Notes under the pieces: generated by a model
What the model was told of the DNA's origin: nothing
Seen by the model: the letters and a program-made list of their open reading frames with translations, nothing else
Database searches by the model: none
In this document: in pieces, positions 1 through 64,000 of the stretch
How the letters are laid out: each line of letters opens with the position of its first letter
How positions within the stretch are numbered: position 1 is the first letter of the stretch
Sequence record: MW822008.1
Length of the DNA stretch: 64,000 nucleotides
Reading direction: 5' to 3' (one strand)
DNA from: Escherichia phage BF17
Made by a program: the position numbers and the translations under genes

Positions 1-364
1 AGTAGGCAGAGGAAGTCTGCCGTACTTTTTAGTTTCCAAGCTCCTTTTCCATTTTTCAAATTACATCAAATGTAATCAAAAGTAATCACGCAATGATTAG
101 TACTGAATTATTACTTTCACCTTAATTTCAATTACCCTTTTACCCGTCGGGGTAAAATTCAATTACCCCTTGAGGCTCCAGAAAAAAGTTGGTTAGTACT
201 CCATCCTAAATCTCGATCCTAAAAATTTTGGAGTACCTATGAAATAAAAGTTGGATCTTCGAAAGTTGAAATTTACGTTGGGACGTTTATGATTTGTGGG
301 ATATAATGATGTTTGTAGACGGGTAGTTCTCAAGAATATCAGTACTGAATAATGAAAGAAAGTT

Positions 365-393
365 ATTGACATTATGATTCAGTACTGTATAAT
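365..393 (+). promoter_or_regulatory. sigma70-like promoter in leader region (TTGACA-17-TATAAT)
   Basis: TTGACA 365-370, TATAAT 388-393, AGTACTG immediately upstream of -10. Confidence 0.5.
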
Positions 394-584
394 GTTCTAC
401 ATAGCTTCAAGGGTGATGAGTTGCTGCGAACAATTCATTTACTCTACCTCCTGTCGTGAGACAGTACAGAAAAGATAGTTCCTCCTGTGGTGGTACATCT
501 TTTTGAACCTCATATGAAAATCGTAATAACAGTACTGATATTAACAGAATGGTGTCAGTACTGATTTTAATCTAAAGCATTATG

Positions 585-604
585 CCACCAGCACAAGCTG
601 GTGG
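585..604. other. Inverted Chi pair CCACCAGC-acaa-GCTGGTGG
   Basis: CCACCAGC 585-592 and GCTGGTGG 597-604 read directly. Confidence 0.6.
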
Positions 605-729
605 ATTCCCTCTAACAGTATTCAGTACTACATGATAGTCTTCATCCTCCTAGGGTAACATAGTGAGGGCTATGATGGCAGTACTGAATACTCCCTTTCA
701 AAAGATAGATCTATGGTATAGTACTGACG

Positions 730-920
730 GATTTTGGGCGTAGTTACCCTGGATGGATTTTGGACGTAGATATGTCTAGCCCTCCAGAAGTCTGGAAGTA
801 AAGATGGCTATCCATCTAGACGGCTAAACGGCTAGATTTCTGGATGGCTAGATGGCTAGACGTTTGGACGGCTAAACGGCTAGATGGTTACACGTCTGGA
901 AGTATAGACGGCTAAATCAA
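730..920. repeat. Iteron-like short direct repeats (GGCTA[GA]A[TC]GG x8; GTCTGGAAGTA x2; GGATTTTGGRCGTAG x2)
   Basis: direct repeats visible at 731-770 and 790-915; candidate origin or packaging region. Confidence 0.65.
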
Positions 921-1085
921 AATTTTATTTTGTTTTTCCAATAGTTCCCCTACCGCGTGGGGATAGTTTCCCCGCAGTATCTGGAGTTAGATTTTTCTGA
1001 ATCTGGAATCATTATCTTATAAACTGGGGGCAATGTCAACGACCTGGACGGATATTTTTAAAAATTTTTTCAGTACTGAATTTTG

Positions 1086-1330
1086 GGCGTAACTATGCAC
1101 CCGGTGGGCTTGAGTCTTTCTCGACTTGATGGAACTATTATACAGTACTGAAAAAATAAAGCAATACCCTGGAAGCAAAAAAGTTTTAATTAATTTGCTT
1201 GCTATCCTGGGCCGGACTATGGTACTATATTTCAGTACTGAGAAAGTGCGTTTACCTGCTAGGGTGCGGGAGTGTATCCTTTTTTTATATCTTGAATTTT
1301 GGGCGTAATTTCGCACCCTCTGGGGTTTCC
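1086..1330. promoter_or_regulatory. Promoter-like sites with conserved downstream CCCACCGGGTGCATA-type elements in both orientations
   Basis: minus-strand TATAAT-like with element at about 1093-1108; plus-strand AGGGTGCGGGAGTGTATCC 1261-1280 then T-run; minus element about 1300-1320. Confidence 0.45.
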
Positions 1331-1673
1331 GCTTTCTCGCGTCTATGTAGTAATTATACGCTTTTTCAGGATCAAGTCAATACCTAAAAACAAAATAATT
1401 GAAAATAATTTAACGCGTTTAAACGGCCCGTAAAGCCCTGGAATGATTGGAATGGTGCAAATGTATAGCTTATGTGTATTAATGCGTTAGAATGCGTCTG
1501 AGGCCGTTTTACGGGGTATGGGGATGATTTGGTGGATTGATTCAGTACTGAATAATAGTACTACTATATAGAAAGATAGTTCCCCTGGATGGTTGCAGTA
1601 CTGAATGATAGTACTGAATAATAGTTCCCCTATATAGAAAGAAAACTATTTTAAAAGTATTTGTAGAAAGTAC

Positions 1674-1701
1674 TTGCAAACTAAGTTTAACGGCGTATAA
1701 T
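1674..1701 (+). promoter_or_regulatory. sigma70 promoter (TTGCAA-16-TATAAT) with 5' stem-loop
   Basis: TTGCAA 1674-1679, TATAAT 1696-1701; hairpin AGCGGGAAcactTTCCCGCT about 1714-1733. Confidence 0.7.
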
Positions 1702-1756
1702 GTTTTACATCGAGAGCGGGAACACTTCCCGCTACATATTACGAGAGATTAAAACG

Positions 1757-2119
1757 ATGGCGACTCAAATCACTAAAATTATTGCTAACCTGGTTAACTT
1801 TCGCGACGAGATGAAAGATCTTCCGGCAGAAACGGTAAAAATTCACATTTCAGCTTATCGGGAACTTATTGCAATGTTACCGCTTAAGCGTGAACAATAC
1901 GCCGCGACCGTGATGCTTGATGCGATGATCCATAAGATGATCGCCAGTGATTTAACGATGGTTTATCAGTATATGGGCGAAAATTTCGCGGTGTATAGTA
2001 AACCAGTACCAGGAATGGAAAGTACAGAAGTATTACACGGTTTAAATTTAAAACAAGATGCATGGGATAATATGCCTCGTTTCCTGGTATGGGCTGACAG
2101 TGGCAAAATTTACGAATAA
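1757..2119 (+). CDS. hypothetical protein (120 aa)
   Basis: internal ATG 1757 of ORF 1700; track start lies in promoter -10; promoter + stem-loop upstream. Confidence 0.7.
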   Translation: MATQITKIIANLVNFRDEMKDLPAETVKIHISAYRELIAMLPLKREQYAATVMLDAMIHKMIASDLTMVYQYMGENFAVYSKPVPGMESTEVLHGLNLKQDAWDNMPRFLVWADSGKIYE

Positions 2120-2133
2120 GTTTAATAAAGTAC

Positions 2134-2161
2134 TTGCAAACTAAGTTTAAAAGCGTATAAT
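2134..2161 (+). promoter_or_regulatory. sigma70 promoter with 5' stem-loop
   Basis: TTGCAA 2134-2139, TATAAT 2156-2161, hairpin GTGGGGAAtagtTCCCCAC 2173-2191. Confidence 0.7.
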
Positions 2162-2213
2162 ACTTTACATCAGGTGGGGAATAGTTCCCCACTATAATTA
2201 AGAGATTAATTTT

Positions 2214-2447
2214 ATGAGTACTATTTTAACTGTTTCTCAATCCGTTGCACTGACTGACCTATTAAACGCTTTAAGCCGTTGCACTGAGGTTGGCTTGTTT
2301 GATGTGGTTGACGTTGCACCGGACGTTATTAATCATTTTTGTGATGCGATGGAAGAATGTAAGGAAGATGATAGCCGTATGATGGCGGTCGCCTTTGAGG
2401 AAGTACAGCCGGGTGAGATCAAAGGTTTACCAGTACTGAAAAAATAG
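2214..2447 (+). CDS. hypothetical protein (77 aa)
   Basis: ORF track; promoter + stem-loop upstream; weak AAGAG RBS. Confidence 0.7.
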   Translation: MSTILTVSQSVALTDLLNALSRCTEVGLFDVVDVAPDVINHFCDAMEECKEDDSRMMAVAFEEVQPGEIKGLPVLKK

Positions 2448-2450
2448 TAC

Positions 2451-2478
2451 TTGCAAACTAAGTTTAAAAGCGTATAAT
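2451..2478 (+). promoter_or_regulatory. sigma70 promoter with 5' stem-loop
   Basis: TTGCAA 2451-2456, TATAAT 2473-2478. Confidence 0.7.
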
Positions 2479-2529
2479 ACTTTCTATCAGGTGGTGAATA
2501 GTTCCCCACTATATAAGAGGATTAAAAAA

Positions 2530-2769
2530 ATGGCTAAATCAAAAATGTTCTTAGGTCACAAAAACAAAACTCATTGGAATGTAAGCCTTTGGATTAATAA
2601 CGATGAGTCATTGTACCGGTTGGCCCAGGACTTTATTAATGATAGCACTAATCGCAATGATGCGGCCCGTCATATGATGCTATTTTTAGAACAGACTGGA
2701 CAAGATAAAACACCGGACGGATTCAAATATAGCACTACTGCGATCCGTGCGGCGATGGTTGGAATGTAA
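2530..2769 (+). CDS. hypothetical protein (79 aa); paralog of 4570..4809
   Basis: ATG 2530 with RBS AAGAGGA; shares HKNKT(H/Q)WNVSLWINN...TPDGFKYSTTAIRAAMVGM with 4570 gene. Confidence 0.75.
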   Translation: MAKSKMFLGHKNKTHWNVSLWINNDESLYRLAQDFINDSTNRNDAARHMMLFLEQTGQDKTPDGFKYSTTAIRAAMVGM

Positions 2770-2782
2770 TAGAATTTATTTA

Positions 2783-2819
2783 AAGTACTATCATTTTTTT
2801 GCGATAGTACTTTATAATA
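2783..2819 (+). promoter_or_regulatory. Promoter with palindromic operator-like site AAGTACTATC...GATAGTACTT
   Basis: inverted repeat 2783-2792 / 2803-2812 followed by TATAAT 2814-2819. Confidence 0.55.
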
Positions 2820-2855
2820 GTGTTTTATTCATACACCAACGATAAGGGTAACAGC

Positions 2856-3122
2856 ATGAATATTAAGTATTTTGCGACGCGTGAACAAGCTCGGATCGCC
2901 GCACGCCAGGACGGGGCAACGTTTAAAGATATGGGAGCGGGATCGGCAAGTGGTGAACGTTGGGCCATTGTAAAGCGTAGTACCGCCAGATCATTACAGT
3001 ACTGGTTAGCGGCGTTAAAAAGTCCCGATAGTGTATCGCGTCGAGTGGTAGAAATAAAGCTCGACCGAAAGGGCAACCGCGTGACCGTGTACCGTACTAA
3101 AAAGATTGCAGTACTTGAATAA
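2856..3122 (+). CDS. hypothetical protein (88 aa); paralog of 15228..15623
   Basis: ATG 2856; shares FATREQARIAAR...FKDMG...RKGNRVTVY with 15228 gene. Confidence 0.75.
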   Translation: MNIKYFATREQARIAARQDGATFKDMGAGSASGERWAIVKRSTARSLQYWLAALKSPDSVSRRVVEIKLDRKGNRVTVYRTKKIAVLE

Positions 3123-3129
3123 AAAGTAC

Positions 3130-3157
3130 TTGCAAACTATGTTTAATGGCGTATAAT
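3130..3157 (+). promoter_or_regulatory. sigma70 promoter with 5' stem-loop
   Basis: TTGCAA 3130-3135, TATAAT 3152-3157, hairpin AGCGGGAAcactTCCCGCC. Confidence 0.7.
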
Positions 3158-3209
3158 GTTTTACATCGAGAGCGGGAACACTTCCCGCCTATAACCTGGA
3201 GTAATAAAA

Positions 3210-3440
3210 ATGACTAATATGTATATGACTGAAGTTAAAACCGTAAAAGATACTACCACGAATAAAACTACTTACTTACAGCGGATCTGCGGTGTATGGC
3301 AACGTATCAGCAAATCAAAGTACTTTAAATTAACATCATATGCAAACCGTTCGGATTCATTCAGTACTGAAATAAAAGGTAATAAAGTACACCAATACGG
3401 CACTTATTATTATTATAGCCTGGACGCGATTGCAGTATAA
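3210..3440 (+). CDS. hypothetical protein (76 aa)
   Basis: ORF track; RBS GGAG 3198-3201. Confidence 0.7.
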   Translation: MTNMYMTEVKTVKDTTTNKTTYLQRICGVWQRISKSKYFKLTSYANRSDSFSTEIKGNKVHQYGTYYYYSLDAIAV

Positions 3441-3470
3441 GCAGTTTACAAATCTTTACAATTGCCGGTA

Positions 3471-3550
3471 TTGACTTATTTTGTCAGTACTGGCATAATG
3501 TATTCATTGGCAGATAAGCCGTAGCCCATAGGGTGCGGGAGTGTATCTAT
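3471..3550 (+). promoter_or_regulatory. Promoter (TTGACT-17-CATAAT) plus conserved transcribed element GCCCATAGGGTGCGGGAGTGTATC
   Basis: TTGACT 3471-3476, CATAAT 3494-3499, element about 3524-3550; no ORF downstream. Confidence 0.55.
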
Positions 3551-3563
3551 AGAAAAAGTAGTT

Positions 3564-3643
3564 TATTACAGTTACAATTGTGCACCCGGTGGGTTAGCTG
3601 TTGTCATGGGGTATATTATGCCAGTACTTGATAATGCTGTCAA
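3564..3643 (-). promoter_or_regulatory. Convergent minus-strand promoter (TTGACA-17-CATAAT) plus conserved element ACCCACCGGGTGCACAA
   Basis: minus-strand -35 at 3638-3643, -10 at 3615-3620, element about 3575-3595; faces the 3471 promoter. Confidence 0.55.
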
Positions 3644-3688
3644 TACTTTTTTTACTATTCAGTACTGAAAACTATTTTTAAAAAGTAC

Positions 3689-3716
3689 TTGCAAACTATG
3701 TTTAAAGGCGTATAAT
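3689..3716 (+). promoter_or_regulatory. sigma70 promoter P1 upstream of structured leader
   Basis: TTGCAA 3689-3694, TATAAT 3711-3716. Confidence 0.65.
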
Positions 3717-3721
3717 GTTTT

Positions 3722-3806
3722 ACATCAGGACGGGGAACGAAATAAGTAACTCCCCGTTAAGTAGCCCAGGAGTAAGGCACACGAAAAACTCCCCTGATAA
3801 AATAGT
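3722..3806 (+). ncRNA. Conserved structured leader / candidate small RNA between tandem promoters (copy 1)
   Basis: about 85% identical to 14031-14114; hairpin CGGGGA...TCCCCG with compensatory change in copy 2. Confidence 0.4.
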
Positions 3807-3834
3807 TTGACAAATGTTTTTAAAAGCGTATAAT
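3807..3834 (+). promoter_or_regulatory. sigma70 promoter P2 (TTGACA-16-TATAAT)
   Basis: TTGACA 3807-3812, TATAAT 3829-3834. Confidence 0.65.
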
Positions 3835-3866
3835 ACTTACATCAACTACTGAATGAGGGTTACAAA

Positions 3867-4478
3867 ATGAAAACTATCACTACTACTACTTTCGTTATGG
3901 ATTTTTCTGAATTGAACGCAGAACAAAAAACGTCAGCTATCGAACTGGTTCGGGAACGTGAAAAAAACTTAAACGATGATTATTTTTCTGAAAGTGAAAT
4001 TGAATACTATAAAGAAACAGTACTACCGGAATATGGCATTAATGACGCTGATTTACGTTTCAGTGGCTTTTGGTCCCAGGGTGACGGTGCATCAATCAGT
4101 ACTGACCACGTTGACGCAGTGAAGTTTTTACGCAAGGTAAGAGCATTAACTAAGTATCGCTCAATCCGTCACTTGCTGAATGAAGATGATTTGGCGATGA
4201 GTGTAAAGCGTTCTCACTCCCACTACTCGCATGAAAACACTGTAAGCGGGTACATTGAATCGGCTTACACTGATTTAACCGCAAAACAAGAAACGTTAGT
4301 TAATGAGCTTGAGGAACTACTCACTGAAACTATTCGTGAATTATCCCGCAAGTTGTACCGTGATTTAGAGAATGCATATGAGGATCAATTCACTACTGAA
4401 AACATTACGGCACTGATTGAGGGTAACGAATATCAATTCAATGTTATTGATGGCGTAGTAGAATCAATCGAATATTAA
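3867..4478 (+). CDS. hypothetical acidic protein (203 aa)
   Basis: ORF track; RBS GAGGG; largest module-1 ORF after the kinase-like gene. Confidence 0.75.
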   Translation: MKTITTTTFVMDFSELNAEQKTSAIELVREREKNLNDDYFSESEIEYYKETVLPEYGINDADLRFSGFWSQGDGASISTDHVDAVKFLRKVRALTKYRSIRHLLNEDDLAMSVKRSHSHYSHENTVSGYIESAYTDLTAKQETLVNELEELLTETIRELSRKLYRDLENAYEDQFTTENITALIEGNEYQFNVIDGVVESIEY

Positions 4479-4491
4479 TTTAAAAAAGTAC

Positions 4492-4519
4492 TTGCAAACT
4501 AAGTTTAAAAGCGTATAAT
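4492..4519 (+). promoter_or_regulatory. sigma70 promoter with 5' stem-loop
   Basis: TTGCAA 4492-4497, TATAAT 4514-4519, hairpin GCGGGGAgtggTTCCCCGC. Confidence 0.7.
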
Positions 4520-4569
4520 ACTTTATATCGAGGCGGGGAGTGGTTCCCCGCTCAAACGAGGATTTAAAA

Positions 4570-4809
4570 ATGGCTAGTTCTAAAACTTACAACGGGCACA
4601 AAAACAAAACTCAATGGAATGTAAGCCTTTGGATTAATAACGGTGAGTCATTGTATCGGCTTGCACAAAGTTGTATCGCACAAAGTAGAACTAAAGATAT
4701 TGCAGCGGAATGTATGTACCGCAGATTAAAAGCCAACGGTACTACTACAACGCCGGACGGTTTTAAGTATAGCACTACTGCGATCCGTGCTGCAATGGTT
4801 GGAATGTAA
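4570..4809 (+). CDS. hypothetical protein (79 aa); paralog of 2530..2769
   Basis: ATG 4570, RBS GAGGA. Confidence 0.75.
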   Translation: MASSKTYNGHKNKTQWNVSLWINNGESLYRLAQSCIAQSRTKDIAAECMYRRLKANGTTTTPDGFKYSTTAIRAAMVGM

Positions 4810-4866
4810 TATTCAGTACTGAGATAATGGCGGGTAATAGTTCCCGCCTTTACTGAGGGTTATCTA

Positions 4867-5127
4867 ATGAGTAAAGTAATAAAGTACAATGTGTTAAGCA
4901 AATCATTGTCTATCAGTGAATGCACCGATGGTTTTTGGATGTACGATGAAACGCGTGGCATGAATTTAGCTATGCGTGCAAAAACTGCTGAGGCGGCGTA
5001 TATTCAAGCACTGGAATACTACCAGGAACGTTTAAAGGAAGTAGAAGAAGATTATAAAAGCCTCAAAGCGAAAGTAGATCATTTCGTCGGTCAATTCATC
5101 GAGGAAGACGACGACAAACAATATTGA
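4867..5127 (+). CDS. hypothetical protein (86 aa)
   Basis: ORF track; RBS GAGGG; upstream stem-loop GGCGGGtaatagttCCCGCC. Confidence 0.7.
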   Translation: MSKVIKYNVLSKSLSISECTDGFWMYDETRGMNLAMRAKTAEAAYIQALEYYQERLKEVEEDYKSLKAKVDHFVGQFIEEDDDKQY

Positions 5128-5135
5128 AAAAGTAC

Positions 5136-5163
5136 TTGCAATTAGTTTTCAGTACTGTATAAT
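5136..5163 (+). promoter_or_regulatory. sigma70 promoter with 5' stem-loop
   Basis: TTGCAA 5136-5141, TATAAT 5158-5163, hairpin GGGAGAAatggTTCTCCC. Confidence 0.7.
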
Positions 5164-5213
5164 GGTTTACATCAAAGGGAGAAATGGTTCTCCCTGGTAA
5201 TGAGGAAAATAAA

Positions 5214-5435
5214 ATGGCTAATATCACTACTCTTTCCCAACTGGAAGCACTGGTTAAATCTATGCGGGAACATGCCGACAAAATCGGCGTACAAGATCCA
5301 GCCGTTTGCTTCTGCGACGAATTGAATGATGATACCCTGGTAATAGCAGAAGTCCAGGACGTTTCTAACTATTCATCGCGTTACACTGGCGGCGTAGCAA
5401 ATAAAGGTGACTTCTGTTTATACCTTACAAAATAA
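5214..5435 (+). CDS. hypothetical protein (73 aa)
   Basis: ATG 5214, RBS GAGG 5202-5205. Confidence 0.75.
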   Translation: MANITTLSQLEALVKSMREHADKIGVQDPAVCFCDELNDDTLVIAEVQDVSNYSSRYTGGVANKGDFCLYLTK

Positions 5436-5438
5436 CAA

Positions 5439-5471
5439 CGCGGGGAGATAATAACTCCCCGTTACTTTTTC
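5439..5471 (+). terminator. Rho-independent terminator
   Basis: hairpin CGGGGAGataataaCTCCCCG followed by T-run. Confidence 0.7.
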
Positions 5472-5502
5472 AGTACTGAATCATTTAATAGACGGATCTA
5501 TG

Positions 5503-5573
5503 CACCCGGTGGGTTAGTGACTGTTTCGTCTTGATGTAGTAATTATGCCAGTACTGGATGCACTTGTCAACAA
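5503..5573 (-). promoter_or_regulatory. Minus-strand promoter (TTGACA-17-CATAAT) plus conserved ACCCACCGGGTGCATAG element
   Basis: -35 at 5568-5573, -10 at 5545-5550, element about 5503-5518; no minus-strand ORF. Confidence 0.5.
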
Positions 5574-5603
5574 CTATTTTTCAAATACTTTTTATTAAAA
5601 TAC

Positions 5604-5631
5604 TTGCAATTAGTTTTTAAACGCGTATAAT
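5604..5631 (+). promoter_or_regulatory. sigma70 promoter with 5' stem-loop
   Basis: TTGCAA 5604-5609, TATAAT 5626-5631. Confidence 0.7.
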
Positions 5632-5678
5632 GTTTTGCATAGGGGGAGCGGTTCCCCTGGTAACTAAGGAATAATAAA

Positions 5679-5915
5679 ATGCTTGAACAAATCAAATCAA
5701 CGTCTTCGAATGTAACGGGAACGGTAGCACACTTTACTAGTGATGAATCGCGGGGCGTTCCCTATTGTGCTGTACATGTAAACACTGAGGGTAACTACTG
5801 GTTTACGGTTTACGGATCATATTCATTTGGACGGCCAGGGCATCAAAAAATTCTGGATAAAGTACAACCAACGGGTAAAAATATCACTGCTGAAATGTTT
5901 TATAAAAAATCATAA
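5679..5915 (+). CDS. hypothetical protein (78 aa)
   Basis: ORF track; RBS AAGGA. Confidence 0.75.
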   Translation: MLEQIKSTSSNVTGTVAHFTSDESRGVPYCAVHVNTEGNYWFTVYGSYSFGRPGHQKILDKVQPTGKNITAEMFYKKS

Positions 5916-5920
5916 AGTAC

Positions 5921-5948
5921 TTGATAATAGTTTTTAGTACTGTATAAT
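5921..5948 (+). promoter_or_regulatory. sigma70 promoter with 5' stem-loop
   Basis: TTGATA 5921-5926, TATAAT 5943-5948, hairpin GGGGGAGCGGTTCCCCC. Confidence 0.65.
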
Positions 5949-5999
5949 ATTTTACATCGCAAGGGGGAGCGGTTCCCCCTGGTAACTAAGGATAATCAA

Positions 6000-6299
6000 A
6001 TGAAAATTGCAATCATCGCCCTGGCTTTATCTGTTTCCTCTTTCGCTGTTAATGCGTCATTAGATGTAAGTAGTGAAAAATTCATTCAGTGCACTGTTGC
6101 AATGACCGATGAAAGTACTGGCGAGATTGTTTTAAAGGATTTAGAGATCCAGCCGGAAGCATTTAAAAACGGGCCGTTCCATGAAGAAGACGAAAAAGGT
6201 AGCACGACAATTTATTACGATGCAAGTACTAAACGCGGTTCGGTCACTGTTATGGATACTGAGAAAGTAACTCATACTGGCGTTATTAATTGCCGTTGA
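6000..6299 (+). CDS. secreted/periplasmic hypothetical protein (99 aa) with N-terminal signal peptide
   Basis: MKIAIIALALSVSSFAVNA-S: hydrophobic core plus AxA-like cleavage site. Confidence 0.75.
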   Translation: MKIAIIALALSVSSFAVNASLDVSSEKFIQCTVAMTDESTGEIVLKDLEIQPEAFKNGPFHEEDEKGSTTIYYDASTKRGSVTVMDTEKVTHTGVINCR

Positions 6300-6320
6300 T
6301 ATATACTACGGGGTAACATC

Positions 6321-6551
6321 ATGACTAAGCGAATTGTTTTACTTAACGAAAGCAGTACTACACAACTACTTAACGCCGTGCATTATGATATTGAAACGAG
6401 CGTTAATCTTATCAGTACTGTAGTACTGTTGGACACTGGAAAGGTCGCCAATGATAAAGCGATTGCAGGTATACTAACGGATCTTGAGCCTGGTAGCAGT
6501 GCATCAATAACGTTAAATGGTAAAGTGTTTAACATTTTACTTACTGATTAA
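6321..6551 (+). CDS. hypothetical protein (76 aa)
   Basis: ORF track; RBS GGGG; same operon as 6000 gene. Confidence 0.65.
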   Translation: MTKRIVLLNESSTTQLLNAVHYDIETSVNLISTVVLLDTGKVANDKAIAGILTDLEPGSSASITLNGKVFNILLTD

Positions 6552-6555
6552 GTAC

Positions 6556-6586
6556 ATAGCCCACCTGGTGGGCTTTTTTGTTTTTG
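6556..6586 (+). terminator. Rho-independent terminator
   Basis: hairpin AGCCCACCtGGTGGGCT then TTTTTTG. Confidence 0.7.
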
Positions 6587-6633
6587 TAGTATCGTAGTAC
6601 TGAGATACTTTGAAAATAGTTTTAAAAAAGTAG

Positions 6634-6661
6634 TTGACATTACCGCAGAAAAGCGTAGAAT
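6634..6661 (+). promoter_or_regulatory. sigma70-like promoter (TTGACA-16-TAGAAT) with long diverged leader
   Basis: TTGACA 6634-6639, TAGAAT 6656-6661; leader 6668-6770 related to the 3722/14031 leaders. Confidence 0.6.
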
Positions 6662-6784
6662 GTATTACATCAAGACGGGGAGCACTAAGTAGACCGCCAG
6701 TAAGTCGAACGAAAAACTGGACACGTCGAGAAAACTTTGATACACTAATAAACGTAAACTAAACTTTAATTGAGGATTTATAAA

Positions 6785-7267
6785 ATGGCTAATGTAAAAT
6801 CATTCATCAAAGCACTGGTAGCAAATGAAACTAACGTCGCGGCTGAGATCCTGGCTGAACTGGATAACGATACCATGAAAGCGGTACGCAATAATTTTAA
6901 CATCGCGTACAGTACTGCGAAAGAACTACAAGCAAATAAAGCGGCAGAAATTGAAGCGGCAAAGGCGGCCCGTGAAGCAGAACTACAAGCAACAATCGAA
7001 AGTATTCAGGCGGCAGTAGTTGGATTGGATCTGGAAGTAGTTACAGAGATGGCACAAAAAGCCCTGGCGGTTAAGTATGGGGAAGACAAGCCAGAAGTAA
7101 AAGCCAAAAAATGGATTCAGGAACGCGTAGCGGTAGTACTGGACAACGGGGAAGAATATCTGATTCCGGTGCGTGGTAACTGCATTGCGGTAGTACTGGA
7201 CGCGATTAACTCCAGTGGTATGACTCGCGAGGAATGGATCGAAGCTCATCGCAAAGTTGAAGCATAA
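6785..7267 (+). CDS. hypothetical protein (160 aa), Ala/Glu-rich helical N-terminal part
   Basis: ATG 6785 with RBS GAGG 6772-6775. Confidence 0.75.
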   Translation: MANVKSFIKALVANETNVAAEILAELDNDTMKAVRNNFNIAYSTAKELQANKAAEIEAAKAAREAELQATIESIQAAVVGLDLEVVTEMAQKALAVKYGEDKPEVKAKKWIQERVAVVLDNGEEYLIPVRGNCIAVVLDAINSSGMTREEWIEAHRKVEA

Positions 7268-7286
7268 CAATTAAAGTACTGAATCA

Positions 7287-7318
7287 CTAGCCCACTTATA
7301 CAGTGGGCTTTTTTGTGT
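7287..7318 (+). terminator. Rho-independent terminator
   Basis: hairpin AGCCCACTtatacAGTGGGCT then TTTTTTG. Confidence 0.75.
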
Positions 7319-7324
7319 TTATCG

Positions 7325-7440
7325 TTTACCAGGCCACCAGCACCGCCTAGAAACGATTCTAACGCATTAAACTGATTATCTGATGCATCACCCTAGCTGG
7401 TGGCGTTAAGGTCGTTAGAATGCGATTGAGTGCGTTTAAA
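7325..7440. repeat. Large imperfect palindrome with Chi octamers on both arms and TTAGAATGCG motifs
   Basis: CCACCAGC 7334-7341 and GCTGGTGG 7396-7403; ATTCTAACGCATT / CGTTAGAATGCG inside. Confidence 0.5.
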
Positions 7441-7468
7441 GTATTTTACAAAAAGTAATAAAAAGTAC

Positions 7469-7496
7469 TTGCACGATTAAGAGATTAGCGTATAAT
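7469..7496 (+). promoter_or_regulatory. sigma70 promoter with 5' stem-loop
   Basis: TTGCAC 7469-7474, TATAAT 7491-7496, hairpin GGGGGAAacggTTCTCC. Confidence 0.7.
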
Positions 7497-7551
7497 GTTT
7501 TACATCGAGAGGGGGAAACGGTTCTCCTTCCAAATCAAAGGAATCAAAACA

Positions 7552-7779
7552 ATGGCTATTATCATTACTCGCGTATCTGGTACTACTGGCAACGAACAAG
7601 TAGTTGCAGTCATTACCAACAAGGAAGGTGCGGAATTGCAAAATGCAATGAATACCTGGGCCGTTAATGAGTTCGGTCAGTGGGCAAGTGTAGCATACAT
7701 TGAAACCTATCAAGTGCCGTCGATTAGTTTAACTGATTTGGGCGTTGAGCGTATCCTTTGCCTTGATGAATTAAATTAA
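7552..7779 (+). CDS. hypothetical protein (75 aa)
   Basis: ATG 7552, RBS AGGA 7538-7541. Confidence 0.75.
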   Translation: MAIIITRVSGTTGNEQVVAVITNKEGAELQNAMNTWAVNEFGQWASVAYIETYQVPSISLTDLGVERILCLDELN

Positions 7780-7787
7780 AAAAGTAC

Positions 7788-7815
7788 TTGCAAAGTAAAT
7801 CGAATAAAGTATAAT
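7788..7815 (+). promoter_or_regulatory. sigma70 promoter with 5' stem-loop
   Basis: TTGCAA 7788-7793, TATAAT 7810-7815, hairpin GGGGAGAAaatgGTTCTCCCC. Confidence 0.7.
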
Positions 7816-7865
7816 ACATTACATCAAGGGGAGAAAATGGTTCTCCCCACTACAAGGAAACTAAA

Positions 7866-8009
7866 ATGAAAACTTGTCAATGTGGTCAGAAATCTATTAC
7901 GGGTTTAAAGCGGGGCGTTGCTCTTTGCCAGTACCATTATAATTTACAAGTATGGGGTAAAGAATGGGCCGACCAGGTGGAAGCAGCAAAGAAAGCAAAA
8001 AGTAAGTAA
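7866..8009 (+). CDS. small Cys-containing protein (47 aa; CQCG...CQYHY), below ORF-track cutoff
   Basis: translated by hand: MKTCQCGQKSITGLKRGVALCQYHYNLQVWGKEWADQVEAAKKAKSK; RBS AAGGAA; promoter upstream. Confidence 0.6.
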   Translation: MKTCQCGQKSITGLKRGVALCQYHYNLQVWGKEWADQVEAAKKAKSK

Positions 8010-8022
8010 AAATATTATCACA

Positions 8023-8057
8023 GTACTATTGACATAGTTTGATAGTACTGGCATAAT
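8023..8057 (+). promoter_or_regulatory. Palindromic promoter cassette AGTACTAT-TGACATAGTTTG-ATAGTACT (copy 1)
   Basis: TTGACA 8029-8034, CATAAT 8052-8057; about 60 nt (8007-8070) exactly repeated at 8299-8362. Confidence 0.7.
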
Positions 8058-8088
8058 AGATTTTATCAAGACGACTAAGGAAAACAAA

Positions 8089-8301
8089 ATGGCTATCATT
8101 ACAAAAATCAAAGTAAACAAATCACTGGTTAAACTTGAACAAGTGAAAGCAGGTTATAAAGTATCGTGGTGCGGTATGTATCGGATGTTCGCAGATATTG
8201 ATGAAGCGATCAATTATTACAGCGACACGGTTAAAAACTTTGTTCGTGCTGATGTGGTTATGGCAGTGGCAGCACATAAAGCAGCGAAAGAAAGTAAGTA
8301 A
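8089..8301 (+). CDS. hypothetical protein (70 aa); paralog of 11203..11382
   Basis: ORF track; RBS AAGGAA; MAII(T/A)K start shared with 11203 gene. Confidence 0.75.
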   Translation: MAIITKIKVNKSLVKLEQVKAGYKVSWCGMYRMFADIDEAINYYSDTVKNFVRADVVMAVAAHKAAKESK

Positions 8302-8314
8302 AAATATTATCACA

Positions 8315-8349
8315 GTACTATTGACATAGTTTGATAGTACTGGCATAAT
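8315..8349 (+). promoter_or_regulatory. Palindromic promoter cassette (copy 2, exact repeat of copy 1)
   Basis: TTGACA 8321-8326, CATAAT 8344-8349. Confidence 0.7.
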
Positions 8350-8390
8350 AGATTTTATCAAGACAACATATTAATTTAAGGAATACAAAA

Positions 8391-8714
8391 ATGGCTAAAA
8401 CTATCATTAACACCGTTTCCCTGGCTGCAATCCGTGCAATCAATGTTGACGGTAAACGTTGGACTGATTCATATGGCAATACTTATCATTCTTGTCATGT
8501 AAGCGTTGAACTGGATAACGGTTTGAATGATCTGGCGGTTGAATCATTTACTTATGGCTATGAAGATGCATATCAACAAACGGCGTTAGATCTCTTAAAG
8601 GAATCAGTAGACGGGCTTAATACTGATGAAACCTCCCTTACTCGTTTGTGCAATGATCTTAATATCCCGTTGCATTGTACTGTACAGAATGTTAAACGCA
8701 AAAAAGATCTTTAA
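8391..8714 (+). CDS. hypothetical protein (107 aa); paralog of 14809..15132
   Basis: shares RWTDS(Y/H)GNTYHSC(H/Y)VS and C-terminal RKKD(L/M) with 14809 gene. Confidence 0.75.
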   Translation: MAKTIINTVSLAAIRAINVDGKRWTDSYGNTYHSCHVSVELDNGLNDLAVESFTYGYEDAYQQTALDLLKESVDGLNTDETSLTRLCNDLNIPLHCTVQNVKRKKDL

Positions 8715-8794
8715 TTAGCTTTACTTTATGCAGATACTTTGATATAGTGTCTGCATAGGGGAAAGAAATTAAATTAACTTAAGAGGATCGTATA

Positions 8795-9064
8795 ATGAAA
8801 AATATCAGTACTTTAATCGATGCAGGTACACATGTTCGGCGGTCTATGGTTGCAACCAGTACTACAAAACAAGTAGCGAGCGGTTATCTTGTATTTGTGC
8901 ACGATGGTAAACTCCTGGAACGTTCAATCAATTTTGATGTTAAAAACAATTGCCGTTTTATTATCTTTAAGCGTGAACAATATAAAATTGATTTACCAGC
9001 GAAGCCCATAAGCGGGGCGTACAACGTGCAATCATTGTTTGAGCGTCAACCTTACACCTATTAA
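8795..9064 (+). CDS. hypothetical protein (89 aa)
   Basis: ORF track; strong RBS AAGAGGA; upstream inverted repeat ATGCAGATACT...AGTGTCTGCAT. Confidence 0.7.
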   Translation: MKNISTLIDAGTHVRRSMVATSTTKQVASGYLVFVHDGKLLERSINFDVKNNCRFIIFKREQYKIDLPAKPISGAYNVQSLFERQPYTY

Positions 9065-9115
9065 TCAAAACATCGTTAGCGGTCGTTTAAGGCCGCTTAT
9101 ATTGGGGATTATACC

Positions 9116-9388
9116 ATGAACGTTAATCAAGTACTGAATGAGATCGAAAGCATCATTAAACCGATGAAGCGTACTGATGCTATGTTAACACCGGAAGAAA
9201 GCCGCCTATATGAGCGTTACAGCGTCGAACAAGTCCAGGCAATGGCTATGGCTACGCCAGCCGTTAAACCGCCTGAGAATGCGTTACAGGACGTTACAGG
9301 GGATTATATCATTAATCCAGTACTAGGGAAGATGCCGCCAATCACCGAAGAACAAAAAGACTATTTGAGTCAGTACTTAAAAGGTTAA
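9116..9388 (+). CDS. hypothetical protein (90 aa)
   Basis: ORF track; RBS GGGG. Confidence 0.65.
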   Translation: MNVNQVLNEIESIIKPMKRTDAMLTPEESRLYERYSVEQVQAMAMATPAVKPPENALQDVTGDYIINPVLGKMPPITEEQKDYLSQYLKG

Positions 9389-9393
9389 TTAAT

Positions 9394-9603
9394 ATGCTTA
9401 CTGTACAGGATAAGATCGACATCTTAAAGGTTAATATGTATGTGATTGATGCCGTACCTGGTAAAGTATTTGCATACGATGATTCTAATCGCAGTCCTTT
9501 CTATTGTAGTCATGTAGTTGGATACGTGCCGTTGGCGTATGTTATCGAAAGAGTGGTTGATGCAGCATACAATCATTTTTTAGAAAATAATACTTGCAAT
9601 TAG
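9394..9603 (+). CDS. hypothetical protein (69 aa)
   Basis: ORF track; 5 nt after previous stop. Confidence 0.6.
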   Translation: MLTVQDKIDILKVNMYVIDAVPGKVFAYDDSNRSPFYCSHVVGYVPLAYVIERVVDAAYNHFLENNTCN

Positions 9604-9621
9604 TTTTTAAACGCGTATAAT
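9594..9621 (+). promoter_or_regulatory. sigma70 promoter with 5' stem-loop
   Basis: TTGCAA 9594-9599, TATAAT 9616-9621, hairpin GGGGAGAAatgaTTCTCCCC. Confidence 0.7.
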
Positions 9622-9672
9622 GTTTTACATGAAGGGGAGAAATGATTCTCCCCACTAATTAAGGAATATGAA

Positions 9673-9819
9673 ATGAAAGCATCAAAAAAGAGTAATACCA
9701 AGAAAGCATGTTCACCTTTCGCTGGGGTATTCCCTTTACGTTTCGTTGATGAAGTGGTTTCCTACCCGCTGGGCCTTACTCCTGAGATGGTAGAAAGTTT
9801 GCGTAAATCTAAAAAATAA
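9673..9819 (+). CDS. small basic protein (48 aa), below ORF-track cutoff
   Basis: hand-translated MKASKKSNTKKACSPFAGVFPLRFVDEVVSYPLGLTPEMVESLRKSKK; RBS AAGGAA. Confidence 0.55.
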   Translation: MKASKKSNTKKACSPFAGVFPLRFVDEVVSYPLGLTPEMVESLRKSKK

Positions 9820-9823
9820 TACT

Positions 9824-9850
9824 TGCAATTAGTTTTCAGTACTGTATAAT
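9824..9850 (+). promoter_or_regulatory. sigma70 promoter with 5' stem-loop
   Basis: TTGCAA 9824-9829, TATAAT 9845-9850. Confidence 0.7.
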
Positions 9851-9900
9851 AGTTTACATGAAGGGGAGAAATGATTCTCCCCAATAACAGGAGAAACAAA

Positions 9901-10053
9901 ATGAAACAATACAACGCTCGGTTTGATGTTACTATCGGCAACGGCAAAGGTCAATTCTCTTTCAGTACTCGCCGCAGTTATACAGAAAACTTCCTGCGAA
10001 ATTGTGCACTGACCGCCGCACAAATTAAACATTACTTCCAGGCTAAAAAATGA
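9901..10053 (+). CDS. hypothetical protein (50 aa)
   Basis: ATG 9901 with RBS CAGGAG; track start 9871 lies in leader. Confidence 0.6.
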   Translation: MKQYNARFDVTIGNGKGQFSFSTRRSYTENFLRNCALTAAQIKHYFQAKK

Positions 10054-10139
10054 AATCATTAGCTTATTACAGTTCGGCGGTGATCGGTGCATTGATCGCG
10101 GCATTGTTAGTAACCTATCTATTCTTTATGGTGATTTAA
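10050..10139 (+). CDS. tiny hydrophobic single-TM peptide (29 aa)
   Basis: ATGA overlap with upstream stop; MKSLAYYSSAVIGALIAALLVTYLFFMVI. Confidence 0.35.
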   Translation: MKSLAYYSSAVIGALIAALLVTYLFFMVI

Positions 10140-10259
10140 ATGAATCCTAACGGTTTAATTTACAGTACTACTAAAACGAAAGCAGATAAAGCGAAAGTAA
10201 AGGAGTACATTAAGCAAGGCATGACGCGAAAGGCGGCAGTACTGAAAGCTAAAAAATAA
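10140..10259 (+). CDS. small basic protein (39 aa)
   Basis: ATG adjacent to previous TAA; MNPNGLIYSTTKTKADKAKVKEYIKQGMTRKAAVLKAKK. Confidence 0.35.
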   Translation: MNPNGLIYSTTKTKADKAKVKEYIKQGMTRKAAVLKAKK

Positions 10260-10267
10260 ATGAAAAA

Positions 10268-10350
10268 AGTGGTTGACTTCGGTCAGCCATTTTGCTATTA
10301 TATATTCATTGAGAGATAGCTCACTAGCCCACCGGGTGCATAAGTGTATC
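10268..10350 (+). promoter_or_regulatory. Composite module: terminator-like hairpin overlapping promoter (TTGACT-17-TATTAT) plus conserved element GCCCACCGGGTGCATAAGTGTATC
   Basis: hairpin 10271-10288 with T-run; TTGACT 10273-10278; TATTAT 10296-10301; element 10327-10350. Confidence 0.55.
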
Positions 10351-10394
10351 TATTATATAAGTATTGAGTACTGAGAACTATTTTTAAAAAGTAC

Positions 10395-10422
10395 TTGCAA
10401 ACTATCTCAATTGGCGTATAAT
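10395..10422 (+). promoter_or_regulatory. sigma70 promoter with 5' stem-loop
   Basis: TTGCAA 10395-10400, TATAAT 10417-10422. Confidence 0.7.
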
Positions 10423-10473
10423 GTTTTACATCGAGAGGGGGAACGGTTTCCCCTGGTAATAAGGAAACGAATC

Positions 10474-10815
10474 ATGACTATCTCAATTGCTCAATCTAAC
10501 TTTGAAAATGAAATCATCGCCCAGGCACTGCGTTTAAATGATGGTCGGGCCGAAATTAATTACGGTTTCAATTCAGGCGGTTGTGAAAACTATCAGTACT
10601 TTGTAACTGCTGATGGCGGTGTCCTGGGCATCAATACCGTTATTGTAAACATTCAGAAAATTAATTTCAATGATCCAGACGATAGCCAGTTTTACATTGT
10701 AGGCGTAGACGTGAACTATGAGGATGACTCACTAACTGATGATCACACTGGCGAGAAGTTAGAAAGTGCATACGGTGAAGATGATTATCAGTCCGGTCCA
10801 GAAGATTTTGAATAA
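10474..10815 (+). CDS. hypothetical protein (113 aa), acidic C-terminus
   Basis: ATG 10474 with RBS AAGGAA. Confidence 0.75.
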   Translation: MTISIAQSNFENEIIAQALRLNDGRAEINYGFNSGGCENYQYFVTADGGVLGINTVIVNIQKINFNDPDDSQFYIVGVDVNYEDDSLTDDHTGEKLESAYGEDDYQSGPEDFE

Positions 10816-10828
10816 TATTAAAAAATAG

Positions 10829-10857
10829 TTTGACAATAGATTATAGTACTGTATAAT
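10829..10857 (+). promoter_or_regulatory. sigma70 promoter (TTGACA-17-TATAAT) with 5' stem-loop
   Basis: TTGACA 10829-10834, TATAAT 10852-10857. Confidence 0.7.
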
Positions 10858-10906
10858 AAGTTACATCAAGGGGAGAATAGTTCTCCCCACTAACAGAGAA
10901 AACAAA

Positions 10907-11119
10907 ATGGCTAATATCTGCACTGTACTGAAAAATGCAAAACAAGTTTTATTTTCTGACCACGATTATTTTAATAAAGATATTACAGGCGTTCGGAATA
11001 TCAAAGATGTAAAAAGTGTTATGGGTATCTATTGCAATATGAAACGTGTTGGAACGTTCGGCGACAAAGTACTATACCAGGCAGGGGATTACAATTTTAC
11101 ACTGACTATCATTAACTAA
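10907..11119 (+). CDS. hypothetical protein (70 aa)
   Basis: ORF track; RBS GAGAAAA. Confidence 0.7.
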   Translation: MANICTVLKNAKQVLFSDHDYFNKDITGVRNIKDVKSVMGIYCNMKRVGTFGDKVLYQAGDYNFTLTIIN

Positions 11120-11132
11120 AAATATTATCACA

Positions 11133-11167
11133 GTACTATTGACATAGTTTGATAGTACTGACATAAT
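11133..11167 (+). promoter_or_regulatory. Palindromic promoter cassette (copy 3)
   Basis: TTGACA 11139-11144, CATAAT 11162-11167, flanked by AGTACTAT / ATAGTACT. Confidence 0.7.
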
Positions 11168-11202
11168 AACTTTTATCAACTACACTACTAAGGAATTAAA
11201 AA

Positions 11203-11382
11203 ATGGCTATCATCGCAAAAACTGAAATCGTTGGTCTGGATTCTATCATCATGACGTTTGAAGATCAAAAAGGTATGTATGTAGTTTCATATGGTGATTA
11301 TGTTCGGGAGTATGAAACGGTAGACGAAGCCTTTGAAAGTTATATTCGCCAGGTGAATAAAGCATACGACGACTACCGCTAA
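11203..11382 (+). CDS. hypothetical protein (59 aa); paralog of 8089..8301
   Basis: hand-translated; RBS AAGGAA. Confidence 0.6.
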   Translation: MAIIAKTEIVGLDSIIMTFEDQKGMYVVSYGDYVREYETVDEAFESYIRQVNKAYDDYR

Positions 11383-11403
11383 AATATATTACCAGTACTA
11401 TTA

Positions 11404-11437
11404 AAGTTATTGACATAGTTTGATAGTACTGTATAAT
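11404..11437 (+). promoter_or_regulatory. Palindromic promoter cassette (copy 4)
   Basis: TTGACA 11410-11415, TATAAT 11432-11437. Confidence 0.7.
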
Positions 11438-11481
11438 AAGTTTTATAAACAGTAGTTAACTTAACCTAAGAGAGAAATAAA

Positions 11482-11625
11482 ATGATCGCACTGGATTCAT
11501 TCATCGACGCAGTACTGGCAAAAACTGGCGAGGATCTGACCGCAGAACAATACGCGATGATCGAGCAATGTCAGCAAAACGGTAAATCGGTGAAAGATAC
11601 TGTTAAGATTATCCGCAAGATGTAA
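11482..11625 (+). CDS. small protein (47 aa), below ORF-track cutoff
   Basis: hand-translated MIALDSFIDAVLAKTGEDLTAEQYAMIEQCQQNGKSVKDTVKIIRKM; RBS AGAGAAA. Confidence 0.55.
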   Translation: MIALDSFIDAVLAKTGEDLTAEQYAMIEQCQQNGKSVKDTVKIIRKM

Positions 11626-11631
11626 GATTAT

Positions 11632-11665
11632 AGCCCACTGGTTAACGCTGGTGGGCTTTAATCCT
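11632..11665 (+). terminator. Terminator-like hairpin containing a Chi octamer
   Basis: AGCCCAC...GTGGGCT stem; GCTGGTGG 11647-11654; weak T-run. Confidence 0.45.
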
Positions 11666-11730
11666 TTACCCTATACAATGTCAGTACTAAACCGTTTATC
11701 TCATTAGAATGCGTTACAGGACGTTTGACA

Positions 11731-11928
11731 ATGATTAGCATGAAATCAGTACAAAAACAAATAGAAACATTATCAAAAATTAAACGTAAACAGTACTCGT
11801 TAGAATATACAATCAATGGTAACTATCATCTAATGAAAGAGAATAATTTTATCGTCATTGATGAATCATTGCAAGTTATTAGTATAGTACTGAAAGCATT
11901 AATTAATGATAGAAAAAAATTAAAATAA
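11731..11928 (+). CDS. hypothetical protein (65 aa), AT-rich codon usage
   Basis: ATG 11731 (track start is TTG 11725); weak RBS; no promoter seen. Confidence 0.4.
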   Translation: MISMKSVQKQIETLSKIKRKQYSLEYTINGNYHLMKENNFIVIDESLQVISIVLKALINDRKKLK

Positions 11929-11932
11929 TCTA

Positions 11933-12013
11933 TTGACAATATCCTCCAGTACTGGCATAATACTTACATCAAGACGAGAACGTCACTAACCCATAGGGTG
12001 CACAAATGTAACT
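11933..12013 (+). promoter_or_regulatory. Promoter (TTGACA-17-CATAAT) plus conserved element ACCCATAGGGTGCACAAATGTAAC
   Basis: TTGACA 11933-11938, CATAAT 11956-11961, element 11988-12013. Confidence 0.55.
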
Positions 12014-12020
12014 GTATAAT

Positions 12021-12057
12021 ATTGATCAAAAAATGATCTGATCAATACTTGATCAAT
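12021..12057. promoter_or_regulatory. GATC cluster: 4 GATC sites in 31 bp, three as TGATCAA
   Basis: GATC at 12024, 12035, 12040, 12051 within the leader upstream of the TraR-like gene. Confidence 0.6.
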
Positions 12058-12259
12058 TTGCGTAAAGTAGTATAATTCTATGCAGTTGGTTAGACGAAAG
12101 GTTATGATTAGTAGTGCAAGTGTATAAAAATTTTCATGGTGTATCGTTCCGCACATATGGCAATGAATATGTGGTATCATGTGGATTGGAAAAAGTAAGA
12201 ACAAGTAATATTATTGTCGCATTACAGTACTATAGTATTTTTATAATGAGGTTAAAATA

Positions 12260-12517
12260 ATGGCTGTAGGATTCGCGAAAGATGGGGCCGAACAAGACGA
12301 GATTAACGCAGTGATTCAGGCCGCCGTTAACCACGCTAGAAAGCAAATTAACGCACAAATAGAATCACTGATACATTGCCTCGACTGCGGCGATATAATC
12401 CCTGAGAAACGACGCCAGGCCGTTAAGGGATGTAAGTACTGCATAACTTGCCAGGAGGATCATGATAGTACTTTTAAACGTCCCCCGCGTAATTGTTGGC
12501 ATAGATCTATGAGATAA
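12260..12517 (+). CDS. TraR/DksA-family C4 zinc-finger protein (85 aa)
   Basis: CLDCGDIIPEKRRQAVKGCKYCITCQ = C-x2-C-x13-C-x2-C-x2-C arrangement with IPE..RR typical of TraR; RBS GAGG. Confidence 0.75.
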   Translation: MAVGFAKDGAEQDEINAVIQAAVNHARKQINAQIESLIHCLDCGDIIPEKRRQAVKGCKYCITCQEDHDSTFKRPPRNCWHRSMR

Positions 12518-12523
12518 AAAGTA

Positions 12524-12552
12524 TTGACAGTACTATCCAGTAGTGTTATAGT
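12524..12552 (+). promoter_or_regulatory. sigma70 promoter (TTGACA-17-TATAGT) with 5' stem-loop
   Basis: TTGACA 12524-12529, TATAGT 12547-12552, hairpin AGGGGAAacatcTTCCCCT. Confidence 0.65.
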
Positions 12553-12598
12553 ACTTACATCAAGGGGAAACATCTTCCCCTACTAAGAGGAAATGAAA

Positions 12599-12787
12599 AT
12601 GGAAAACTTATCAAGTATTTTAGTACAAGATGATTTCGGTAATCCTGGAAGTGCTATCATTGTTCGGGGTAATAAAGCAACATTTGTTATTGCTGGTGGA
12701 CCTGTACAGCGTAGCATTAAAAACAATGCCGTTACTATTAATAATGTACGCTATCGCTTAGATAAAGAATTGATTCATAAACTGTAA
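12599..12787 (+). CDS. hypothetical protein (62 aa)
   Basis: ATG 12599 with RBS AGAGG (track start 12593 too close to RBS). Confidence 0.65.
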   Translation: MENLSSILVQDDFGNPGSAIIVRGNKATFVIAGGPVQRSIKNNAVTINNVRYRLDKELIHKL

Positions 12788-12814
12788 TATTAATTTAATA
12801 GAGGATAACAATAA

Positions 12815-13138
12815 ATGTACATTCATACTACTATCACAAAGGAAGTCCGTTGCCAGTTCGAAAGTATTCCGGGCGTATGTTTCATCACTGGTACGTTTTC
12901 CCCTGGTGATCGTGATAATCCAGTACTGTTACAATTACGCCATCCATCATGGGATAAAGCATTTGATCTACCGTTGAATGAATTCGCAACTACTGCTGAA
13001 AAGTACATTAAAAATATTCGCGAGAATGATCGACTATTCATTAATGCTTTCAGTGATTCCGCGTTAAGCGAGATCCACAGCGTATTGGTTGCAATCATGG
13101 AATCAATGGAGAAAACTAAATTCAAACAAGGTGAATAA
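12815..13138 (+). CDS. hypothetical protein (107 aa)
   Basis: ORF track; RBS AGAGGA. Confidence 0.7.
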   Translation: MYIHTTITKEVRCQFESIPGVCFITGTFSPGDRDNPVLLQLRHPSWDKAFDLPLNEFATTAEKYIKNIRENDRLFINAFSDSALSEIHSVLVAIMESMEKTKFKQGE

Positions 13139-13144
13139 AAACTA

Positions 13145-13172
13145 TTGACAAGATAATCTAGTACTGTATAAT
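13145..13172 (+). promoter_or_regulatory. sigma70 promoter (TTGACA-16-TATAAT) with 5' stem-loop
   Basis: TTGACA 13145-13150, TATAAT 13167-13172. Confidence 0.7.
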
Positions 13173-13221
13173 AAGTTACATGAAGGGGAGAAATGATTCT
13201 CCCCACTGAGAGGAAAGAAAA

Positions 13222-13434
13222 ATGCAAGGTCAACTAATCGTTCGTAAATGGTCTGATACTAACGCTAAACCGTGGGATGTACAATACATCGGACCGGATG
13301 GGGTATCACGTTATCAGCCTGGCGTAACGCATAGTACTGAGCAATATGCCGCCGCTCACCGCGAACGCCTGTTAGAATCCATGAAACAGGGATACGGTGA
13401 AAAATTCATTCAAGATCATTGGCTGAAAGATTAA
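13222..13434 (+). CDS. hypothetical protein (70 aa)
   Basis: ORF track; RBS GAGAGGAAA. Confidence 0.75.
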   Translation: MQGQLIVRKWSDTNAKPWDVQYIGPDGVSRYQPGVTHSTEQYAAAHRERLLESMKQGYGEKFIQDHWLKD

Positions 13435-13451
13435 TATAAGGAGTACAGCTT

Positions 13452-13544
13452 ATGCAAATGAATCCGATGATTATTGTGTTAGCTGTACTTATGATCATTC
13501 ATGCAATAGTAAAAGTATTAACGCAATCAGGAGTAATAAAATGA
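13452..13544 (+). CDS. tiny hydrophobic single-TM peptide (30 aa)
   Basis: RBS AAGGAG 13436-13441; MQMNPMIIVLAVLMIIHAIVKVLTQSGVIK. Confidence 0.4.
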   Translation: MQMNPMIIVLAVLMIIHAIVKVLTQSGVIK

Positions 13545-13714
13545 TTCAAGTAGAATTATCAGTACTGAAAGATCTGTTTTATCGGTTAGGTACTACTGGC
13601 GAGTATCCTAAAAGTGATACCGCAAAACTTTTTGTATCACTCGACTTATGGCAACGCGAACAATTAGTAATGTCCTGGCGTAAAGGTAAAGCAGATAGCG
13701 AGGTGAAAGCATGA
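13541..13714 (+). CDS. small protein (57 aa)
   Basis: ATGA overlap with upstream stop; RBS CAGGAG. Confidence 0.45.
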   Translation: MIQVELSVLKDLFYRLGTTGEYPKSDTAKLFVSLDLWQREQLVMSWRKGKADSEVKA

Positions 13715-13860
13715 AAGAATTCTTATTCGAAGTAGTGTTTCAAGGTGTCGGTAGTAACCAACTGATTCGCTCAAGTGGTTATAATGTTAACCAGGCATGG
13801 AATAACATTAAACAAATGTACCCGAACGCTATCACCTATCGCAACCCGAAAGAAGTTTAA
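13711..13860 (+). CDS. small protein (49 aa)
   Basis: ATGA overlap with upstream stop; RBS GAGG. Confidence 0.45.
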   Translation: MKEFLFEVVFQGVGSNQLIRSSGYNVNQAWNNIKQMYPNAITYRNPKEV

Positions 13861-13873
13861 AAATATTTGAAAA

Positions 13874-13952
13874 AGGGATTGACTCCGGTCAGTCCCTTTG
13901 CTATTATATACGCATAGAAACAAATCAGCCCACAGGGTGCATAAATGTATCT
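13874..13952 (+). promoter_or_regulatory. Composite module: bidirectional terminator-like hairpin overlapping promoter plus conserved element AGCCCACAGGGTGCATAAATGTATC
   Basis: hairpin GGGATTGACtccgGTCAGTCCC 13875-13896, TTGACT 13878-13883, element 13927-13952; Chi GCTGGTGG 13960-13967 just downstream. Confidence 0.55.
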
Positions 13953-13998
13953 ATTGTTTGCTGGTGGCTAGTACTGAAAACTATTTTTAAAAAAGTAC

Positions 13999-14026
13999 TT
14001 GCATTGTACTTAGAATCAAGTATAAT
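13999..14026 (+). promoter_or_regulatory. sigma70 promoter P1 (TTGCAT-16-TATAAT)
   Basis: TTGCAT 13999-14004, TATAAT 14021-14026. Confidence 0.65.
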
Positions 14027-14030
14027 GTTT

Positions 14031-14114
14031 TACATCAGGACGGGGAACGAAACAAGTAACCCCGTTAAGTAGTCCAGGAGTAAGACATAAGAAAACCTCC
14101 CCTGATAAAATAGT
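14031..14114 (+). ncRNA. Conserved structured leader / candidate small RNA (copy 2)
   Basis: about 85% identical to 3722-3806; stem CGGGG...CCCCG one base pair shorter on both arms. Confidence 0.4.
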
Positions 14115-14142
14115 TTGACAATAGAAAGTAAACGAGTATAAT
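14115..14142 (+). promoter_or_regulatory. sigma70 promoter P2 (TTGACA-16-TATAAT)
   Basis: TTGACA 14115-14120, TATAAT 14137-14142. Confidence 0.65.
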
Positions 14143-14175
14143 ACTTACATCAACCACTGATAAGGAAACATTAAA

Positions 14176-14451
14176 ATGCGGATTCTACTGACAGCTAACG
14201 AAATCGAACAAGTACTGACTACTAACCTGGAAGACTGGAAACGTGAAGCAGATATCCAGGCGGTTCAACTGCTTAACGATAAGTTAACGCCGGATGACTT
14301 AAGCAAGATTGTAGATCCTCAATTCTACGAAGATATCCACGACACCGCGTTAAGCGTCGAGGATGTACTAGATAAGCACTACATTGATATTGATTTGCAG
14401 GTTTACGGTCGTAAAAACTTTATCACTATTCACGACATTTATAATAATTAA
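14176..14451 (+). CDS. hypothetical acidic protein (91 aa)
   Basis: ORF track; RBS AAGGAAA. Confidence 0.75.
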   Translation: MRILLTANEIEQVLTTNLEDWKREADIQAVQLLNDKLTPDDLSKIVDPQFYEDIHDTALSVEDVLDKHYIDIDLQVYGRKNFITIHDIYNN

Positions 14452-14454
14452 GTA

Positions 14455-14482
14455 TTGACAAAGTATCTTAGTACTGTATAAT
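14455..14482 (+). promoter_or_regulatory. sigma70 promoter with 5' stem-loop
   Basis: TTGACA 14455-14460, TATAAT 14477-14482, hairpin GGGGGAAtggTTCCCCTCC. Confidence 0.7.
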
Positions 14483-14537
14483 AGTTTACATCGAGAGGGG
14501 GAATGGTTCCCCTCCTAACAAAGAGAGAGAAATAAAA

Positions 14538-14720
14538 ATGGCTAAATGCACTATCTGCAAGAAAGAAATAGTATTAGTTCCAAGTGCCCGTGAACGTGCC
14601 GCTCGGTTCGGTGGCAAAGCGTCAGACTATACAAAAATGTTTACTACCCATGCAGCTTGCCAGGTAGCAAAACGTTCACAAGAAAGCGTAGAATTAATGC
14701 GTAAACTTTCCAAAAAATAA
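14538..14720 (+). CDS. small Cys-containing basic protein (60 aa; CTIC...ACQ)
   Basis: ORF track; RBS AGAGAGAGAAA. Confidence 0.7.
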   Translation: MAKCTICKKEIVLVPSARERAARFGGKASDYTKMFTTHAACQVAKRSQESVELMRKLSKK

Positions 14721-14723
14721 GTA

Positions 14724-14751
14724 TTGACAAAGTATCTTAGTACTGTATAAT
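14724..14751 (+). promoter_or_regulatory. sigma70 promoter with 5' stem-loop
   Basis: TTGACA 14724-14729, TATAAT 14746-14751. Confidence 0.7.
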
Positions 14752-14808
14752 AGTTTACATCAAGTGAGGGGAAACGGTTCCCCTCCTAACAAAGAGAGAG
14801 AAATAAAA

Positions 14809-15132
14809 ATGGCTATGATCCTTGCCCAGAAAGTAGAACTGAAAATTGTAACCTCCTTTGACATTAAAGTTAATCGGTGGACTGATTCACACGGCAATAC
14901 TTACCACTCTTGCTACGTGTCCGCGTTAATTGGCGACCGCTGGGAAGACTTGGGACATGAAACCTTTACTTACGGTTACGGTACACAAGGAGAATACACG
15001 GGCTTGGAGATCATTAAAGAAACCGTTATAGGTTTCAACCCGAAAGAAAAAGTTATTCACCGCATCGAAAAAGAGATTAACAAAGAAATAACAGTTCGCT
15101 ACTACGATGTAAAACGTAAGAAAGACATGTAA
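14809..15132 (+). CDS. hypothetical protein (107 aa); paralog of 8391..8714
   Basis: ATG 14809; track start 14764 lies in leader. Confidence 0.75.
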   Translation: MAMILAQKVELKIVTSFDIKVNRWTDSHGNTYHSCYVSALIGDRWEDLGHETFTYGYGTQGEYTGLEIIKETVIGFNPKEKVIHRIEKEINKEITVRYYDVKRKKDM

Positions 15133-15146
15133 TAGAATCCATTTAA

Positions 15147-15183
15147 AGTACTATTTGACATTGCCCAGATAGTACTTTATAAT
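15147..15183 (+). promoter_or_regulatory. Promoter TTGACA-17-TATAAT enclosed by palindrome AAGTACTAT...ATAGTACTT
   Basis: TTGACA 15155-15160, TATAAT 15178-15183; same architecture as 2783-2819. Confidence 0.65.
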
Positions 15184-15227
15184 AGACTCTAACTTGTAGT
15201 ACTAACTCAACTAATAGGATGTATACC

Positions 15228-15623
15228 ATGATTACTAAATTCTACGCTACCCGTGAAGCTGCCCGTATTGTTGCACGCGAGGAAGGAGCAGCATTTAAAG
15301 ACATGGGCAAAGATGCACCGAAAGGTCAACGCTGGGCCGTACAGTTCAAAGAAATCTCTGATATTGTGAATTCACCTGAGCCAGTACTAACAGCAGCAGA
15401 ACTAAAACGAGCGGATTTACTGGCGGCAGTACTTAACGCACAAGATGAATTTATCGCTGATTCTGATATCAAAGTACAGACAAACCATACCGCTTGGACT
15501 CACGCGGATCACCTGGCAAACCTTAAGCGTCCAAGTGAACTGGTTCGCAACCAGAAAGAGATCCGACACGACCGTAAGGGTAATCGTGTAACAGTATACA
15601 GTAAACGCCGCCAGGTTATCTAA
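15228..15623 (+). CDS. hypothetical protein (131 aa); paralog of 2856..3122
   Basis: ATG 15228 with RBS AGGA 15215-15218. Confidence 0.75.
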   Translation: MITKFYATREAARIVAREEGAAFKDMGKDAPKGQRWAVQFKEISDIVNSPEPVLTAAELKRADLLAAVLNAQDEFIADSDIKVQTNHTAWTHADHLANLKRPSELVRNQKEIRHDRKGNRVTVYSKRRQVI

Positions 15624-15643
15624 TAACTTGCAGTACTAACAAC

Positions 15644-15671
15644 ACGGCGGGATCAGTTCCCGCCTTTTTTA
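15644..15671 (+). terminator. Rho-independent terminator
   Basis: hairpin GGCGGGatcagttCCCGCC then TTTTTT. Confidence 0.75.
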
Positions 15672-15685
15672 TAGGATAAACTAAA

Positions 15686-15940
15686 ATGATTAAGGTACAA
15701 CTATCTAAAGATAATATCTTGCGGGTACACTATAAAGCACCACAGAGAATCATCACAAAGGCCGTACAGCTTGCTAATGAGTTTATTAATGGTAACCTAT
15801 TACCAAGGAAGTTAAGCAACGGAAAACTGCGTGTAATCGATGTAGACACTAACAACAGAATAGTAATTGAGAACACAGGAAAGATAAACCTATATGAACA
15901 CCAACAATATAATAAGAAAATAAAACTAATATCACGTTGA
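15686..15940 (+). CDS. hypothetical basic protein (84 aa)
   Basis: ORF track; RBS AGGA. Confidence 0.65.
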   Translation: MIKVQLSKDNILRVHYKAPQRIITKAVQLANEFINGNLLPRKLSNGKLRVIDVDTNNRIVIENTGKINLYEHQQYNKKIKLISR

Positions 15941-15965
15941 CAGTACTCAATTGTTTTAGTATTAT
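15937..15965 (+). promoter_or_regulatory. sigma70 promoter (TTGACA-17-TATTAT); duplicated cassette with 16213-16241
   Basis: TTGACA 15937-15942, TATTAT 15960-15965; leader TACACATACCAACACGGG shared. Confidence 0.6.
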
Positions 15966-15993
15966 GTACACATACCAACACGGGAGAAACAAA

Positions 15994-16212
15994 ATGAAAT
16001 TATCTAAAATCGAAAAGAAAACTATTGATGAAGCAGTTAAGCACGGTTATACCTTTCGTAATGATTCACATTTTACCAATTTTCAACAAGGCCAAAGGAC
16101 TATTAAAAAACTAATTGACAAAGGTTTATTAGTTAAAGTAGATAACGGTAACGGCATTGAGTATCAGCCAACCCAAGACGCATTATCTTTAAAGAAATAT
16201 GCAATTATCTAA
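15994..16212 (+). CDS. hypothetical protein (72 aa)
   Basis: ATG 15994; track start 15937 is the TTG of the -35. Confidence 0.7.
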   Translation: MKLSKIEKKTIDEAVKHGYTFRNDSHFTNFQQGQRTIKKLIDKGLLVKVDNGNGIEYQPTQDALSLKKYAII

Positions 16213-16241
16213 TTGACAGTACTCAAATGTTTTAGTACTAT
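16213..16241 (+). promoter_or_regulatory. sigma70 promoter (TTGACA-17-TACTAT)
   Basis: TTGACA 16213-16218, TACTAT 16236-16241. Confidence 0.6.
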
Positions 16242-16269
16242 ATGTACATACCAACACGGGGAAAACAAA

Positions 16270-16512
16270 ATGATTACTTTAGAAAAACGTATCAAAGAAA
16301 CTACATCGCTGGTGGAACTGTTAACAGTACTGAAATGCCGTACTACTCGGTTTAGTACACCGGACTTTATTAATATGGTTGATGTTAACGGTCGTTATCG
16401 CATTGCAGTAGAACATGGAACAGCGAAAGTATTCAGTACTAAAAACACTAAGGAAGTGATTCACGCGGTTAGTGTGAAAAAAGTGGTTGCCATTGATAGT
16501 AAAGTACTGTAA
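16270..16512 (+). CDS. hypothetical protein (80 aa)
   Basis: ATG 16270, RBS GGGGAAAA. Confidence 0.7.
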   Translation: MITLEKRIKETTSLVELLTVLKCRTTRFSTPDFINMVDVNGRYRIAVEHGTAKVFSTKNTKEVIHAVSVKKVVAIDSKVL

Positions 16513-16543
16513 GATAGTTTCATTAACTCAAGGAGAACATGCA

Positions 16544-17128
16544 ATGCGTAATTATACTAAATTCATCCGTACCCTGTCAGAAATGGAAACCAACAAAGAG
16601 ATCCTTTCAGCTTGTCGGTTAGCTGGTCTGGAGATCATCGGTGCGGGTTCTTCCCGTATTGTATTCGCTTTAAATGATCGGTTAGTGATTAAGGTCGCCA
16701 ATTGTGATGCGGGTGTAGAACAAAATGAAACTGAATGTAAGGTATGGAATTTTTTAGACTATGACCGCCCTCAATTGAAACAGTACTTTGCAAAGGTGCA
16801 TATGCATTTATGCGATCCTGATAATATGTTTATCGTTATGGATCGGTTGAGTACTGCAAGCAAAGGCAGTGTAAAGCACGTTAACGCGTGCAACGAATTA
16901 AAGTACAATATTAAACGTAATGCCATTGAACGCCAGCACCGCTTTGCTGATGCACTACAACACGTCGATGATACATTATCAACACTAACGATAAGAGATA
17001 TCAGAAAACAGAATATCGGCCAGGATCGTAATGGACTTATTAAAGTACTTGATTACGGTTTAACCCGCAATATCTGGAATCAGTACTATAAAAAGCGTGA
17101 TGTGGCAGCAAGTAAAGTAACACGATAA
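16544..17128 (+). CDS. putative small atypical protein kinase (194 aa) with Hanks-like catalytic motifs
   Basis: IIGAGSSRIVF (Gly-rich loop), VIKV (Lys), IRDIRKQNIG (cf. HRDxKxxN), VLDYGL (cf. DFG); ATG 16544 with RBS AAGGAG. Confidence 0.55.
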   Translation: MRNYTKFIRTLSEMETNKEILSACRLAGLEIIGAGSSRIVFALNDRLVIKVANCDAGVEQNETECKVWNFLDYDRPQLKQYFAKVHMHLCDPDNMFIVMDRLSTASKGSVKHVNACNELKYNIKRNAIERQHRFADALQHVDDTLSTLTIRDIRKQNIGQDRNGLIKVLDYGLTRNIWNQYYKKRDVAASKVTR

Positions 17129-17141
17129 AAAAGATTAAAAA

Positions 17142-17225
17142 AGGGATTGATTTCGGTCAGTCCCTTTGCTATTATATATTCATTGAGAGATAGCTCACTG
17201 ACCCACAGGGTGCATAAATGTATCT
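17142..17225 (+). promoter_or_regulatory. Composite module: terminator-like hairpin overlapping promoter plus conserved element ACCCACAGGGTGCATAAATGTATC
   Basis: hairpin GGGATTGAtttcgGTCAGTCCC 17143-17165; element 17201-17225. Confidence 0.55.
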
Positions 17226-17268
17226 ATTATATAAGTATTCAGTACTGAAAACTATTTTTAAAAAGTAC

Positions 17269-17296
17269 TTGCATTGTACTTAGAATCAAGTATAAT
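17269..17296 (+). promoter_or_regulatory. sigma70 promoter with 5' stem-loop
   Basis: TTGCAT 17269-17274, TATAAT 17291-17296. Confidence 0.7.
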
Positions 17297-17351
17297 GTTT
17301 TATATCGAGAGGGGGGGAACGGTTCTCCCTCAAAGAATAAGGAATAAAATC

Positions 17352-17573
17352 ATGACTACAATGACTTGCATTTACGCTTCCAATCTTCTGAATGATGCGG
17401 CCTTTAATGTTGATTCAGAATATCAATGTTATCGGGATGAAAATAAAAAAGTTTTTGTAGTTGATAATAATGGTTTCCATATTGAAATACAATCCGGCTT
17501 CACTGGTGTTGATGGTAAATCAGTATGGGGCGTACAGGATGATAACGGTACATATCATTTTAAACGTAATTAA
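17352..17573 (+). CDS. hypothetical protein (73 aa)
   Basis: ATG 17352, RBS AAGGAA. Confidence 0.75.
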   Translation: MTTMTCIYASNLLNDAAFNVDSEYQCYRDENKKVFVVDNNGFHIEIQSGFTGVDGKSVWGVQDDNGTYHFKRN

Positions 17574-17576
17574 GTA

Positions 17577-17604
17577 TTGACAAAGTATCTTAGTACTGTA
17601 TAAT
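17577..17604 (+). promoter_or_regulatory. sigma70 promoter with 5' stem-loop
   Basis: TTGACA 17577-17582, TATAAT 17599-17604. Confidence 0.7.
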
Positions 17605-17657
17605 AGTTTACATCAAGGGGAGAATAGTTCTCCCCGATACTAAAAGGAAACAAAATT

Positions 17658-17930
17658 ATGTCCAGCTACTCCGCTACTATGATCATTAAAGATATGAACG
17701 GTAATCCTACTTCCGCTGGTGGATCATTTGGAAACATTAATTTAGATGGTCGGTTATCCATGCAATCAGCCATCGATGCAGCGAAAGAAGTTTTTAAGAA
17801 TGAATGCACTGTAAGCAAGCTGGATTATATGGGATTCGCTATCGAGAAAACTAATCGTTTTGTGAACTACAAAAATCCACTGATGATTGATACTAACCTG
17901 AAAGCTAACGAAGTGGAATACTTATTATGA
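17658..17930 (+). CDS. hypothetical protein (90 aa)
   Basis: ORF track; RBS AAGGAAA. Confidence 0.75.
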   Translation: MSSYSATMIIKDMNGNPTSAGGSFGNINLDGRLSMQSAIDAAKEVFKNECTVSKLDYMGFAIEKTNRFVNYKNPLMIDTNLKANEVEYLL

Positions 17931-18118
17931 CAGTTGAAGAAGTTAAAAAAGTACTGGCAGTACTACGCTATCATAATCATTGCAAGGTGAAGAATGATCC
18001 TGATTATGTTGATTCATCCCTGGAGGAAGACACATTAAACGCAATAAGCCATATGCAAACATTAGCAAAGCGTATGACCGAAAAGAATAGACCGGACTAT
18101 ATCGGAAATAAAATTTAA
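17927..18118 (+). CDS. hypothetical protein (63 aa)
   Basis: ATGA start/stop overlap with 17658 gene. Confidence 0.6.
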   Translation: MTVEEVKKVLAVLRYHNHCKVKNDPDYVDSSLEEDTLNAISHMQTLAKRMTEKNRPDYIGNKI

Positions 18119-18125
18119 AAAGTAC

Positions 18126-18153
18126 TTGCATTGTAGTTAGATTAACGTATAAT
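18126..18153 (+). promoter_or_regulatory. sigma70 promoter with 5' stem-loop
   Basis: TTGCAT 18126-18131, TATAAT 18148-18153, hairpin GCGGGGGAAtagtTCTCCCGCC. Confidence 0.7.
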
Positions 18154-18204
18154 GTTTTACATAGAGCGGGGGAATAGTTCTCCCGCCAGTCCAGGAGATA
18201 CACC

Positions 18205-18468
18205 ATGAACACTATCGAAATCACTATCAATGCACACGTATACGACAACGTAGTACTGCAAACTACTATGACCGCTAACGATACCAGTACTTTGCGGAAT
18301 ACTGTTATTAGTGCCGTATGTGCCGCTATCGGTGATGTCGCCCTGGAAAATGCAAAACACGTAAACGATGGTTTCACTATGTGCAAACGTGATAACGCAA
18401 AACATATCATCGTGGAAGGTTACGGCGGTGTAGAATTTAATGTTTATATGAAAAAAGTACTTGCATAA
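18205..18468 (+). CDS. hypothetical protein (87 aa)
   Basis: ORF track; RBS CAGGAG; 3' end overlaps next promoter -35. Confidence 0.7.
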   Translation: MNTIEITINAHVYDNVVLQTTMTANDTSTLRNTVISAVCAAIGDVALENAKHVNDGFTMCKRDNAKHIIVEGYGGVEFNVYMKKVLA

Positions 18469-18488
18469 TAACTAAAACAAAGTATAAT
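18461..18488 (+). promoter_or_regulatory. sigma70 promoter with 5' stem-loop
   Basis: TTGCAT 18461-18466, TATAAT 18483-18488. Confidence 0.7.
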
Positions 18489-18535
18489 GTTTTGCATAGG
18501 GGGAGATGTCCTCCCCCACTAAAAGGAGTAATAAA

Positions 18536-18760
18536 ATGGCTAACTTTGATGAACTGATGCGGGAAGTAGCTAACCTGGCAGAAGAGAAAAAATCATTCGA
18601 TTCTATCTATAACACCTCTTACCGTGATTCAGTACTGGCATGTAACCAGGATCAAAAAGATGAACTAATCGCCACCTATCATGAAGCATGGAAGTACTAC
18701 CGACAATGGGAGAAAGAAGAAAGAGAGTCTACCATTGACGGCCTCAATAATCTAATCTAA
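18536..18760 (+). CDS. hypothetical protein (75 aa)
   Basis: ATG 18536, RBS AAAGGAG. Confidence 0.75.
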   Translation: MANFDELMREVANLAEEKKSFDSIYNTSYRDSVLACNQDQKDELIATYHEAWKYYRQWEKEERESTIDGLNNLI

Positions 18761-18773
18761 AAGTTTTATTTCA

Positions 18774-18808
18774 GTACTATTGACATAGCTTGATAGTACT
18801 GATGTAAT
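18774..18808 (+). promoter_or_regulatory. Palindromic promoter cassette (copy 5, diverged -10)
   Basis: AGTACTAT-TGACATAGCTTG-ATAGTACT; TTGACA 18780-18785. Confidence 0.6.
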
Positions 18809-18836
18809 AACTTTACTAACTACAAGGGGAAACATC

Positions 18837-19094
18837 ATGGAACAATTCACACAATATCGGGTAAATCCTCAAGCTATGGCCTACGTAGAAGACCATAAAA
18901 CGTTACCAGTACTGCAACCAGTTAAAGGCCATATCTATCGTGCAATGTCGTGGAGTACGGCCCAGGATGGCTATAAAACCGTAGCCGTTGGTATGTACTG
19001 CGGTAATGGTGAATGGTTTGATCCAAATAATCCGGTAGCCATTGACAGTACTGAAAAAATGAAATGGGCCGACTACATCGAAGATATTTCATAA
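18837..19094 (+). CDS. hypothetical protein (85 aa)
   Basis: ORF track; RBS AAGGGGAAA. Confidence 0.7.
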   Translation: MEQFTQYRVNPQAMAYVEDHKTLPVLQPVKGHIYRAMSWSTAQDGYKTVAVGMYCGNGEWFDPNNPVAIDSTEKMKWADYIEDIS

Positions 19095-19107
19095 AAAGAA
19101 TAAAAAA

Positions 19108-19187
19108 AAGGAGTTGACTTCGGTCCGCTCCTTTAGTACTATATACGCATAGAAACAAATCAGCCCACAGGGTGCATAAGTGTATCC
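19108..19187 (+). promoter_or_regulatory. Composite module: terminator-like hairpin overlapping promoter plus conserved element AGCCCACAGGGTGCATAAGTGTATC
   Basis: hairpin about 19109-19133; element 19162-19187; Chi GCTGGTGG 19222-19229 downstream. Confidence 0.55.
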
Positions 19188-19254
19188 AAAATATATAGTT
19201 AATAACGGTGAGTAACTATCTGCTGGTGGAACTAAAACTATTAATAAAAAAGTA

Positions 19255-19283
19255 TTGACAAAGTATATCAGTACTGCAATAAT
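19255..19283 (+). promoter_or_regulatory. sigma70-like promoter (TTGACA-17-AATAAT)
   Basis: TTGACA 19255-19260; GC-rich leader hairpin. Confidence 0.55.
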
Positions 19284-19336
19284 GTATCTCGTAGGGCGGC
19301 AATGGTGCGACGGCCCACAAAGTTAGGAGATTCAAA

Positions 19337-19669
19337 ATGAGTACTTCAATCGCTATCGTTAAAGCTTTCATCCGTACCAATGTTTCATCTGTATTCATCG
19401 ACGGTCTGGATCGGGAAGTAGAATACTCAATCATTATCGCACAGACTGCAAACGGTGCTCGGTATATCCTTAATGATAGTGAAGCAAATCACTACTACTT
19501 CACTAAAGCTACTGGCTTTAAACGCATCGATGCTGATGTAGTATACGCTAAGATGAATAAGCTGGTAGACAAGATTAACGCTAAAGGTACTATAGATTTA
19601 CAGTACTGGACCGAAACCGATCCAGAATATGGATCTCACCGCTACCTGAATCCAGGTATTAAAATGTAA
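19337..19669 (+). CDS. hypothetical protein (110 aa)
   Basis: ORF track; RBS AGGAG. Confidence 0.75.
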   Translation: MSTSIAIVKAFIRTNVSSVFIDGLDREVEYSIIIAQTANGARYILNDSEANHYYFTKATGFKRIDADVVYAKMNKLVDKINAKGTIDLQYWTETDPEYGSHRYLNPGIKM

Positions 19670-19676
19670 AAAGTAC

Positions 19677-19704
19677 TTGCATAGTACTTAGAATCAAGTA
19701 TAAT
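19677..19704 (+). promoter_or_regulatory. sigma70 promoter with 5' stem-loop
   Basis: TTGCAT 19677-19682, TATAAT 19699-19704, hairpin GGGGGAAatggTTCTCCCTCC. Confidence 0.7.
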
Positions 19705-19758
19705 GTTTTACATAGAGAGGGGGAAATGGTTCTCCCTCCTAAATTAAGGAGTTTTATC

Positions 19759-20160
19759 ATGACCTTCTCAATCAATTCCTTCGCTGACGTTTTAGTACTG
19801 GCTCGGACTTTCGGTAAAGATGCACTGGAGTACGCTGTAAGTAATGGCACTATCCAACCGGAACAGTGCCGCATCATTGGAAACTGCAAACGTTGGGCGG
19901 TATCCAATACTATTGCACTGGAAAACTTCCACGATGGCAACAATGAATATTCTGTTGATGTAGTATTCGAAGCCGTTGATCTCGGCGGTATCTATAATAC
20001 TAACCTGAATGATGTGCGTATCGTTCGCACGGGGTTCGGTGCTTATGATGTATCTATCCGTGAAGCTATGGACAACGGATACATTAGCAAGGACTTACTT
20101 GCTCACATCATGCAGCTGTGTACGGAACGTAACGAAGCACGCACTATCTTAGGACTGTAA
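19759..20160 (+). CDS. hypothetical protein (133 aa)
   Basis: ATG 19759, RBS AAGGAG. Confidence 0.75.
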   Translation: MTFSINSFADVLVLARTFGKDALEYAVSNGTIQPEQCRIIGNCKRWAVSNTIALENFHDGNNEYSVDVVFEAVDLGGIYNTNLNDVRIVRTGFGAYDVSIREAMDNGYISKDLLAHIMQLCTERNEARTILGL

Positions 20161-20228
20161 GCGTTACACATCACCAAACATCATAGGCCGCCTTGTAGCG
20201 GCCTTAACTATATCAGGAGTACATACAT

Positions 20229-20438
20229 ATGTTCTATACAGTATACAGCGTTCTAGGTACTATTGCAGGCGTACATGATAACGTCAATGATGCTATGCGT
20301 ACAGTACTGCAACAGGTTCCACTAAAGCCTAAGACCATTAAGCAGATGACAGCACGACTAACCAGGGCGACCGATGGCGTGGAAGTATGGCAGGACTACG
20401 GGGATACACAGATAATCGTTAGCGTAACGAAGGATTAA
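20229..20438 (+). CDS. hypothetical protein (69 aa)
   Basis: ORF track; RBS CAGGAG; GC-rich hairpin upstream. Confidence 0.65.
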   Translation: MFYTVYSVLGTIAGVHDNVNDAMRTVLQQVPLKPKTIKQMTARLTRATDGVEVWQDYGDTQIIVSVTKD

Positions 20439-20439
20439 T

Positions 20440-20720
20440 GCGTAAAGGGATCTAGTACTGATTCAGAAAAAAGTCAAGGCGTTTTTAAAATTATGCGTTA
20501 AAAAAATGCATAGGTAATCCCTTGACTTTTTTGAAATAAAAGGGATTGGACTATGGCAAAATGCGTAGGGGGCTAAAGGGCGGGTAACCTTTAGCGACTT
20601 CGAAAAAAGGAGTGATAGGGGCTTGACTTTTTATATAATTCTGATAATATATAGTCTATATTATATTTCATTCATATTTTATATGTTAGTTACATTAACT
20701 CAACTTTAGAGGTCACCGAA
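20440..20720. other. Intergenic boundary between moderate-GC early module and AT-rich paralog-array module
   Basis: three YTTGACTTTTT copies in alternating orientation; GC-rich GGGGGCTAAAGGGCGGG; promoter/RBS style changes after this point. Confidence 0.5.
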
Positions 20721-20722
20721 CT

Positions 20723-21088
20723 ATGAATCCATCATCTAATAAATGTGGTACTTCCTTTAATGTAGAATGGTTGTTTTTTAAACCTACATCTACTATAAAA
20801 TCATTCATTGCTGATATCACTGAAGCACCTGACACCCTTGTATCAGTTGTTAGCAACAATAACGAAATGGTATTTTCTATTGATGAAAATCAATATGCAG
20901 ATATCTATTCATTGATTCGTATAAAAAACTTAGTTGTACTGTCCGAGAAAGCGTTCGCAAAAGAAGCGAAGAAATGGGATTTTAAACTTCCTATTGAATT
21001 GGTACGTGAAATACAAAAATTGGGATGTACTACTATTGAGAATTGTAAAGACTCACGTGCTACTGGGAATATTTCATTTGAAGTATAA
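20723..21088 (+). CDS. hypothetical protein (121 aa), first gene of AT-rich module
   Basis: ORF track; RBS AGAGG. Confidence 0.65.
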   Translation: MNPSSNKCGTSFNVEWLFFKPTSTIKSFIADITEAPDTLVSVVSNNNEMVFSIDENQYADIYSLIRIKNLVVLSEKAFAKEAKKWDFKLPIELVREIQKLGCTTIENCKDSRATGNISFEV

Positions 21089-21111
21089 TGCATTTATATG
21101 AACAAAACATC

Positions 21112-21140
21112 TTGACATCATGCCTCACATGGGGTATGAT
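21112..21140 (+). promoter_or_regulatory. sigma70-like promoter (TTGACA-17-TATGAT) at head of family A array
   Basis: TTGACA 21112-21117, TATGAT 21135-21140. Confidence 0.6.
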
Positions 21141-21174
21141 GTTTTTTCACATATGAACCTATGGATTTTATCCT

Positions 21175-21372
21175 ATGCGTATTTTAACTAAAGAACAGCA
21201 CCACGAAAGACTTATCAATAACATGGCTATGATAATGTATAAGTCCCATGACCGTGGTATTGCCTATAAGCGTGAATTAATTATGGCACTATTCATTGGA
21301 ACTAACTTTCAGGAAAGGTATGTCAACGATTGGATTTGGTATTTAATTGAAGATATAACGAGTAAACTATGA
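21175..21372 (+). CDS. family A paralog (motif FIGTNFQE)
   Basis: ORF track; about 65 aa; conserved LGTNYQE-type core. Confidence 0.65.
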   Translation: MRILTKEQHHERLINNMAMIMYKSHDRGIAYKRELIMALFIGTNFQERYVNDWIWYLIEDITSKL

Positions 21373-21569
21373 AAATGCGTATTTTAAATAAAGAAGAATA
21401 TCAATCACTGTTACGTAAAAACTTCACAAAGATTTATAATACAGACACACACGTAGAACGAATGGAGTTATACCTTTTGATTACTTTGGGAACTAACTAT
21501 CAGGAAAGATGGGTGATTCAATATATGGATACATTGAAAAATAAAATATTGTCCACGAGGAAACAATGA
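21369..21569 (+). CDS. family A paralog (TLGTNYQE)
   Basis: ATGA overlap with upstream gene. Confidence 0.65.
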   Translation: MKMRILNKEEYQSLLRKNFTKIYNTDTHVERMELYLLITLGTNYQERWVIQYMDTLKNKILSTRKQ

Positions 21570-21775
21570 AAACTATAACACGAACCCAATCATACGGTCT
21601 TATCTTGAAATACATGGACTTAATGGTGGATATCAGCAAAGACCTTCCTAAAACTGAAATTGAAGTTGCAAGAGCAGAGATCCGCATGTTGGCTGTACTG
21701 AACACAAACCATCAGGAAGATTATGTTGAAGAATGGATTCGATTTTTAATAGAAGATATAAAGAGTAAATTATGA
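21566..21775 (+). CDS. family A paralog (VLNTNHQE)
   Basis: ATGA overlap. Confidence 0.65.
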   Translation: MKTITRTQSYGLILKYMDLMVDISKDLPKTEIEVARAEIRMLAVLNTNHQEDYVEEWIRFLIEDIKSKL

Positions 21776-21987
21776 TTATTATAGAAAACTCATATCAATA
21801 TACTGAACGCATCGCTGCCAGACAACTTGAAATCCTCATAATATACGAAGAGACTTCTGATTTAAACTTAGCCGAGGTATTGGAAAATGATATACTATTG
21901 GGTGCATTCTTAGGAACAGACTATCAGAAGTATTATGAGGAAAAGTATTTGTCATCTCTTGAGAAATATATCAGGAGCAAATTATGA
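21772..21987 (+). CDS. family A paralog (FLGTDYQK)
   Basis: ATGA overlap. Confidence 0.65.
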   Translation: MIIIENSYQYTERIAARQLEILIIYEETSDLNLAEVLENDILLGAFLGTDYQKYYEEKYLSSLEKYIRSKL

Positions 21988-22196
21988 TTTTTTTAACACC
22001 AGAAGAATATAAGAAACGTTTCAATTCCGCACAGGGTGAAATCTTACTTATATACCTTTCAAATGCAGACCTTAACTTATCAAGGGTATTAGAAAAAGAT
22101 TTACTTATGGGTGCATTCCTTGATACAGACTTTCAGGTGTATTATGTAGGGGAATACTTAATTGCACTCCAGAAATACATTAAGAGCAAACTATGA
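21984..22196 (+). CDS. family A paralog (FLDTDFQV)
   Basis: ATGA overlap. Confidence 0.65.
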   Translation: MIFLTPEEYKKRFNSAQGEILLIYLSNADLNLSRVLEKDLLMGAFLDTDFQVYYVGEYLIALQKYIKSKL

Positions 22197-22411
22197 AACA
22201 TTTAAGTAATTACGAGAAGAATAAAATTATCGTTGCTGCAATAAACAAATATTTTACACTTCCTCACACAGAAGGTTTATGTGTAAGGGAACACAGGATA
22301 AACACCACCGATATACGCATGATGGCTGTACTGGGGACGAACTTTCAGGAAGAGTATGTTGTTGCACACATAGTTGCCCTCACTGATTTAATAAGGGACA
22401 AATGCAAATGA
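22193..22411 (+). CDS. family A paralog (VLGTNFQE)
   Basis: ATGA overlap. Confidence 0.65.
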   Translation: MKHLSNYEKNKIIVAAINKYFTLPHTEGLCVREHRINTTDIRMMAVLGTNFQEEYVVAHIVALTDLIRDKCK

Positions 22412-22716
22412 AACACTTAACTGATGATGAATTTGAAACTATAATTCGTAAACTAACCCCCATCACAAGGATAGTCTACGGTGACCCCAGCCTTACATGG
22501 AACCAAATGCGAGCTAAAGTTAATGAGCTATGGTTGCTGTACTTTATGGGGACTCAATATCAAGATAAGTTTTGCACAGAATATATCGAACAATTAACGA
22601 ATGTTATACAGGATAAACTAGATGATTATTTGCTCACAAAACATGAAGATTTTATCAGGAGTGGAGTATCAGACTGCCCTCTTCTCTCTTCTAAACACCC
22701 TCCGCACGAACAATAA
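22402..22716 (+). CDS. family A paralog (FMGTQYQD) with C-terminal extension
   Basis: 104 aa; 3' end overlaps next paralog by about 74 nt. Confidence 0.55.
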   Translation: MQMKHLTDDEFETIIRKLTPITRIVYGDPSLTWNQMRAKVNELWLLYFMGTQYQDKFCTEYIEQLTNVIQDKLDDYLLTKHEDFIRSGVSDCPLLSSKHPPHEQ

Positions 22717-22894
22717 ACTTTATAATTCCCGTGAAGCTGATATCGTCAACGCTGATGTATATCTTAATAAATTCATAGGGACTAACTATCAAGAACTGTT
22801 CACTCTACGATATATCGCTGCATTGAGAAACGAAATATCAGATAAAACCCGTCAAGCCAGAAGAGAATGGAATAAACAATGCGACACAGACTAA
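22643..22894 (+). CDS. family A paralog (FIGTNYQE)
   Basis: internal ATG 22643 of ORF 22622. Confidence 0.55.
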   Translation: MKILSGVEYQTALFSLLNTLRTNNKLYNSREADIVNADVYLNKFIGTNYQELFTLRYIAALRNEISDKTRQARREWNKQCDTD

Positions 22895-23130
22895 ATCACA
22901 AAATGTATTGTAAACTATTACAGACACTGGCACAGAAACACTATGACACTGTATCTGAAATATTACCCTATGATATCATGCGTTTAATTCATAGTGAGGC
23001 AGAGATGCTTGTACTGATGACAGGCACTGATAAAAAAGCAATTGCCAAATCAATAGATATGTTCATCGAAGCACAATGTCAACACATTAGAACCGAGATA
23101 TGGAGACGAGAGAATGATAACACTAAATGA
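22879..23130 (+). CDS. family A paralog, divergent (LMTGTDKK)
   Basis: ORF track; position in array. Confidence 0.55.
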   Translation: MRHRLNHKMYCKLLQTLAQKHYDTVSEILPYDIMRLIHSEAEMLVLMTGTDKKAIAKSIDMFIEAQCQHIRTEIWRRENDNTK

Positions 23131-23329
23131 GTTTCAGTATCATTGGAGGTTACAAACTATCAAATCAAAAGTGTATAGTATTGTGTTAAACAAATCTATT
23201 GCACAAGAGGACAAATGTGTTATAATAGCTGAAATGAAGTTGGGTGCTTTCGTAGGGACAAACTATCAAAACATCTACACTGACGTATTGTTAAGTGCCT
23301 TACGTAACAAGGTGGTATCCAAAATATGA
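23114..23329 (+). CDS. family A paralog (FVGTNYQN)
   Basis: ORF track. Confidence 0.65.
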   Translation: MITLNEFQYHWRLQTIKSKVYSIVLNKSIAQEDKCVIIAEMKLGAFVGTNYQNIYTDVLLSALRNKVVSKI

Positions 23330-23544
23330 GAAATTTACAAGGCTTTGAATACATCAGACTCCTGAAAACATGCACCAGCAGAAGGAAAATCTTATCAAGC
23401 GATAAGAGCATCCAAGCTAACCTTAAGCACGCACTAGTAACTGAACTCTATGTAGGTGCACTCTTAGGCACAAACTATCAACAAATGTATGTAGATCTAT
23501 GGATTGACGCTCTACAGAAAGAGGTTAAAAGTAAATGCAAATGA
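23326..23544 (+). CDS. family A paralog (LLGTNYQQ)
   Basis: ATGA overlap. Confidence 0.65.
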   Translation: MRNLQGFEYIRLLKTCTSRRKILSSDKSIQANLKHALVTELYVGALLGTNYQQMYVDLWIDALQKEVKSKCK

Positions 23545-23753
23545 TTAATTTAAGTAAAGACGAATTTTATGTTATACTGGCGAAAACTTATCCAGCACGT
23601 AAGGCCGTTTATGATAGTCACATTATTGAACCCTCAAAGAAGTTGATTTTAGTAAATGAGATAAAGATGCTTTCAGTCTTAGGAACAAACTATCAAGAGA
23701 ATGCTGTACTGATGTTAATTGATGCCCTCCAGCGAGAGGTTAAACGTAAATGA
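23535..23753 (+). CDS. family A paralog (VLGTNYQE)
   Basis: ORF track. Confidence 0.65.
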   Translation: MQMINLSKDEFYVILAKTYPARKAVYDSHIIEPSKKLILVNEIKMLSVLGTNYQENAVLMLIDALQREVKRK

Positions 23754-23980
23754 AAATGATTAATTTAACTTACCATGAATATCAAAAACGTTTAAATGCA
23801 TCCAGAGATATAAGGATTCAAATATTCAATAACAAAAGATTGAAGCCTGATATCAGGAAAATCAAAATCATAGAAGCCGTGTTGTGCAACTTCCTAGGGA
23901 CTAACTATCAGGAAGGTAAGGTAGAAAACTATCTTATAGAACTCATGAATAGTATTGAAAATAAATGTAAGGGTAATTAA
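23750..23980 (+). CDS. family A paralog (FLGTNYQE)
   Basis: ATGA overlap. Confidence 0.65.
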   Translation: MKMINLTYHEYQKRLNASRDIRIQIFNNKRLKPDIRKIKIIEAVLCNFLGTNYQEGKVENYLIELMNSIENKCKGN

Positions 23981-23981
23981 C

Positions 23982-24221
23982 ATGAAAATGATTAAATTAT
24001 CTCAAGCAAAATATAAAGAACGCCTGGTAAAAATTGCACCTGGACTTAATGAAATCCATCACGGAGAAGTCATTAAACACGGAAATAAGATGATTATGAA
24101 ACTTGAGTTAAAGGTGGGTGCATTCATAGGAACAAACTATCAGGAGTATTATGTAGATGAATACATAATCGCACTTAAGAGATACATTGGAAGAAAACTA
24201 TATCTACAAACTAAAGAATAG
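23982..24221 (+). CDS. family A paralog (FIGTNYQE)
   Basis: internal ATG of ORF 23955; junction AAATGTAAGGGTAATTAACATG repeated at next gene. Confidence 0.6.
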   Translation: MKMIKLSQAKYKERLVKIAPGLNEIHHGEVIKHGNKMIMKLELKVGAFIGTNYQEYYVDEYIIALKRYIGRKLYLQTKE

Positions 24222-24250
24222 TATTGAAAATAAATGTAAGGGTAATTAAC

Positions 24251-24514
24251 ATGCAAATGATCAATTTAAGTAAAGATGAATATACCGAGCGTATGACAAA
24301 AATTACGCACAAACGTAATACAATCTATCACAACCCAGAAATTCAACACAGTAAGAAAATGATTATGATGCGTGAGTTAAAGATGGGTGTATTCTTAGGA
24401 ACAAACTATCAAGATACAGAAGTAAATCGCTTAATCGCGGAGTTGCTACTGGAAATCAGAGGTAAGCTGTACTTTCATCAAATGACCCAACCACTGAGGT
24501 GTACTAAGAAATGA
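24251..24514 (+). CDS. family A paralog (FLGTNYQD)
   Basis: internal ATG of ORF 24224; duplicated junction. Confidence 0.6.
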   Translation: MQMINLSKDEYTERMTKITHKRNTIYHNPEIQHSKKMIMMRELKMGVFLGTNYQDTEVNRLIAELLLEIRGKLYFHQMTQPLRCTKK

Positions 24515-24726
24515 TCAACATCACATTGCAAGAAAGATTCATCCGAATCAACTATGCAATTACCAAATTAGATGCTACTATAGGATTCCAAAGTCTACCA
24601 TACAAAACCAGATTGTTATTAGAGTGTGAAGCTAAGTTGGGTGTACTATTAGGGACGCAACACCAACAACGATATGTGGAAATCTGGATTGATCTTTTAA
24701 CCCAGGATGTACATGAGAGAATGTAA
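24511..24726 (+). CDS. family A paralog (LLGTQHQQ)
   Basis: ATGA overlap. Confidence 0.65.
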   Translation: MINITLQERFIRINYAITKLDATIGFQSLPYKTRLLLECEAKLGVLLGTQHQQRYVEIWIDLLTQDVHERM

Positions 24727-24981
24727 ATGCAAAATGAAATGATATACTTAACCTATAATGAATACGTCGAGAGATTAGTTCGTGCCAAGAGATATACCAA
24801 TAAACGTCCAATTGACCTAAACCAAACCCCTGCCGAAAGGAGTGCAGAAGTTTTATTCCAATCACTACCATACCTTCTTGGAACTGATAGACAAGAGGAA
24901 TATGTTGCACGTATGATTAGATATCTTAAAATCACTATTAAGGAAAAAGTAAATGCAAATGAAATACTTAACAGACGATGA
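24727..24981 (+). CDS. family A paralog (LLGTDRQE)
   Basis: ORF track. Confidence 0.65.
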   Translation: MQNEMIYLTYNEYVERLVRAKRYTNKRPIDLNQTPAERSAEVLFQSLPYLLGTDRQEEYVARMIRYLKITIKEKVNANEILNRR

Positions 24982-25204
24982 GTTAAAAGAACGACTAATT
25001 AAATCCAGAAAACTTACAAATCAACTTCCAAACGACACAAACAAGTCACATGCCGAAAGGAGTGCAGAAGTTTTATACATTCAACTCATGTACTTTCTTG
25101 GCACTGACAGACAAGAGTATTACATTGAAAGTATGCTTCGATATCTTAAATTCTCTATAAAGGAAAAGATACATGCTCAAGAATTTAAAAATCCTAACAG
25201 TTAA
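24953..25204 (+). CDS. family A paralog (FLGTDRQE)
   Basis: ORF track; close paralog of 24727 gene (HAERSAEVL shared). Confidence 0.65.
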   Translation: MQMKYLTDDELKERLIKSRKLTNQLPNDTNKSHAERSAEVLYIQLMYFLGTDRQEYYIESMLRYLKFSIKEKIHAQEFKNPNS

Positions 25205-25415
25205 TGAATATCATACGATTGTAATGAAAACTAATAGTGCAATTTCTAAAAAATCAAACCCCAAGTACATACTGGAACACACATTCGAAGAACGTCAATT
25301 AGCTTTAGTTGAAGCAAAACTTCTTGCACTCCTAGGAACAAACTATCAGGAAGAATACATCAGAAAACTAATATACCTTTTAACTAAACATATAAGAAAA
25401 AGAAAAAATGCATGA
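25173..25415 (+). CDS. family A paralog (LLGTNYQE)
   Basis: ORF track. Confidence 0.65.
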   Translation: MLKNLKILTVNEYHTIVMKTNSAISKKSNPKYILEHTFEERQLALVEAKLLALLGTNYQEEYIRKLIYLLTKHIRKRKNA

Positions 25416-25642
25416 AACACTTGACAGATGATGAACATGGACTTATAGTAATGGATGTAATCAACATCGAATACAAAAAGTTGATACGCTACCGTTGTTA
25501 TGAAGATAAGCAACTCGTTCTAGCAGAACAGAAGTTGTTTCGACTCTTAAACACAAACTTCCAAGCACAATACGAAGAATCGTATATGTACCTTTTGGCG
25601 AGGAAAGCAAAAAGAGATTATGAAAATTTTAAGCAAAGGTGA
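25412..25642 (+). CDS. family A paralog (LLNTNFQA)
   Basis: ATGA overlap. Confidence 0.65.
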   Translation: MKHLTDDEHGLIVMDVINIEYKKLIRYRCYEDKQLVLAEQKLFRLLNTNFQAQYEESYMYLLARKAKRDYENFKQR

Positions 25643-25841
25643 TTCAGTAATATTACTTATAGAGAGTTCAAGTAAATTCTTAAACATAACACTGTCTGAT
25701 ATAGATGAAGATGACAAAGAAGTACTGAGAGCAGATTTAAGAGTACTGTTACATATCGGAACAAACCTACAAGAAGAATATGTAGAGTGCTACATTAATG
25801 AACTTAAAGAATCAGTACTGAGAAAATGCAAATGCAAATGA
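25620..25841 (+). CDS. family A paralog (HIGTNLQE)
   Basis: ORF track. Confidence 0.65.
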   Translation: MKILSKGDSVILLIESSSKFLNITLSDIDEDDKEVLRADLRVLLHIGTNLQEEYVECYINELKESVLRKCKCK

Positions 25842-26065
25842 AAATCATTTCACCCACAGAATACAACCAACTATTAAGTAGTTTAATTCTAAAGCTGTTT
25901 ATAACAAAAAGCATGAAATTACCAGATGATGAAATAAGTATTCTAGTAAGTGAAATCTATGTTCAAGCTACACTAGGGACTAACTATCAAGAATGCAATA
26001 TTAATGATTACATCAATGAACTAAAAAGGTTTATCCAATGCAAATGCGAATCATTACCGAAGTAG
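25826..26065 (+). CDS. family A paralog (TLGTNYQE)
   Basis: ORF track. Confidence 0.65.
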   Translation: MQMQMKIISPTEYNQLLSSLILKLFITKSMKLPDDEISILVSEIYVQATLGTNYQECNINDYINELKRFIQCKCESLPK

Positions 26066-26280
26066 AATACCTAACAATCATAAATGGACTGTTTTCGAAG
26101 TTATTTGCCATTAACACATCAAAACTTCCAGATTCTGATAAAATTATTAAGTTAAATGAAATCTACGTTCAAGCTACTCTAGGAACAAACTATCAAGAAG
26201 CCAATGTGTATAATTACATTAATACACTCAAAAGGGTAATACAATTAAAATGCACAGACAGCACACACACAAACCCCTAG
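26038..26280 (+). CDS. family A paralog (TLGTNYQE)
   Basis: close paralog of 25826 gene. Confidence 0.65.
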   Translation: MQMRIITEVEYLTIINGLFSKLFAINTSKLPDSDKIIKLNEIYVQATLGTNYQEANVYNYINTLKRVIQLKCTDSTHTNP

Positions 26281-26480
26281 GAACAGCAGAATACATTGAA
26301 CTAATGGCTGCAAACTTCTCATCCTTTAAGAAACTGATGCAAGAATCAAAGAATGATTTAGAATATCACATCAAAAGTTCAGATTTAAGATTGCTACTCA
26401 CTCTAGGAACAGATTCCCAAGAGCGATTTGTCAATGAGCATATTAGAGCACTTTTAAATGGCATCAGGAATAAACTATGA
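26250..26480 (+). CDS. family A paralog (TLGTDSQE)
   Basis: ORF track. Confidence 0.6.
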   Translation: MHRQHTHKPLGTAEYIELMAANFSSFKKLMQESKNDLEYHIKSSDLRLLLTLGTDSQERFVNEHIRALLNGIRNKL

Positions 26481-26693
26481 AGGAAATATCAAATCAAGAG
26501 TACTTGGCACTATTCAGGAAGAATAATCACAAATATATGGCACTTGATTCAAGAACTGATATAAGTGAACTTGAAAAAAAATCTTTTGCGTTCAGAGATG
26601 ATAGTACTGACACTCTTAGGAACACAGCATCAAGAGAGAACTGTTAATTCACACATAGGGATTCTTATGCAGATAGTTCAGGAAAAGATATGA
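26477..26693 (+). pseudogene. family A paralog disrupted by +1 frameshift at an A8 homopolymer
   Basis: N-terminal frame MKEISNQEYLALF... stops at 26645-26647; the C-terminal ...MIVLTLLGTQHQERTVNSHIGILMQIVQEKI is in the +1 frame; A-run 26574-26581. Confidence 0.6.
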
Positions 26694-26911
26694 GAATCAT
26701 AACACAACAAGATATTCTTAAGTTCACAAGGGTTCATGCATCTGAATTTGATGCTATATTATCAAAAAGTTACAACAACCCTTATACACAAGATGTACAT
26801 TACAGTGAATTATGGATGTATATACTTTTAGGTACAAATAAGCAAGAGCAAGCCGTACAGAAGTATTTGACAGCTTTACGTGATGCTACTGCTAATGGAG
26901 TATGTGTTTAA
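26690..26911 (+). CDS. family A paralog (LLGTNKQE)
   Basis: ORF track. Confidence 0.65.
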   Translation: MRIITQQDILKFTRVHASEFDAILSKSYNNPYTQDVHYSELWMYILLGTNKQEQAVQKYLTALRDATANGVCV

Positions 26912-26912
26912 T

Positions 26913-27155
26913 ATGAAAGTACTGACAGAAATAGAAATGTATCATAGATTTAATAAGTACTATCATTTACTTAAGCCTATACAGAGGATTAAATGTCCAT
27001 TTGAAGAGAAACAGGTTTTAATCTATGAGCACAAGTTCTTTGTATCATTAGGTACAGATCAACAAGAGTACTATTTGACGTTGTACTTGATTACATTAAT
27101 AGATTTAATTCACTATAAAACCAAACAAGCTAATAAAGAGAAATATGAAAACTAA
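26913..27155 (+). CDS. family A paralog (SLGTDQQE)
   Basis: internal ATG of ORF 26880. Confidence 0.6.
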   Translation: MKVLTEIEMYHRFNKYYHLLKPIQRIKCPFEEKQVLIYEHKFFVSLGTDQQEYYLTLYLITLIDLIHYKTKQANKEKYEN

Positions 27156-27489
27156 TATACAACTCAAGGTATATAAATCATTTGAACATACATATATCAA
27201 AAGTAGTCTATGTAGAGATGTAATGGATTACAAGGGTAAGCCATTCACAATTACCTATGATTCTTATGTTAGTGATTTATATATATCATTTGTTAATTAC
27301 GAAAATAAAATATACAAGCACGTTGATATTAAAGATTTAAGTACTTTATCACCAGAGGAATACTTTCAGGAATCATTAGTATGGGATTTAGAGTTTCCTA
27401 TGCCATTAGTACATAAGATGATAGTACTAATGAAAGAATCTAAACAGGAGCCTAATGGTGATTATGAAGAACACACAGTTGAGTACTGA
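27145..27489 (+). CDS. family B paralog (PEEYFQESLVWD)
   Basis: ORF track; conserved acidic-aromatic FQ motif in C-terminal third. Confidence 0.65.
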   Translation: MKTNIQLKVYKSFEHTYIKSSLCRDVMDYKGKPFTITYDSYVSDLYISFVNYENKIYKHVDIKDLSTLSPEEYFQESLVWDLEFPMPLVHKMIVLMKESKQEPNGDYEEHTVEY

Positions 27490-27850
27490 TAATATTAAGA
27501 GTTATACAAGCTCAAGTACTGTGACAATCGAAGTGAATTCTATTAATGCTGGTAATGCAGTAGATAAGTTCTTTATTGCTCAAGGGTACAGGAAAGATAT
27601 TCATCAATATTGTTCAGTATATGGGGAGTACAATAGTACTGAAGATATAATTTATTGGTCAACACATCAAGATTATCTAACTAAAATTGGCGTTCCAGAT
27701 GTTAGTACTTTATCTGAAGAAGAATACTTTCAGTACAGCTTAGTACATGATGTACCTATACCTTTAGGGTTAATCAAGGGTATACAGGAAGAGGTTCATA
27801 AGCTTAAATCCATGAGTAAAGGTACTTTCATTAGAACAGTGCAATACTAG
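27455..27850 (+). CDS. family B paralog (EEEYFQYSLVHD)
   Basis: ORF track; RBS AGGAG. Confidence 0.65.
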   Translation: MVIMKNTQLSTDNIKSYTSSSTVTIEVNSINAGNAVDKFFIAQGYRKDIHQYCSVYGEYNSTEDIIYWSTHQDYLTKIGVPDVSTLSEEEYFQYSLVHDVPIPLGLIKGIQEEVHKLKSMSKGTFIRTVQY

Positions 27851-27851
27851 C

Positions 27852-27880
27852 TTGACAGTACTTTTCATTACTGATATAGT
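27852..27880 (+). promoter_or_regulatory. sigma70-like promoter (TTGACA-17-TATAGT)
   Basis: TTGACA 27852-27857, TATAGT 27875-27880. Confidence 0.55.
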
Positions 27881-27911
27881 ACCTGTACGTTAATCATTAG
27901 GGTAGAAAATT

Positions 27912-28157
27912 ATGTTAAATTTTTTAAATTTCCTTATCGTCTTGTGTATTGTTCTTGGGATTGCACCATTTGTATTGTATTTCATGGATTCAGATGAAAT
28001 GCAGAAGATGAATTGCACAAGGACAGGACAGAGTAGAGTAGAGACGATTCTTATGCCTGTTACGGTTATTGTTAACAACATGCCCATTACGAACATGGTC
28101 CCTACCCTAACGACAACGTACCAGTACTCTTGTGCTGACGGAGAGAGGTGGAGATGA
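27912..28157 (+). CDS. small membrane protein (81 aa) with N-terminal TM helix
   Basis: MLNFLNFLIVLCIVLGIAPFVLYF hydrophobic segment. Confidence 0.6.
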   Translation: MLNFLNFLIVLCIVLGIAPFVLYFMDSDEMQKMNCTRTGQSRVETILMPVTVIVNNMPITNMVPTLTTTYQYSCADGERWR

Positions 28158-28465
28158 AATTTAATATAGCAAAAACATCTAATATATGTATATTTGGTTA
28201 TGCCGAAGAGTTGGGTGATATTGACATTCTTTTGTACAAAAAGGATGGTGTTATGCATTTCAAGTACCAGGATGAAGAGGCAGACAATTATCTTTTACCT
28301 AATTTAGTACAAATGCAGGAAGATGAATTATTCCAGTACAGCTTAGTATACGACATTGATATTTGCACGATGCCAGTACTAATTAGTATTCAAAAAGTGA
28401 TGCTCGATATGTATGATAAGCTAATACAAGGTATGTCAGGGAGGATCATTGAAATTGACATATAA
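28148..28465 (+). CDS. family B paralog (EDELFQYSLVYD)
   Basis: ORF track. Confidence 0.65.
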   Translation: MEMKFNIAKTSNICIFGYAEELGDIDILLYKKDGVMHFKYQDEEADNYLLPNLVQMQEDELFQYSLVYDIDICTMPVLISIQKVMLDMYDKLIQGMSGRIIEIDI

Positions 28466-28661
28466 GAATATACCTAATGCATATGAAATGAAGTACAGGG
28501 AGTTTATTAAAAATGTACACACCGATCCTTTTAATATCAAAATATCAGATTTTGATGTATTATTTTATCTAGGGACAATAGCACAGGATCAATGCGTTGA
28601 TAAGCTCATATGGTCCTTGAAAATGGAGATACAATGCAGACCCAAATATATAAAAAGGTAG
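28449..28661 (+). CDS. family A-like paralog (YLGTIAQD)
   Basis: ORF track. Confidence 0.55.
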   Translation: MKLTYKNIPNAYEMKYREFIKNVHTDPFNIKISDFDVLFYLGTIAQDQCVDKLIWSLKMEIQCRPKYIKR

Positions 28662-28897
28662 ATTCTTTATTGTACGCTTCAAAGTACAGGGATTTTTGTT
28701 TACGAGGGGGAGAGGAAGATTTCTCTCTGAGATTATCTGAATTTAATATGTTATTTTATCTTGGTACAAAAGATCAAGAAGATACAGTACAGAAATTTAT
28801 CAAGCACCTTGAACAAAAAATTCATATGCAAATTTTTATGCTTAAGGTACATAATGAGATAAACAAATATGAACCCAACAATAGTACAGGATCTTAA
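28634..28897 (+). CDS. family A-like paralog (YLGTKDQE)
   Basis: internal ATG of ORF 28610. Confidence 0.55.
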   Translation: MQTQIYKKVDSLLYASKYRDFCLRGGEEDFSLRLSEFNMLFYLGTKDQEDTVQKFIKHLEQKIHMQIFMLKVHNEINKYEPNNSTGS

Positions 28898-29255
28898 ACA
28901 AGTAATATTCCTTTTGAATACCAGAAGTGAATTGTATACAGAGTTAAAAGAGATTAATGCATTTTATCAGAATTTTGTAATCCAAGAGTTCAGTGATTTA
29001 ATTACAGATGCATTATTTGAATTCTCGGAGAAATACAAAGGAACAGAGTTCAGTGTTAAGAATGTTATTCGTCCAAGTACAAGGAAAATTATATTATCAC
29101 ATTTTACATTTGACAATAAAGATTTATTCAGTCATAATCCAAGTACAGCTTTATATTTTATTCCTGATTCAGATAAAAATCATCCTATTCATTACGGATG
29201 GATTTTGTCATATATAGTACAAGGAAAGGAGTATCCTATTAAATGGAAAGATTAG
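28869..29255 (+). CDS. hypothetical protein (128 aa)
   Basis: ORF track. Confidence 0.55.
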   Translation: MNPTIVQDLKQVIFLLNTRSELYTELKEINAFYQNFVIQEFSDLITDALFEFSEKYKGTEFSVKNVIRPSTRKIILSHFTFDNKDLFSHNPSTALYFIPDSDKNHPIHYGWILSYIVQGKEYPIKWKD

Positions 29256-29403
29256 GGCGATTAGATTATTACACAATTAATACAAATTATTTGTTGCGTA
29301 ATATAAAATCCGATTACAAAATATGGATAAAGAACAGAGATAGCATGTGTTATGAATTTTATTTAGATTATGCTATCAAACGATTTTTAAGAGAAGAACA
29401 TTA

Positions 29404-29607
29404 ATGCAAAAGATTAATACGATAACATTAAATGCATTACAGGATTCATTATTAGATAGTATTAAGATGTATTACAATATACATTTGAAGGGTGGTATTG
29501 ATGATTACGATTATTATTTGAGTTTAATTACATTTGAGCACCTTTCAGTACAGGACAGGATTTTACATCCTACAAATCCTAGGTATCCATCGATAGGTAA
29601 ATTATGA
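29404..29607 (+). CDS. hypothetical protein (67 aa)
   Basis: ORF track. Confidence 0.5.
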   Translation: MQKINTITLNALQDSLLDSIKMYYNIHLKGGIDDYDYYLSLITFEHLSVQDRILHPTNPRYPSIGKL

Positions 29608-30158
29608 ATGAGATAGAGTTATTAGCACACAAGATAAGTACAATAATGCTTATCCTCAATAACAACCATCCTATATCGCAGATAGATGGAATCCTGAGTC
29701 AGAGGACAGGTGGTAGTTTATATTTGTCCATAAACGCAGATATCGCAAGGAAATACATTGATATTGACATTGATGTTGAAATCGAATATGATACAACGGG
29801 GATTGTTGGTGTAGGTGCATTAATCAGTTCAAATCCAGTATCAGCATCCCCATTGACCAAAGATGTTAGTACAGGATTCGAAGGGTATTTGTGGTACAAT
29901 ACCAATGATGATTATTTTATATATCAGCATTCCAATACAAATTATGATGAAGACAAATTTCAGTTCATAGACCCTTATGATGAAGCTGAAGTATTTCAAA
30001 AATCATTAATCACAAAACCGCATGAGATGATGTATCTAATTTTATTCAGTACAATGCATTTGAATCCATTAATTAAAGGTTTAAAATTTTATATTCAATT
30101 AAATTTAGTCCATGTAGTTTATGATTTATTAATGCAAGGATATAGTTATGAAGTATAA
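29604..30158 (+). CDS. family B-like paralog (EAEVFQKSLIT; C-terminal LIKGLKFYIQ)
   Basis: ATGA overlap; copy 1 of a tandem segmental duplication. Confidence 0.65.
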   Translation: MNEIELLAHKISTIMLILNNNHPISQIDGILSQRTGGSLYLSINADIARKYIDIDIDVEIEYDTTGIVGVGALISSNPVSASPLTKDVSTGFEGYLWYNTNDDYFIYQHSNTNYDEDKFQFIDPYDEAEVFQKSLITKPHEMMYLILFSTMHLNPLIKGLKFYIQLNLVHVVYDLLMQGYSYEV

Positions 30159-30230
30159 AATGAAGTATAAAATGATGTATACCCCAAGATATGATTTATG
30201 TTGAATTAGAAGATGATGCATCCATCAATA
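30148..30230 (+). pseudogene. truncated remnant of the 5' end of gene 30738 created by segmental duplication
   Basis: GGATATAGTTATGAAGTATAAAATGA...CCCCAAGATATGATTTATGTTGAATTAGAAGATGATG nearly identical to 30728-30800 with 1-nt insertion. Confidence 0.6.
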
Positions 30231-30241
30231 GGTAATAATAT

Positions 30242-30748
30242 ATGAATGAGATAGAATTATTAGCACACAAGATTAGTACAGTAATGCTTATGCTCAAGAA
30301 TAATCATTCTATGCATAAGTACATTTATATAGGTGATTTACGCATAGAAGATAGATATGATAAATTATCGTTTTTGTTTAAAGATGAAAGTAATGCAAAA
30401 GTTTGTTTTGCAGCATTTGCCCAAGGCAATCCAGAACAAGCATCTCCTGTTATATACGAAAATAGTGAAGGGTATTTGTGGGTCAACACAAACGATTATT
30501 TCTTTTATGATTTGAAACAAAATGATGAAGTAGAAGCACGAATTGATTTAATTGATATTAGTTCAGATTGTAGTTCTGAATTATTTCAGAAATCGTTATT
30601 ATACAGTCCTCGTCAAATACATTATCTAAAGTTATTCAGTTCATTGTACGCGAATCCTTTAATTAAGGGTTTTAAATTTTATATCAAAATTCCGTACCTT
30701 TCAAACGTTTATGATATTTTGATGCAAGGATATAGTTATGAAGTATAA
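30242..30748 (+). CDS. family B-like paralog (SSELFQKSLLY); copy 2 of duplication
   Basis: N-terminus MNEIELLAHKIST shared with 29604 gene. Confidence 0.65.
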   Translation: MNEIELLAHKISTVMLMLKNNHSMHKYIYIGDLRIEDRYDKLSFLFKDESNAKVCFAAFAQGNPEQASPVIYENSEGYLWVNTNDYFFYDLKQNDEVEARIDLIDISSDCSSELFQKSLLYSPRQIHYLKLFSSLYANPLIKGFKFYIKIPYLSNVYDILMQGYSYEV

Positions 30749-31049
30749 AATGATGTATACCCCAGATATGATTTATGTTGAATTAGAAGATGATGACGAT
30801 GGGTGGAATTTGATTTATTCAAGAAGTTCAGGTTGGTACATGGCACATTTAAATGATTCGATAGTTACAGATTATTTTGTAGATTTCAATACATTATCCG
30901 ATGAAGAATTGTTCCAACAGCAATTAGTGATTGACACGGGTGGTTATGATGTCTTATTATTAAAAAAGATACAGAAAGCTGTTATTGATTTTAAGCCCAT
31001 GATATGGCAAAGGAAATATTATGACCTCGAAGTACCGTACCAGCAATGA
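30738..31049 (+). CDS. family B paralog (DEELFQQQLVID)
   Basis: ORF track. Confidence 0.65.
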   Translation: MKYKMMYTPDMIYVELEDDDDGWNLIYSRSSGWYMAHLNDSIVTDYFVDFNTLSDEELFQQQLVIDTGGYDVLLLKKIQKAVIDFKPMIWQRKYYDLEVPYQQ

Positions 31050-31587
31050 TATTCAGTACACCTACGCTAATGCAATCCTTATGGGACAAAAGTTAGCTTG
31101 TATTGTTGCAGCCTTATATAATGCACAGAAAGATTACAAGCGTCACATCCACAAATGTATTGGTATTATTCCATCGAAGTACAATACATATATTACGTGC
31201 ACGAGTCATTTTGATAAACGATTCAATACACCTGATAACCCAAATGCCCGTAGTGTTATTGGTCTTTTGGATTTTGCCCCTGGGGCTGTTATTGGAAAGA
31301 ATGATTTAGAGTACGCATGGTATAATAAAAATTCCCCATTAGTAATGGTAACATATAATAAAGAAACGAACAAAACAATAGAGTACAATACATATAAATC
31401 AGAGGAAGAATTTTTCCAAGGTTCAATGCTTGTACCAGTGCGTTTGTTATTTTATAATGTCATAATGAGTACAGTACACAATAGTCCATTACACAAGAAT
31501 CACAAAATTAATTTCAATTTTTGTGCTTATGCGATTGATGGTGTTTATGAGTGCTTAATGGAGATATTGAGTTATGAAGCTGAATAA
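31021..31587 (+). CDS. family B paralog (EEEFFQGSMLV)
   Basis: ORF track. Confidence 0.6.
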   Translation: MTSKYRTSNDIQYTYANAILMGQKLACIVAALYNAQKDYKRHIHKCIGIIPSKYNTYITCTSHFDKRFNTPDNPNARSVIGLLDFAPGAVIGKNDLEYAWYNKNSPLVMVTYNKETNKTIEYNTYKSEEEFFQGSMLVPVRLLFYNVIMSTVHNSPLHKNHKINFNFCAYAIDGVYECLMEILSYEAE

Positions 31588-31915
31588 TACATTTGATATT
31601 AATAAGTTAAGAGAATGGTTTTATAGTATTGAAATTGAAGCCATCCCGTATCATAGATATGAACAATATAATTTAACCAGTATTGATATCAGTGAGTTGT
31701 ACGCGTATTATCAAAGTGCATTAGAGATGCATAAGTTATTTTTGAGTACAGATTTTGTTCTAAATTACAATTTTGAGGAATTTAAAAATTATAATTTAGT
31801 ACAGAAATATGTAGTAGCAAAGTACATGTACAATCAAGGAATCAAAGGTTGCATCGAATTCAATACCGTTCTTGTTTTAGTTGAGGTAATTTTATGCACC
31901 GCATGTCTGATTTAG
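31574..31915 (+). CDS. hypothetical protein (113 aa)
   Basis: ORF track. Confidence 0.5.
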   Translation: MKLNNTFDINKLREWFYSIEIEAIPYHRYEQYNLTSIDISELYAYYQSALEMHKLFLSTDFVLNYNFEEFKNYNLVQKYVVAKYMYNQGIKGCIEFNTVLVLVEVILCTACLI

Positions 31916-32400
31916 AGTTCAGTTTAGATGCAGCATTTAAATTTGTTCACAAAATAGAAACAATATACAGTACATTATGTGCAATAACATCAGTATCAAA
32001 AGAGCTTGATGTTGGTGAAAGGTATCAGGTGTGGAATAATTCATTTTTTAATAAAGAACATTCTTCGACGGCATTTTATATTTTAGCATTTAATCCCACC
32101 AATTGTTACCCAGAGAAGCATGAACGTTATCCGAATGACGACATGTGGTTTGAGTACAAAGAAGATTCTTATATGTCGTCAATTGTAGTTCCTGATGATT
32201 TTAATGCACAAGATTTAACAGAAGAGTGGTGGTTCCAGCAGAATTTAGTACATGATGATATTGATTTATTTTTCTATATTGCATTTAAAATGCTTTATCA
32301 CAACAATATAGTTAAAGAAAGTGTATCGTTTTCATGTCTATATATTGATGATTTGTACAATGAAATTCAAATAAACATGCCCAGAACGCCTGTATCGTAA
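31894..32400 (+). CDS. family B paralog (EEWWFQQNLVHD)
   Basis: ORF track. Confidence 0.65.
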   Translation: MHRMSDLEFSLDAAFKFVHKIETIYSTLCAITSVSKELDVGERYQVWNNSFFNKEHSSTAFYILAFNPTNCYPEKHERYPNDDMWFEYKEDSYMSSIVVPDDFNAQDLTEEWWFQQNLVHDDIDLFFYIAFKMLYHNNIVKESVSFSCLYIDDLYNEIQINMPRTPVS

Positions 32401-32425
32401 GATATGGGCTTTTTTCGTTTTGGTA

Positions 32426-32454
32426 TTGACATAGAAGACCAAAGCTGTTATCAT
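32426..32454 (+). promoter_or_regulatory. sigma70-like promoter (TTGACA-17-TATCAT)
   Basis: TTGACA 32426-32431, TATCAT 32449-32454. Confidence 0.55.
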
Positions 32455-32482
32455 GTGTAATCATTTTAAAGGAGAACATATA

Positions 32483-32995
32483 GTGAGTTTCATAATCCCA
32501 AGTACATACGAAGATGCATCAAGTGCAGTTCATAAGATTCATTATATTTTTAATTTAATTATTAGATCTGCAAAAATTAAAATGTATGCACCTCTTGTGA
32601 CAAATAATCGAAATGAAGAAATTTTTATTAGCACAGACAAAATTATTTTTCCATCTTTCCATGAAGATAGATTGTGGTTCATGCATTTAGCTGCATTACA
32701 AAAATATAAAATGTCAATTCGTAATAATTTGGATATACCGTTATATCATCCTGATATTGGAGAGGATGAATATTTTCAGTACAGTACAGTACACCGCCAT
32801 GAAGATATCTTTGTTGCTATGCTTATTGCTAAATTGAATACCGTTGATTTGGAGCAGCACAAATATAATAATACATCATGTAAGATCATAATCCCTGCAT
32901 TCATAGCTCTTTATGATTATGTGGTGCATAACATAAAAGATGATACATATGCTTTCAATGAAGAGTATTTGGATTTTTTTAAGGAGAACATATGA
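32483..32995 (+). CDS. family B paralog (EDEYFQYSTVH)
   Basis: GTG 32483 with RBS AAAGGAG; track start 32453 lies in promoter. Confidence 0.6.
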   Translation: MSFIIPSTYEDASSAVHKIHYIFNLIIRSAKIKMYAPLVTNNRNEEIFISTDKIIFPSFHEDRLWFMHLAALQKYKMSIRNNLDIPLYHPDIGEDEYFQYSTVHRHEDIFVAMLIAKLNTVDLEQHKYNNTSCKIIIPAFIALYDYVVHNIKDDTYAFNEEYLDFFKENI

Positions 32996-33522
32996 GCAGT
33001 ACAACAGTACAGAAAGCAATGTCATTCAATGAAATTGGTACATTTAAAGATAAGATCATTGATTGCCTTGAATACATGATTTGTAGTAATATCGAAAGTA
33101 TCGAGATATTTAACAAGACAAATCGCTCTTACCATATGATGTACATTGCAAACAATAATGGTATCATTCCATTTATTTCGGATAGTACAATATGGTACGC
33201 ATGTGATACGAAAAAAACCACAATAGGTTTACATTTATTTGAGACACATTATGATCTAATTATTCCTGAACATTGTATGCAAGAAGAAGAATATTTTCAA
33301 ATGCAATGTATACATTCACCATTAGTGTTGTTTAGTTTATATATTATACCTTATATCACCAAATGTGTTCATGAGAATAAAGCTCCGTGGAATCATGAAT
33401 TTGTATCGTTGAAGTTATTGTATAATGTATTAGTAGAATATTATGATTACAGGCACAATGGTACAATCAGTGATGTATGGGATTTTGAATCGCTAAGGGT
33501 GAAAACATACACAGGTGAATGA
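32992..33522 (+). CDS. family B paralog (EEEYFQMQCIH)
   Basis: RBS AAGGAG; ATGA overlap. Confidence 0.65.
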   Translation: MSSTTVQKAMSFNEIGTFKDKIIDCLEYMICSNIESIEIFNKTNRSYHMMYIANNNGIIPFISDSTIWYACDTKKTTIGLHLFETHYDLIIPEHCMQEEEYFQMQCIHSPLVLFSLYIIPYITKCVHENKAPWNHEFVSLKLLYNVLVEYYDYRHNGTISDVWDFESLRVKTYTGE

Positions 33523-34138
33523 TATGACCAGAATTAAAATGTATGATTTGATGCAGTACAGTAAAATTGCCATTCCAGTGCTTAATAAAGTGCTGGATGC
33601 ATTCATTGCCAAATACCCTGAGAATTCAGTGTTATGTATTCCATTTAGCGTTCCAGATAAAGATGATATATTCCAAGTGAATGTCAGTACACGTGGTATT
33701 ACATTACAGCAGAAATACATGGATACGGAATATTATGGAATAAAGTTGGATTCAGTACAGGGTTCAAAATCAGCCTATGATTTTTTTGTTCCTAATAATA
33801 TAGAGTCATGGGAAACAAACATTTCAAAGAAAGATGAAAATGATGTTCCTATTAGTGGTGTGTTCAACAATAAAGTTTTTTATTATTACGAAACCGACAA
33901 ATTCCCTGAAGAGTTATATTACAATTCAGAAATGAATGAAGATGTAGATGCATTCATGTTTCAATTATCTTTAGTACATGATATCATTGATGTTCAAGAG
34001 TTAAGAGCAGAAATCAATTTAGCTAAAGAGTTATCGGACATGCTGCCACCGTTTAGTATGCTTTTTTGTGAAGGTGGTTATTTTTCAAAAGAAGTGTTTG
34101 AACATTTCGTAGATGTTGTAAAAGGGTTGGATATATAG
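33515..34138 (+). CDS. family B paralog (DAFMFQLSLVHD)
   Basis: ORF track. Confidence 0.65.
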   Translation: MNDMTRIKMYDLMQYSKIAIPVLNKVLDAFIAKYPENSVLCIPFSVPDKDDIFQVNVSTRGITLQQKYMDTEYYGIKLDSVQGSKSAYDFFVPNNIESWETNISKKDENDVPISGVFNNKVFYYYETDKFPEELYYNSEMNEDVDAFMFQLSLVHDIIDVQELRAEINLAKELSDMLPPFSMLFCEGGYFSKEVFEHFVDVVKGLDI

Positions 34139-34139
34139 T

Positions 34140-34334
34140 ATGCTTACAGTTGATGTTAAACAAAAATACCGTAAGTTTGATTGGTTCACCGATAGTTTCC
34201 AGCTTGAATTATTACATATGAATATCAGTGAAACATTATGTGCAGAAACACAAGATGAATTTGATGATAGAGTGATGAACATAGTAATGCTTTCTTGCTT
34301 TAAACATTTTGGTTATTTTTTCGGACAGAATTGA
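34140..34334 (+). CDS. hypothetical protein (64 aa)
   Basis: ORF track. Confidence 0.45.
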   Translation: MLTVDVKQKYRKFDWFTDSFQLELLHMNISETLCAETQDEFDDRVMNIVMLSCFKHFGYFFGQN

Positions 34335-34342
34335 GGTAAAAA

Positions 34343-34858
34343 ATGCATCAACACAAGCATCATTCATATGATTTTGCAATTAACATTATGAAGTTCATTC
34401 GAGCGTTGGAGGATGGGAAGCTTAGTCATAAGTACAGGAAAGAGGGTAACAATTGGTTCAGAAATGATTCCGAGTTCAGTTGTCATAAAATCGTGTATAG
34501 TAATCAGTACAGTGCCAATTACCTACAAGATGTAGTGATGTGTTTTGAATACGTGTTGCAGTTCAGGGGTTCAATCCAAGATGAGTTGATGGAGAACATG
34601 TACATCCGATACCTTCCAATGCTCAAAGATGAAAATGTATTATTAAATTCAATATACCAACGAGTTCGTGAAATTGAGTGCAGGGATATATTAGATACAG
34701 AAGAATCGTATTTCCAGCAATCCCTGATTTATTCACCTGATTTATTACAGGTACATAATTTGTTTAATACATTACGTCAGAACATCAGTACAGACATATT
34801 TTTGTCATTATCGGATTATGATACATTTGTCAAAGATTTAGAGGAAATAGGATTATGA
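34343..34858 (+). CDS. family B paralog (EESYFQQSLIY)
   Basis: ORF track; RBS GAGG. Confidence 0.65.
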   Translation: MHQHKHHSYDFAINIMKFIRALEDGKLSHKYRKEGNNWFRNDSEFSCHKIVYSNQYSANYLQDVVMCFEYVLQFRGSIQDELMENMYIRYLPMLKDENVLLNSIYQRVREIECRDILDTEESYFQQSLIYSPDLLQVHNLFNTLRQNISTDIFLSLSDYDTFVKDLEEIGL

Positions 34859-35196
34859 GTAGATTTTCGGTTTGTGTGGTAAACATAAAAAGTGATGGTA
34901 GTTTAATTGAATTAGATGTATATGATGATGATAATGCATATGGTATTAAAGTACAGGACAATGATGTGCAGTTCAGTTCAAGAACAAATTTTGAAAATCC
35001 AGTCCAAGTTCCTAATTTCATAGAAGATGAAGCAGCACGTTTCCAATACGAAACGGCATATGACAATGTACATATGCATATTATTATGCAACAAAGTTTA
35101 GTTCAATTAGTTCCTTTGTTCAGACAAAATATATATGTACATGAATTGTCGATCAATGACGTTCGCAGTTCCGTATTGTTCGATACAAATATGTAA
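34855..35196 (+). CDS. family B-like paralog (EAARFQYETAYD)
   Basis: ATGA overlap. Confidence 0.6.
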   Translation: MSRFSVCVVNIKSDGSLIELDVYDDDNAYGIKVQDNDVQFSSRTNFENPVQVPNFIEDEAARFQYETAYDNVHMHIIMQQSLVQLVPLFRQNIYVHELSINDVRSSVLFDTNM

Positions 35197-35206
35197 GGAA
35201 AGTACA

Positions 35207-35749
35207 ATGAGTTTATTAGATACATTAGAAAAAGACAGAAGTGCAATTAAGCGTTTAAAAGAGCAAGTACAAAAGATTGTATACAACGTTGATAAGTTTG
35301 AGGTTCCCGGAAGATTTGGTGATATTTCCCATACGGAGATCAAATCCCTTAAGTCAGATTTGTTGATTAAAAATAAAAATGGGTTGATTTTAGTTTTGAG
35401 TTCAGATATGATGGGGGCAACACATAGTTATAATGCAGTATCGGTGCGTTCAGAGTGTGAAGGTATATATCTATCACAGGGTTTCAATAGCGAGACACAG
35501 GTTTGTTTTTGTGATGCAGTACATGACCCTATGAAGTTCACGAGAAGTGAAGCCCAAGCGTTATTAGAGCTATCAGACGAGAGTTTGTTTCAGTACAGTA
35601 CAATGTATGACAATGATAAGCTTCGTTGTATGTACGCTGTAAAGCATTATACACAGGAGTTCTCTGGATTTGCATACCTTTTAGTTAGAACCAATACCAG
35701 ATATATTGATATGTTAGAAGATTACATCGATAAAGTTGTTAATGTATGA
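35207..35749 (+). CDS. family B paralog (DESLFQYSTMYD)
   Basis: ATG 35207 with RBS AAGGAAA; track start 35135 overlaps upstream gene. Confidence 0.6.
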   Translation: MSLLDTLEKDRSAIKRLKEQVQKIVYNVDKFEVPGRFGDISHTEIKSLKSDLLIKNKNGLILVLSSDMMGATHSYNAVSVRSECEGIYLSQGFNSETQVCFCDAVHDPMKFTRSEAQALLELSDESLFQYSTMYDNDKLRCMYAVKHYTQEFSGFAYLLVRTNTRYIDMLEDYIDKVVNV

Positions 35750-35770
35750 TTTTGTGATGGGATGATGCTA

Positions 35771-35941
35771 ATGAAAGAGTTATTTGAAGATCAGTTCAAT
35801 ACATATGTGGATAATATTCTTTATTCCAGTCGTGCCAGTCAACGAGGAAATCGTGCTTACAATATTGATTACCTATTGGTGGTGCTGAGTTCACAGTACA
35901 CCAATGCGGTACAAAGGGTTTATTATGAAAAGTGCAAGTAA
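35771..35941 (+). CDS. small hypothetical protein (56 aa), below ORF-track cutoff
   Basis: hand-translated MKELFEDQFNTYVDNILYSS...; fills gap in array. Confidence 0.35.
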   Translation: MKELFEDQFNTYVDNILYSSRASQRGNRAYNIDYLLVVLSSQYTNAVQRVYYEKCK

Positions 35942-36134
35942 TAGTGATATTGCAAAGGAGAAGTTTAAGTGCAGTTTAGATTACGGTTTAAATGATTTTC
36001 TTACATGCACAATGTACAGGGATGATGATTATGAACAATCCGTAATTTCGTTGCACAGATATTTAGAAATAATTTACGCAAGATATCTTAGAAGGTTAGA
36101 GGGAATAGGGGATTGGTATAATGATTACGTTTGA
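35925..36134 (+). CDS. hypothetical protein (about 69 aa)
   Basis: internal ATG of ORF 35904. Confidence 0.4.
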   Translation: MKSASNSDIAKEKFKCSLDYGLNDFLTCTMYRDDDYEQSVISLHRYLEIIYARYLRRLEGIGDWYNDYV

Positions 36135-36357
36135 AGAACCAGAAACAATGAGTCCATATACGATGAAAGGTTTTGAATTCATGATGGATTCGATTTTGAA
36201 GAGTTCGTGTTTAGTACACAATCCTGAGCGTGCAACAGTGAGGGAATATCAGGACAATGCATTACAGCGTGTAATGAATATGTACAGGAATACGAGTCGC
36301 AAGCTTTGTGCGTTGAAAAGGATTGAAGAAATCAAGGTTTCTAGGCTGAATAAATAG
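36121..36357 (+). CDS. hypothetical protein (78 aa)
   Basis: ORF track. Confidence 0.5.
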   Translation: MITFEEPETMSPYTMKGFEFMMDSILKSSCLVHNPERATVREYQDNALQRVMNMYRNTSRKLCALKRIEEIKVSRLNK

Positions 36358-36369
36358 AGACGTTTCATT

Positions 36370-36400
36370 TTGACAGGCCGCTGGAGGGGGTCAAAAAAAT
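36370..36400. repeat. GC-rich palindromic island TTGACAGGCCGCTGGAGGGGGTCAA in AT-rich array
   Basis: TTGAC / GTCAA arms flanking a 15-nt GC-rich core, followed by A-run. Confidence 0.45.
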
Positions 36401-36556
36401 TTCCGCTGAAAAACATGCTAAGGTATATGTTTAATATAAAGTTTTATATTGTGTTTTTTCAGAGTACAGTTCATGTTTCTTGAAACAAAAAATACCCCGC
36501 CGCCGAACGTTCTCCTTATATTGGAGTTTACCTTATTAATTATAGTAGAGATTAAG

Positions 36557-36934
36557 ATGGAAATAAAATATAATGAATTTTGTGCAAGGACATGGATGTA
36601 CACTGGTGAGTTAGTTACGCACTCTAACTTATACAAGGGTGATTTAAACTACGCTAGGGACAAGATTTTAAAGTACTGGAATGCTGACTTTTATTTGATG
36701 GATTTTAGTACTGGGTTTAGGGGTAAAGCAACCGAGATGTTGGACTATACAGTACTTGATGATTCTGCACTGTTTCAGGCGGCATTAGTATTTGATAAGA
36801 AGTACATCTGTACATTAGAAGAGATGATTGAATTACAGCGTAGAATTAAATGTATTCACAGGGAATGTATAGATATCTGGTGCAGTACTGGTGAAGATGA
36901 TTTTTGTAATCATTTCAATCTAGGGGAAGTGTGA
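36557..36934 (+). CDS. family B paralog (DSALFQAALVFD)
   Basis: internal ATG 36557 of ORF 36449; start uncertain. Confidence 0.55.
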   Translation: MEIKYNEFCARTWMYTGELVTHSNLYKGDLNYARDKILKYWNADFYLMDFSTGFRGKATEMLDYTVLDDSALFQAALVFDKKYICTLEEMIELQRRIKCIHRECIDIWCSTGEDDFCNHFNLGEV

Positions 36935-36936
36935 TG

Positions 36937-37095
36937 GAATTTGATTTTTTAATATCAGTACATTCTTTTAAGCACAGTTATCAGTACTTTTGTAATTTAA
37001 ACAAAGGTGATTTGATTATGGATACAGATACAGAGGCTGTATACAGTTCTAATATTCTGTACAAATTCAGTACTAATCTGAAGGAGATTTTATGA
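36937..37095 (+). pseudogene. duplicated 5' fragment of gene 37463 (truncated copy, 52 aa ORF)
   Basis: 36937-37030 nearly identical to 37463-37550 (ATGGAATTTGATTTTTTAATATCAGTACAT...). Confidence 0.55.
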
Positions 37096-37463
37096 AAAAA
37101 GAAATTAGAATTCAATTCGGTATGAGGAAAAGAGAGGTCATCTGTACACTGAATCATGCGGTCGTGGAAAGCCTTGGTGGTGCATTACAAAAATTCTCCC
37201 ATTTTGTTCTTGTACTATATGAAAATGGGTCTTTTAAAATCTTCACATATGATGATTCAAAAAATTACCGTAATGATTTTGTAAATCTGACAGTACTGTC
37301 AGAAGAGGAATTCTTTCAGGAAAGTACTGTCTGGAATTTACCAGGAGCACCAATTGAATACGTCCGTGCTACACAGGCAGAAATGATCAAAGTAATGCAG
37401 AACTATCCAGAAGATTATATGACTAAGTTTCCTGAATCTATTTATGTAGAGGTTGAGTACTGA
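37092..37463 (+). CDS. family B paralog (EEEFFQESTVWN)
   Basis: RBS AAGGAG. Confidence 0.65.
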   Translation: MKKEIRIQFGMRKREVICTLNHAVVESLGGALQKFSHFVLVLYENGSFKIFTYDDSKNYRNDFVNLTVLSEEEFFQESTVWNLPGAPIEYVRATQAEMIKVMQNYPEDYMTKFPESIYVEVEY

Positions 37464-37819
37464 TGGAATTTGATTTTTTAATATCAGTACATACTTTCAA
37501 GCACAGTTATCAGTACTTTTGTAATTTAAACAAAGGTGATTTAATGCACAGTGCAAATGAGTATATTCATTACACTCAGGGTAAATTTACATTCATTGAT
37601 TACAGTTCATTACAGTATCCACACCAAGATATGCCGGACTATACATTAATGGATACCGCAGAACTATTCCAAGAATCATTAGTATTTGATAAGAAGTACT
37701 TGTGTACATTTGAAGAAGTTATTGCAATACAAAATGAAATGAAAGAGTATGCTGCTTTGCATAAACCCAATGCAAGTATTAATCAAGAATACAAATTCAA
37801 TTTAGGAATTCAAGAATGA
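37463..37819 (+). CDS. family B paralog (TAELFQESLVFD)
   Basis: ORF track. Confidence 0.65.
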   Translation: MEFDFLISVHTFKHSYQYFCNLNKGDLMHSANEYIHYTQGKFTFIDYSSLQYPHQDMPDYTLMDTAELFQESLVFDKKYLCTFEEVIAIQNEMKEYAALHKPNASINQEYKFNLGIQE

Positions 37820-38175
37820 CATATGATTATTCTATGTACTATTATAAGTTACCTAAAGGATGGGACTTGTGCTGTAATCTTATTAAGGGCGACTCGGAAC
37901 ATGAGTTGAGTTTATATATGCATTACAAAGATTCTTGTTTTAAATTTATTCATGTATCACATGACGACTATGACTATGAATCTGAGAGTCTTATAGATTA
38001 TACAGTACTGGACGATGGTGAACTATTTCAGGCTGCATTAGTGTTTGATAAGAATAAGTACTCCTGTACATTTGAAGAAATGGTTTCTTTGCAAAATGAA
38101 ATGAAGAGATTTGAAAAAGAAAACGTATTTAATCCATCCCCATCAAGAACGAATAATTATTATTTCAATATATGA
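37816..38175 (+). CDS. family B paralog (DGELFQAALVFD)
   Basis: ATGA overlap. Confidence 0.65.
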   Translation: MTYDYSMYYYKLPKGWDLCCNLIKGDSEHELSLYMHYKDSCFKFIHVSHDDYDYESESLIDYTVLDDGELFQAALVFDKNKYSCTFEEMVSLQNEMKRFEKENVFNPSPSRTNNYYFNI

Positions 38176-38184
38176 GATTATAAA

Positions 38185-38676
38185 ATGACATTACAGAGTT
38201 CATTGGAAAAAGCAAAGAAGATTCATGAGTACATGAATATGGCAAAAGAAGGTTCAGTTTACGGTGTTTTCAAAGACACAAGTACTCAATATTATGTACC
38301 GGATAACCTCCTTTATAATGACTGCTCAGATACAGAAACGTGCGTACTGGATACAGAAACGTGCATACTAGATACCGACCCTAATGATTATGAATGCTTC
38401 ATTAATATGCATAATGAGTACATGGTCTATATTAATGATACAGATACCATCAACAGTACTGACAGCGATTCCAATGACATTATAATTCCGAGTGAAGTAC
38501 TGGAAGGTCCGTGGGATAGTGAAGAGTATTACTTCCAACAAAGTACTGTATATGATAATGAAGTACTTGATGTTATTATAATTATGTGGTACTTTAAAAG
38601 TATTGGTTCTGGGAACTTCTATTTCGATTACAAATACGTAAAGAAAACTGTAGATAACGGTATTAACAGGGGTTGA
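38185..38676 (+). CDS. family B2 paralog (SEEYYFQQSTVYD); contains 21-bp internal tandem repeat
   Basis: GATACAGAAACGTGC(G/A)TACT(G/A) x2 at about 38322-38363. Confidence 0.65.
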   Translation: MTLQSSLEKAKKIHEYMNMAKEGSVYGVFKDTSTQYYVPDNLLYNDCSDTETCVLDTETCILDTDPNDYECFINMHNEYMVYINDTDTINSTDSDSNDIIIPSEVLEGPWDSEEYYFQQSTVYDNEVLDVIIIMWYFKSIGSGNFYFDYKYVKKTVDNGINRG

Positions 38677-38677
38677 A

Positions 38678-39148
38678 ATGAGTTTAGAAAGAGCATTAGA
38701 GATTGCGAAGTTAATTGATTTATGCAGCAAAGAAATTGTAGCAAATTGTCTTAATGGATATCTATTCAAGGAAGGTAAATCATATTGTCGAATGAGATAC
38801 GATGACAGTAGTGAGTACATTCACATGTATGAAGAAAACTTAGATTCTTCTGAAACAACACTCAATGGGTGTGATGTTAATTTGGAAGATAATTACATGT
38901 ACTTCTGTCGTGATGCTGATATTTTAATACAAGATTCTGACATTATATCTGGTGCAGCAGAGAAACATCTTCCGTATTCAGTACTGGATAATGACTGGGG
39001 AAGTGAAGAGTACTACTTCCAGCAGAATACTATCTACGAGGAAGATGTACTTGACAAGCTTGTCATTCTGTGGTACTTTAATAATACAGATTGTCCTAGC
39101 TTCTATTTGGACTTGGATCTACTACGAGTTATTAAAGAGGATATATGA
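38678..39148 (+). CDS. family B2 paralog (SEEYYFQQNTIYE)
   Basis: N-terminus MSLERALEIAK. Confidence 0.65.
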   Translation: MSLERALEIAKLIDLCSKEIVANCLNGYLFKEGKSYCRMRYDDSSEYIHMYEENLDSSETTLNGCDVNLEDNYMYFCRDADILIQDSDIISGAAEKHLPYSVLDNDWGSEEYYFQQNTIYEEDVLDKLVILWYFNNTDCPSFYLDLDLLRVIKEDI

Positions 39149-39588
39149 GTTTAGCAAGTGCACTTGAACTAGCACACAGAATACATCACTTCCACGATAA
39201 CATAAAAAGTGGGTTCTATGGTGATAAAGTAAGTGCATTTGGTGATGAGTATTATCTATCAGGTATAAAGACATACTCTGATGATATTTTACTTATGGGA
39301 CAGGATAAAGACAATACTATACAGTACTCTTCATGTAGTCAATATACTAATTTTTTTGTATATATTCCAGGTACTAAGATTACTTTTGACACAACAAATA
39401 CACCTGTTGACTTCGGGGTACTTGATGGCCAGTGGGGTACTGAAGAGTATTACTTCCAACAGAGTCTCATTTTTAACCAAGAAATTCTTGATTCCTTGGT
39501 TGTGTTGTGGTACTTTAAGGAATTGAATTTTGAACCATTCTTTCTTGACTGGGGAGCATGTGAATATTTAAGTACAGGGGATTTGTAA
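39145..39588 (+). CDS. family B2 paralog (TEEYYFQQSLIFN)
   Basis: ATGA overlap. Confidence 0.65.
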   Translation: MSLASALELAHRIHHFHDNIKSGFYGDKVSAFGDEYYLSGIKTYSDDILLMGQDKDNTIQYSSCSQYTNFFVYIPGTKITFDTTNTPVDFGVLDGQWGTEEYYFQQSLIFNQEILDSLVVLWYFKELNFEPFFLDWGACEYLSTGDL

Positions 39589-40076
39589 TGTCATTACAAA
39601 GTGCATTGAAAGAAGCAAAGAAGATTCATGAGTACATGATTATGGTACAGGAAGGTTCAGTACCAGGTGTATATAAAACATCTGATACTGAATTTTTTGT
39701 AAAAGACCGTGACGATTATGACGAGTCCGAGATATGTGCAGAAACATTAGTACTGCACACTGATACTGGTGACAGTGATAACTGTGAATATCATATGTAC
39801 AATCAGTACATTAGTTATTGTCGTAATGAAGATATTACCATCTACAACACAGATAGTGATGCTGATGACACTATCATTCCTTATTCAGTACTGGAAGGAC
39901 CGTGGGATAGTGAAGAATATTACTTCCAGAATAGTACGTTGTACAATGAAGAAGAATTAGATGTTATTGTAATTATGTGGTATTTCAAAAGTATTGACTC
40001 CAGTAGTTTCTATTTTGATTATGAATATGTAGAGAATACTGTAGGAGAAGGTAATGTCATTACAAAGTGCTCTTGA
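39588..40076 (+). CDS. family B2 paralog (SEEYYFQNSTLYN)
   Basis: close paralog of 38185 gene. Confidence 0.65.
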   Translation: MSLQSALKEAKKIHEYMIMVQEGSVPGVYKTSDTEFFVKDRDDYDESEICAETLVLHTDTGDSDNCEYHMYNQYISYCRNEDITIYNTDSDADDTIIPYSVLEGPWDSEEYYFQNSTLYNEEELDVIVIMWYFKSIDSSSFYFDYEYVENTVGEGNVITKCS

Positions 40077-40506
40077 AAAAGCAAAAGAACTACATGGATA
40101 CTTTGACGATATAAAGGCAGGAAAGTTCAAAGAAGTGTACAAAGCCGAGAACGGCAACTACTACAAGGATGAAATGTATAATAACTCCGTTGGTGTAAGG
40201 GTTATTCTTGGGTTGAATTCCAATAGTCCTATATCGTTTTCTGAATACAATAGAGATGCAGAATTTATTAGTTATGTTGAAAATGGTAGCATTCGTTTTA
40301 TTAATCGCAAAAAACCATTAATTTTGAATTATGAAGTACTGGAAGGTCCGTGGGATAGTGAAGAGTATTACTTCCAAAACAGTACTGTTTACGATGATGA
40401 AGTACTTGAAGCATTAGTTATTATGTGGTACTTAAAGAGTGTTAACTGTCCTCGATTTTATTTGGATTTCGAAGAACTTCGTAAAGATCCAGAAGGTATA
40501 GAATGA
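40054..40506 (+). CDS. family B2 paralog (SEEYYFQNSTVYD)
   Basis: ORF track. Confidence 0.65.
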   Translation: MSLQSALEKAKELHGYFDDIKAGKFKEVYKAENGNYYKDEMYNNSVGVRVILGLNSNSPISFSEYNRDAEFISYVENGSIRFINRKKPLILNYEVLEGPWDSEEYYFQNSTVYDDEVLEALVIMWYLKSVNCPRFYLDFEELRKDPEGIE

Positions 40507-40817
40507 AAAACTTATTCAGTGTTCAGTACGTCCCTGGTGAAATTAGTTTATTGTATCTGTTTGATCATGATAATTCATTATTACTAGTAGTAAAGAAATG
40601 CCAAGCTAGTTCATTTGTTGAATACATTCACGATAGTGAATATATACCTGATTTTTTAGAGTGTGATTATTACGATGAACATGAATCATTTATTTTCCAG
40701 GAATCGCTCGTGTGGGATAAATCGATCAACTTCTTTACGTTAATTGAATTACAAAAGCAGGTGAAGTATCATTGGAATTACTTAATCACACAGGATTACA
40801 TTGAGATAGAAATATAA
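40503..40817 (+). CDS. family B paralog (ESFIFQESLVWD)
   Basis: ATGA overlap. Confidence 0.65.
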   Translation: MKNLFSVQYVPGEISLLYLFDHDNSLLLVVKKCQASSFVEYIHDSEYIPDFLECDYYDEHESFIFQESLVWDKSINFFTLIELQKQVKYHWNYLITQDYIEIEI

Positions 40818-41125
40818 TGACTAAAAATGAATTTGATTCACTTTGTACGGTTTATAATTCATTAACAGAAATACCTGACTTTATTAATTACATTTCAGCT
40901 TTAAATCAAATTATGCATAGTTTTGAACAATCGTTTGAAGAGAAATATGCTGGTAGAAAAGTTCTATGTCATATGTCAATGTACTTAGGAGATGGTGAGC
41001 CTTACACTACAAGTACTACATGTGAAATAAAAAAATATAATATATTATTGGGGACAATAGAATTCACAGTATCCAATGGTGGTAGTTATATGTACTTTAG
41101 AGATGGAGTGGTTGAATTATTATGA
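40817..41125 (+). CDS. hypothetical protein (102 aa)
   Basis: ORF track. Confidence 0.5.
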   Translation: MTKNEFDSLCTVYNSLTEIPDFINYISALNQIMHSFEQSFEEKYAGRKVLCHMSMYLGDGEPYTTSTTCEIKKYNILLGTIEFTVSNGGSYMYFRDGVVELL

Positions 41126-41571
41126 GTTACGAAAGTGCAATCAAGAAAGCAAATGATATTCTACGCGTCGTTAAATTCTTCAAAGAAAATCCTGAATACT
41201 TAGCTGATGAAAACCATGATCACGATGAGAGATTGAGACGAAAAATTGTCGCTTTATTTGACACTAATGCGGATAATTATAGTCTAATTGAGTTAGCATA
41301 CGATTATATTTCATTGAACCGAAACGGCAATATAGTTAATATAGAAAGACATGCAACTGAAGAATCTTTTAAAATTTCAGATATTTTATCCCTGAGTACT
41401 GAAGAAGGGTACTTCCAGGGTAGTACTGTTTATGAACAAGGGACACTTGACAATCTATGCACATTCAGTGTAATATATCAGAAATCTGTACTAGATGTAT
41501 TTTATCTTGACACTGCTGAACTGGATACACTAACCAATTTTGTTACTACTGAAGAGGCTACATTCGAGTGA
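41122..41571 (+). CDS. family B2-like paralog (TEEGYFQGSTVYE)
   Basis: ATGA overlap. Confidence 0.65.
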   Translation: MSYESAIKKANDILRVVKFFKENPEYLADENHDHDERLRRKIVALFDTNADNYSLIELAYDYISLNRNGNIVNIERHATEESFKISDILSLSTEEGYFQGSTVYEQGTLDNLCTFSVIYQKSVLDVFYLDTAELDTLTNFVTTEEATFE

Positions 41572-42104
41572 TGAAAGTTAACATCAATGACTTTGATGCA
41601 TTACAAGATTTATCAAAAAAGATTCGCACCATTGTACCAGTACTCAAAAAATGCAGTACTGGTTTAATCGATCCTAGTACTGTTGTTAATGAGAAGTACA
41701 ATTTTCATTATGTATTACAGGGTACTGGGGCATTCCAGAAGTGTGAGGTGCGTGAGACACACGTAATTGATACATCATTGTTTTCTATTGGTGCACCTGT
41801 GTCGAATAATACTATTTTCCTAGACAACGCTGGAAATATTCAACAATTAACATTTAAGAAAAGGAAAAAGAACAATAACATTGGTGTGTATGCGATGAAG
41901 TGGGGGCAACCTGATTTGAAGCGTGAAATTCACATCCCTAAGTACAATTACAATGCATTTGACGAACAGTGTTTTCAACTATCGTGTACTGACCCTGACT
42001 ATGCTATCATTCAGTTCTATATGGAATTGCAGATTGCATTTAACAGTAATTTGTATATTAACTTATTGGCGATGAACATCGATGAAGTATTCAAAAACAT
42101 TTAA
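41568..42104 (+). CDS. family B-like paralog (DEQCFQLSCTD)
   Basis: ATGA overlap. Confidence 0.55.
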   Translation: MMKVNINDFDALQDLSKKIRTIVPVLKKCSTGLIDPSTVVNEKYNFHYVLQGTGAFQKCEVRETHVIDTSLFSIGAPVSNNTIFLDNAGNIQQLTFKKRKKNNNIGVYAMKWGQPDLKREIHIPKYNYNAFDEQCFQLSCTDPDYAIIQFYMELQIAFNSNLYINLLAMNIDEVFKNI

Positions 42105-42300
42105 TCGAATTGAATACATGAGAACTGTGAGTGCAGTGTGGGACATATGGTTCACTACTAAACCAAAAATGGATTACCATGACTTTAAGCTCTTGTTCTT
42201 CGTTGGCTCTAACAAACAGGATGTTGCAATGAAGGGTTATATTCAGCACTTACAGGAACTAATCCAGAAGAGAATATATGAAAATAATAGACCAAAATGA
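42082..42300 (+). CDS. family A-like paralog (FVGSNKQD)
   Basis: ORF track. Confidence 0.55.
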   Translation: MKYSKTFNRIEYMRTVSAVWDIWFTTKPKMDYHDFKLLFFVGSNKQDVAMKGYIQHLQELIQKRIYENNRPK

Positions 42301-42469
42301 CATTGCTAAACTATTCAATATATATTCTACTAGAATGATGCAAACAGACTCATATAGTACTGAATTCAAAGAGTTGAAAGTACTGATGTACTTAGGAACC
42401 CAATACCAAGAACAAGTTATTTTAGAATATATTAATTCGTTGAAGAAGGATATCCGTTATGTACGATGA
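42278..42469 (+). CDS. family A-like paralog (YLGTQYQE)
   Basis: ORF track. Confidence 0.6.
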   Translation: MKIIDQNDIAKLFNIYSTRMMQTDSYSTEFKELKVLMYLGTQYQEQVILEYINSLKKDIRYVR

Positions 42470-43019
42470 TTTAGATCTTGCGTTTGAACGTATGGTAATT
42501 TTAATGCAATGTGCAGAAATGCATGAAACAATCCGTCGCACCAAAGGGATTGAATATACAAGTAAACTATTCTCATACGAAAGTCGTCGAGGGATGGATC
42601 ATTTTTACTGCACTGATTGTTCAAAGTTTTCAGTACTGAAATATTATCATCCTACTGTTTCCAATAATAGTTTAATATCCACATATGACGGTGTTCTGTT
42701 TAGTGTAATGTATGACACATTACATCCATCAATTTCAATCTATAAAGATTGCGATAGTAGTTTATCGTATATAATTGAAGATTACTTATCTCCTAATACT
42801 GAAGAGAATATTTTTCAGAACAGTGTGTTGCATGATGAATTAAGCATAAAATGCATCTATATGTTCAATAAGTTAAAAGAGTACGCCGATAATAATTACT
42901 TAATTGATAAGTTAGCAGTATTGTCTGTTTCCGTTTTTAATACAAATGACATTGATATGAAATACTATAATGAGATTTGTAAAGTACATCATATGTATAA
43001 GGAACTATTATGTCAATAA
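42459..43019 (+). CDS. family B paralog (EENIFQNSVLHD)
   Basis: ORF track. Confidence 0.6.
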   Translation: MYDDLDLAFERMVILMQCAEMHETIRRTKGIEYTSKLFSYESRRGMDHFYCTDCSKFSVLKYYHPTVSNNSLISTYDGVLFSVMYDTLHPSISIYKDCDSSLSYIIEDYLSPNTEENIFQNSVLHDELSIKCIYMFNKLKEYADNNYLIDKLAVLSVSVFNTNDIDMKYYNEICKVHHMYKELLCQ

Positions 43020-43612
43020 ATGCAAATAAATGTTGTAGTGCAGATGTGCATTTGTTTTTTAAGAAATTAGCAAATGATATTATATATATGCAGGAAATGA
43101 TTTATCACAAACGAGCGGATTTAGAAAAAGCATTAGTACAGTTCTCATTTATGCTTGATGGTGATATATTTCTAGAGAGTGATGCATTGCGAATAGTATT
43201 AGACAAAAATGCTAAAAGATTTTTATTTCATATAGATAATAAATTATGTTCCTCCGTATGTCGTACTTTTTATAATCGTGATTCGGACTTATATCAATTC
43301 CTTTATTCTAAAGGTGCAGTAGAAGCATCATATGGTGATGGTTATGCCCTAGGAAAGAGTATTCCATTTATGAAATCATTTAAAATAGAACACATCAGTA
43401 CTGATGAAGATGCAATGTTCACAAATGATATAACTATGGGACGTGAAGATGCAATGCGATATATTACAAATTCTATGCATACATTCTTTCAACGAACAGA
43501 ATTTGATAATGTATATATATCAAATGTAAATATTTTCAATGACCTGTGTCAGTACTTGAGAAGTGTTTGTGATTTTGATGAAAGCTATTGTAAGCTTTAT
43601 ACTGAGGTATAA
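43010..43612 (+). CDS. hypothetical protein (200 aa), weak family B resemblance
   Basis: ORF track. Confidence 0.55.
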   Translation: MSINANKCCSADVHLFFKKLANDIIYMQEMIYHKRADLEKALVQFSFMLDGDIFLESDALRIVLDKNAKRFLFHIDNKLCSSVCRTFYNRDSDLYQFLYSKGAVEASYGDGYALGKSIPFMKSFKIEHISTDEDAMFTNDITMGREDAMRYITNSMHTFFQRTEFDNVYISNVNIFNDLCQYLRSVCDFDESYCKLYTEV

Positions 43613-43617
43613 AACAA

Positions 43618-43980
43618 ATGAACACATTAAGTATTACATACTATACAACTAAAAAATTAGTTACTTGTTTAATATCATTGAAGACAAATCATGATGATAT
43701 GTTTGATATGGCTGCATATGAATTAGAATTATCAGAAGATGGCTTCAAGAGCTATGAAGTATATAGCTATGTTCGTGAAGATGTAATTGACACTACACTA
43801 ATGCAAGAGGATGAGTTATTCCAAGAAAGTTTAGTATGGGATAATAAGTACGATTGTAACTTTGATTTCTTATGTTTAATCCAGAAAGAAATGAAAAGAA
43901 TCTTTGATAATTATCCAGTGAAGAGATTGAGTACTGGACCGGAGCAGTACAGGAGAATTTTATTCCGTTATGAAGACTGA
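43618..43980 (+). CDS. family B paralog (EDELFQESLVWD)
   Basis: ORF track. Confidence 0.65.
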   Translation: MNTLSITYYTTKKLVTCLISLKTNHDDMFDMAAYELELSEDGFKSYEVYSYVREDVIDTTLMQEDELFQESLVWDNKYDCNFDFLCLIQKEMKRIFDNYPVKRLSTGPEQYRRILFRYED

Positions 43981-44305
43981 ATTAGTGAAAGTAATGTACG
44001 CTACTCATATTAAACTACTACTTGTGAAATTTGATTATAATAAAAAACATAATGATTTCTATACTTTAATTCGTGATGAAAATACATTCTCCTTGCGATG
44101 CAACAATATACCGTTGAAGATAAATGATTTTACTTCACTTGACGAGGGTGAATTATTTCAAGAATCATTAGTTTTTAATAGTAATATAAAAATTGATATA
44201 GAAGTTATTAAAAAATACCAGATTTTATTGAACAAAATTATGAATTGTTATCCATGTGAAATAGGTGGTCATATGCAGTTCAAATCAAAAATGTATGAAT
44301 TATGA
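43970..44305 (+). CDS. family B paralog (EGELFQESLVFN)
   Basis: ORF track. Confidence 0.65.
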   Translation: MKTELVKVMYATHIKLLLVKFDYNKKHNDFYTLIRDENTFSLRCNNIPLKINDFTSLDEGELFQESLVFNSNIKIDIEVIKKYQILLNKIMNCYPCEIGGHMQFKSKMYEL

Positions 44306-44312
44306 GGTTTAT

Positions 44313-44849
44313 ATGTTAGATGAAAAAATGAACAATGGAACACAATATAATCATCTTAAGTTAGATACATTCGAATCAGCTATCAGTACTGCACAAGATA
44401 TAATTGATATTATCAAGTTCATTAAAGAAAATAAGTTCAAATGTTTGAAAATACTAAATCGTTCAATGTACCGTGATAACAATATTCATGTATCAGTACG
44501 TAGACCGAAAGATAAAGAAAGTGGGAGAGATTTCTATAACAACAGTGAGCAGTTCGAATGTGAATATGATCCAGAATTCAGAGGCGGTTTCATGTGTTAC
44601 TGTATAAAGGATACCTCACACATTGAGATACGTTCATCGAAAGGTGGCATACGTACATTAGAGTTCATTGATATAGTTTTAAATCAGGAATACTACTTTC
44701 AACTATCATTGTTGTTTCCTGCATACGATTTAGGAGTTCTATTCATGTATAAGTACTTTTATGAGCACTGGAATGAAGACTTCTATCTGGACTTAGAAGA
44801 TTACCAATTAGTTTGGAAAGAAATGGTAGAACTTCGCAACCCATCTTGA
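44313..44849 (+). CDS. family B2-like paralog (NQEYYFQLSLLF)
   Basis: ATG 44313 with RBS GAGG 44304-44307; track start 44265 overlaps upstream gene. Confidence 0.6.
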   Translation: MLDEKMNNGTQYNHLKLDTFESAISTAQDIIDIIKFIKENKFKCLKILNRSMYRDNNIHVSVRRPKDKESGRDFYNNSEQFECEYDPEFRGGFMCYCIKDTSHIEIRSSKGGIRTLEFIDIVLNQEYYFQLSLLFPAYDLGVLFMYKYFYEHWNEDFYLDLEDYQLVWKEMVELRNPS

Positions 44850-44855
44850 CACCCT

Positions 44856-44909
44856 CCGATTCTTTGTGATATAATCTCTTTATATTAATTGTAAAGGGTT
44901 ATATCACAA
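44856..44909 (+). promoter_or_regulatory. Promoter with extended -10 (TGaTATAAT) inside inverted repeat TTGTGATATAA...TTATATCACAA
   Basis: TTGACA 44856-44861, TATAAT 44880-44885; 11-bp arms; GATTCTT(T)GTGATATAAT motif recurs at 57905. Confidence 0.55.
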
Positions 44910-45385
44910 TGTCCAAAGACCTATCATTTAGCAATGCACAAAAAATAGCAAAAGACATTATCAGGGTTTATAAATTCCTTGCGAATGTTACTGAAGATTT
45001 TTTCGTGGGGGAACATAAAGTTATTAAACGAAATGGATACCTTTCCTTTATGGATGGGTTACTCTATAGTTCAGATGAATCAACTTGTAGCATTAGAGTA
45101 CTTGATGAAGTACCAAGTGGTGATTTTATTTCATACCATTTTCCAAGTTCAGATAATTTCAAATACTACAATCATCTTCTTATAAATGAAGCATTTGATA
45201 CGATTGTAATTAACACTGAAGAAGAGTTCTTCCAGTACAGTACTGTGTATCCAGAGAGGATTGTTTTCAGTTCAGTGATTTACACTGCCCTTAAAAATGA
45301 ACTAAATTCCGATAGTGATCATTACTACTTGGACCTGAACAATGTCGATTGTATTATTGAGTACATGGAGAAAAATGGTTTATGA
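44909..45385 (+). CDS. family B2-like paralog (EEEFFQYSTVYP)
   Basis: ORF track. Confidence 0.65.
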   Translation: MSKDLSFSNAQKIAKDIIRVYKFLANVTEDFFVGEHKVIKRNGYLSFMDGLLYSSDESTCSIRVLDEVPSGDFISYHFPSSDNFKYYNHLLINEAFDTIVINTEEEFFQYSTVYPERIVFSSVIYTALKNELNSDSDHYYLDLNNVDCIIEYMEKNGL

Positions 45386-45876
45386 TTACTACAGAATATG
45401 ATTACTATGGTGTTTTAGAATTTACAGAAAATATCTATCGCATTGCAAAGGAGTTCAGAAGTCCTAAGCCTTTTGGTGGTATGTTTCAATACGATGAGTT
45501 CAGTTCATCTAAAGGAAGACTAGCATTTACTAATGTTAGAGGTAATCAAATCTACGCGGAGTACTTTGATGATAATGACTTTCATTACAAAGCCGAATAC
45601 ATTTCATATTGCCCTGGGTCTGATTTGAAGATTAATATTGATACCTTTAGAGATTCAGTGCTTGTCCCTTATAGTGAGTTAGTTTTCATGACAGAAGAAA
45701 TGTACTTTCAAGAGTCTTGTATTCATGATGTAAAAGTACTTAATGCTATGTTATTTTATGGTGCACTACTTCATCATTACAAATACAAACAACGATTCTT
45801 TTTAGATTTAGTAGTATACTATAAATGCGTGGATTATTTGAATGCAAAATACGACAACAATTCAGTACATGACTGA
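45382..45876 (+). CDS. family B paralog (EEMYFQESCIHD)
   Basis: ATGA overlap. Confidence 0.65.
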   Translation: MITTEYDYYGVLEFTENIYRIAKEFRSPKPFGGMFQYDEFSSSKGRLAFTNVRGNQIYAEYFDDNDFHYKAEYISYCPGSDLKINIDTFRDSVLVPYSELVFMTEEMYFQESCIHDVKVLNAMLFYGALLHHYKYKQRFFLDLVVYYKCVDYLNAKYDNNSVHD

Positions 45877-46204
45877 TGGTACTGAATACTTTGTTTCAAG
45901 ATATGTAATCAACCACAACCATTATGTAACCTATATTCCAGAGTACAATCAATTTTATATCCAGATTTATCAAAATAATGGAAAGATAAATGATATATAT
46001 TCAGAAATAAAAATCCCTGATTATAGTACTTTATCAGAAGAGGAATTATTTCAGGAGAGCACTATCAGTACTGAAGATGTGTACGAAATAATGGAATACC
46101 AGAAGGTACTTAAACATTTTCATGAAGCAAATGATATACAAATCGATATTGTTAAACCGTGGTGTTACAATACATATGAGGTAAATTATGTTAGAAATGA
46201 TTAA
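45842..46204 (+). CDS. family B paralog (EEELFQESTIS)
   Basis: ORF track; true start may be ATG 45869. Confidence 0.6.
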   Translation: MQNTTTIQYMTDGTEYFVSRYVINHNHYVTYIPEYNQFYIQIYQNNGKINDIYSEIKIPDYSTLSEEELFQESTISTEDVYEIMEYQKVLKHFHEANDIQIDIVKPWCYNTYEVNYVRND

Positions 46205-46601
46205 AATTATGCAACGCTGTCTTGTTGATCAACACGGGGTATATGGATATCGTTTAAGTGCTCCTATTGACAAAAATAAAACAACCTATGTAAGCTATAA
46301 TGCTGTACAAGGATTTGATATATTCATTAGTACTAATTATCAAATCAAACAAGCGAAAGATGTGTCTATAATGACCCCTGATGAGTTATTTCAGTACAGC
46401 TTAGTCTTTCCTACATGTATCGATTTACAACGTCTAGGAGCGATACAGAAGGTTTTACGCGAACATAAAGTACAACCCAATAAAGTCACACACATTCCAG
46501 AAACAATCTTCAAAACCATAGAAGTAGAAACTCCTGATTATATGTTAAGTGATGATGAGTACTACGAGAAACACTTCCCTGGTAAAGTTTGGAGAGACTA
46601 A
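46188..46601 (+). CDS. family B paralog (PDELFQYSLVFP)
   Basis: ORF track. Confidence 0.65.
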   Translation: MLEMIKIMQRCLVDQHGVYGYRLSAPIDKNKTTYVSYNAVQGFDIFISTNYQIKQAKDVSIMTPDELFQYSLVFPTCIDLQRLGAIQKVLREHKVQPNKVTHIPETIFKTIEVETPDYMLSDDEYYEKHFPGKVWRD

Positions 46602-47083
46602 TGAACCGAAAGTACAGAGAAACTATGAAGTTCGCTAAGGAGTGTTTAGAGACAGTTGATTTCATTTTCGATAACAAAGACTCACTGGGTCATCACTTCG
46701 TAATTACAAAGAAAGAAGATAAGAGATACAAGTGTGAAAGATTAGGATACAGTATTGAGTTCTCCTTAATGATTGATGGAATGATAAACTCCTTATATGA
46801 ATGTGGTAAGACTGATTACCTTTCATTTAGATCATGGAGTGAAGGTATCATGTTCTTGAGAACAAATGGAGTTTTATATCCGTTTCTTGATGATTTATCA
46901 GAAGAAAGTTACTTTCAAAATAGTTTAATTTACACAGAAAAAGAACTCAAAATGCTATTCATTATGTCGTACTTTAAAAAGTACTGCAAATTTAATACAT
47001 TATCTTTTGAGATTTCTGCAATGAAAGTATTCATTAAAAATGTAAAAGAATTAAAGAGGGCTTTTAATGTACATAGAAAATGA
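46589..47083 (+). CDS. family B2 paralog (EESYFQNSLIYT)
   Basis: ORF track. Confidence 0.65.
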   Translation: MERLMNRKYRETMKFAKECLETVDFIFDNKDSLGHHFVITKKEDKRYKCERLGYSIEFSLMIDGMINSLYECGKTDYLSFRSWSEGIMFLRTNGVLYPFLDDLSEESYFQNSLIYTEKELKMLFIMSYFKKYCKFNTLSFEISAMKVFIKNVKELKRAFNVHRK

Positions 47084-47609
47084 GAATGTAAAATGCATTA
47101 CTGACATTTGTATAAAATTAATGAAAATTTTCATTAACCCAAAATACAAGACTCGTTCTTTACGTCATAATATTGATGAGCATTGTACCATTAATATACT
47201 AGGTAGTATTCTTGATGTAAAATATGATGGTAAAATGTTATTCGGTATAAGAGAAGAGAAGATAGATGATGCATTCTTTTCTTCTAAAGATAAATTTGAA
47301 CCTTCTGATTATAAAGTGATTATTCGTGATGATAGCATCTATATTAGTAGTGATTATTCAAATTACTTCGATAAAATATACACTGAAAACGTTGACTACC
47401 ATTATGAAATGATAGATTTACCAGTAACAGACATTGATATGGAGAGAATCAAATTTTCATTATCAGATAATGAGTACTTAGGTATACAAACATATTATTC
47501 ACTACAAGGAAAGATTCCACCTGCTATGTATATAAGGATTGAGATTGGTAATGTATTCAATGATAAGGTTATATCAATTGCTGATAAAATATTGGGGGTT
47601 GAATTATGA
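47067..47609 (+). CDS. hypothetical protein (180 aa)
   Basis: ORF track. Confidence 0.55.
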   Translation: MYIENENVKCITDICIKLMKIFINPKYKTRSLRHNIDEHCTINILGSILDVKYDGKMLFGIREEKIDDAFFSSKDKFEPSDYKVIIRDDSIYISSDYSNYFDKIYTENVDYHYEMIDLPVTDIDMERIKFSLSDNEYLGIQTYYSLQGKIPPAMYIRIEIGNVFNDKVISIADKILGVEL

Positions 47610-48169
47610 ATATCAATGATTACCAATTTCATAGGCTTGAATTTCGTCATTGTGTTGCATTTGCAAAAACATTGATGTGCATCATTGACACTCTTTCATC
47701 CAAACAATTTCGTAAGGATAATGATTTATTTCTGAAAAAAGGTCGTGTAACATCAACCGATATCGGTATTGAACTATTTGTTGATATCAGTGTTGATACC
47801 GGAGACAGTACAAGGGTTGGTTGTATAGGTCATATTGGTACACATTGCTTCACATGGAATCCAAATACAAGTCAAGTACGAATTGATTATAGAAATTCAC
47901 GTTGGGTTGATCTTAGTACTGAATCAGATTTAGAATCAGCTATGTTCCAGCTAAGTTTAATTCACAATCCTAATGAACTTCTTTACATTATTACTTTCAG
48001 TTATCTGTTACAAAACTACAATAAACCATCAGGTTTTTTTATAGAATCAGATATAGATGAAATTATGGAAGAGATTCCCAGTTTAAAGGATATTCTGGAA
48101 GAAAAAGATTTCTATGAAGACTTAAGAGATTTATACGACATGCACTTGGAGTTATTTAAGAATGGATAA
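47606..48169 (+). CDS. family B paralog (ESAMFQLSLIHN)
   Basis: ATGA overlap. Confidence 0.65.
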   Translation: MNINDYQFHRLEFRHCVAFAKTLMCIIDTLSSKQFRKDNDLFLKKGRVTSTDIGIELFVDISVDTGDSTRVGCIGHIGTHCFTWNPNTSQVRIDYRNSRWVDLSTESDLESAMFQLSLIHNPNELLYIITFSYLLQNYNKPSGFFIESDIDEIMEEIPSLKDILEEKDFYEDLRDLYDMHLELFKNG

Positions 48170-48680
48170 AGATGATATTCTAATTAGACTAATTAATAGT
48201 TTAATAAAGTTCTCAAATAATGATGTCGATACATACAAAGTAGGGGATATTGAATACAAATCATTTGGTATGTACGGTGAGGATAAAACATATTATGCGT
48301 CAATGAAATTTCAAGATTTTCACGAGATGTTAATATCGTTATCATATGAAGATGTTGATCCAAGATGGAGTTCCAGTATTTCACTATCGAGAATGGTAAT
48401 TCGTAGTAAGCATCGTTATATTTCGTCAAAGAATACTCCTAACTTGATTAATATTGTGTTGAATGAAAATACAAATCCCCTATCTAAACATGATATCGTA
48501 CCGTTAACCGATGAAGTTCTTTTTCAATTGAGTACCATTTGTGATGAAGATGTGATATCATGTATGAAAATTTATGAGAAGGTTGGGAGTGATATTCCTA
48601 TGAACTATTACCTAACTATAGATGGAACGTACCTTCGAGATGATGTTTTAGCGTACATTGACAGTGTTTTACCAAAATAA
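48162..48680 (+). CDS. family B paralog (DEVLFQLSTICD)
   Basis: ORF track. Confidence 0.65.
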   Translation: MDKDDILIRLINSLIKFSNNDVDTYKVGDIEYKSFGMYGEDKTYYASMKFQDFHEMLISLSYEDVDPRWSSSISLSRMVIRSKHRYISSKNTPNLINIVLNENTNPLSKHDIVPLTDEVLFQLSTICDEDVISCMKIYEKVGSDIPMNYYLTIDGTYLRDDVLAYIDSVLPK

Positions 48681-48703
48681 AGACCCGTATGGGTCTTTTT
48701 GTG
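48680..48703 (+). terminator. Rho-independent terminator
   Basis: hairpin AGACCCgtatGGGTCT then TTTTTG. Confidence 0.7.
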
Positions 48704-48755
48704 TTTATGGCTTTACAAGAGCATTCAGGTGTGTTATACTTGATTTTAACTAGAG

Positions 48756-49334
48756 TTGGAGGAATCTATGAGTACTGAATTAATTAAAGAAGTCACATTA
48801 CTTCTGAAGCATTGTTTTAAGTTCATTCCTGATACTGGCTCACGCCAGTACATTAAAGTTAATGAGAAATATAACATCAATATCCTTGTATCTGAAACTG
48901 CGAGCAGTTATGCAAACATTGAGTTGGATTCTGAAGAAAAATATACAGTATTACAAATCATAGCAGATGTACAACGTAAACAAGATTATCGTTCTTCATT
49001 TTACAACGATCATCTGTGTGTTTGCTCAAACTTCAGTGAGAATAAAATTGTGTATAAGAATTTATACACACATGAAGTGATTGATACATATAATTATAAA
49101 ATTTCATCTGATGAATACAATGTTCTAATGTTCAACGCAAACCTTTTGTATGATGCCAGTACTGTACGCTGTTTAGAGTTAGCATATAAAATTCCAAAGA
49201 TCATGGAAAGAAAAGATTTGATTCACTTTAAAACTATTTTAAAATACAGTACAAAAGAATTAGAGGATTTAGTACAGGCTCTTAAGAATTTCATTAATGA
49301 ACATGTACCTGTTAAATTCGAGGATGCACAATGA
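48756..49334 (+). CDS. hypothetical protein (192 aa), family B-like
   Basis: RBS GGAGG. Confidence 0.65.
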   Translation: MEESMSTELIKEVTLLLKHCFKFIPDTGSRQYIKVNEKYNINILVSETASSYANIELDSEEKYTVLQIIADVQRKQDYRSSFYNDHLCVCSNFSENKIVYKNLYTHEVIDTYNYKISSDEYNVLMFNANLLYDASTVRCLELAYKIPKIMERKDLIHFKTILKYSTKELEDLVQALKNFINEHVPVKFEDAQ

Positions 49335-49915
49335 ACCATATCAGAACTAAAATTTTGAGACTCATGCATGACATTGCAGAACTTTCAGAGATTCATGACA
49401 TTACAGAAATTGTTGAATTTGATAATTATCGACTGAAAATTGAAAACAAATCCAAACATCGTTTTGGTTCAGTTCAGTTGGATGTATATAAAACTTATGA
49501 ATTTTCTAAAAAAATTAAAAGTTCATGGGATACGATTACTATGTACATTCGCACATCCAGAAATCGTGAACGTATTGGTTCTATTTCTTCTAATATGGTA
49601 TTTGCGAATGCATTACATGAAAAAATGAATAAAATTGTAGAATCTGATTTCAGTGAAGATGATGGTTTTATTGGGTTGGATGTTCCACCAGAATTAGACC
49701 AAAGTGAAGATATTCGAGATGCATTCATTTTCCAGAAATCATTGTTGGACAATTACAAAGAATTCGAGTACTTAATGCTTTGTTACGATACTGCAAAAGT
49801 TCTTGATTGTGGTGAACTAGTTATGTACAATGATTTTATCAATTACAAGACTGATGTTCTGAATACACTACTTCAAAATATAGAATCGGTTAAGGAAAAA
49901 TATGAACGCTTATAG
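49331..49915 (+). CDS. family B paralog (DAFIFQKSLLDN)
   Basis: ATGA overlap. Confidence 0.65.
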   Translation: MNHIRTKILRLMHDIAELSEIHDITEIVEFDNYRLKIENKSKHRFGSVQLDVYKTYEFSKKIKSSWDTITMYIRTSRNRERIGSISSNMVFANALHEKMNKIVESDFSEDDGFIGLDVPPELDQSEDIRDAFIFQKSLLDNYKEFEYLMLCYDTAKVLDCGELVMYNDFINYKTDVLNTLLQNIESVKEKYERL

Positions 49916-50483
49916 TTATATGACAGAACGCCATCAGTTATTATATGATATCAGTAAAAAAATGCTATCAATTGTTGGTAGTGCGAAAGAAATTGAAAAA
50001 CAATATCTCATCCGTGATGTATCAATTTCATCCAAATGTTGGTCAAATGAATATTACGACCACGGTATTCTTACTATTTCTGGGGCCAGAAATATTTGTA
50101 TTGTAAAAAATAAAAGTAAAAGTAATGAAGAGTGTGAGATTAGAACCGATATACAAATTAAGGATGATGGAAGTTTTTCACATCACCCATTCCATATTAG
50201 TACTATTGGTGTTTTATATAATATTAAAGTACTATTCGGTGATGAAGAGTATGTGTTAAAAGCTATCAATCCAGATTCAAGTACAGTTGAAGAAGAACTG
50301 TTCCAGATGAGCACTGTTATACCTGAAGAGGTTCTTAGTACTGTTGTTTTTTGTAGTTTAATTTATCATACATACAAAAAGAACCAATTCGATTTCCACA
50401 TTTTAGGAACGTACATCTTCAATACTTTGAATGTTGATCGTTTAAAAGCATTAAATGCAGCAATGGATAAGGTGCTACAATGA
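49902..50483 (+). CDS. family B paralog (EEELFQMSTVIP)
   Basis: ORF track. Confidence 0.65.
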   Translation: MNAYSYMTERHQLLYDISKKMLSIVGSAKEIEKQYLIRDVSISSKCWSNEYYDHGILTISGARNICIVKNKSKSNEECEIRTDIQIKDDGSFSHHPFHISTIGVLYNIKVLFGDEEYVLKAINPDSSTVEEELFQMSTVIPEEVLSTVVFCSLIYHTYKKNQFDFHILGTYIFNTLNVDRLKALNAAMDKVLQ

Positions 50484-50908
50484 CAAGAGATGATTGTTTG
50501 TACATATGGGATATAATTGAAACTACACTTTCAAATCCAGAAAATTATAAAACAAAAAAAAGACAACGACACAAAATATGGATAGATTTGTTCGTTGAGG
50601 GCATACACGCAGTGACTATTTGGGATTCACCGAGGGCATCAGCATCTACTCTATTGGACAATGAATGCATTGATTGCATTAATTCCACTTTTCATCTCTA
50701 CGGTACTACATTTTTCGGTACATTTCTGGATATTGAAAGTAAAGATGATATTGATTCACTTGCGTTACAATACCAAGTACTGTATAATACTAAATTAATT
50801 TACGATTTAGTACTAGCTTCTTATGTGTATAAATTAATGATGAAATATAATCATATTTCTGTTTCAGTTTATACTAAGGATATTCTTTCATTAAGAGACA
50901 AAACATGA
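50480..50908 (+). CDS. family B-like paralog (SLALQYQVLYN)
   Basis: ATGA overlap. Confidence 0.55.
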   Translation: MTRDDCLYIWDIIETTLSNPENYKTKKRQRHKIWIDLFVEGIHAVTIWDSPRASASTLLDNECIDCINSTFHLYGTTFFGTFLDIESKDDIDSLALQYQVLYNTKLIYDLVLASYVYKLMMKYNHISVSVYTKDILSLRDKT

Positions 50909-51414
50909 GTTTATTAAATGCACGCGAATTAGTTGAGATGTATGAGATTTTGTCTTCATATAAAAATTCTCATGGAGATGTGATTCTCGACAAAAAGTTC
51001 CATGTCAGTGTTGAACATATATCAAATATAGATATGATTTCTTTGGTGGAAAGTGATAAGTCAGGTCTTGAACGCGATATCATGCGTTTGATTTATATTC
51101 CCAAACCATCATATACTAATGATAGTTCAATTAGTAATGAGACATTCATGTATAGTCCTGGTACGGATTCTACTATAGTATCGCTGTCCAATAAATCAAT
51201 GGGTACTTTCCAATTCATCTATACCAGTACTGATAACATTGAAGAAATTGAATTTCAAAACAATACATTAAGTCCATGTAGTAGTGTTATAACCTTTATG
51301 TCATATCTATGGTCAACTAAAACAAGTGCTGTTGTATATAGTTCAAATTATACACAAGATAGTATTGTTGAATCATATAAAGTTCTAAAGGAATACTATG
51401 AAAATAACAAATGA
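50905..51414 (+). CDS. family B-like paralog (EEIEFQNNTLSP)
   Basis: ATGA overlap. Confidence 0.55.
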   Translation: MSLLNARELVEMYEILSSYKNSHGDVILDKKFHVSVEHISNIDMISLVESDKSGLERDIMRLIYIPKPSYTNDSSISNETFMYSPGTDSTIVSLSNKSMGTFQFIYTSTDNIEEIEFQNNTLSPCSSVITFMSYLWSTKTSAVVYSSNYTQDSIVESYKVLKEYYENNK

Positions 51415-51979
51415 TTTTATTAAAAGTGTAGTACACCCTATGCTTAGTATTATGAAAAAAATACAGAATCTACCGGAAGATAACGATTACAAGTTTAATC
51501 GTTTTGATTCAGATGTGTTTTGTATTGAAATTGAAATTAATAACAATCGCAATTTACATTTAAAATTCAAAGAATCGTCAAGTCCGTACTACAACTTTGA
51601 TATGAATTTTAAAATAGATACTGACATTGAAGAAAACGTAATATCAAATCATACTAGCAAAAATGGTTTTATGCATAGAACTACTATGTACAATAATAAA
51701 AATAGTATTATATCTAAATGGAATCATCAATTCACTAAAATTTGTGAAATTGAATATAGTGATTTTGGTGAAGAGAATTACTTTCAGTTAAGTACAATTC
51801 ATGAACTTCCACCGTATGATTATGTTAAAACATGGTTTGATATTCATAATATAATTGATGATGCAATCAAACTTCCATTTGGTGTGTCAATATCATATAC
51901 TGCTCCTAAAACATTTGTTTTTACTGAAGATATGATTATGAAAAAGATATGGGCAATTATCCCACTTATGATGGATTAA
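51398..51979 (+). CDS. family B paralog (EENYFQLSTIHE)
   Basis: ORF track. Confidence 0.65.
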   Translation: MKITNDFIKSVVHPMLSIMKKIQNLPEDNDYKFNRFDSDVFCIEIEINNNRNLHLKFKESSSPYYNFDMNFKIDTDIEENVISNHTSKNGFMHRTTMYNNKNSIISKWNHQFTKICEIEYSDFGEENYFQLSTIHELPPYDYVKTWFDIHNIIDDAIKLPFGVSISYTAPKTFVFTEDMIMKKIWAIIPLMMD

Positions 51980-51983
51980 ATTC

Positions 51984-52011
51984 GTACCAGGGGTTGACTC
52001 TGGTATTTTTG
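51984..52011 (+). terminator. Terminator hairpin overlapping a TTGACT -35 box
   Basis: ACCAGgggttgactCTGGT then T-run; RBS AAAGGAG downstream. Confidence 0.55.
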
Positions 52012-52040
52012 TATGATACATTGTCCTAAAGGAGAATTTT

Positions 52041-52592
52041 ATGAACTACAATCATGATCTTTTTACATTATGTGCATCCAAATGTGTTGATGGATGGACA
52101 GATAAAATCAATACCATAATTCATCGATATCTGGTCTTTAGTTCTCGTGCACGAAGTGAGGGGGCTATGGATTTCAAATATACACTATCTATTGATGGTG
52201 TAACTATCCATGCAGACGAAGAACGTCTGAGCATTAATTTGTATGATTCCTGTGTATTTGCTATTCACCAAAAGATGGGGAAAGGATGGGGTTGTAATAA
52301 CATTAACTCAAAAGCTATCTTTTGGGTTGGTCACCACCAGACAGTACTTGATCCTTCAATCAAATCTAATCTTTTATCCGATAATATGGTTTATGATTTA
52401 TTGTACTCCGAAGAACAACATTTTCAGTTAAGTACATTACATGATCTGGCACAGTACGAGGATTGTTACAAAACATTAGAACTATGCCATTCCCTTGAAC
52501 TTAAAGATAAATTGATACAAGTTTACCCTTCATTCTTTCATGAAGAAGTACAAAGTACACTAGATCATATTTTATATGGATACGATAAATGA
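52041..52592 (+). CDS. family B paralog (EEQHFQLSTLHD)
   Basis: RBS AAAGGAG. Confidence 0.65.
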   Translation: MNYNHDLFTLCASKCVDGWTDKINTIIHRYLVFSSRARSEGAMDFKYTLSIDGVTIHADEERLSINLYDSCVFAIHQKMGKGWGCNNINSKAIFWVGHHQTVLDPSIKSNLLSDNMVYDLLYSEEQHFQLSTLHDLAQYEDCYKTLELCHSLELKDKLIQVYPSFFHEEVQSTLDHILYGYDK

Positions 52593-53191
52593 GAAAAAGT
52601 TATCAAGAAGCTATTGACTTAATTCGTGAAGTTATCAAGGTGGCTCCTGCTGCTATTGAGTTCAAGAAGTCCATATACAAGAAGTATGGTTCAATGTCGA
52701 GTATGTGCTTTCAAAAGAAACGTAGAGCATTCACTACCCAGTACTGGAATGATTCTATCATCCTGAGCAATGAGACTCAGCGTATTTTAACACTAGAATC
52801 TGAACCTAATGAGTACGGGGAAGGGAACATTTGTGTACCTGATTATGATGAAATTAACTTCAACTGCGGTGATTTTGAAACAACATTATTACTTCATGAG
52901 GGTTATCCAGAAGGTGATGTATTAGCTGAGTACAATCCAAAAACTAAAATTCTCAAAAGAGGAATCCAGTTCACTATTAATAACAAAGATGATGTTCAAG
53001 CAGCACTGATGCAACTGAGTACAAGTGAACCTATCACTATTAGTGTAGAAGAGTTATGGGGAATTATTTCAGTACTCAATGAGTGCTACAAAGTAAAATC
53101 ATTGCGTAAACACAGCATTATATTACATACCAATATGGCAAATATAAAATGTAAGCACATTCAAGAAATGGTGGTTCCAGATGGACTTTAA
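52589..53191 (+). CDS. family B-like paralog (QAALMQLSTSEP)
   Basis: ATGA overlap. Confidence 0.55.
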   Translation: MRKSYQEAIDLIREVIKVAPAAIEFKKSIYKKYGSMSSMCFQKKRRAFTTQYWNDSIILSNETQRILTLESEPNEYGEGNICVPDYDEINFNCGDFETTLLLHEGYPEGDVLAEYNPKTKILKRGIQFTINNKDDVQAALMQLSTSEPITISVEELWGIISVLNECYKVKSLRKHSIILHTNMANIKCKHIQEMVVPDGL

Positions 53192-53765
53192 AGAAATTGA
53201 AAGTAAATTAAAGTACTTCAAAGATATCAAACTTCTTTGGAAAAAGTATAAAGTTGATTACAATTTCAGTGATGATGAGACAATAAAATACATTGAGATT
53301 AATATCAAAATCAAGTTCAAGAATAATAATTATGGTGAAGTAACCTTAAATCATACTGGTATATCACTCAAGGACTATGATGGTACAACACTCGCATATT
53401 TTGACTTCACACCAGAACCAGGTGAAACACTACTTAGTGAGATAAATTCCTATGACATGGAAGTGTTCGGCGGGAATCCGTTACTGTTCCGACTTTCTGA
53501 AGAGTGGAGTGAAGAGTACTACACTTACAAAGATGGTGTAGTACTTGATATTCATGGAGAAGTTGTGAATGACTTGGAAGAACGTTTGTTCCAAGAATTG
53601 TGTGTTTCAAATACTTCATATGCATACAATCATATCCTTGACATGTTTGATTTATATAGTAAAATAGATGCTGAAATGAAGGCACATGGTATTCATTACC
53701 TTACAATTAACGACTATGCTCAACTCGAAACCGCTGTGAAAGCATTGACTAAAGTACTGAAATAG
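53181..53765 (+). CDS. family B-like paralog (EERLFQELCVSN)
   Basis: ORF track. Confidence 0.55.
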   Translation: MDFKEIESKLKYFKDIKLLWKKYKVDYNFSDDETIKYIEINIKIKFKNNNYGEVTLNHTGISLKDYDGTTLAYFDFTPEPGETLLSEINSYDMEVFGGNPLLFRLSEEWSEEYYTYKDGVVLDIHGEVVNDLEERLFQELCVSNTSYAYNHILDMFDLYSKIDAEMKAHGIHYLTINDYAQLETAVKALTKVLK

Positions 53766-53774
53766 GAATGAAAT

Positions 53775-54188
53775 ATGAAACTGTATCATGCGAGTACTGT
53801 AAAAATTGATAACTTTTATATCCCGTATGGTGGTCTTCATATGGGAGGTAAACACAGTGCTTTGGAAGCTGCATTACGCAAGCTGAGAAGCCCACTGAAC
53901 GTAGTAGACGCATGTACAGTATACTTGCATACCTTAGAAGTTGATGTTGATAACGTGCTTCTGTGTGAAGATTTAGGCAGTGATGATGAGTGGCGTTCAC
54001 TTATTGAGAATTGCACTGCTCAAGGTTATGATGCTGTTCAGTACAAAAATGATTACGAGCCAGACAATGTTCCTAGCTTTATGATTTGGGATGCATCTAA
54101 AGTTCGCATCATTGAAGTTGATGCTATGCATATGGATGAAGCTGAAATGATTATCGAAGATTTTCTTGATGAATATGAAGGTGTATAA
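53775..54188 (+). CDS. hypothetical protein (137 aa), not a family A/B member
   Basis: ORF track; RBS AGGAA. Confidence 0.6.
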   Translation: MKLYHASTVKIDNFYIPYGGLHMGGKHSALEAALRKLRSPLNVVDACTVYLHTLEVDVDNVLLCEDLGSDDEWRSLIENCTAQGYDAVQYKNDYEPDNVPSFMIWDASKVRIIEVDAMHMDEAEMIIEDFLDEYEGV

Positions 54189-54724
54189 TGTCTGAACCGA
54201 TGGTAGCACTGGCACGTACAAAATTACTATTAAAGATTGGTGAGATTTTTACGGTTCTTCTGTCCAATAATATTGATATCACTGAGCTAGATATTAAGCA
54301 ACCGTGGGAAGTGACTATGTTCTCGGCGTTCCACCGATTGTCATATAAAGGTGAAAGTGTTCTTGATTTTAACCCTAAAGCAAAATTCATAGATTATGCT
54401 GCGTTGTACAGAGAGTTGCACAGAAATATTTATTCCGGTTGTATAACCAATAACTTCAAAGAAATTAAAGTTCAAACTGCATCACATGAGTTCAATGATT
54501 TACTTTATCCAGAATTTAATCTAACGGAAGAATTACTCTTTCAGTACTCGTTAATTCTCACAAATCTCGAAACACTAGAGTTCTACAAAGAGTTAGTAGA
54601 TATTTTTATGAATACACGACTTTCAAAAGATATTGTGATATTCTGGTATACAGAGCATGTTACGGAGGAATTGCTTACTGAATTTCTTCTAAATATGACA
54701 GCTATAAAGGAGAAGTTATGTTAG
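54188..54724 (+). CDS. family B paralog (EELLFQYSLILT)
   Basis: ORF track. Confidence 0.65.
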   Translation: MSEPMVALARTKLLLKIGEIFTVLLSNNIDITELDIKQPWEVTMFSAFHRLSYKGESVLDFNPKAKFIDYAALYRELHRNIYSGCITNNFKEIKVQTASHEFNDLLYPEFNLTEELLFQYSLILTNLETLEFYKELVDIFMNTRLSKDIVIFWYTEHVTEELLTEFLLNMTAIKEKLC

Positions 54725-55191
54725 ATATTTTAGGAAACATCGATACTGCAAATTATTTTATCCAGGACGCACTGTTCAATACAGTTCAACAAGGATTAGA
54801 AGTTCGTCATAACGTTTACCAAGGTGATGGTTATTTCGTTGATATTGTTGAGGCACGAAAGAATACGTTTAATGTTAACATTACAACACTGGGTAGACAG
54901 AACATTGCACGAATTTTAGTAAGTAAAGATGAAATTGTATTGAGATACAGTGCTAAGTTTATGTTGACTTATAAGAAAAAAACTGATATGTTCAGTACTA
55001 ATTTATTTGATGAGCCATTTGACCTTGAAGATATTGAAGCTACTTTCTTTACTCAAAGTACTATGGTAAAATACACTGATGTTCAATTTTCTGCTGATGT
55101 AATGTCAGAAACATTACAAATGATCAAGGTATTATTTTATGCATTTGAGCAATTTAGAGAAGAAAGAAACAAGGTTAACAACCACAGATGA
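54718..55191 (+). CDS. family B-like paralog (EATFFTQSTMV)
   Basis: ORF track. Confidence 0.55.
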   Translation: MLDILGNIDTANYFIQDALFNTVQQGLEVRHNVYQGDGYFVDIVEARKNTFNVNITTLGRQNIARILVSKDEIVLRYSAKFMLTYKKKTDMFSTNLFDEPFDLEDIEATFFTQSTMVKYTDVQFSADVMSETLQMIKVLFYAFEQFREERNKVNNHR

Positions 55192-55552
55192 ACTAATAGA
55201 GGCGATGACTAAGGAGTCAAAATACCACAAAGGGATTCGTCTATATTTTATAGATATTGGTTCAATGGAAGGCATATACATTTATGGTTCACAATCTTTA
55301 TCTTATGATGTAATGCCAAAAAAACATGTAAAAATCTTTTTAGGTTCAAATAAAAAAACTTTCTTGACAATTAATGATAAAAACGTTATTATGAATTCGT
55401 TGGGTCATGATAAGGTGGAAATTGATCTAAACACACTGGAGGATATTGATTTTTTTCAATACGAGTGTTTAGGTGTTGACTTACATGGCATTAGTAGCGA
55501 TATGATAAAATCATTAATCAAATATTTCGAAGGTGTTCATAAATGTATCTAA
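55139..55552 (+). CDS. family B-like paralog (IDFFQYECLGVD)
   Basis: ORF track; true start may be ATG 55205. Confidence 0.5.
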   Translation: MHLSNLEKKETRLTTTDELIEAMTKESKYHKGIRLYFIDIGSMEGIYIYGSQSLSYDVMPKKHVKIFLGSNKKTFLTINDKNVIMNSLGHDKVEIDLNTLEDIDFFQYECLGVDLHGISSDMIKSLIKYFEGVHKCI

Positions 55553-56040
55553 CTAAATCAATGAAAAATTCATTTGATAAAATCAAGAGTTGTCTTGATG
55601 GGGAAAATATTACAAGTGTTACACAAACTGCTGACCAAATTCAAAGCAGTTCAAGTGATTGTACTGTTATTTTAGGTTTACATAGTCTACGTTTATCAAT
55701 AGTAAATAATATTGACAACACTGCTATTGTAATCACACCATGCCATATTCAAAATGAGAATGGTGTATATCTTCATCACATGGGAACAGTATTTCATATT
55801 TTCAATACAAACGAAAACATTGTTAAGGAATACAATACTCTTAATATTGATTCAGGTGAATTATTTCAAATGAGTACTTTGTACTCATGTAATTTTACAG
55901 ATACTTCATGTATTTTGCCATTTTTCTTGGAAATTATTAAGAAAATGGAAAATTTAAAACGTGAATACAATAAAGAAATGGTTCCTGAAGCTATATTAAA
56001 TATTACTAATGCTATAGAGAAGTATAATGCAGTGACTTAA
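55543..56040 (+). CDS. family B paralog (SGELFQMSTLYS)
   Basis: ORF track. Confidence 0.65.
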   Translation: MYLTKSMKNSFDKIKSCLDGENITSVTQTADQIQSSSSDCTVILGLHSLRLSIVNNIDNTAIVITPCHIQNENGVYLHHMGTVFHIFNTNENIVKEYNTLNIDSGELFQMSTLYSCNFTDTSCILPFFLEIIKKMENLKREYNKEMVPEAILNITNAIEKYNAVT

Positions 56041-56082
56041 TAAAAACGCACATGGAGTGCATTAGAAGATCAAGGATAGATC

Positions 56083-56556
56083 ATGGAGATTAAAACTGTT
56101 GAAAATGGGAAAATTGATGACATTTTAGAGTTGGACGCATTCAAAGTTCATGATATAATGTTTAATGTGAAGGACATTATTCAATGTCTATTTTTGTGTA
56201 GCAAGACAATGCATGATTTTTTTCACAACCCAAATACTAACGTTTTTATACTAACAATCAGTACTGAAAACTCGTTTATCATGGGTATGCCTATGAGTAC
56301 AAATGAACAATATATTGATTGTGTTATTCGTAATAACGATAGTATTACGCCACAATCTGAAGTACGTAAAAAGAAAAACACCTACACAATCAAAGATGAT
56401 AAAATTATGATGTGCTGTAGTAAAGGGTTTATATTAGATAATTTTATCGTAAAAGACAGTTATCACGACTTTAAAGTATCTGAAAATCAATCCAATGTAG
56501 TTCTTTATGCGAGTGACATAGAAAGTCTAACAGTTAAAGATCCTAGTTTGGAGTAA
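56083..56556 (+). CDS. hypothetical protein (157 aa)
   Basis: ORF track. Confidence 0.6.
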   Translation: MEIKTVENGKIDDILELDAFKVHDIMFNVKDIIQCLFLCSKTMHDFFHNPNTNVFILTISTENSFIMGMPMSTNEQYIDCVIRNNDSITPQSEVRKKKNTYTIKDDKIMMCCSKGFILDNFIVKDSYHDFKVSENQSNVVLYASDIESLTVKDPSLE

Positions 56557-56558
56557 TT

Positions 56559-56690
56559 ATGTCGAAGAAAGTTAACAATTTCGTACAGAAACACATGAAT
56601 GAGTTTAATAAACCTCAGACACATGTGGATCGTAAAAAAGAAATGAAAAATGGTAAAGTAAAACACAAGTCGAGATTTATTCTCGACTAA
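56559..56690 (+). CDS. small basic protein (43 aa), below ORF-track cutoff
   Basis: hand-translated MSKKVNNFVQKHMNEFNKPQTHVDRKKEMKNGKVKHKSRFILD; RBS GGAG; terminator overlaps 3' end. Confidence 0.4.
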   Translation: MSKKVNNFVQKHMNEFNKPQTHVDRKKEMKNGKVKHKSRFILD

Positions 56691-56697
56691 TTTTTTG
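56668..56697 (+). terminator. Rho-independent terminator
   Basis: hairpin GTCGAGAtttatTCTCGAC then TTTTTTG. Confidence 0.7.
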
Positions 56698-56719
56698 TCT
56701 AAATTTATGAGGATTGTAT

Positions 56720-57568
56720 ATGTTAGACATTTCAGATTTTCTTAATTTTAAAAAGTATTCAGTACTTGAACATATCAACGAATTTCTGAATTCTACTACA
56801 CCATTTGGTATCAGTACATCAGATGCATACGATGGATATACAATCTTCCCATACAATGACTTTCAAATTTCCGTCAAAAAAGGTATTACAAAAGAAGTTG
56901 CAATTCGTGATGTAGTAATGTATAGCGATTCTTCTATTTCTTACTGTCATGATGTGAACAAGTTTGAATCTCTTGCAACACCTAATTGTTCATACTACAA
57001 ATCCCATGACACGATGATGTATAAAGAACAACATATCAATGGTGTTTCGTTCTATAAAACTAGCAGTGATAAATCATATACATCTAGAGATGATTTTGGA
57101 AAATACACATGTACTATGCACACGGATAATGAAAAAACAAATTACACTCATTCATTCGAGTCCAAATTCCAAGAGAGTGAAGTTTCAAATATCACTATAC
57201 AAGAACAGGTTTCAGAAGGCATTGTATATCGTAGCACTGCATTCTTTCGCATGAAAGATATTGCCACAGGCAGACCAATGATGTACAATATTGATATATA
57301 CATGAAAGGTGATATATCCGAAGTAGTGATTAGTACTGGTTATCGTGAAAAATATACAGTTACAATGGAATCACCAGATGCATCATTAGTTCACCTCTTT
57401 AACAATTTATATACATTCCAATTCGAACTTAGTTTCGATCCAAATGAATATCAAATATTTGATATATTAAAAAGTAATATTATTAATAAGTTAGAATATT
57501 ACTACAAGTTAGGTGGTAAGATGTGCATAGTTAATACTATGTTACATAACATAAAAGAAACATTATAA
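56720..57568 (+). CDS. hypothetical protein (282 aa)
   Basis: ATG 56720 with RBS GAGGA; track start 56714 is TTG. Confidence 0.7.
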   Translation: MLDISDFLNFKKYSVLEHINEFLNSTTPFGISTSDAYDGYTIFPYNDFQISVKKGITKEVAIRDVVMYSDSSISYCHDVNKFESLATPNCSYYKSHDTMMYKEQHINGVSFYKTSSDKSYTSRDDFGKYTCTMHTDNEKTNYTHSFESKFQESEVSNITIQEQVSEGIVYRSTAFFRMKDIATGRPMMYNIDIYMKGDISEVVISTGYREKYTVTMESPDASLVHLFNNLYTFQFELSFDPNEYQIFDILKSNIINKLEYYYKLGGKMCIVNTMLHNIKETL

Positions 57569-57584
57569 ATCTGGAGGATTTGGT

Positions 57585-57878
57585 ATGGATACTAAATTCA
57601 AAATTATTTTTAAAACTAAGCCGTATATTCCACATACAGCAGAACGTTTTATACCACATGGTGCTGAGGAAATTATTCACCAAGATGGTACTAAGTTATA
57701 CCTTGTTCCTTGTTCTTATGAACGTGCAGTAGAAATGTTACTAATGAATGCTAGACTATGCAAAAACAAGTACATTAGTTACCTATACAATGAACATATT
57801 TTAGATTTCAATGATGAAAATATGTTCATTCTAGCAATCGAGGATTTTGATAACTGGTACAATATTATTAAAATCTAA
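57585..57878 (+). CDS. hypothetical protein (97 aa)
   Basis: RBS GGAGGA. Confidence 0.7.
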   Translation: MDTKFKIIFKTKPYIPHTAERFIPHGAEEIIHQDGTKLYLVPCSYERAVEMLLMNARLCKNKYISYLYNEHILDFNDENMFILAIEDFDNWYNIIKI

Positions 57879-57888
57879 TGAAAATAAT

Positions 57889-57935
57889 GTGAACATATTA
57901 GATTCTTGTGATATAATGTTCACATCTTTTTTTGA
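57889..57935 (+). promoter_or_regulatory. Inverted repeat GTGAACAT...ATGTTCAC with T-run, enclosing extended -10 promoter motif GATTCTTGTGATATAAT
   Basis: TATAAT 57913-57918; same motif as 44868-44885. Confidence 0.55.
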
Positions 57936-57949
57936 TAACGGAGATATAG

Positions 57950-58336
57950 ATGAATACAAGTTCAATCCTAAAAGCAATTGGTGGTGTTTTACTCATTGAA
58001 GTAAAAGGTGAGCCAAAGCTATGCTGTTTAGAAGATATGAAGAATACAAAACACTTCAGTACTGGTCAGATTTTCAATGCCATTCGTATTCTAAATGACA
58101 AATCCATTGCTGATTATGGAAAAGTTTGGCCTGTATATCAAAATGCTGATGGTGATATCAGTACTGATTGGAAAACAATTGAGGCGGTACGACAAAGTTG
58201 TGAGAGTGATTGGGACTTCATTGTTGAAGTTTGTGATCAACTACAAGAAGATGTTCCAGAAATTGTCGAACGAAAAGAAGTCCTAGCACGACTTGAAAAA
58301 TTCCGTCACGGAACACTACAGTATAACACAATCTAA
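57950..58336 (+). CDS. hypothetical protein (128 aa)
   Basis: ORF track; RBS GGAG. Confidence 0.7.
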   Translation: MNTSSILKAIGGVLLIEVKGEPKLCCLEDMKNTKHFSTGQIFNAIRILNDKSIADYGKVWPVYQNADGDISTDWKTIEAVRQSCESDWDFIVEVCDQLQEDVPEIVERKEVLARLEKFRHGTLQYNTI

Positions 58337-58385
58337 TCTGCTTATTAAAAATATCTAATTAACATTATATAAAAGGAATTTAAAA

Positions 58386-58691
58386 ATGGAAGACAATGGA
58401 ATGAAATTTGATATGTTTGAAGGTGTACCAGAGTTCGATTTCAACAAACTTGAAGAAGGTGAGGAATCAGAACTAGTCAGTGTTACACTTAAAGCAGATT
58501 CTAAGAAGAAATATTCATCAGCAGTACGTTCACGTTCACAAGAAGAATACGAAACATTTATTGAAAGTATTCATTATGAAACATTCCATCATGCAGATGG
58601 AACTCCATATGAAGTACGTGTAACAGTACTGAAGCCTGAAGTAAATCCAATGGAAAATCTACGTCCTGTTTACTGCTGGGCAAGTCACTAA
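58386..58691 (+). CDS. hypothetical acidic protein (101 aa)
   Basis: RBS AAAGGAA. Confidence 0.7.
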   Translation: MEDNGMKFDMFEGVPEFDFNKLEEGEESELVSVTLKADSKKKYSSAVRSRSQEEYETFIESIHYETFHHADGTPYEVRVTVLKPEVNPMENLRPVYCWASH

Positions 58692-58696
58692 TAAAC

Positions 58697-58733
58697 CAAA
58701 GGACGGGATTTGTTATCTCGTCCTTTTTTTGTC
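58697..58733 (+). terminator. Rho-independent terminator
   Basis: hairpin AAAGGACGggatttgttatctCGTCCTTT then TTTTTT. Confidence 0.7.
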
Positions 58734-58742
58734 TGGAGATGT

Positions 58743-59597
58743 ATGAAACTTTATCTAATCGTTGACTACAATAAGGATTATGCTGGTAACTTCACCGAAG
58801 ATTCGGATGGATATTGCACATCGACTAATGTCAATGTACGTAGCAGTAGTGCTCATGAACATGAATCTTGTAAAAATCTAAAAGATTTTATCGCATACCG
58901 AGCATTTGAAAAGAACTTCTGCCGCAGTAGATATTCGAAGTTTGAGTACCCGTTAATTGATGTTCCTGATGATTTAATGTTCCAGTTAATGCTAACTGGA
59001 GTTCAAGATTATGATTACATAGCATATAATCATATTACTAAGAAAATTTATATTGGTACATCATCACATGACACTTCTATGTATGCATCATGCCCAGATG
59101 ATCGAATGAATGATAGAAAATCATACTATAGTGGATCAGTTGGTTTAAATGATTCATTAAATGAAAATTTATTCTTTGAGTATGTTTATGATTACCATCA
59201 TGAGAAAAAAGAACGTGAAGATTACTGTATAGCAATTGATAGTACTAATGGGTATGAAGACGTGAAAGAAGCACTTATGCCGTACATTATTGAAAAGTAC
59301 TACAAAGATTTTCAGTACTGTAGTAATTTTCTAATCAGAAATTCTATTATAATCGGTCGCCAATCTAGTGCATACTCTCAGTACTATAATGATTCACCAG
59401 TAGCATCGGCAAATGAAATGTGTGATATTTTACAAATTCCACGTGAAGATATGGCATTCATTTTTACATCTTTTATTGAAGATGATGAGTTGTATATTAA
59501 AAATAAACACCGTTTCATGCCAAGCAAGATTGAGGTTATTCGAAGTTTTAGTGTTGATATACTAACAAATTTCACAGAAAAAACCGAATATAACTGA
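58743..59597 (+). CDS. hypothetical protein (284 aa)
   Basis: ATG 58743 with RBS GGAG; track start 58710 lies in terminator. Confidence 0.7.
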   Translation: MKLYLIVDYNKDYAGNFTEDSDGYCTSTNVNVRSSSAHEHESCKNLKDFIAYRAFEKNFCRSRYSKFEYPLIDVPDDLMFQLMLTGVQDYDYIAYNHITKKIYIGTSSHDTSMYASCPDDRMNDRKSYYSGSVGLNDSLNENLFFEYVYDYHHEKKEREDYCIAIDSTNGYEDVKEALMPYIIEKYYKDFQYCSNFLIRNSIIIGRQSSAYSQYYNDSPVASANEMCDILQIPREDMAFIFTSFIEDDELYIKNKHRFMPSKIEVIRSFSVDILTNFTEKTEYN

Positions 59598-59625
59598 GAC
59601 AAATGATAAGTTAATGATATAATAT

Positions 59626-59661
59626 AAGGTGACAACATAATATGTTAGTCACCTTTTTTTA
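59626..59661 (+). terminator. Rho-independent terminator
   Basis: hairpin AGGTGACaacataatatgttAGTCACCT then TTTTTTT. Confidence 0.75.
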
Positions 59662-60200
59662 ATCCTGAAAGGTTCCCATAAGGAAATGATTAAAAGCCTA
59701 ATCCACTCGAAAATGTAGAGGGTAGATGAGTAGTCCTTTCAGTACGAACAGCAGATGAAACCCGTTAGATGATGGCATAGTTTGAACCACTCACGGCAAT
59801 GCGGCTGTATAAAGAACTCCAATAGGATAAAGAGAGTTCCTCGATAGACATATAAGGATCGCACCTTACCAATTATCTAAGGGAGATTTCATAAGAAATA
59901 TGCGGTCGGAATTATACAATATAGTTGCGTCCAAATTTTGTGAAATCAAATACAAGTACTGGTCATATGGTATTTGTATTATGTGTCGGGATGTTTAAGA
60001 CCGACGACCGTTGCTACAAGAACCGCGATAGAGAGAAACAGAGCAACCCGCTTTCGTCTCGTAAGAGAATTCGTGATATGAACTATGTGAAGGCCACCAG
60101 CGTCAAACTTTTTTGTTCTTTCCCCTGCGGGGGGGATGAAATATGCTCAAGCAAACCCCGTCAATATTAATTAAAAGAAAATAGTACTTGTAGAATTAGA
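59662..60200. other. ORF-poor, relatively GC-rich intergenic region; candidate structured RNA or replication/recombination site
   Basis: no ORF with RBS; long-range complementary segments (GACGACCGTTGC / GCAACCCGCTTTCGTC); CCACCAGC 60094-60101; CCCCTGCGGGGGGG hairpin. Confidence 0.35.
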
Positions 60201-60279
60201 CATGCGTAGCATGGTAATTCTACTGATGTTGATGAAATCAACGTCACGTATATTCATTGATGTTTCCATAGGAATAATG

Positions 60280-60822
60280 ATGGCATTTATTAGAAAAGAA
60301 AAAACTGTTACTTATAAAACTTTGAATTTTGATGATTGCATTAATCAATCACAAGACGAAGATATCTTTACTGGATATGTGGTTATTAAAGAAAAAGGAT
60401 GCATTTCTTATATAAAGGAATTGCAAAATGGAATTGAAGTGACTTCAGTTAAATTACTTCCTACTCAAAAACCAACAATATCAAAAGCCCAGTATGGTAA
60501 TTATTTTGAAGAAAGATATAGTAATAATTCAATAAGTGTTAAGGCTCATATTATTAAAGGAGAACTAGAAGGAGAATATAGAAAATACAACCCACAAGGA
60601 AAATGTGTTTGGGTTAAATACTTCAATTCAGGATATGATGTAACATCTGAAATTATAGAGTTCTTAGGTTTAAAATGTACCCCTGAGACTATTCACGATT
60701 ATAAGTTCAATACTGAAGAAGAGTTTAATCTGATGATGCGTTACGGTTCACATTTTAAATTTTTATATGAATATAACATTGACAGTAGTACTTTTGATAA
60801 GATAGTACACAACTGTCTCTAA
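60280..60822 (+). CDS. hypothetical protein (about 180 aa)
   Basis: ATG 60280 (or 60277) with RBS AGGA; track start 60202 lacks RBS. Confidence 0.6.
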   Translation: MAFIRKEKTVTYKTLNFDDCINQSQDEDIFTGYVVIKEKGCISYIKELQNGIEVTSVKLLPTQKPTISKAQYGNYFEERYSNNSISVKAHIIKGELEGEYRKYNPQGKCVWVKYFNSGYDVTSEIIEFLGLKCTPETIHDYKFNTEEEFNLMMRYGSHFKFLYEYNIDSSTFDKIVHNCL

Positions 60823-60838
60823 CAAAAGGAATTATATA

Positions 60839-61360
60839 ATGTCGAAGAAGGATGCTTCGAAAAAACATTCAGTACATTTTAGTACTGGAAAAGATAACTG
60901 GACAACTCCAAAGGATTTCTTTGAAGATTTGGATGAACTCTGGGAATTTACACTAGATGCAGCATGTGTCAAAGAAACTGCATTGTGTGATAATTTTTTC
61001 ACTCCAGAAGATGATTCACTGTCACAGGATTGGGGAAATAATATAGTTTGGTTGAATCCACCATATAGTGACTTGAAAACTTGGTTATCTAAAGCAGTAG
61101 ATGCATATAATAACGGGGCAACTGTAGTTATTCTTGTACCCTCAAGAACCGATACAATTGCTTTTCAGGATTATGCTGCTAAAATATGTGATTGTATTTG
61201 TTTTATTAAGGGAAGATTGAGATTTGGTATACCAGAAGAACCCGATAAGAAAACAGATTCAGCACCATTTCCTTCGTGTCTGATAGTACTGGATAAGTAC
61301 TTAACCACTGCTAAAATCAATTATCTTAAATCTCTTGGGTTGGTGATGAAGAATTTATGA
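60839..61360 (+). CDS. phage Dam-family DNA N6-adenine methyltransferase (173 aa)
   Basis: WTTPKDFF...LDAAC...WLNPPYS: NPPY catalytic motif plus overall pattern of the small phage Dam family; RBS AAAGGAA. Confidence 0.75.
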   Translation: MSKKDASKKHSVHFSTGKDNWTTPKDFFEDLDELWEFTLDAACVKETALCDNFFTPEDDSLSQDWGNNIVWLNPPYSDLKTWLSKAVDAYNNGATVVILVPSRTDTIAFQDYAAKICDCICFIKGRLRFGIPEEPDKKTDSAPFPSCLIVLDKYLTTAKINYLKSLGLVMKNL

Positions 61361-61890
61361 AAGAAACATGCGTATTAACTTTTGGACGTGTTAATCCCGT
61401 ACATCGTGGACATGGTTTAGTTTTTGAAAAGGCCAAAACATTACAAGAACAGTACAATGCTGATTTAAAAATATATCTAAGCACCAGTACTGACAATATA
61501 AAAAACCCACTCCCACCTGAACTAAAAATGTATTATACAGAGGGATTCTATCCTTCAGTGCAAGAGAACATCTACACAGAAGACAATCTATTTGATATAA
61601 TGAGAGAACTGGATGGAAAGTACTTAGATGTTCTTTTCATATGTGGTTCTGACCGTATTGATTCTTTTCAAAAAACTCTTGACATGTACAATGGTAAGTT
61701 GTATAATTTTTGTAGTATAAAAGCAATTCAAGCAGGTATTGACCGTAATGTAAGTCAATATAGCTCAACACAAATGCGTAACTTCGCAAAAAATGAAGAT
61801 TTTGATAGTTTTCGTGAGTTTTTACCTGGAAATGACGAGGACTTAAAAATACAATTATTTGAAGACGTTATAAAATACATGAGGAAATAA
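61357..61890 (+). CDS. nucleotidyltransferase with HxGH motif, NMN adenylyltransferase-like (177 aa)
   Basis: N-terminal TFGRVNPVHRGH matches the G(R/K)FxPxHxGH signature of NadM/NadR-type adenylyltransferases; ATGA overlap with methyltransferase gene. Confidence 0.55.
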   Translation: MKETCVLTFGRVNPVHRGHGLVFEKAKTLQEQYNADLKIYLSTSTDNIKNPLPPELKMYYTEGFYPSVQENIYTEDNLFDIMRELDGKYLDVLFICGSDRIDSFQKTLDMYNGKLYNFCSIKAIQAGIDRNVSQYSSTQMRNFAKNEDFDSFREFLPGNDEDLKIQLFEDVIKYMRK

Positions 61891-61892
61891 TT

Positions 61893-62186
61893 ATGTCAGT
61901 ACTGTTCAAAACCAATCCAGTACTTTGGGATCAAAATGAGCAATCAGGATTTCGTTCCATCCATGTTGAATACAAAGGTAATACTGTAGTTGCAATTATT
62001 GCTAACAAAACTCTAGGAAACTGGACTGCACAGGTTGTTCCTATGGGATATTCTTACACATCTGATGAGGTTCAATTCCTGGCTGAACTATATCGTCAAG
62101 TGCCGTTTATCATTAATGTACTAGAAGGTAATGATACATTATCACATGCAGATGTGATTAATTTTCTTGGAAACTTGCATGTGTGA
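61893..62186 (+). CDS. hypothetical protein (97 aa)
   Basis: RBS GAGGAAA. Confidence 0.7.
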   Translation: MSVLFKTNPVLWDQNEQSGFRSIHVEYKGNTVVAIIANKTLGNWTAQVVPMGYSYTSDEVQFLAELYRQVPFIINVLEGNDTLSHADVINFLGNLHV

Positions 62187-62466
62187 TGAAATAAATCTTA
62201 CAGGATATTTTTTACAAGAATCAATGATTAAATTTAGTGATAAATTTTCAGTACTGGATGGTATCGAAATGTGGCATGTCAAACCACTGTTCCACACTTT
62301 CAGTAAAGAGCACAAAATGTTATTGACTGAAGCCAGTAAATCAAATAACATATGTGAAATCAAAATTGGTGTAAATGTCTATAAAGGGATGGTTATCTTT
62401 TTTGACAATAACAGCAACTACTTTTATATTGTTAAGGAGCATTACGTTGACAAATACAAATACTAA
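62179..62466 (+). CDS. hypothetical protein (95 aa)
   Basis: ATG 62179; track start 62167 is TTG. Confidence 0.6.
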   Translation: MCDEINLTGYFLQESMIKFSDKFSVLDGIEMWHVKPLFHTFSKEHKMLLTEASKSNNICEIKIGVNVYKGMVIFFDNNSNYFYIVKEHYVDKYKY

Positions 62467-63067
62467 TACATATTTCCGTTATCTTCGATTAGGTCTTTCC
62501 CTACGTCCGATCCGTGGAAAGTGCGATTCACTCGCTGACCTTGACTATGCATATGCATTACATCATGAAGGTGTACAGTATGTATTGGGTGATTATGGTG
62601 AATTTGAAGAAACAAATGACAGTACTGGAATTAATGCTGGTGTAGAAAATCTTAACAACATTGCTAACAGTTCTCGCCATGACATTGTGTTACAGATTCA
62701 AAACTTTATTGAGCAACACACAGGCAAACGTGTTTGGTGCTATGTCGGTACTGATGCACAAATGTCAATTTCATTCGGTAACGATGAAGGATATGTTGCA
62801 CAGCTTATTATGGATTTTGAATCTGAAGAGAAGTTTTTAGAATTCAAAGAAAAGATTATTCAGTCACTTGTTGATATGGGTATCCCCGAAGATAAAATGC
62901 CAGAAGTTCAAAACATTGATGAATTTGTTTTGATTCCATCTGATGAGAAATATGATGCAATGTTTACTGCTCTTAATATTCCAGGAGTTATTGTGGAGTA
63001 CTTTGATGATGGTGATGATAGTATCTATATCGATCTAGATGACGATGACGATGACGACGATGAATAA
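62447..63067 (+). CDS. hypothetical acidic protein with poly-Asp C-terminal tail
   Basis: TTG 62447 preceded by RBS AAGGAG 62434-62439 (start uncertain; track gives 62375); C-terminus DLDDDDDDDDE. Confidence 0.5.
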   Translation: MTNTNTNTYFRYLRLGLSLRPIRGKCDSLADLDYAYALHHEGVQYVLGDYGEFEETNDSTGINAGVENLNNIANSSRHDIVLQIQNFIEQHTGKRVWCYVGTDAQMSISFGNDEGYVAQLIMDFESEEKFLEFKEKIIQSLVDMGIPEDKMPEVQNIDEFVLIPSDEKYDAMFTALNIPGVIVEYFDDGDDSIYIDLDDDDDDDDE

Positions 63068-63073
63068 TGTACA

Positions 63074-63102
63074 TAGCCCGACATAAGTTCGGGCTATTTT
63101 TG
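63074..63102 (+). terminator. Rho-independent terminator
   Basis: hairpin AGCCCGAcataagtTCGGGCT then ATTTTTG. Confidence 0.75.
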
Positions 63103-63113
63103 TAAGGGGATAT

Positions 63114-63389
63114 ATGAATTATAAAGTTCTACAATATACATACAGTGTTTTGTTTGATTTACATCACAATGGAAGATATCTCAATACAATACGAGAAAAC
63201 ACATTCACTCATACTATCTGGATTAATCACTTAATAATGATACGTGAATATTTTGTTAATAGTGAGATAATCATTCGTGGTAAAAAACAGAAGATAGAAC
63301 AAGTTAATAGTTTTGGTGGTAAATTAGTACTATCATTTATAGATAGTAATACTAATGAAAGATATAGTATAGATTTGGTGGACATATGA
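63114..63389 (+). CDS. family C paralog (MNYKVLQYTYSVLFDL...)
   Basis: RBS AAGGGGA; N-terminal motif shared with following genes. Confidence 0.65.
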   Translation: MNYKVLQYTYSVLFDLHHNGRYLNTIRENTFTHTIWINHLIMIREYFVNSEIIIRGKKQKIEQVNSFGGKLVLSFIDSNTNERYSIDLVDI

Positions 63390-63652
63390 ATTATAAAGAT
63401 TTCCTACTAACATACAAGATTATTCGAGATTTAGCACACGACAATGATAGCCCTAGTCTAGAAGACACATGCACTGAAATGATTCATACGATTCGTGGTA
63501 AGATTAAAAAAAAATTCAGTACTGTTATTATTGGTGATGACCATGCAGAATTTTCTGATATAATCATTAGACGTGATGGTAAAGTTGAGGTTCAGTACTA
63601 CACTGATTTTGGATTTACCAGTATTCCGTTGGAGATATTCCCTTGGGATTAA
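63386..63652 (+). CDS. family C paralog (MNYKDFLLTYKIIRDL...)
   Basis: ATGA overlap. Confidence 0.65.
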   Translation: MNYKDFLLTYKIIRDLAHDNDSPSLEDTCTEMIHTIRGKIKKKFSTVIIGDDHAEFSDIIIRRDGKVEVQYYTDFGFTSIPLEIFPWD

Positions 63653-63954
63653 ATTTAAATGATATACAATTCACTTATAAGATCCTATATGATTTGTATG
63701 ATGTATACCTTGTTAGTAACAACATAGGTTCACATAACCGATCCAAAGAACAACCATTTATTGATTTATATATTGAGTACTTAGATTCAGTAGGTGAATA
63801 TATAAAAAAGAATTACAGTACTTTTATCGATGGAAATGATAAATTCGATTTCTATGGTGTACAATCATATAATGGTATAATCCATGTTCAATTTCAGGAA
63901 ATAACCGATAGGGGATTTATCGAGATTAAAGTTGTGAAGTTGGTGAATTTATAA
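63643..63954 (+). CDS. family C paralog (LNDIQFTYKILYDL...)
   Basis: ORF track. Confidence 0.6.
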   Translation: MGLNLNDIQFTYKILYDLYDVYLVSNNIGSHNRSKEQPFIDLYIEYLDSVGEYIKKNYSTFIDGNDKFDFYGVQSYNGIIHVQFQEITDRGFIEIKVVKLVNL

Positions 63955-63964
63955 GAGGTTACAT

Positions 63965-64000
63965 ATGTTATTAAATGATATACAATTCACATACAAATTT
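63965..64000 (+). CDS. family C paralog, 5' partial (MLLNDIQFTYKF...), runs off window
   Basis: ATG 63965 with RBS AGAGG; same N-terminal motif. Confidence 0.5.
   Translation, partial: MLLNDIQFTYKF

Follow-up and report, generated by a model that had tools for sequence, protein, structure and literature searches.

Four stretches in the first 20 kb of a 64,000-nt window of the Escherichia phage BF17 genome (MW822008.1; the window is the whole stretch of DNA analysed here) carry the same composite unit, a terminator hairpin that overlaps a promoter and is followed by a conserved element, raising the question of what such a repeated unit produces. In the focal copy the hairpin (AAAGGGATTGAC-TCCG-GTCAGTCCCTTT; positions 13872–13899, plus strand; 12 pairs, 5 of them GC) is preceded by an A-run, followed by TTT and would end the upstream operon (gene 13711–13860). 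Its 5′ arm contains the −35 box, TTGACT (13879–13884), of a plus-strand promoter, P1 (13879–13907), which matches the consensus at 10 of 12 positions and has a 17-nt spacer and an extended −10, TGcTATTAT (13899–13907), with a predicted start near 13914. This overlap of hairpin and promoter is conserved in RaK2-, GAP32-, and CBB-like phages, and hairpins with an embedded −35, for example AAAAAGGGGTTGACTTCGGTCAGCCCCTTTTGCTATTAT, recur across phage genera. P1 is followed on the same strand by a copy of a 51-nt motif (13909–13959; 53.6 bits, E 6e-13 with covariance model R1), whose invariant core at 13927–13951 is the 25-nt element singled out in the original prediction. Beyond it lies a second plus-strand promoter, P2 (13999–14026; TTGCAT, 16 nt, TATAAT), which is preceded by an A/T-rich, UP-like tract (families D2 and D3), and then an ~80-nt non-coding leader, a third promoter (14115–14142) and the gene at 14176–14451.

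The three other modules also lie on the plus strand. The module at 10266–10358 consists of a hairpin (10266–10293), P1 (10273–10301) and a motif (10308–10358; 54.5 bits) with the 5′ hairpin UGAG-AGAUAG-CUCA, followed by P2 (10395–10422) and gene 10474–10815. That at 17140–17232 has its hairpin at 17140–17167, P1 at 17147–17175, the motif at 17182–17232 (52.1 bits), P2 at 17269–17296 and the gene at 17352–17573, and is 86% identical over 189 nt to the copy at 10253–10441 (family D17). The last, at 19110–19194, comprises hairpin 19110–19131, P1 19114–19142 (TTGACT, 17 nt, TACTAT) and motif 19144–19194 (54.4 bits), with a Chi site at 19222–19229, P2 at 19255–19283 and gene 19337–19669 beyond.

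All four copies were thus found where they had been predicted and in the predicted order, and multiple alignment confirmed this order, with the unit extending over ~200 nt rather than the 90 first described, as it includes the second promoter and a 5′UTR hairpin. The aligned unit begins with the A-run, the hairpin with TTGACT in its 5′ arm, three or four T and an extended −10, continues through a leader of two subtypes, the conserved core and a variable spacer, and ends with an A/T-rich tract, the second promoter and, in most copies, a GC hairpin, ribosome-binding site and gene. The hairpin 5′ arms carry TTGACT or TTGATT, and the P1 −10, TATTAT or TACTAT, lies 17 nt past the −35 and is extended by TGn in three of the four modules; P1 as a whole matches the consensus at 9–10 of 12 positions and has the A-run upstream. 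The conserved element begins 19–24 nt past the −10, with 27–32 nt between the end of the −10 and the GGG. P2 (TTGCAT/TTGACA, 16–17 nt, TATAAT/AATAAT, with a UP-like A/T tract upstream) begins 29–61 nt past the motif, and only P2 leads into a gene. The T-run described after the hairpin is present, yet it is merely TTT or TTTT, and because the A-run on the opposite side is longer, the hairpin looks no worse as a minus-strand terminator. Phage G17 has orthologous hairpins, for which the annotation gives ARNold terminators of −13 kcal/mol. The resemblance among the copies goes beyond generic promoter and terminator consensus, as the extra element is kept across phage genera; AGCCCACAGGGTGCATAARTGTATC has four matches in the window at ≤3 mismatches, as opposed to none in each of 100 shuffles.

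Bases 9000–21000 of the window share 95–97% identity with ~350-kb E. coli and Salmonella jumbo phages (SD-2_S15, slurp01, G17 and 121Q/PBECO4 relatives; genus Asteriusvirus), and by this homology the phage of the window is an Asteriusvirus-like jumbo phage. Window base 1 is the reverse complement of the final base of the G17 record, and window position x corresponds to G17 position 21378−x. Because the focal module maps at both G17 ends, and lies inside annotated direct terminal repeats in other phage records, we assign window bases 1 to ~21,400 to the direct terminal repeat, beginning at the physical genome end. This stretch contains 109 near-consensus sigma-70 promoters (67 expected) and 23 terminators (12 expected), the latter one every 1–6 genes, and is crowded with small plus-strand ORFs. 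The promoter enrichment ends beyond ~21 kb, and the region downstream of the repeat is organised in long operons, tightly packed and with few promoters. Among 49 ORFs in the repeat, a Pfam scan detected a DksA/TraR zinc finger, a ParE-like domain, DUF7249, DUF7247 and weak kinase-like matches, most of these small ORFs having no Pfam match. Besides the four full cassettes, dozens of promoter-plus-hairpin units are interspersed among them.

The four copies of the conserved element noted initially are real, but they are the core of a 51-nt motif with more members. Further copies were traced by anchoring on GGGTGC and then with a covariance model of the 51-nt segment, giving 11 in the window (seven plus, four minus). 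All are confined to the first 20 kb, the other 44 kb having none. The model recovers exactly these 11, at 38–54.5 bits, with the next best match at 13 bits. The seven additional copies are designated 1262, 3531 and 11996 on the plus strand and 1102, 1318, 3587 and 5507 on the minus strand. Every one of the 11 has its own promoter (8–11 of 12 consensus positions; extended TGn in 8 of 11), with 27–34 nt between the end of the −10 and the GGG. Seven have this promoter with no terminator hairpin and no adjoining Chi. Among the original suggestions, that of a terminator coupled to a small-RNA gene comes closest to our findings, with the terminator as a dispensable part of the unit.

The copies occur in three arrangements. 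In the first, that of the four modules, terminator/P1, motif, P2 and gene follow one another; copy 11996 is alike, minus the hairpin (unit 11933–12020, plus strand; TTGACA, 17 nt, TGgCATAAT), its motif (11970–12020; 54.1 bits) having the 5′ hairpin GACG-AGAA-CGUC and the next promoter lying at 12049. In the second, as with many copies in other phages, the motif is antisense to genes, which holds for 4 of the 11 window copies with respect to all genes. An example is the stand-alone minus-strand copy 5507 (unit 5441–5570; promoter 5570–5542; motif 5533–5483; 51.8 bits), which is separated by 21 bases from the bidirectional terminator (5461–5441) of an upstream plus-strand gene, for a predicted RNA of ~100 nt. 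The third consists of convergent pairs, 3531(+)/3587(−) and 1262(+)/1318(−). The former spans 3471–3643, with promoter 3471–3499 and motif 3505–3555 on the plus strand and promoter 3643–3615 and motif 3613–3563 on the minus strand (43.8 and 46.1 bits), the model ends being 7 bases apart (a start-to-end difference of 8). The latter belongs to three units on both strands ~1.1–1.4 kb from the genome terminus (1078–1380): motif 1128–1078 (−; promoter 1164–1137; 50.7 bits), motif 1236–1286 (+; promoter 1199–1228; T7 after the second stem; 38.0 bits) and motif 1344–1294 (−; promoter 1380–1353; 43.5 bits). The last two of these face each other across a 7-base gap as well. Downstream of the remaining copy, 1102(−), is another minus-strand promoter. 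The difference of ~8 between model ends in convergent pairs recurs in most other phages and is ~26 in some.

Composite early-promoter/stem-loop cassettes, or PeSLs (promoter-early stem-loops), have been described in T4-type phages, where they end upstream transcription, restart transcription and recombine mutually, and where the stem-loop may overlap the −35 (Arbiol et al. 2010, PMC2839356; Comeau et al. 2014, PMC4122927). The modules resemble them in their strong sigma-70-like early promoter, A/T-rich upstream tract and fused G/C terminating stem-loop, and in their many copies, similar enough to recombine, between small orphan genes of a plastic region. Indeed, near-consensus promoters, predicted terminators overlapping the −35/spacer and repeats among orphan genes were all found here. 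However, a published PeSL ends with the Shine-Dalgarno sequence and start codon of the next gene (PMC2839356, PMC4122927), while the P1 cassette ends without a ribosome-binding site and start codon, P1 being followed by the conserved ~50-nt RNA motif and then by a second complete promoter. Moreover, the motif also accompanies stem-loop-free promoters, on either strand, and the cassettes lie in the direct terminal repeat of ~350-kb RaK2/121Q-like phages. By its predicted elements, the terminator/promoter part of the modules is a PeSL-type cassette. The promoter-plus-GC-hairpin units before nearly every gene of the repeat (families D1–D5) are PeSL-like as well.

The alternative proposal of a recombination module has a precedent in the PeSLs (PMC2839356, PMC4122927), and nothing in the analysis pointed to an insulator. 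Chi (GCTGGTGG) occurs 11 times in the window, compared to 0.42 expected, with 10 sites in the first 20 kb, that is, in the terminal repeat. The focal site (13960–13967, plus strand) adjoins the motif and lies outside it. Rather than ~10 nt past the element in two copies, as had been described, the distances are 8 nt (13960) and 35 nt (19222), and Chi is found in two of the four modules and in none of the seven other copies. Some sites lie inside genes, one forms the 3′ arm of another terminator, and in related phages Chi is often in the spacer of the motif's promoter. Thus, being enriched repeat-wide and variable in the modules, Chi belongs to the terminal repeat as a whole rather than to the module.

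The motif is shared among related phages. In G17 the orthologous repeat contains 10 copies, compared to the 11 in the window, and the adjoining 30 kb contains none. A pattern scan of IMG/VR gave 40 loci. Searches of loci from ~350-kb jumbo-phage contigs yielded 82 matches with model R1 and 94 with model R2 (about 90 copies). Nearly all are in 345–380-kb contigs, of RaK2-, GAP32-, CBB-, and 121Q-like phages and metagenomic relatives. Short unrelated contigs that matched the pattern had zero model matches, except for one (L027) that looks like a fragment of a ~350-kb-type jumbo phage. BLAST located the module in 63 phage records, with Escherichia, Salmonella, Klebsiella, Erwinia, Pectobacterium, Cronobacter and Serratia as hosts. 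A promoter with at least 9 of 12 consensus positions precedes 71 of 74 distinct copies, its −10 ending 1–8 nt before the model start. The element is not mentioned in the published work on CBB, RaK2 and PA5oct or in a jumbo-phage review and comparative papers, and our literature search found no transcriptome of the RaK2/121Q-like group; the motif RNA appears undescribed so far.

Could the motif be a leader fragment with no function of its own, hitch-hiking with mobile promoter cassettes and kept similar by recombination between copies? The high identity within a genome and a copy number that differs between close relatives (11 here, 10 in G17) are what such a passenger would show. The core, however, is near-invariant in phages of all seven host genera, and it stays so while flanks, loops and the sequence of the 5′ hairpin diverge with compensatory changes. 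We consider this the least probable of the explanations weighed here. Rather, with an element conserved across genera, placed just downstream of its own promoter and showing RNA-type covariation, the original view of the module as a functional unit is upheld.

Judging from its pattern of substitutions, the motif is a structured RNA with RNA-type covariation. Its 5′ portion forms a hairpin of 3–5 bp with a purine-rich loop, most commonly GCGAAA, GAGAAA, AGAUAA or AGAACAA. All four modelled pairs of this hairpin change on both sides in 30–40 of 85 sequences (GC, CG, AU, UA), and a test that needs no alignment recovered a hairpin in 60 of 81 copies (mean z −2.25). It is missing from one conserved subtype (13935, 19170). 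The core, UAR-CCC-AYA-GGG-UGC, is nearly invariant, with wobble-compatible changes only. RNAalifold independently predicts a mini-hairpin, R-CCC/GGG-U around an AYA triloop, that is 98.6% paired; R is A or G equally often opposite the invariant U, and two sequences have a CCU/AGG double change. Alternatively, GGGUGCR can pair with a downstream YGYRYCY strand. The 5′ strand of this second stem is invariant and its 3′ strand varies almost solely between U and C or A and G, keeping G-U/G-C and U-A/U-G pairs, such that 89% of cells are paired, compared to 31–51% when the strands are slid. Because the two helices share GGGU they are mutually exclusive. In the focal copy the mini-hairpin G-CCC-ACA-GGG-U (13928–13938) and the alternative stem GGGUGCA/UGUAUCU (13935–13952) are both possible. 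Single-sequence folding energies of the motif are unexceptional (z −0.3 to −1.9, not significant), mutual information in the ungapped alignment gave no long-range pairing beyond the 5′ hairpin, and pairing of AGAUA or AUAGA with UAUCU or UCUAU is found in some subtypes only.

These substitutions also bear on whether the element acts as DNA, either as an operator or roadblock for a phage regulator or as a site for the recombination that shuffles PeSLs, with any RNA structure incidental. The core is conserved as sequence rather than structure; in the convergent pairs the DNA forms a large inverted repeat whose halves lie a constant ~8 apart (26 in other phages); module copies are 84–86% identical over 93–189 nt, as gene conversion would leave them; and PeSL recombination has been reported (PMC2839356). 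By contrast, covariation in the 5′ hairpin draws on all four Watson-Crick pair types, and the 3′-strand changes in the second stem, which keep G-U and G-C pairs on the transcribed strand, would give A-C mismatches on the other. As this G-U pairing is compatible with the transcribed strand alone, it favours RNA over duplex DNA. A DNA site would, in addition, need no private promoter at a fixed distance. We therefore regard action at the DNA level as quite unlikely.

Two exclusive helices might also constitute an attenuator, in which a factor that stabilises the mini-hairpin CCC-AYA-GGG would keep the second stem, acting as a weak terminator, from forming and thereby adjust how much transcription from P1 reads through. 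The alignment does support both CCC-AYA-GGG and GGGUGCR/YGYRYCY, and in copy 1262 the second stem with its T7 scores as a terminator. In the other copies, however, the GC stem and direct U-tract of an intrinsic terminator were not found: the stem has three G-U pairs, reaching −7.8 kcal/mol in the sole copy where it folds alone, and the consensus tail that follows is AUAAUAU (A-U-A-A/G-U-A-U) instead of a U-tract. Downstream of most copies there is also nothing to regulate. An attenuator is, in our estimation, very unlikely.

HK022 put and lambda nut are small hairpin RNA elements downstream of early phage promoters that are transcribed by the host polymerase. The motif, too, is a promoter-proximal hairpin RNA, presumably much smaller than HK022 put, and might act in cis as a leader that modifies the transcribing polymerase. 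In such processive antitermination the motif, alone or with a phage protein, would let the P1 polymerase pass the terminators of the repeat to generate delayed-early transcripts. Several features fit: the motif is always within the first ~55 nt after the promoter; four sense copies coincide exactly with a terminator, and terminators in this region recur every 1–6 genes; some 5′ hairpins have loops, GAGAAA and GCGAAA, that resemble the purine loops of boxB; and long, packed operons with few promoters follow the repeat. In one related contig (L039:12597) the motif is a true 5′UTR element, directly followed by a ribosome-binding site and ATG, a layout compatible with a cis-acting leader. Yet the gene context expected of a put-type element is absent for 4 of the 11 window copies, and ~30% of all copies face away from genes or into a twin, about one-third having no genes or useful terminators downstream. 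One copy runs up to a strong terminator past which the DNA is solely antisense, and the unit of P1 plus motif recurs after successive terminators, which would be needless if the motif conferred terminator resistance. The lambda-type elements were not found either: there is no boxA-like sequence in the motif, the window encodes no small, arginine-rich protein resembling N, and the conserved subtype represented by 13935 and 19170 has no 5′ hairpin. Antitermination is thus an unlikely explanation.

The explanation we favour, to which we would give slightly under an even chance, is that the units produce short immediate-early RNAs with a protein-binding hairpin, probably acting in trans. In this mechanism the intrinsic terminator of the PeSL-type cassette would close the upstream early operon, its stem carrying the −35 of P1, and P1, as a strong host sigma-70 promoter, would not drive the next gene, which has its own P2. 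Instead it would launch a ~50-nt structured RNA, usually with a 3–5-bp 5′-terminal hairpin and a purine-rich loop (GAGAAA, GCGAAA, AGAUAA), whose core would fold as a 4-bp hairpin with an AYA triloop, the downstream YGYRYCY strand being able to pair with GGGUGC as the alternative. In every arrangement there is an obstacle 7–60 nt past the motif, be it a strong occupied promoter, a terminator or the converging twin, and because transcripts would meet it the products are most likely short, ~60–110 nt. The motif units would sit on the first DNA to enter the cell, and transcription by host RNA polymerase would fall in the first minutes of infection. The invariant hairpin would be the recognition site for a conserved protein of host or phage, and the many strongly expressed copies could act in trans as a decoy or scaffold. 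Evidence against short RNAs comes from the five sense, non-convergent copies; because no terminator separates these from the next promoter, long leader transcripts could result. As expected of small-RNA genes, each copy has its own promoter; a terminator was found for 5507(−) and 1262(+) only. The sequences show the copies, promoters, conservation, RNA-type covariation and arrangements; we infer shortness, trans action and protein binding, and rank a trans-acting, protein-binding small RNA above an antitermination leader, followed by a DNA-level site, an attenuator and a passenger.

Phages are known to make decoy RNAs, such as pseudo-ToxI repeats and the solitary CRISPR repeats termed RNA anti-CRISPRs, that are multi-copy, have a constant protein-binding module and presumably titrate a protein. 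The motif would share with them the expression by a phage of several copies of a short structured RNA. Pseudo-ToxI and RNA anti-CRISPR decoys copy a host RNA sequence, whereas the motif has no such counterpart, as the strict pattern had no match in 185,579 bacterial and archaeal species genomes and blastn gave none in 5,426 E. coli genomes, which led us to reject a host-sequence mimic. The motif copies are also dispersed, each with a private promoter, and do not form a tandem array. Another parallel is PA5oct, a distantly related jumbo phage of Pseudomonas, whose long terminal repeat encodes the highly transcribed non-coding RNAs ncRNA001 and ncRNA002, of 236 and 451 nt (PMC7318152). The motif itself is absent from both loci.

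Several other identities for the motif were considered and set aside. A leader peptide, suggested in the window copies by an apparent ribosome-binding site and start codon (AGGGUG plus AUG/GUG), is contradicted by the family, which often has AUC, GCA or UUG at the start position, and a leader of one gene family by the four downstream proteins, which are mutually unrelated. Rfam 15 contained no relevant match (E ≤ 1 over bases 1–22000; E ≤ 10 on short stretches), searches for tRNA and tmRNA found none, and a suspected resemblance to tmRNA pseudoknot 1 gained no support from blastn of the E. coli genomes. No window sequence besides the copies themselves is complementary to the core, as an antisense seed would require. 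A late or middle promoter and a sigma-dependent pause were also rejected, the CATAAAT part being unconserved and GGAG-type loops being found in half of the family. As to a protein partner encoded in the repeat, the Pfam scan revealed no RNA-binding domain among the 49 ORFs.

What is secure at the sequence level is a conserved, promoter-proximal, structured RNA motif that is present in multiple copies in the terminal repeats of RaK2/121Q-like jumbo phages, four copies in this window being fused to a PeSL-type terminator/promoter. Of these parts, the PeSL-type terminator and promoter are of a known kind and the conserved RNA motif downstream of P1 appears to be new. In RaK2/121Q-like phages PeSL-type cassettes would launch putative non-coding RNAs as well as genes, and for annotation the motif accounts for many strong promoters in these genomes that have no gene behind them. 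The early regions of jumbo phages are almost wholly unannotated, and here the best-conserved item in a 21-kb terminal repeat is an RNA and not a protein. As the 10–11 copies are counted per repeat, a genome would carry about twice that number. It is possible, although on balance we think it doubtful, that RNAs carrying the motif form a new immediate-early class in phages, made in many copies and binding a factor conserved across Enterobacterales. If so, the fixed-gap, head-to-head pairs would serve as a dedicated arrangement for producing short RNAs in the absence of terminators, and the RNAs could act as put RNA does, reprogramming host RNA polymerase, or, alternatively, titrate an RNA-binding defence or housekeeping protein. 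Binding to a host or phage factor would make the motif a new participant in host take-over or anti-defence.

Nearly all early genes in the window carry a private near-consensus promoter, followed by a GC hairpin at approximately +8 and then a ribosome-binding site. These promoter-hairpin cassettes, which comprise repeat families D1-D5 and D16 (1649-19750) and whose hairpin is of the type GGGGRA-N-GGTTCCCC, are similar to the promoter-early stem-loop (PeSL) cassettes of T4-type phages. The GC hairpin may stabilise the 5' end of the mRNA. Recognisable domains were found in a few of the early proteins (12260-12517, 15686-15940, 2530-2769, 4570-4809, 12815-13138 and 16544-17128), namely a DksA/TraR-type zinc finger, a ParE-like toxin domain, DUF7249 (two paralogs) and DUF7247, together with a weak protein-kinase-like match. 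The DksA/TraR-type zinc-finger protein likely binds in the secondary channel of the polymerase.

A second non-coding unit is repeated at 3684-3870 and 13994-14180, the two copies sharing 89% identity over 189 nt. Each copy consists of a strong promoter, a ~80-nt transcript, a second consensus promoter and a gene, in that order. The transcript contains the hairpins GGACGGGGAACGAAAYAAGTAAC..CCCCGTTAAGTAG..CAGGAGTAAG..CTCCCCTGATAAAATAG and lacks a start codon, and the unit is a candidate for an additional small RNA or leader. The terminators at 6558-6574, 7289-7309 and 11632-11658 belong to one family based on AGCCCAC...GTGGGCT, and the third member harbors a Chi site within its 3' arm; AGCCCAC is also found at the start of the near-invariant core of the RNA motif, the ~51-nt structured element that has its own promoter in each copy.

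The palindrome AGTACT occurs throughout the window (for example at 531-564, 3486, 5472, 13970 and 17241), with 135 copies in the terminal repeat versus 6.9 expected and 117 in the other 42.6 kb versus 14 expected. CAGTACTG is found 36 and 27 times in these respective regions, where the expectation is ~0.3-0.4. Promoters hold the palindrome at fixed positions (CCAGTACTGGCATAAT, AAAAAGTACTTGCA), and it lies within ~35 nt 3' of the RNA motif in 55 of 102 motif copies. A global regulator may bind at AGTACT, or the palindrome may be a modification motif.

Directly past the terminal repeat are tandem arrays of small paralogous genes (21067-26458, 27345-52446 and 38445-40501), spaced at ~215 bp for repeat families D7 and D10 and ~450 bp for D6 and D9; D11 is a dispersed EEYFQ-like motif spanning 27-52 kb. 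The ~1.4 kb next to the genome terminus (1-1400) appears non-coding. This region contains 8-bp periodic repeats, especially at 754-913 (GGCTAGAT, GGCTAAAC and TGGACG units), with a possible role as signals for terminase, replication or injection. An additional, degenerate copy of the RNA motif is located on the minus strand at ~725-760.

Chi sites (585-604, 7334-7403, 11647, 12692, 13960, 16308, 17715 and 19222) are ~25-fold enriched and nearly restricted to the terminal repeat, where eight are on the plus strand and two on the minus strand; two closely spaced pairs, 585/597 and 7334/7396, are of opposite strand. With the repeat present at both genome ends, and taking Chi polarity as we read it, sites on the plus strand are oriented toward RecBCD arriving from the far genome end and those on the minus strand toward RecBCD arriving at window position 1. 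These orientations fit a role in protecting the ends of the linear genome.

Follow-up and report, generated by a model that had tools for sequence, protein, structure and literature searches.

The stretch of DNA analysed here (the window) comprises 64,000 nucleotides of Escherichia phage BF17 (MW822008.1), and the junction with which we are concerned spans positions 20440 to 20720. Immediately to its left lies a plus-strand gene (20229-20438) for a 69-residue protein of phrog_17833, function unknown, and behind this gene the DNA is non-coding. The non-coding stretch contains a perfect 13-bp inverted repeat, AAAAAAGTCAAGG (20467-20479) and CCTTGACTTTTTT (20520-20532), with a 40-nt spacer, and the arms of this repeat carry the first two of three copies of the motif YTTGACTTTTT. 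All copies of the motif in the 64 kb (three, where 0.25 would be expected) fall inside the junction, at 20468-20478 (minus strand), 20521-20531 (plus strand) and 20622-20632 (plus strand); the initial annotation had their number right and their orientation wrong, since it described them as alternating and the order is minus, plus, plus. Copies 2 and 3 sit in a 30-nt direct repeat resembling a duplicated promoter region. Downstream of copy 2 follow the 12-mer GATTGGACTATG (20544-20555, plus strand), present once in the window, and the GC-rich segment that had been noticed previously, GCGTAGGGGGCTAAAGGGCGGGTAACCT at 20563-20590. The latter is part of a slightly longer segment (20563-20595) with an 8-bp inverted repeat (GCTAAAGG and CCTTTAGC), which spans position 20590. 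The sequence there reads GGGCGGGTAACCT/TTAGCGAC, or in shorter form GGGTAACCT/TTAGCG, where the slash, here and below, marks a proposed cut (after 20590, CCT/TTAGC).

To the right of this position, a predicted promoter that matches the consensus (TTGACT-16-TAATAT, with TG upstream of the -10 element) occupies 20623-20650 on the plus strand, and its -35 element is YTTGACTTTTT copy 3. Copies 1 and 2 were also considered as sigma-70 promoters and were rejected, neither having an acceptable -10 element at 16-18 nt. The next ORF (20723-21088, plus strand, 121 aa) has no Pfam or PHROG match and is, among database relatives, common to PBECO4 only. Behind it a second sigma-70-like promoter (21112-21140, plus strand, TTGACA-17-TATGAT, 11 of 12 consensus matches) stands ahead of an AT-rich array of overlapping plus-strand genes for proteins of about 65-104 aa (21175-26911). 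This array holds 23 of the 26 members of the phrog_4148 paralog family, whose first member lies at 21175 and whose other three members start at 28488, 28610 and 42278.

The junction coincides with a change in base composition. A single-change-point maximum-likelihood scan of the 64-kb window placed the break in GC content at 20627 (2-lnL support interval 20424-20659), where GC falls from 38.4% on the left to 32.2% on the right with a log-likelihood gain of 116, while extra breaks within the left and right halves gave gains of merely 6.8 and 3.8. The GC fraction runs at about 0.34-0.42 in 1-kb windows up to 21 kb and at about 0.29-0.36 thereafter, and in 500-nt windows it falls from 0.444 (20001-20500) to 0.324 (20501-21000). 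The abrupt compositional boundary reported near 20.5 kb in the initial annotation is therefore one sharp step, and the sliding-window profile is stepwise with no gradual slope. The DNA left of 20590 is GC-richer at all three codon positions and in the non-coding parts. Gene layout changes at the same place: the 51 ORFs to the left of 20590 have a median gap of 84 nt, with 4% overlapping or abutting, 66% of the DNA coding and a paralog in six of the 51, whereas the 109 ORFs to the right have a median gap of -4 nt, with 69% overlapping or abutting, 97% coding and paralogs in 46. The description of small and mostly unique genes on one side, and of overlapping-gene arrays with paralog families on the other, is borne out by these statistics.

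Promoters are distributed in a similar manner. Sigma-70-like promoters were scanned in positions 1-20000 for the left side and 20591-40590 for the right side. The left side gave 109 matches against 67 expected, among them 10 perfect TTGACA-16/17-TATAAT promoters on the plus strand and many that are nearly perfect, and the right side gave 109 against 116 expected with none perfect, in agreement with the proposal of a promoter-rich left and a promoter-poor right module. Stem-loops containing a -35 element occur at three places (10266, 13872 and 17140) and are of the PeSL type that had been noted left of the junction, and terminator-like hairpins number 23 in positions 1-20000, where 12 are expected. 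The spaces between the small genes thus contain strong sigma-70-like promoters together with stem-loops, which is the arrangement of the PeSL cassettes known from RB49/phi1-type T4-like phages, where each small non-essential gene has a stem-loop and a strong sigma-70-like promoter beside it (PMC2839356). The likeness extends to elements such as AAAGGGATTGACTCCGGTCAGTCCCTTT-GCTATTATAT and to genes with homologs in RB49-like phages; the RB49/phi1 cassettes, however, lie in internal hyperplastic regions, while those of the window fill what we describe below as a terminal repeat.

Chi sites (GCTGGTGG) are the fifth feature that changes. The window has 11 against 0.42 expected, and 10 of them fall within 1-20590, as the initial annotation had suggested for the left side; seven of these 10 are in non-coding DNA when their positions are compared with the ORF coordinates. 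All five properties, namely GC content, the spacing of genes, the density of promoters, the density of Chi and paralogy, shift within about 100 nt of position 20590.

We consider it very probable (roughly 0.85), on the strength of sequence comparisons, that the junction marks where the left direct terminal repeat (DTR) of an Asteriusvirus (PBECO4/121Q-like) jumbo phage ends on its inner (right) side, with the terminus after 20590. The left copy of the repeat would then extend over 1-20590 on the plus strand, with about 51 small and mostly unique genes, a higher GC content and an abundance of Chi and AGTACT, and the gene at 20229-20438 would be its last. PBECO4 is 99.6% identical to the window across the junction. 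Base 1 of the window is base 1 of the records of vB_Ec-M-J, BAU.Micro_ELP-22, CRJP21, fEgEco12 and E9.1; to judge by these records, the window begins at the physical left end of the genome. The records of vB_Ec-M-J, E9.1, CRJP21 and fEgEco12 all end with GGGTAACCT, corresponding to window position 20590, and the G17 record starts, in reverse, at the base matching 20590. In all five this point is 152 nt beyond the stop codon of the ortholog of the 20229-20438 gene. The termini are accordingly fixed and sequence-specific, with five record starts at base 1 and four ends plus the G17 start at 20590. The BAU.Micro_ELP-22 record ends 128 nt earlier than the others, which means that deposited ends are not all equally precise. 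In OQ718158 a repeat_region annotated as "Direct Terminal Repeats" covers 1..21525 and again ends 152 nt after the 20229-20438 ortholog.

Both copies of the long repeat are found in relatives at homologous coordinates, the window containing the left copy only: they are present in the records of vB_Ec-M-J, E9.1 and CRJP21, and in fEgEco12 the two copies are identical over 20,993 bp. In Sharanji the distance between the corresponding boundaries (36445-15778+1) is 20,668 bp, and the repeat determined with PhageTerm for this phage is 20,668 bp (PMC11895373). Since the record ends and starts, the OQ718158 annotation and the Sharanji length agree, positions 1-20590 can be read as the left DTR and the junction as its inner end. 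Independent assignments of ends have been reported for fEgEco12 from PhageTerm plus digests (PMC13070987), for fENko-Kae01 from PhageTerm (PMC11218385) and for G17 from read coverage (PMC6563267), and the repeat measures 20,993 bp in fEgEco12, 20,668 bp in Sharanji, 21,525 bp in vB_Ec-M-J, 19,736 bp in fENko-Kae01 and 20,030 bp in Muenster. The DTRs of Asteriusvirus and related RaK2-like phages are homologous to 1-20590, with the same left end and with the right end at the base matching 20590. The repeat end as a landmark is already known for Asteriusvirus, for which DTRs of 20.7-21.5 kb have been published or annotated. The initial annotation had recognised a true module boundary without recognising what defines it, namely the inner end of the DTR. 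This identity fixes the true genome ends for the window sequence, and a single cause, the repeat end, explains the GC step, the promoter contrast, the Chi sites and the change in layout.

The same step is seen in relatives and in other genera. In fEgEco12 the change point in GC falls at 21013 and the repeat ends at 20993, and in 121Q the values are 26201 and 26181. In two phages of other genera whose repeat ends were defined with PhageTerm, the change point lies at 19577 against a repeat end at 19736 (fENko-Kae01; GC 37.4% and 33.2% on the two sides) and at 19865 against 20030 (Muenster; 35.9% and 28.2%), and in both of them spaced single genes give way to tighter, largely overlapping genes at the repeat end. 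In fEgEco12 the repeat has 38.5% GC, the following 29 kb have 32.1% and the 29 kb preceding the right copy have 35.5%, and GC rises stepwise where the right-hand copy starts. Arrays equivalent to that at 21175-26911 follow the repeat end in fEgEco12, 121Q and vB_Ec-M-J. The repeats of five genomes, which belong to three genera, contain an excess of Chi sites, the counts for the repeat and for the adjoining DNA being 10 and 1 in the window (following 43 kb), 12 and 0 in fEgEco12 (following 29 kb), 10 and 0 in 121Q (two flanks of about 6 kb each), 14 and 0 in fENko-Kae01 (following 12 kb) and 8 and 0 in Muenster (following 10 kb). GC step, layout switch and Chi enrichment hence recur at the PhageTerm-defined DTR end in two further genera, and the promoter contrast was counted also in fENko-Kae01. 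Asteriusvirus and fENko-Kae01 share orthologs of the last two genes of the repeat (38% and 44% amino-acid identity), and the ortholog of the 20229-20438 gene is the last DTR gene in fENko-Kae01 too (38% identity, E 2e-14). Immediately outside the repeat, similarity to many relatives ends about 20 nt beyond the terminus, and with the 20723-21088 ORF found only in PBECO4 this makes the first unique position a variable spot. The predicted promoter there starts 33 nt outside the repeat; a strong predicted promoter is found at the same place in vB_Ec-M-J, fEgEco12 and 121Q (TTGACT-16-TATTAT), and its counterpart in fENko-Kae01 (TTGACA-17-TATACT) starts 29 nt past the repeat end.

Within the junction itself, the 12-mer is conserved. 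GATTGGACTATG ends exactly 35 nt before the terminus, occupying -47 to -36 in the window, fEgEco12 and fENko-Kae01, and it is found once per repeat copy at 11 loci in eight phages (PBECO4, vB_Ec-M-J, E9.1, CRJP21, fEgEco12, 121Q, G17 and fENko-Kae01). Muenster has the GGACT core alone, in unchanged register. No counterpart was found within 400 nt on either side of the left boundary in four genomes. We regard GATTGGACTATG as a candidate recognition element that would position the packaging cut. The cut context CT/T(T)AGC is common to the three genera, and the sequence RCTA(A)/AG, read from the outside into the repeat, occurs at seven of eight junctions in these genera and is inverted at the two ends; the exception is the left end of fENko-Kae01, which reads GCTA/TA. 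Muenster and 121Q have the same left outside flank, CAGTACTGATATGCCACTA/. The inverted RCTA/AG motif is only 5-6 nt long, and its recurrence across genera reflects shared ancestry and is not independent evidence.

The AGTCAA...TTGACT core of the inverted repeat at 20467-20532 is kept in fENko-Kae01 and Muenster, and this repeat is a candidate for a bidirectional terminator closing the last DTR gene, or for a protein-binding site. As RNA, the segment folds with -23.6 kcal/mol (z = -4.1) and is followed by a U run, and 20563-20595 folds with -16.9 kcal/mol (z = -3.2). As a conserved signal the hairpins were rejected, because they are stable in the window and not in fENko-Kae01 (z about 0 and -0.8), and structure as such is probably not the conserved feature of the junction. 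Nucleotide identity between genera in the last 152 nt of the repeat is 58%, compared with 52-55% for the coding neighbours and a maximum of 54% for shuffled sequences; since this is only slightly above the neighbours, conservation is local (box and cut site) and not general. Searches of IMG/VR with two exact terminus patterns returned one match (121Q) and none, respectively, and a search with the box followed by N32-CCTT returned ten, of which that in 121Q is real and the other nine are unrelated contexts, as 16 specified bases are expected to recur by chance. In a limited search of the literature on DTRs we found descriptions of lengths and ends only, and none of the step in composition and layout, the Chi clustering, the 35-nt box or the inverted cut motif. 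The box at fixed distance, the inverted cut motif and the end-facing Chi sites discussed below are details added to a known repeat end, and are modestly interesting and testable.

Three other explanations of the junction were weighed. That one module is a horizontally acquired block, with the junction as its insertion scar, was an option raised in the initial annotation, and the difference in GC, seen at every codon position and outside the genes, would suit it, as would the variable presence of the 20723-21088 ORF and the closeness of some repeat genes to unrelated phages: window 2440-2774 is 79-90% identical to rV5-like phages, and homologs of the penultimate repeat gene occur in rV5-like and RB49-like phages. 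However, each of the 41 relatives with a match to window 19500-22000 has sequence on both sides of the junction, direct reading of PBECO4, vB_Ec-M-J, fEgEco12 and 121Q showed the module order, and in none of the 41 records is the whole 20.6-kb block or the array absent while its flanks are kept. Identical module order in relatives had been named beforehand by the initial annotation as an observation that speaks against acquisition, and this is the order we find, together with a matching step where the repeat ends in each of three genera. Alignments of relatives to the repeat consist of several pieces, with insertions and deletions, and exchange appears to act on single gene cassettes rather than on the whole block. 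An Rfam scan of the whole window gave no tRNA or other family above threshold, and in the relatives read (PBECO4, vB_Ec-M-J, fEgEco12 and 121Q) no annotated integrase lies within about 3 kb of the junction. Because the step recurs across genera and the genes at the repeat end are orthologous, recent horizontal acquisition is excluded, and we regard acquisition of a whole module in general as extremely improbable. It could alternatively be argued that the boundary separates two transcription classes and nothing else, that its coincidence with the repeat end is accidental and that the motifs are ordinary promoter and terminator elements. Such elements are indeed present, since copy 3 of YTTGACTTTTT supplies the -35 element of a good predicted promoter, the hairpin built from copies 1 and 2 is terminator-like with a U run behind it, and copies 2 and 3 share the direct repeat that looks like a duplicated promoter region. 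An accident is nevertheless very hard to reconcile with a change point that lies 20-165 nt from an independently defined repeat end in five genomes of three genera, with the rise in GC also at the start of the right-hand copy, and with the distance of GATTGGACTATG being fixed to the terminus and not to a gene or promoter.

The remaining explanation takes the junction as an injection stop signal of the T5 type, in which the AGTCAA/TTGACT pair together with GATTGGACTATG would form a programmed pause in DNA entry, the 20.6-kb repeat being delivered first and the rest afterwards. In T5 the stop signal is located where the left terminal repeat is untranslated, and this large region carries a conserved group of eight DnaA boxes (bioRxiv 10.1101/866236). 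The window resembles T5 in its long DTR, in its small genes behind strong host-type promoters and in having, at the inner end of its repeat, a non-coding element that is conserved and rich in repeats. If the pause reading were true, phages of 350 kb would, like T5, use host promoters to express about 50 host-takeover genes while Chi shields the exposed end. The DnaA-box cluster, however, is a feature of T5 that is absent here: DnaA boxes (TTWTNCACA) are at chance level in the window (13 against 12.9 expected), with one in the repeat, none in the junction and no cluster. Furthermore, the non-coding stretch of the junction is only 284 nt long, and the fixed 35-nt distance between box and terminus is explained more simply by a signal for the packaging cut. 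We therefore consider a T5-like stop signal very unlikely.

If the junction is the inner end of the DTR, the function of the two modules may be outlined as follows. The repeat would be an immediate-early module of about 50 stand-alone genes, each with a near-consensus sigma-70 promoter and often a stem-loop (PeSL-type cassette), which host RNA polymerase could read once the DNA enters. The unique region would start with its own promoter 33 nt past the terminus and continue in long polycistronic arrays of overlapping paralogs with few promoters. Composition and layout would change sharply because a promoter-rich repeat of single genes here meets polycistronic arrays. In the related Pseudomonas jumbo phage PA5oct, the DTR genes are highly transcribed early according to RNA-seq, and growth is rifampicin sensitive and dependent on host RNA polymerase (PMC7318152). 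PA5oct likewise has a long DTR with many small genes of unknown function, but its DTR of 39 kb is twice as long and its host is another. These timing data are the sole experimental basis for calling the window repeat "early", a term which we infer by analogy with PA5oct only. That the modules are different transcriptional classes, the other option raised in the initial annotation, is plausible and fits the promoter and layout contrast as well as the PA5oct RNA-seq. The codon adaptation index to E. coli, based on the Sharp and Li values, is 0.343 for the repeat and 0.213 for the other side (p = 4e-15). Codon usage in the repeat is thus closer to that of highly expressed E. coli genes, which may simply reflect their higher GC at third positions. 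When about 20 of the 51 repeat proteins and the junction ORFs were scanned against Pfam and PHROG, almost all turned out to be of unknown function, and the gene content therefore gives little direct support for "host takeover"; the informative matches among the scanned repeat ORFs were a DksA/TraR zinc-finger protein (12260-12517, within the repeat) and a weak kinase match.

In our tentative model for the ends, the terminus is fixed by a signal in the last 152 nt of the repeat, with GATTGGACTATG lying 35 nt upstream of the CT/T(T)AGC cut. Where the concatemer has one copy of the repeat, a single asymmetric nuclease would nick one strand at one boundary and the other strand at the opposite boundary, and the repeat would then be duplicated by strand-displacement synthesis, as in the Watson/T7-type model. 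Concatemer processing of the T7 type involves staggered nicks on opposite strands at the repeat boundaries and strand-displacement synthesis. If one asymmetric nuclease nicks opposite strands, inverted RCTA/AG at both boundaries is what one would expect, and this motif, though short, is consistent with the opposite-strand nicks that a T7-like mechanism needs. The T7 repeat differs greatly in size (160 bp compared with about 20.6 kb). The box and the inverted cut motif, if confirmed, would yield a model, open to testing, of how RaK2-like jumbo phages produce repeats of 20 kb. Many deposited genomes of the group are arbitrarily permuted or have the repeat collapsed, and the combined signature of box and cut could be used to set their ends.

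The orientation of the Chi sites is also of interest. RecBCD recognises 5'-GCTGGTGG-3' on approach from its 3' side, and by this rule an enzyme coming in from the left end would meet the minus-strand sites of the repeat in the orientation that it recognises, and one coming in from the right end of the right-hand copy would so meet the plus-strand sites. A back-to-back pair, CCACCAGC acaa GCTGGTGG (585-604, both strands), lies some 0.6 kb inside the left physical end; fEgEco12 has it at 578/590, 121Q at 577/589 as counted from the start of its repeat, and fENko-Kae01 at 484/496, and in Muenster it is absent. The second minus-strand site of the repeat is at 7334. Among the eight plus-strand sites, the first from the right end of the repeat is at 19222-19229, 1.37 kb inside, and its equivalent in fENko-Kae01 is 382 nt from the repeat end; plus-strand sites reach to within 0.4-1.7 kb of the right end. 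We suggest that end-facing Chi sites may blunt RecBCD attack on the linear DNA, and that Chi may in addition stimulate recombination of one repeat copy with the other, as has been suggested in the case of P1. Such sites would point to reliance on, or defence against, RecBCD at exposed termini. In P1, Chi sites are clustered in or near the terminal redundancy and RecBCD-promoted recombination of the ends has been proposed (PMC12315714, with reference to Subramaniam and Smith 2022). The window resembles P1 in the strong enrichment of Chi in the terminally repeated DNA of a linear virion genome; P1, however, packages by headful and has permuted ends, whereas those of the window phage are fixed, which makes it possible to see directly how Chi is oriented with respect to each end.

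Chi is not exclusive to the repeat. In fEgEco12 six minus-strand Chi sites lie in the 29 kb upstream of the right repeat copy, and all six fall in minus-strand genes annotated as RCC1-like condensation proteins.

Across the window there are 252 copies of AGTACT, a palindromic hexamer; they are densest in the left direct terminal repeat (positions 1-20590), which has 135 of them. The form AGTACTGA, frequently as TCAGTACTGA, was found 108 times against an expected 2.6. The density is 11 per kb in the intergenic DNA of the repeat, and no AGTACTGA site is found from 20462 to 25720. The bias is the same in phage Muenster, which belongs to another genus and has 157 sites within its repeat versus 25 in the 10 kb beyond, and several copies are present at the start of the genome of fENko-Kae01, a phage of a further genus. 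The element could be a binding site or a promoter-spacer element.

The leftmost part of the repeat (1-1700) is nearly all non-coding and filled with repeats, including a terminal hairpin at bases 5-21, an array with a period of 8 nt at 754-913 (units like GGCTAGAC) and abundant TCAGTACTGA palindromes. AGTACTCCATCCTAAATC and similar elements of this region are shared with fENko-Kae01, but at differing distances from the end.

Chi sites are clustered in the repeat (at 585-604, 7334-7403 and 11647-19229) and point to both physical ends of the genome, the minus-strand sites facing the left end and the plus-strand sites the right end of the right-hand copy. We found no description of such clustering with orientation to both ends in the literature on these phages. 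Near the left end, a back-to-back Chi pair is found at a conserved position in two genera (the window, its relatives fEgEco12 and 121Q, and fENko-Kae01); Muenster is without such a pair. Six minus-strand Chi sites also occur in fEgEco12 within 324734-353740, the 29 kb that precede the right repeat copy; their positions lie inside genes on the minus strand whose annotated products are RCC1-like condensation proteins. The record of another relative, BAU.Micro_ELP-22 (OR699282.2), has a right repeat copy that appears truncated, since its right end lies 128 nt before the terminus of the other records.

Single genes of the repeat are common to unrelated phage groups, which suggests that genes are exchanged as cassettes. 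The stretch at 2440-2774 has 79-90% nucleotide identity to about 100 rV5-like phages, and the penultimate protein of the repeat (144 aa, 19726-20160) has homologs both in rV5-like phages (64-67% identity) and in RB49-like T4-type phages (about 36%). The repeat also encodes, at 12260-12517, an 85-aa protein with a match to the C4 zinc finger of DksA/TraR (PF01258, E 1.6e-10); this protein is possibly a modulator of host RNA polymerase.

Just beyond the terminus there seems to be a hot spot for insertions. Directly 3' of the repeat end lies an ORF of 121 aa (20723-21088) which, among the database relatives, is present in PBECO4 only, and which gave no matches in Pfam and PHROG. The phrog_4148 paralog family counts 26 members of about 65-104 aa, most of which overlap by 4 nt in one head-to-tail array (region 21175-28850), and smaller paralog families of 8 and 6 members are located at 36.5-46.6 kb.

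Follow-up and report, generated by a model that had tools for sequence, protein, structure and literature searches.

In the 64,000-nt stretch of DNA analysed here (the window), the left end of the genome of Escherichia phage BF17 (MW822008.1), an Asteriusvirus jumbo coliphage of the PBECO4/phAPEC6/121Q type, positions 21175-27155 are occupied by 27 tandem members of a single protein family, termed family A. The array genes are real and are evolutionarily maintained under purifying selection. As a tentative reading of this arrangement, we propose that the array may be a set of diversified host-binding modules that are co-transcribed early in infection.

Organization of the array and its genome context

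Using an HMM built from the units, the 27 members were found all on the + strand with intergenic gaps of at most 2 nt (Table 1). Intact units scored E values of 1e-17 to 1e-26, and a search of all six frames of the 64 kb revealed no further copies with E <0.3 beyond these 27 and four dispersed ones. Together with matches to PHROG 4148, this bears out the original prediction of 27 tandem paralogues and four dispersed copies at these locations, with two amendments: the start of the second dispersed copy moves from 28634 to 28610, and unit 25, although a family member, is broken into two reading frames by a single additional A in an A8 run (26574-26581). The counterpart of unit 25 in JP4, phAPEC6 and WPEC3 is an intact 71-aa gene, and the frameshift is without obvious consequence in this sequence. 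A gene length of about 65-75 aa had been anticipated, which holds for the common domain (~70 aa) but not for the longest ORFs (65-104 aa). The claim that nearly all genes are joined by ATGA overlaps was too strong: ATGA holds the stop codon in 16 of the 27 units and provides in-frame coupling at 14 of the 26 internal junctions, the others having overlaps of 10-95 nt or a spacing of 0-2 nt.

Table 1. Family-A units and associated features in the window
Feature	Position	Strand	Description	Support
Left direct terminal repeat (DTR)	1-20590	+	array context, outside family A	genome alignments
Promoter-like site	20623-20650	+	TTGACT-type, just inside unique region	
Family-B paralogue	20723-21088	+	between DTR and array	phmmer linkage to family B
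Sigma-70-like promoter	21112-21140	+	TTGACA-17-TATGAT	11/12 consensus matches
Unit 1	21175-21372	+	65 aa, FIGTNFQE	HMM E 2e-20; PHROG 4148 E 7e-20
Unit 2	21369-21569	+	66 aa	HMM E 9e-20
Unit 3	21566-21775	+	69 aa	HMM E 2e-22
Unit 4	21772-21987	+	71 aa	HMM; nearest paralogue unit 5 (51%)
Unit 5	21984-22196	+	70 aa	HMM
Unit 6	22193-22411	+	72 aa	HMM
Unit 7	22402-22716	+	104-aa ORF, C-terminal extension overlapping unit 8	HMM
Unit 8	22622-22894	+	domain begins at ATG 22643	HMM
Unit 9	22879-23130	+	83 aa, most divergent, TGTDKKA replaces LGTNYQE	HMM E 5e-18; PHROG no match
Unit 10	23114-23329	+	71 aa	HMM
Unit 11	23326-23544	+	72 aa	HMM; used as tblastn query
Unit 12	23535-23753	+	72 aa, ATGA-coupled ATG at 23541	HMM
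Unit 13	23750-23980	+	76 aa	HMM
Unit 14	23982-24221	+	79 aa from ATG; longest ORF from TTG 23955	HMM
Out-of-frame remnant of unit C-terminus	24169-24246	+		HMM positions 55-72, other frame
Unit 15	24251-24514	+	87 aa from ATG	HMM
Unit 16	24511-24726	+	71 aa	HMM
Unit 17	24727-24981	+	84 aa	HMM; nearest paralogue unit 18 (55%)
Unit 18	24953-25204	+	83 aa	HMM
Unit 19	25173-25415	+	80 aa	HMM
Unit 20	25412-25642	+	76 aa	HMM
Internal sigma-70-like site	25421-25449	+	TTGACA-17-TATAGT, within unit 20 5' end	11/12 consensus matches
Unit 21	25620-25841	+	73 aa	HMM
Unit 22	25826-26065	+	79 aa	HMM; nearest paralogue unit 23 (53%)
Unit 23	26038-26280	+	80 aa	HMM
Unit 24	26250-26480	+	76 aa	HMM
Unit 25	26477-26693	+	split: ORFs 26477-26647 and 26565-26693	HMM
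Unit 26	26690-26911	+	73 aa	HMM
Unit 27	26913-27155	+	80 aa from ATG; longest ORF from GTG 26880	HMM
Two family-B genes (27145-27489, 27455-27850)	27145-27850	+	gapless after array	
Dispersed family-A copy	28449-28661	+	TTG start, alternative ATG 28488	HMM E 1e-16
Dispersed family-A copy	28610-28897	+	95 aa	HMM E 1e-19
Dispersed family-A copy	42082-42300	+	72 aa, VGSNKQD variant	HMM E 1e-6
Dispersed family-A copy	42278-42469	+	63 aa, LGTQYQE	HMM E 2e-13

The array adjoins the 20.6-kb DTR but lies outside it, starting ~0.6 kb past its inner end. Records that start at the physical genome end align their position 1 with window position 1, and window position 20590 (...GGGCGGGTAACCT, directly before TTAGCG) corresponds to the right end of E9.1. 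The DTR is annotated as 1-21525 in the vB_Ec-M-J record, and that of fEgEco12 has been confirmed by digests (PMC13070987).

The original prediction also named a single promoter-like site ahead of the array. This site was recovered 34 nt upstream of unit 1, with identical sequence in PBECO4 and A4, but it is not the only one, as the equally well-matched site in unit 20 is possibly a second promoter, or a chance match. Nearly all relatives have a promoter-like site upstream of unit 1, in two sequence versions; a homologue of the site at 20623-20650 immediately precedes the first family-A gene in phAPEC6, JP4, 121Q, WPEC3 and vB_Ec-M-J. By locus comparison, the family-B gene at 20723 is found in PBECO4 and missing from phAPEC6, JP4 and vB_Ec-M-J, and A4 carries a different inserted ORF there, followed by the same TTGACA-type promoter. 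Near-consensus sigma-70 sites number 32 on the + strand versus 7 on the - strand, with ~2.8 expected per strand, an excess in this region of about ten-fold that refers to consensus matches only; + strand matches within the DTR number 19.

The anatomy of the array is consistent with one transcript, which the two family-B genes behind it, the first overlapping unit 27 by 11 nt, would probably share. The 27 genes would then form a single compact, translationally coupled operon, placed first or second among the transcription units that follow the left DTR. The DTR genes of the related phage PA5oct are transcribed early, and that phage uses the host RNA polymerase (PMC7318152). The literature searched contained no transcriptome or functional studies of any Asteriusvirus. 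Given the position after the DTR and the host-type sigma-70 promoter, early transcription of the array by E. coli RNA polymerase is most likely.

Family relationships and predicted fold

Nine of the ten family-A members tested match PHROG 4148, a phage family of unknown function. Eight matches span profile positions 1-72 of 74, with E values of 1e-17 to 1e-27. Those of unit 20 and of the dispersed copy at 28610 are weak (~1e-5), and unit 9 has none. Since PHROG 4148 has no functional annotation, membership gives family A only a name. No family-A match reached the gathering threshold in Pfam-A, the best score being that of a single member to PDH_C (E 0.0046; 17.7 bits, cut-off 22), and PDB sequence and PADLOC searches returned no match, in line with the initial impression of an unrecognized domain. 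In a set of 1.84 billion proteins, family A accounts for just 92 clusters, and its cultured carriers are all Escherichia or Salmonella Asteriusvirus phages.

AlphaFold (AF2) predicted unit 14 to be a three-helix bundle (pLDDT 96.6; helices 8-27, 33-47 and 54-78), and BFVD models of family members, predicted independently, align structurally with it (TM 0.85/0.94), in agreement with the small helical modules first suspected. PDB fold and BFVD searches revealed no specific structural relative of the model outside the family, and, with the PDB sequence search included, no anti-defence or takeover homologue outside it. Conservation is limited to core positions and a polar tip, other columns having entropy >3 bits. 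In the model, two elements make up the tip, the L-T-x-x-E-Y segment at the N-terminus and, at the beginning of helix 3, the G-T-(N/D)-x-Q-E turn, and its conservation could be structural alone (helix cap plus beta-bridge). The proteins have a pI of 4.4 to 9.9.

Several assignments were rejected. Family A has neither a helix-turn-helix motif or fold nor the four-helix immunity fold of the colicin/pyocin type; homology to DNase immunity proteins (PF01320) is contradicted by the lack of a Pfam match and an hhalign probability of 0.2% against Im9 and Im7. A virion or structural role was also set aside, as the main text and table of the phAPEC6 report do not name the array proteins (gp467c-gp489c) among those associated with particles.

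Divergence, maintenance and turnover of the units

The paralogues share on average 32% pairwise identity and at most 55%, which suggests that they are old and that the pattern is one of diversification and not of dosage. They are adjacent and co-oriented, as in virus multigene families that arise by tandem duplication, and similarity is higher between neighbouring than between distant units (permutation p = 0.0016). The 13/14 junction occurs a second time as the 14/15 junction, the same TTGAAAATAAATGTAAGGGTAATTAATATG stretch preceding both unit 14 and unit 15; judged from the sequence, this duplication and the remnant at 24169-24246 are the footprint of unequal crossing-over. Similar neighbours, a duplicated junction and variable copy number all accord with that process. 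Copy number, compared among related phages as the original prediction had suggested, is 17-29 full-length units per genome. As phages with 17 to 29 units are viable, single units are dispensable.

Poxvirus-style gene accordions are made up of recent, nearly identical copies under selection for dosage. The array resembles them in its tandem duplication and variable copy number, but its copies are ancient and each persists as a distinct orthologue; near-identical copies are missing, and a recent dosage amplification was rejected.

Nine related genomes contain collinear orthologues of the units, for which pooled dN/dS was 0.23-0.43. In 815 orthologous pairs, the pN/pS ratio was 0.23 at conserved and 0.48 at variable columns, and the family motif is kept at the protein level while its codons vary synonymously. 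Pervasive positive selection was not detected, pN/pS being <1 everywhere in these pooled pairwise estimates, which are insensitive. Unit exchange is mosaic, with 100%-identical units adjoining 65%-identical ones: unit 6 has 65% identity to its JP4 counterpart, and its flanking units 97-100%. Turkey5 has just 2 unit orthologues in common, and Salmonella phage SD-15 is without units 22 and 23. A divergent relative, with DTR genes of 40-85% amino-acid identity, carries another unit set at the same site (best 37-48%), and 33 of the 92 global clusters are missing from the ten arrays examined.

Tandem gene arrays were previously noted in phages 121Q and G by Hua et al. (2017; PMC5646251) and in phAPEC6 by Wagemans et al. 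(2020; PMC7247149). Genes 319-341 of 121Q are the orthologous array, and the family-A array is probably the object noted in both papers, although their count may cover family A, family B or both. This prior mention makes the array less novel. Each paper devotes one sentence to it, and neither defines the family nor treats its fold, position, selection or function. The description of the copies as 'very similar' does not hold, their mean identity being 32% and the maximum 55%. Hua et al. cited the 121Q array as evidence of genome expansion by tandem duplication under a ratchet idea, a point repeated by Wagemans et al. (PMC5646251, PMC7247149). The array might accordingly be ballast that fills a larger capsid, its copies having little individual function and being weakly kept. 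Relatively relaxed constraint (dN/dS about 0.4), the variation in copy number and the frameshifted unit 25 agree with this idea. We consider it unlikely: dN/dS is clearly <1; frames, fold-defining core and motif have outlasted divergence to ~30% identity with synonymous codon variation; array position and family are kept in the distant relative; and genes so tightly coupled in translation, without decayed spacers between them, are unlike neutral filler.

Possible roles of the array

A role internal to the phage has a similarly low probability. The paralogues might bind each other, family B or other phage proteins, serving for example as subunits or chaperones of a factory for replication, transcription or assembly. 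Family-B genes (one also at 28148) flank family A and are interspersed with it, in similar copy numbers (31 A versus 33 B), with family-A pairs embedded in the B region at 28.5 kb and 42 kb, and in a variant genome a family-A module is fused to an unrelated 200-aa domain (P0072). However, no toxin, enzyme or structural domain was recognized in family B, the A and B genes are not in 1:1 pairs because the 27 A genes make a solid block, the phAPEC6 virion proteome names no array protein in its main text and table, and strain-specific unit turnover fits a conserved internal machine poorly.

DNase immunity proteins are similar to family A in size, helical-bundle architecture and conserved-plus-variable recognition, the motifs are faintly alike (TEAEF..., G(S/T)D..YY), and bacteria are known to carry orphan immunity genes in arrays. 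The units could by analogy be immunity-like inhibitors, each neutralizing another host nuclease effector, but the version based on homology is already refuted and we regard the idea as highly improbable. Much the same low standing is given to a family of small DNA- or RNA-binding regulators, for which the three-helix architecture, the basic median pI (8.7) and the many Lys/Arg-rich C-termini could speak.

An artefact, be it mis-assembly or frameshifting of a repeat protein or ORFs that arose by chance, might be suspected from the homopolymer frameshift in unit 25 and the many frameshifts in the low-quality CMSTMSU record, but this is effectively refuted by HMM E values down to 1e-26, dN/dS <1 and the recurrence of the same separate genes in >30 independently sequenced genomes. 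Related genomes annotate the genes individually and the family profile matches a single stretch in all 92 global representatives, the one in-frame two-unit fusion (metagenomic P0093, units 19 and 20) coming from a separate 90%-identity search; neither a known functional domain nor a single fused multi-repeat gene in relatives, either of which would have told against the original prediction, was found.

Takeover or early modules near genome ends include the SPO1 terminal-redundancy module, the T5 pre-early genes and the T4 hyperplastic regions. Like these and the PA5oct DTR genes (PMC7318152), the array comprises many small ORFans in or beside a long terminal repeat, unidirectional, outside the virion and with strong host-type (sigma-70) promoters, the latter by consensus match only. 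Those modules contain unrelated small genes, usually each with its own promoter, whereas here one family is present 27-fold in a promoter-poor coupled block just outside the repeat, with early timing that is only presumed. The ASFV MGF and the poxvirus ankyrin/BTB families are likewise divergent tandem paralogues near termini, of strain-variable number and with presumed host-interaction roles. They infect another domain of life, have no sequence or fold relation to family A and consist of far larger units than these single domains of ~70 aa.

Family A would be an old multigene family formed by tandem duplication, confined to Asteriusvirus-type jumbo phages. Each gene would give a soluble, non-virion, three-helix protein of ~70 aa with a constant core and one constant polar tip, the remaining surface varying from copy to copy. 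The anatomy, predicted fold, selection pattern, position and promoter context are results of the analysis; early timing, binding activity and the nature of the targets are inferred. The selection pattern, with pN/pS <1, supports an arms race less than that model predicts. Under the proposal of host-binding modules, each copy may bind its own host protein or variant and in this way serve takeover of the host or counter-defence, and the turnover of the repertoire between strains would mirror variable host targets.

Organization of the array and its flanks

The original prediction of 27 consecutive family A genes (~70-aa paralogues with an LGTNYQE core) was borne out by an ORF listing and by an HMM built from the units, all on the + strand; intact units matched at E-values of 1e-17 to 1e-26 in the window. 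The HMM also recovered the four copies predicted outside the array, and a search of all six frames of the window gave no other match with E < 0.3. The independent profile PHROG 4148 matched 9 of the 10 family A members tried (eight at 1e-17 to 1e-27, two weak at ~1e-5). ATGA overlaps had been claimed for nearly all junctions, but in-frame ones occur at only 14 of the 26 internal junctions; 16 of the 27 unit stop codons fall within ATGA, and the remaining internal junctions show overlaps of 10–95 nt or spacings of 0–2 nt. The array continues without a gap into two family B genes (the second paralogue family), to 27850.

Unit 25 is split into two frames by an eighth A. Its orthologues are intact (71 aa), with seven A's in JP4 and phAPEC6 and an interrupted run in WPEC3, and the break stems from a sequencing error in the homopolymer, from a very recent frameshift or from a natural on/off slippage site. 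The homologous array of CMSTMSU (MH494197.1, labelled 'UNVERIFIED_ORG') is full of frameshifts, with 13 full-length and 27 partial HMM matches, which probably reflect assembly quality and not biology.

Several records starting at the physical genome end align their position 1 with position 1 of the window, the annotation of vB_Ec-M-J gives 1..21525 as 'Direct Terminal Repeats', and the right end of the E9.1 record maps to the window as far as the junction of ...GGGCGGGTAACCT and TTAGCGACTTCG. In fEgEco12, a 20,993-bp repeat was verified with restriction digests (PMC13070987). The window is therefore the left 64 kb of the genome, with the direct terminal repeat (DTR) followed by unique sequence (coordinates in the table). 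Within 30 kb after the repeat lie 31 family A and 33 family B copies. The region 21000–27500 shows 97% DNA identity to Escherichia phages JP4 and phAPEC6, and 87–97% to the genomes of ~30 other Asteriusvirus phages of 350 kb, among them PBECO4 and four Salmonella phages; 121Q also has the orthologous array, but has diverged too far to be picked up in this DNA comparison.

Near-consensus sigma-70 promoters (at least 11/12 matches, spacer 16–18) number 32 on the + strand versus 7 on the – strand, with ~2.8 expected per strand. The + strand of the DTR holds 19 of these, nine of them perfect (12/12, TTGACA-16/17-TATAAT). The small genes of the DTR are individually spaced, and most of its promoter sites appear to lie within the short gaps between them. 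The array is laid out differently, with 27 genes in 6 kb behind one site. A single promoter had been proposed for it: the upstream site stands, but a second sigma-70-like site lies inside the array on the same strand. No convincing + strand terminator was found within the array in a terminator scan. In phAPEC6, JP4, 121Q, WPEC3 and vB_Ec-M-J, the DTR end is followed directly by a TTGACT-type promoter-like site, a GGAG ribosome-binding site and then unit 1. In the window and PBECO4, this interval carries an inserted family B gene and a second, TTGACA-type promoter, and in A4 a different ORF precedes the array, followed by the same TTGACA promoter. The array is a translationally coupled operon with a strain-variable repertoire; it adjoins the left terminal repeat on its inner side, where host-type promoters abound.

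Intergenic sequences of ~80–100 nt are repeated many times in the DTR with 76–93% identity (BLAST of a related DTR end), and are probably reiterated promoter or terminator cassettes. The product of one small DTR gene contains a ParE-like toxin domain (Pfam PF24732, E 6e-11, exceeding the gathering score) and has 85% amino-acid identity to its counterpart in a divergent metagenomic relative; it is a toxin-fold protein encoded among genes presumed to be immediate-early. Neither Rfam nor a tRNA scan gave a match in the window.

Coordinates of features in the window and in related loci
Feature	Position	Strand	Remark
Left direct terminal repeat	1-20590		record-end mapping
DTR intergenic repeats, among others	7459-7538, 10252-10359, 13870-13951, 17127-17233, 17259-17356, 18110-18187
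ParE-like gene	15680-15937	+	DTR
Inserted family B gene	20723-21088		between DTR end and unit 1
Promoter-like site	21112-21140	+	TTGACA-17-TATGAT; ahead of 6-kb, 27-gene array
Family A array	21175-27155	+	units 1-27
C-terminal remnant	24169-24246		out of frame
Internal sigma-70-like site	25421-25449	+	11/12; inside array
Unit 25	26477-26693	+	split at A8 run, 26574-26581
Dispersed family A copy	28449-28661		HMM
Dispersed family A copy	28610-28897		HMM
Dispersed family A copy	42082-42300		HMM
Dispersed family A copy	42278-42469		HMM
P0072 gene	L013/L014 8001-8810		GCA_036253055.1, variant Asteriusvirus genome
L015 locus with family A array	9234-12244		ENA ERZ14189038, 101-kb contig, uncultured relative

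Conservation and distribution of family A

In a column analysis, the conserved positions were either hydrophobic with heptad-like spacing or part of a single polar cluster, composed of the N-terminal L4-T5-x-x-E8-Y9 and of G-T-(N/D)-x-Q-E in the turn between helices 2 and 3; the modelled topology would bring both segments together at one end of the bundle. Every other column has an entropy > 3 bits, and the pI of the members spans 4.4 to 9.9. Part of the terminal residue conservation is imposed by gene overlap, since ATGA requires A as the first base of codon 2 (hence K, I or R) and as the third base of the last sense codon. In the G-T-N-x-Q-E motif, it is the protein sequence that is conserved; the codons show synonymous variation (GGA/GGG/GGC/GGT, ACT/ACA/ACG, CAA/CAG, GAA/GAG). 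The domain had not been recognized at first sight, and the database searches agree: Pfam gave no family above threshold, and the family A profile matched neither PDB sequences nor PADLOC.

Searched exhaustively with the profile, 1.84 billion representative proteins yielded only 92 clusters, of 49–122 aa with a single-stretch match, the sole exception being one protein of 269 aa. All named matches lie on ~350-kb contigs or in Asteriusvirus records. Tblastn with unit 11 against 50,697 phage records matched only 34 (30 Escherichia and 4 Salmonella), the records of the relatives RaK2, K64-1, GAP32 and CBB (PMC5259590) being unmatched; the divergent representatives P0061 and P0085 gave no tblastn match among cultured phages. 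Many members are filed as 'Escherichia coli' proteins on ~350-kb contigs (e.g. P0099, P0112, P0113), and therefore whole Asteriusvirus genomes sit in bacterial isolate assemblies. Preprints on virulent phages persisting in isolates are consistent with this.

As predicted, the genes are separate in relatives, where no fused multi-repeat gene was found; the only fusion of units seen is a two-unit read-through (P0093) on one metagenomic contig. The 269-aa protein, P0072, has an N-terminal family A module followed by an orphan 200-aa region, and its gene lies a short way downstream of the array in a variant genome, being inserted there in some strains. A search of 5.8 billion protein clusters gave no homologue of P0072 elsewhere, and its C-terminal 200 aa, sought as a clue to a partner, matched nothing in Pfam or within the window. 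P0072 and P0088 retrieved no related loci from IMG/VR.

Evolution of the repertoire

The low mutual identity of the units (mean 31.7%, maximum 55%) indicates that the paralogues are old. Similarity is slightly higher between neighbouring units than between distant ones (permutation p = 0.0016), and five pairs of mutual best partners consist of neighbours (4/5, 14/15, 17/18, 19/20, 22/23). The 13/14 junction is duplicated at 14/15, where an out-of-frame C-terminal remnant is left, a footprint of unequal crossing-over.

Units persist as collinear orthologues with a pooled dN/dS of 0.23–0.43 (nine genome comparisons). Over 815 orthologous pairs, which are mutually non-independent, pN/pS is 0.39 overall, and 0.23 at family-conserved versus 0.48 at variable columns. 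Positive selection was sought by region in these pairs and none was found, pN/pS never exceeding 1 in any segment. Sites variable among paralogues are those drifting among orthologues (Spearman 0.71, again over non-independent pairs).

Full-length units, counted over the fetched locus (main array and nearby copies), number 29 each in JP4, PBECO4 and WPEC3, 28 in phAPEC6, 26 each in vB_Ec-M-J and Salmonella SD-15, 21 each in 121Q and A4, and 17 in Turkey5. Between the window and JP4, units of 100% identity adjoin units of only 65%; Turkey5 has only two orthologues in common at ≥ 60% identity, and 33 of the 92 global clusters are < 50% identical to every unit of the ten arrays examined. In L015, a contig of a divergent metagenomic relative, the DTR genes are syntenic (40–85% amino-acid identity) and a DTR-end homologue is present, past which lie at least 12 tandem family A units and several dispersed ones, with best local identities of 37–48% to any window unit. 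Array position and family are thus kept, and the set of units changes more quickly than the genes around it. The layout of L015 is that of the window, with DTR-like spaced genes and then the family A array. Most of its units have a different N-terminal pattern (…YK..P…), like the dispersed window copy at 28449, which hints at two family A subfamilies.

Possible functions and significance

Family A is a real, selected, genus-restricted multigene family, predicted to form a new small three-helix module. PA5oct, a related phage, relies on host RNAP and shows strong early transcription of its DTR genes (PMC7318152). No Asteriusvirus transcriptome was found in the literature searched, and no array protein (gp467c–gp489c) is among the virion proteins named for phAPEC6. 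We tentatively propose that the array is transcribed early by host RNAP and supplies a battery of diversified binding modules against variable host proteins, for takeover or counter-defence. A bolder version, which we regard as a long shot, makes the array an adaptor or inhibitor library, a germline-encoded 'repertoire' carried by the phage whose single-domain binders share a new three-helix scaffold. Through the conserved polar tip (L-T-x-x-E-Y and G-T-N-x-Q-E), all copies would dock on one common partner, e.g. the RNA polymerase, a chaperone or a protease of the host; their hypervariable helix faces would differ in the host defence proteins that they recruit or block, and cassette exchange would reshuffle the library between phage strains. 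If true, such a strategy of counter-defence would be the first of its kind described for phages.

The conservation data speak against ballast, the weakly selected product of genome expansion read by Hua et al., which we consider unlikely. A phage-internal role, perhaps with family B, is also rather improbable. A resemblance of family A to colicin DNase immunity proteins was tested and rejected (hhalign probability 0.2%), leaving immunity-like inhibitors truly homologous to them a very slim chance; nucleic-acid binding is just as hard to credit. That the array is an artefact is scarcely conceivable.

The bare observation of an array is not new, because the family already exists as PHROG 4148 and in an earlier literature remark. 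What appears to be new is the family definition, the fold model and the exact position relative to the DTR, as well as the old age of the copies (which are not 'very similar'), the finding that each is under purifying selection, and their cassette-like turnover. What was a one-line remark is now a defined family with known gene boundaries, a fold model, a record of which positions are conserved or variable, and an expression model that can be tested. It is of the same kind as the multigene families that tandem duplication has produced in large DNA viruses, here in an early region beside the terminal repeat; the array is no surprise to specialists, and is a well-defined, experimentally tractable puzzle. 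The ~90 known sequence clusters might supply a compact natural binding scaffold, and Asteriusvirus phages are under development for phage therapy. In jumbo phages, genes without assigned function make up a large share of the genome, and the role of this 27-gene, early-positioned, strain-variable family would partly explain the takeover of diverse E. coli and Salmonella hosts.
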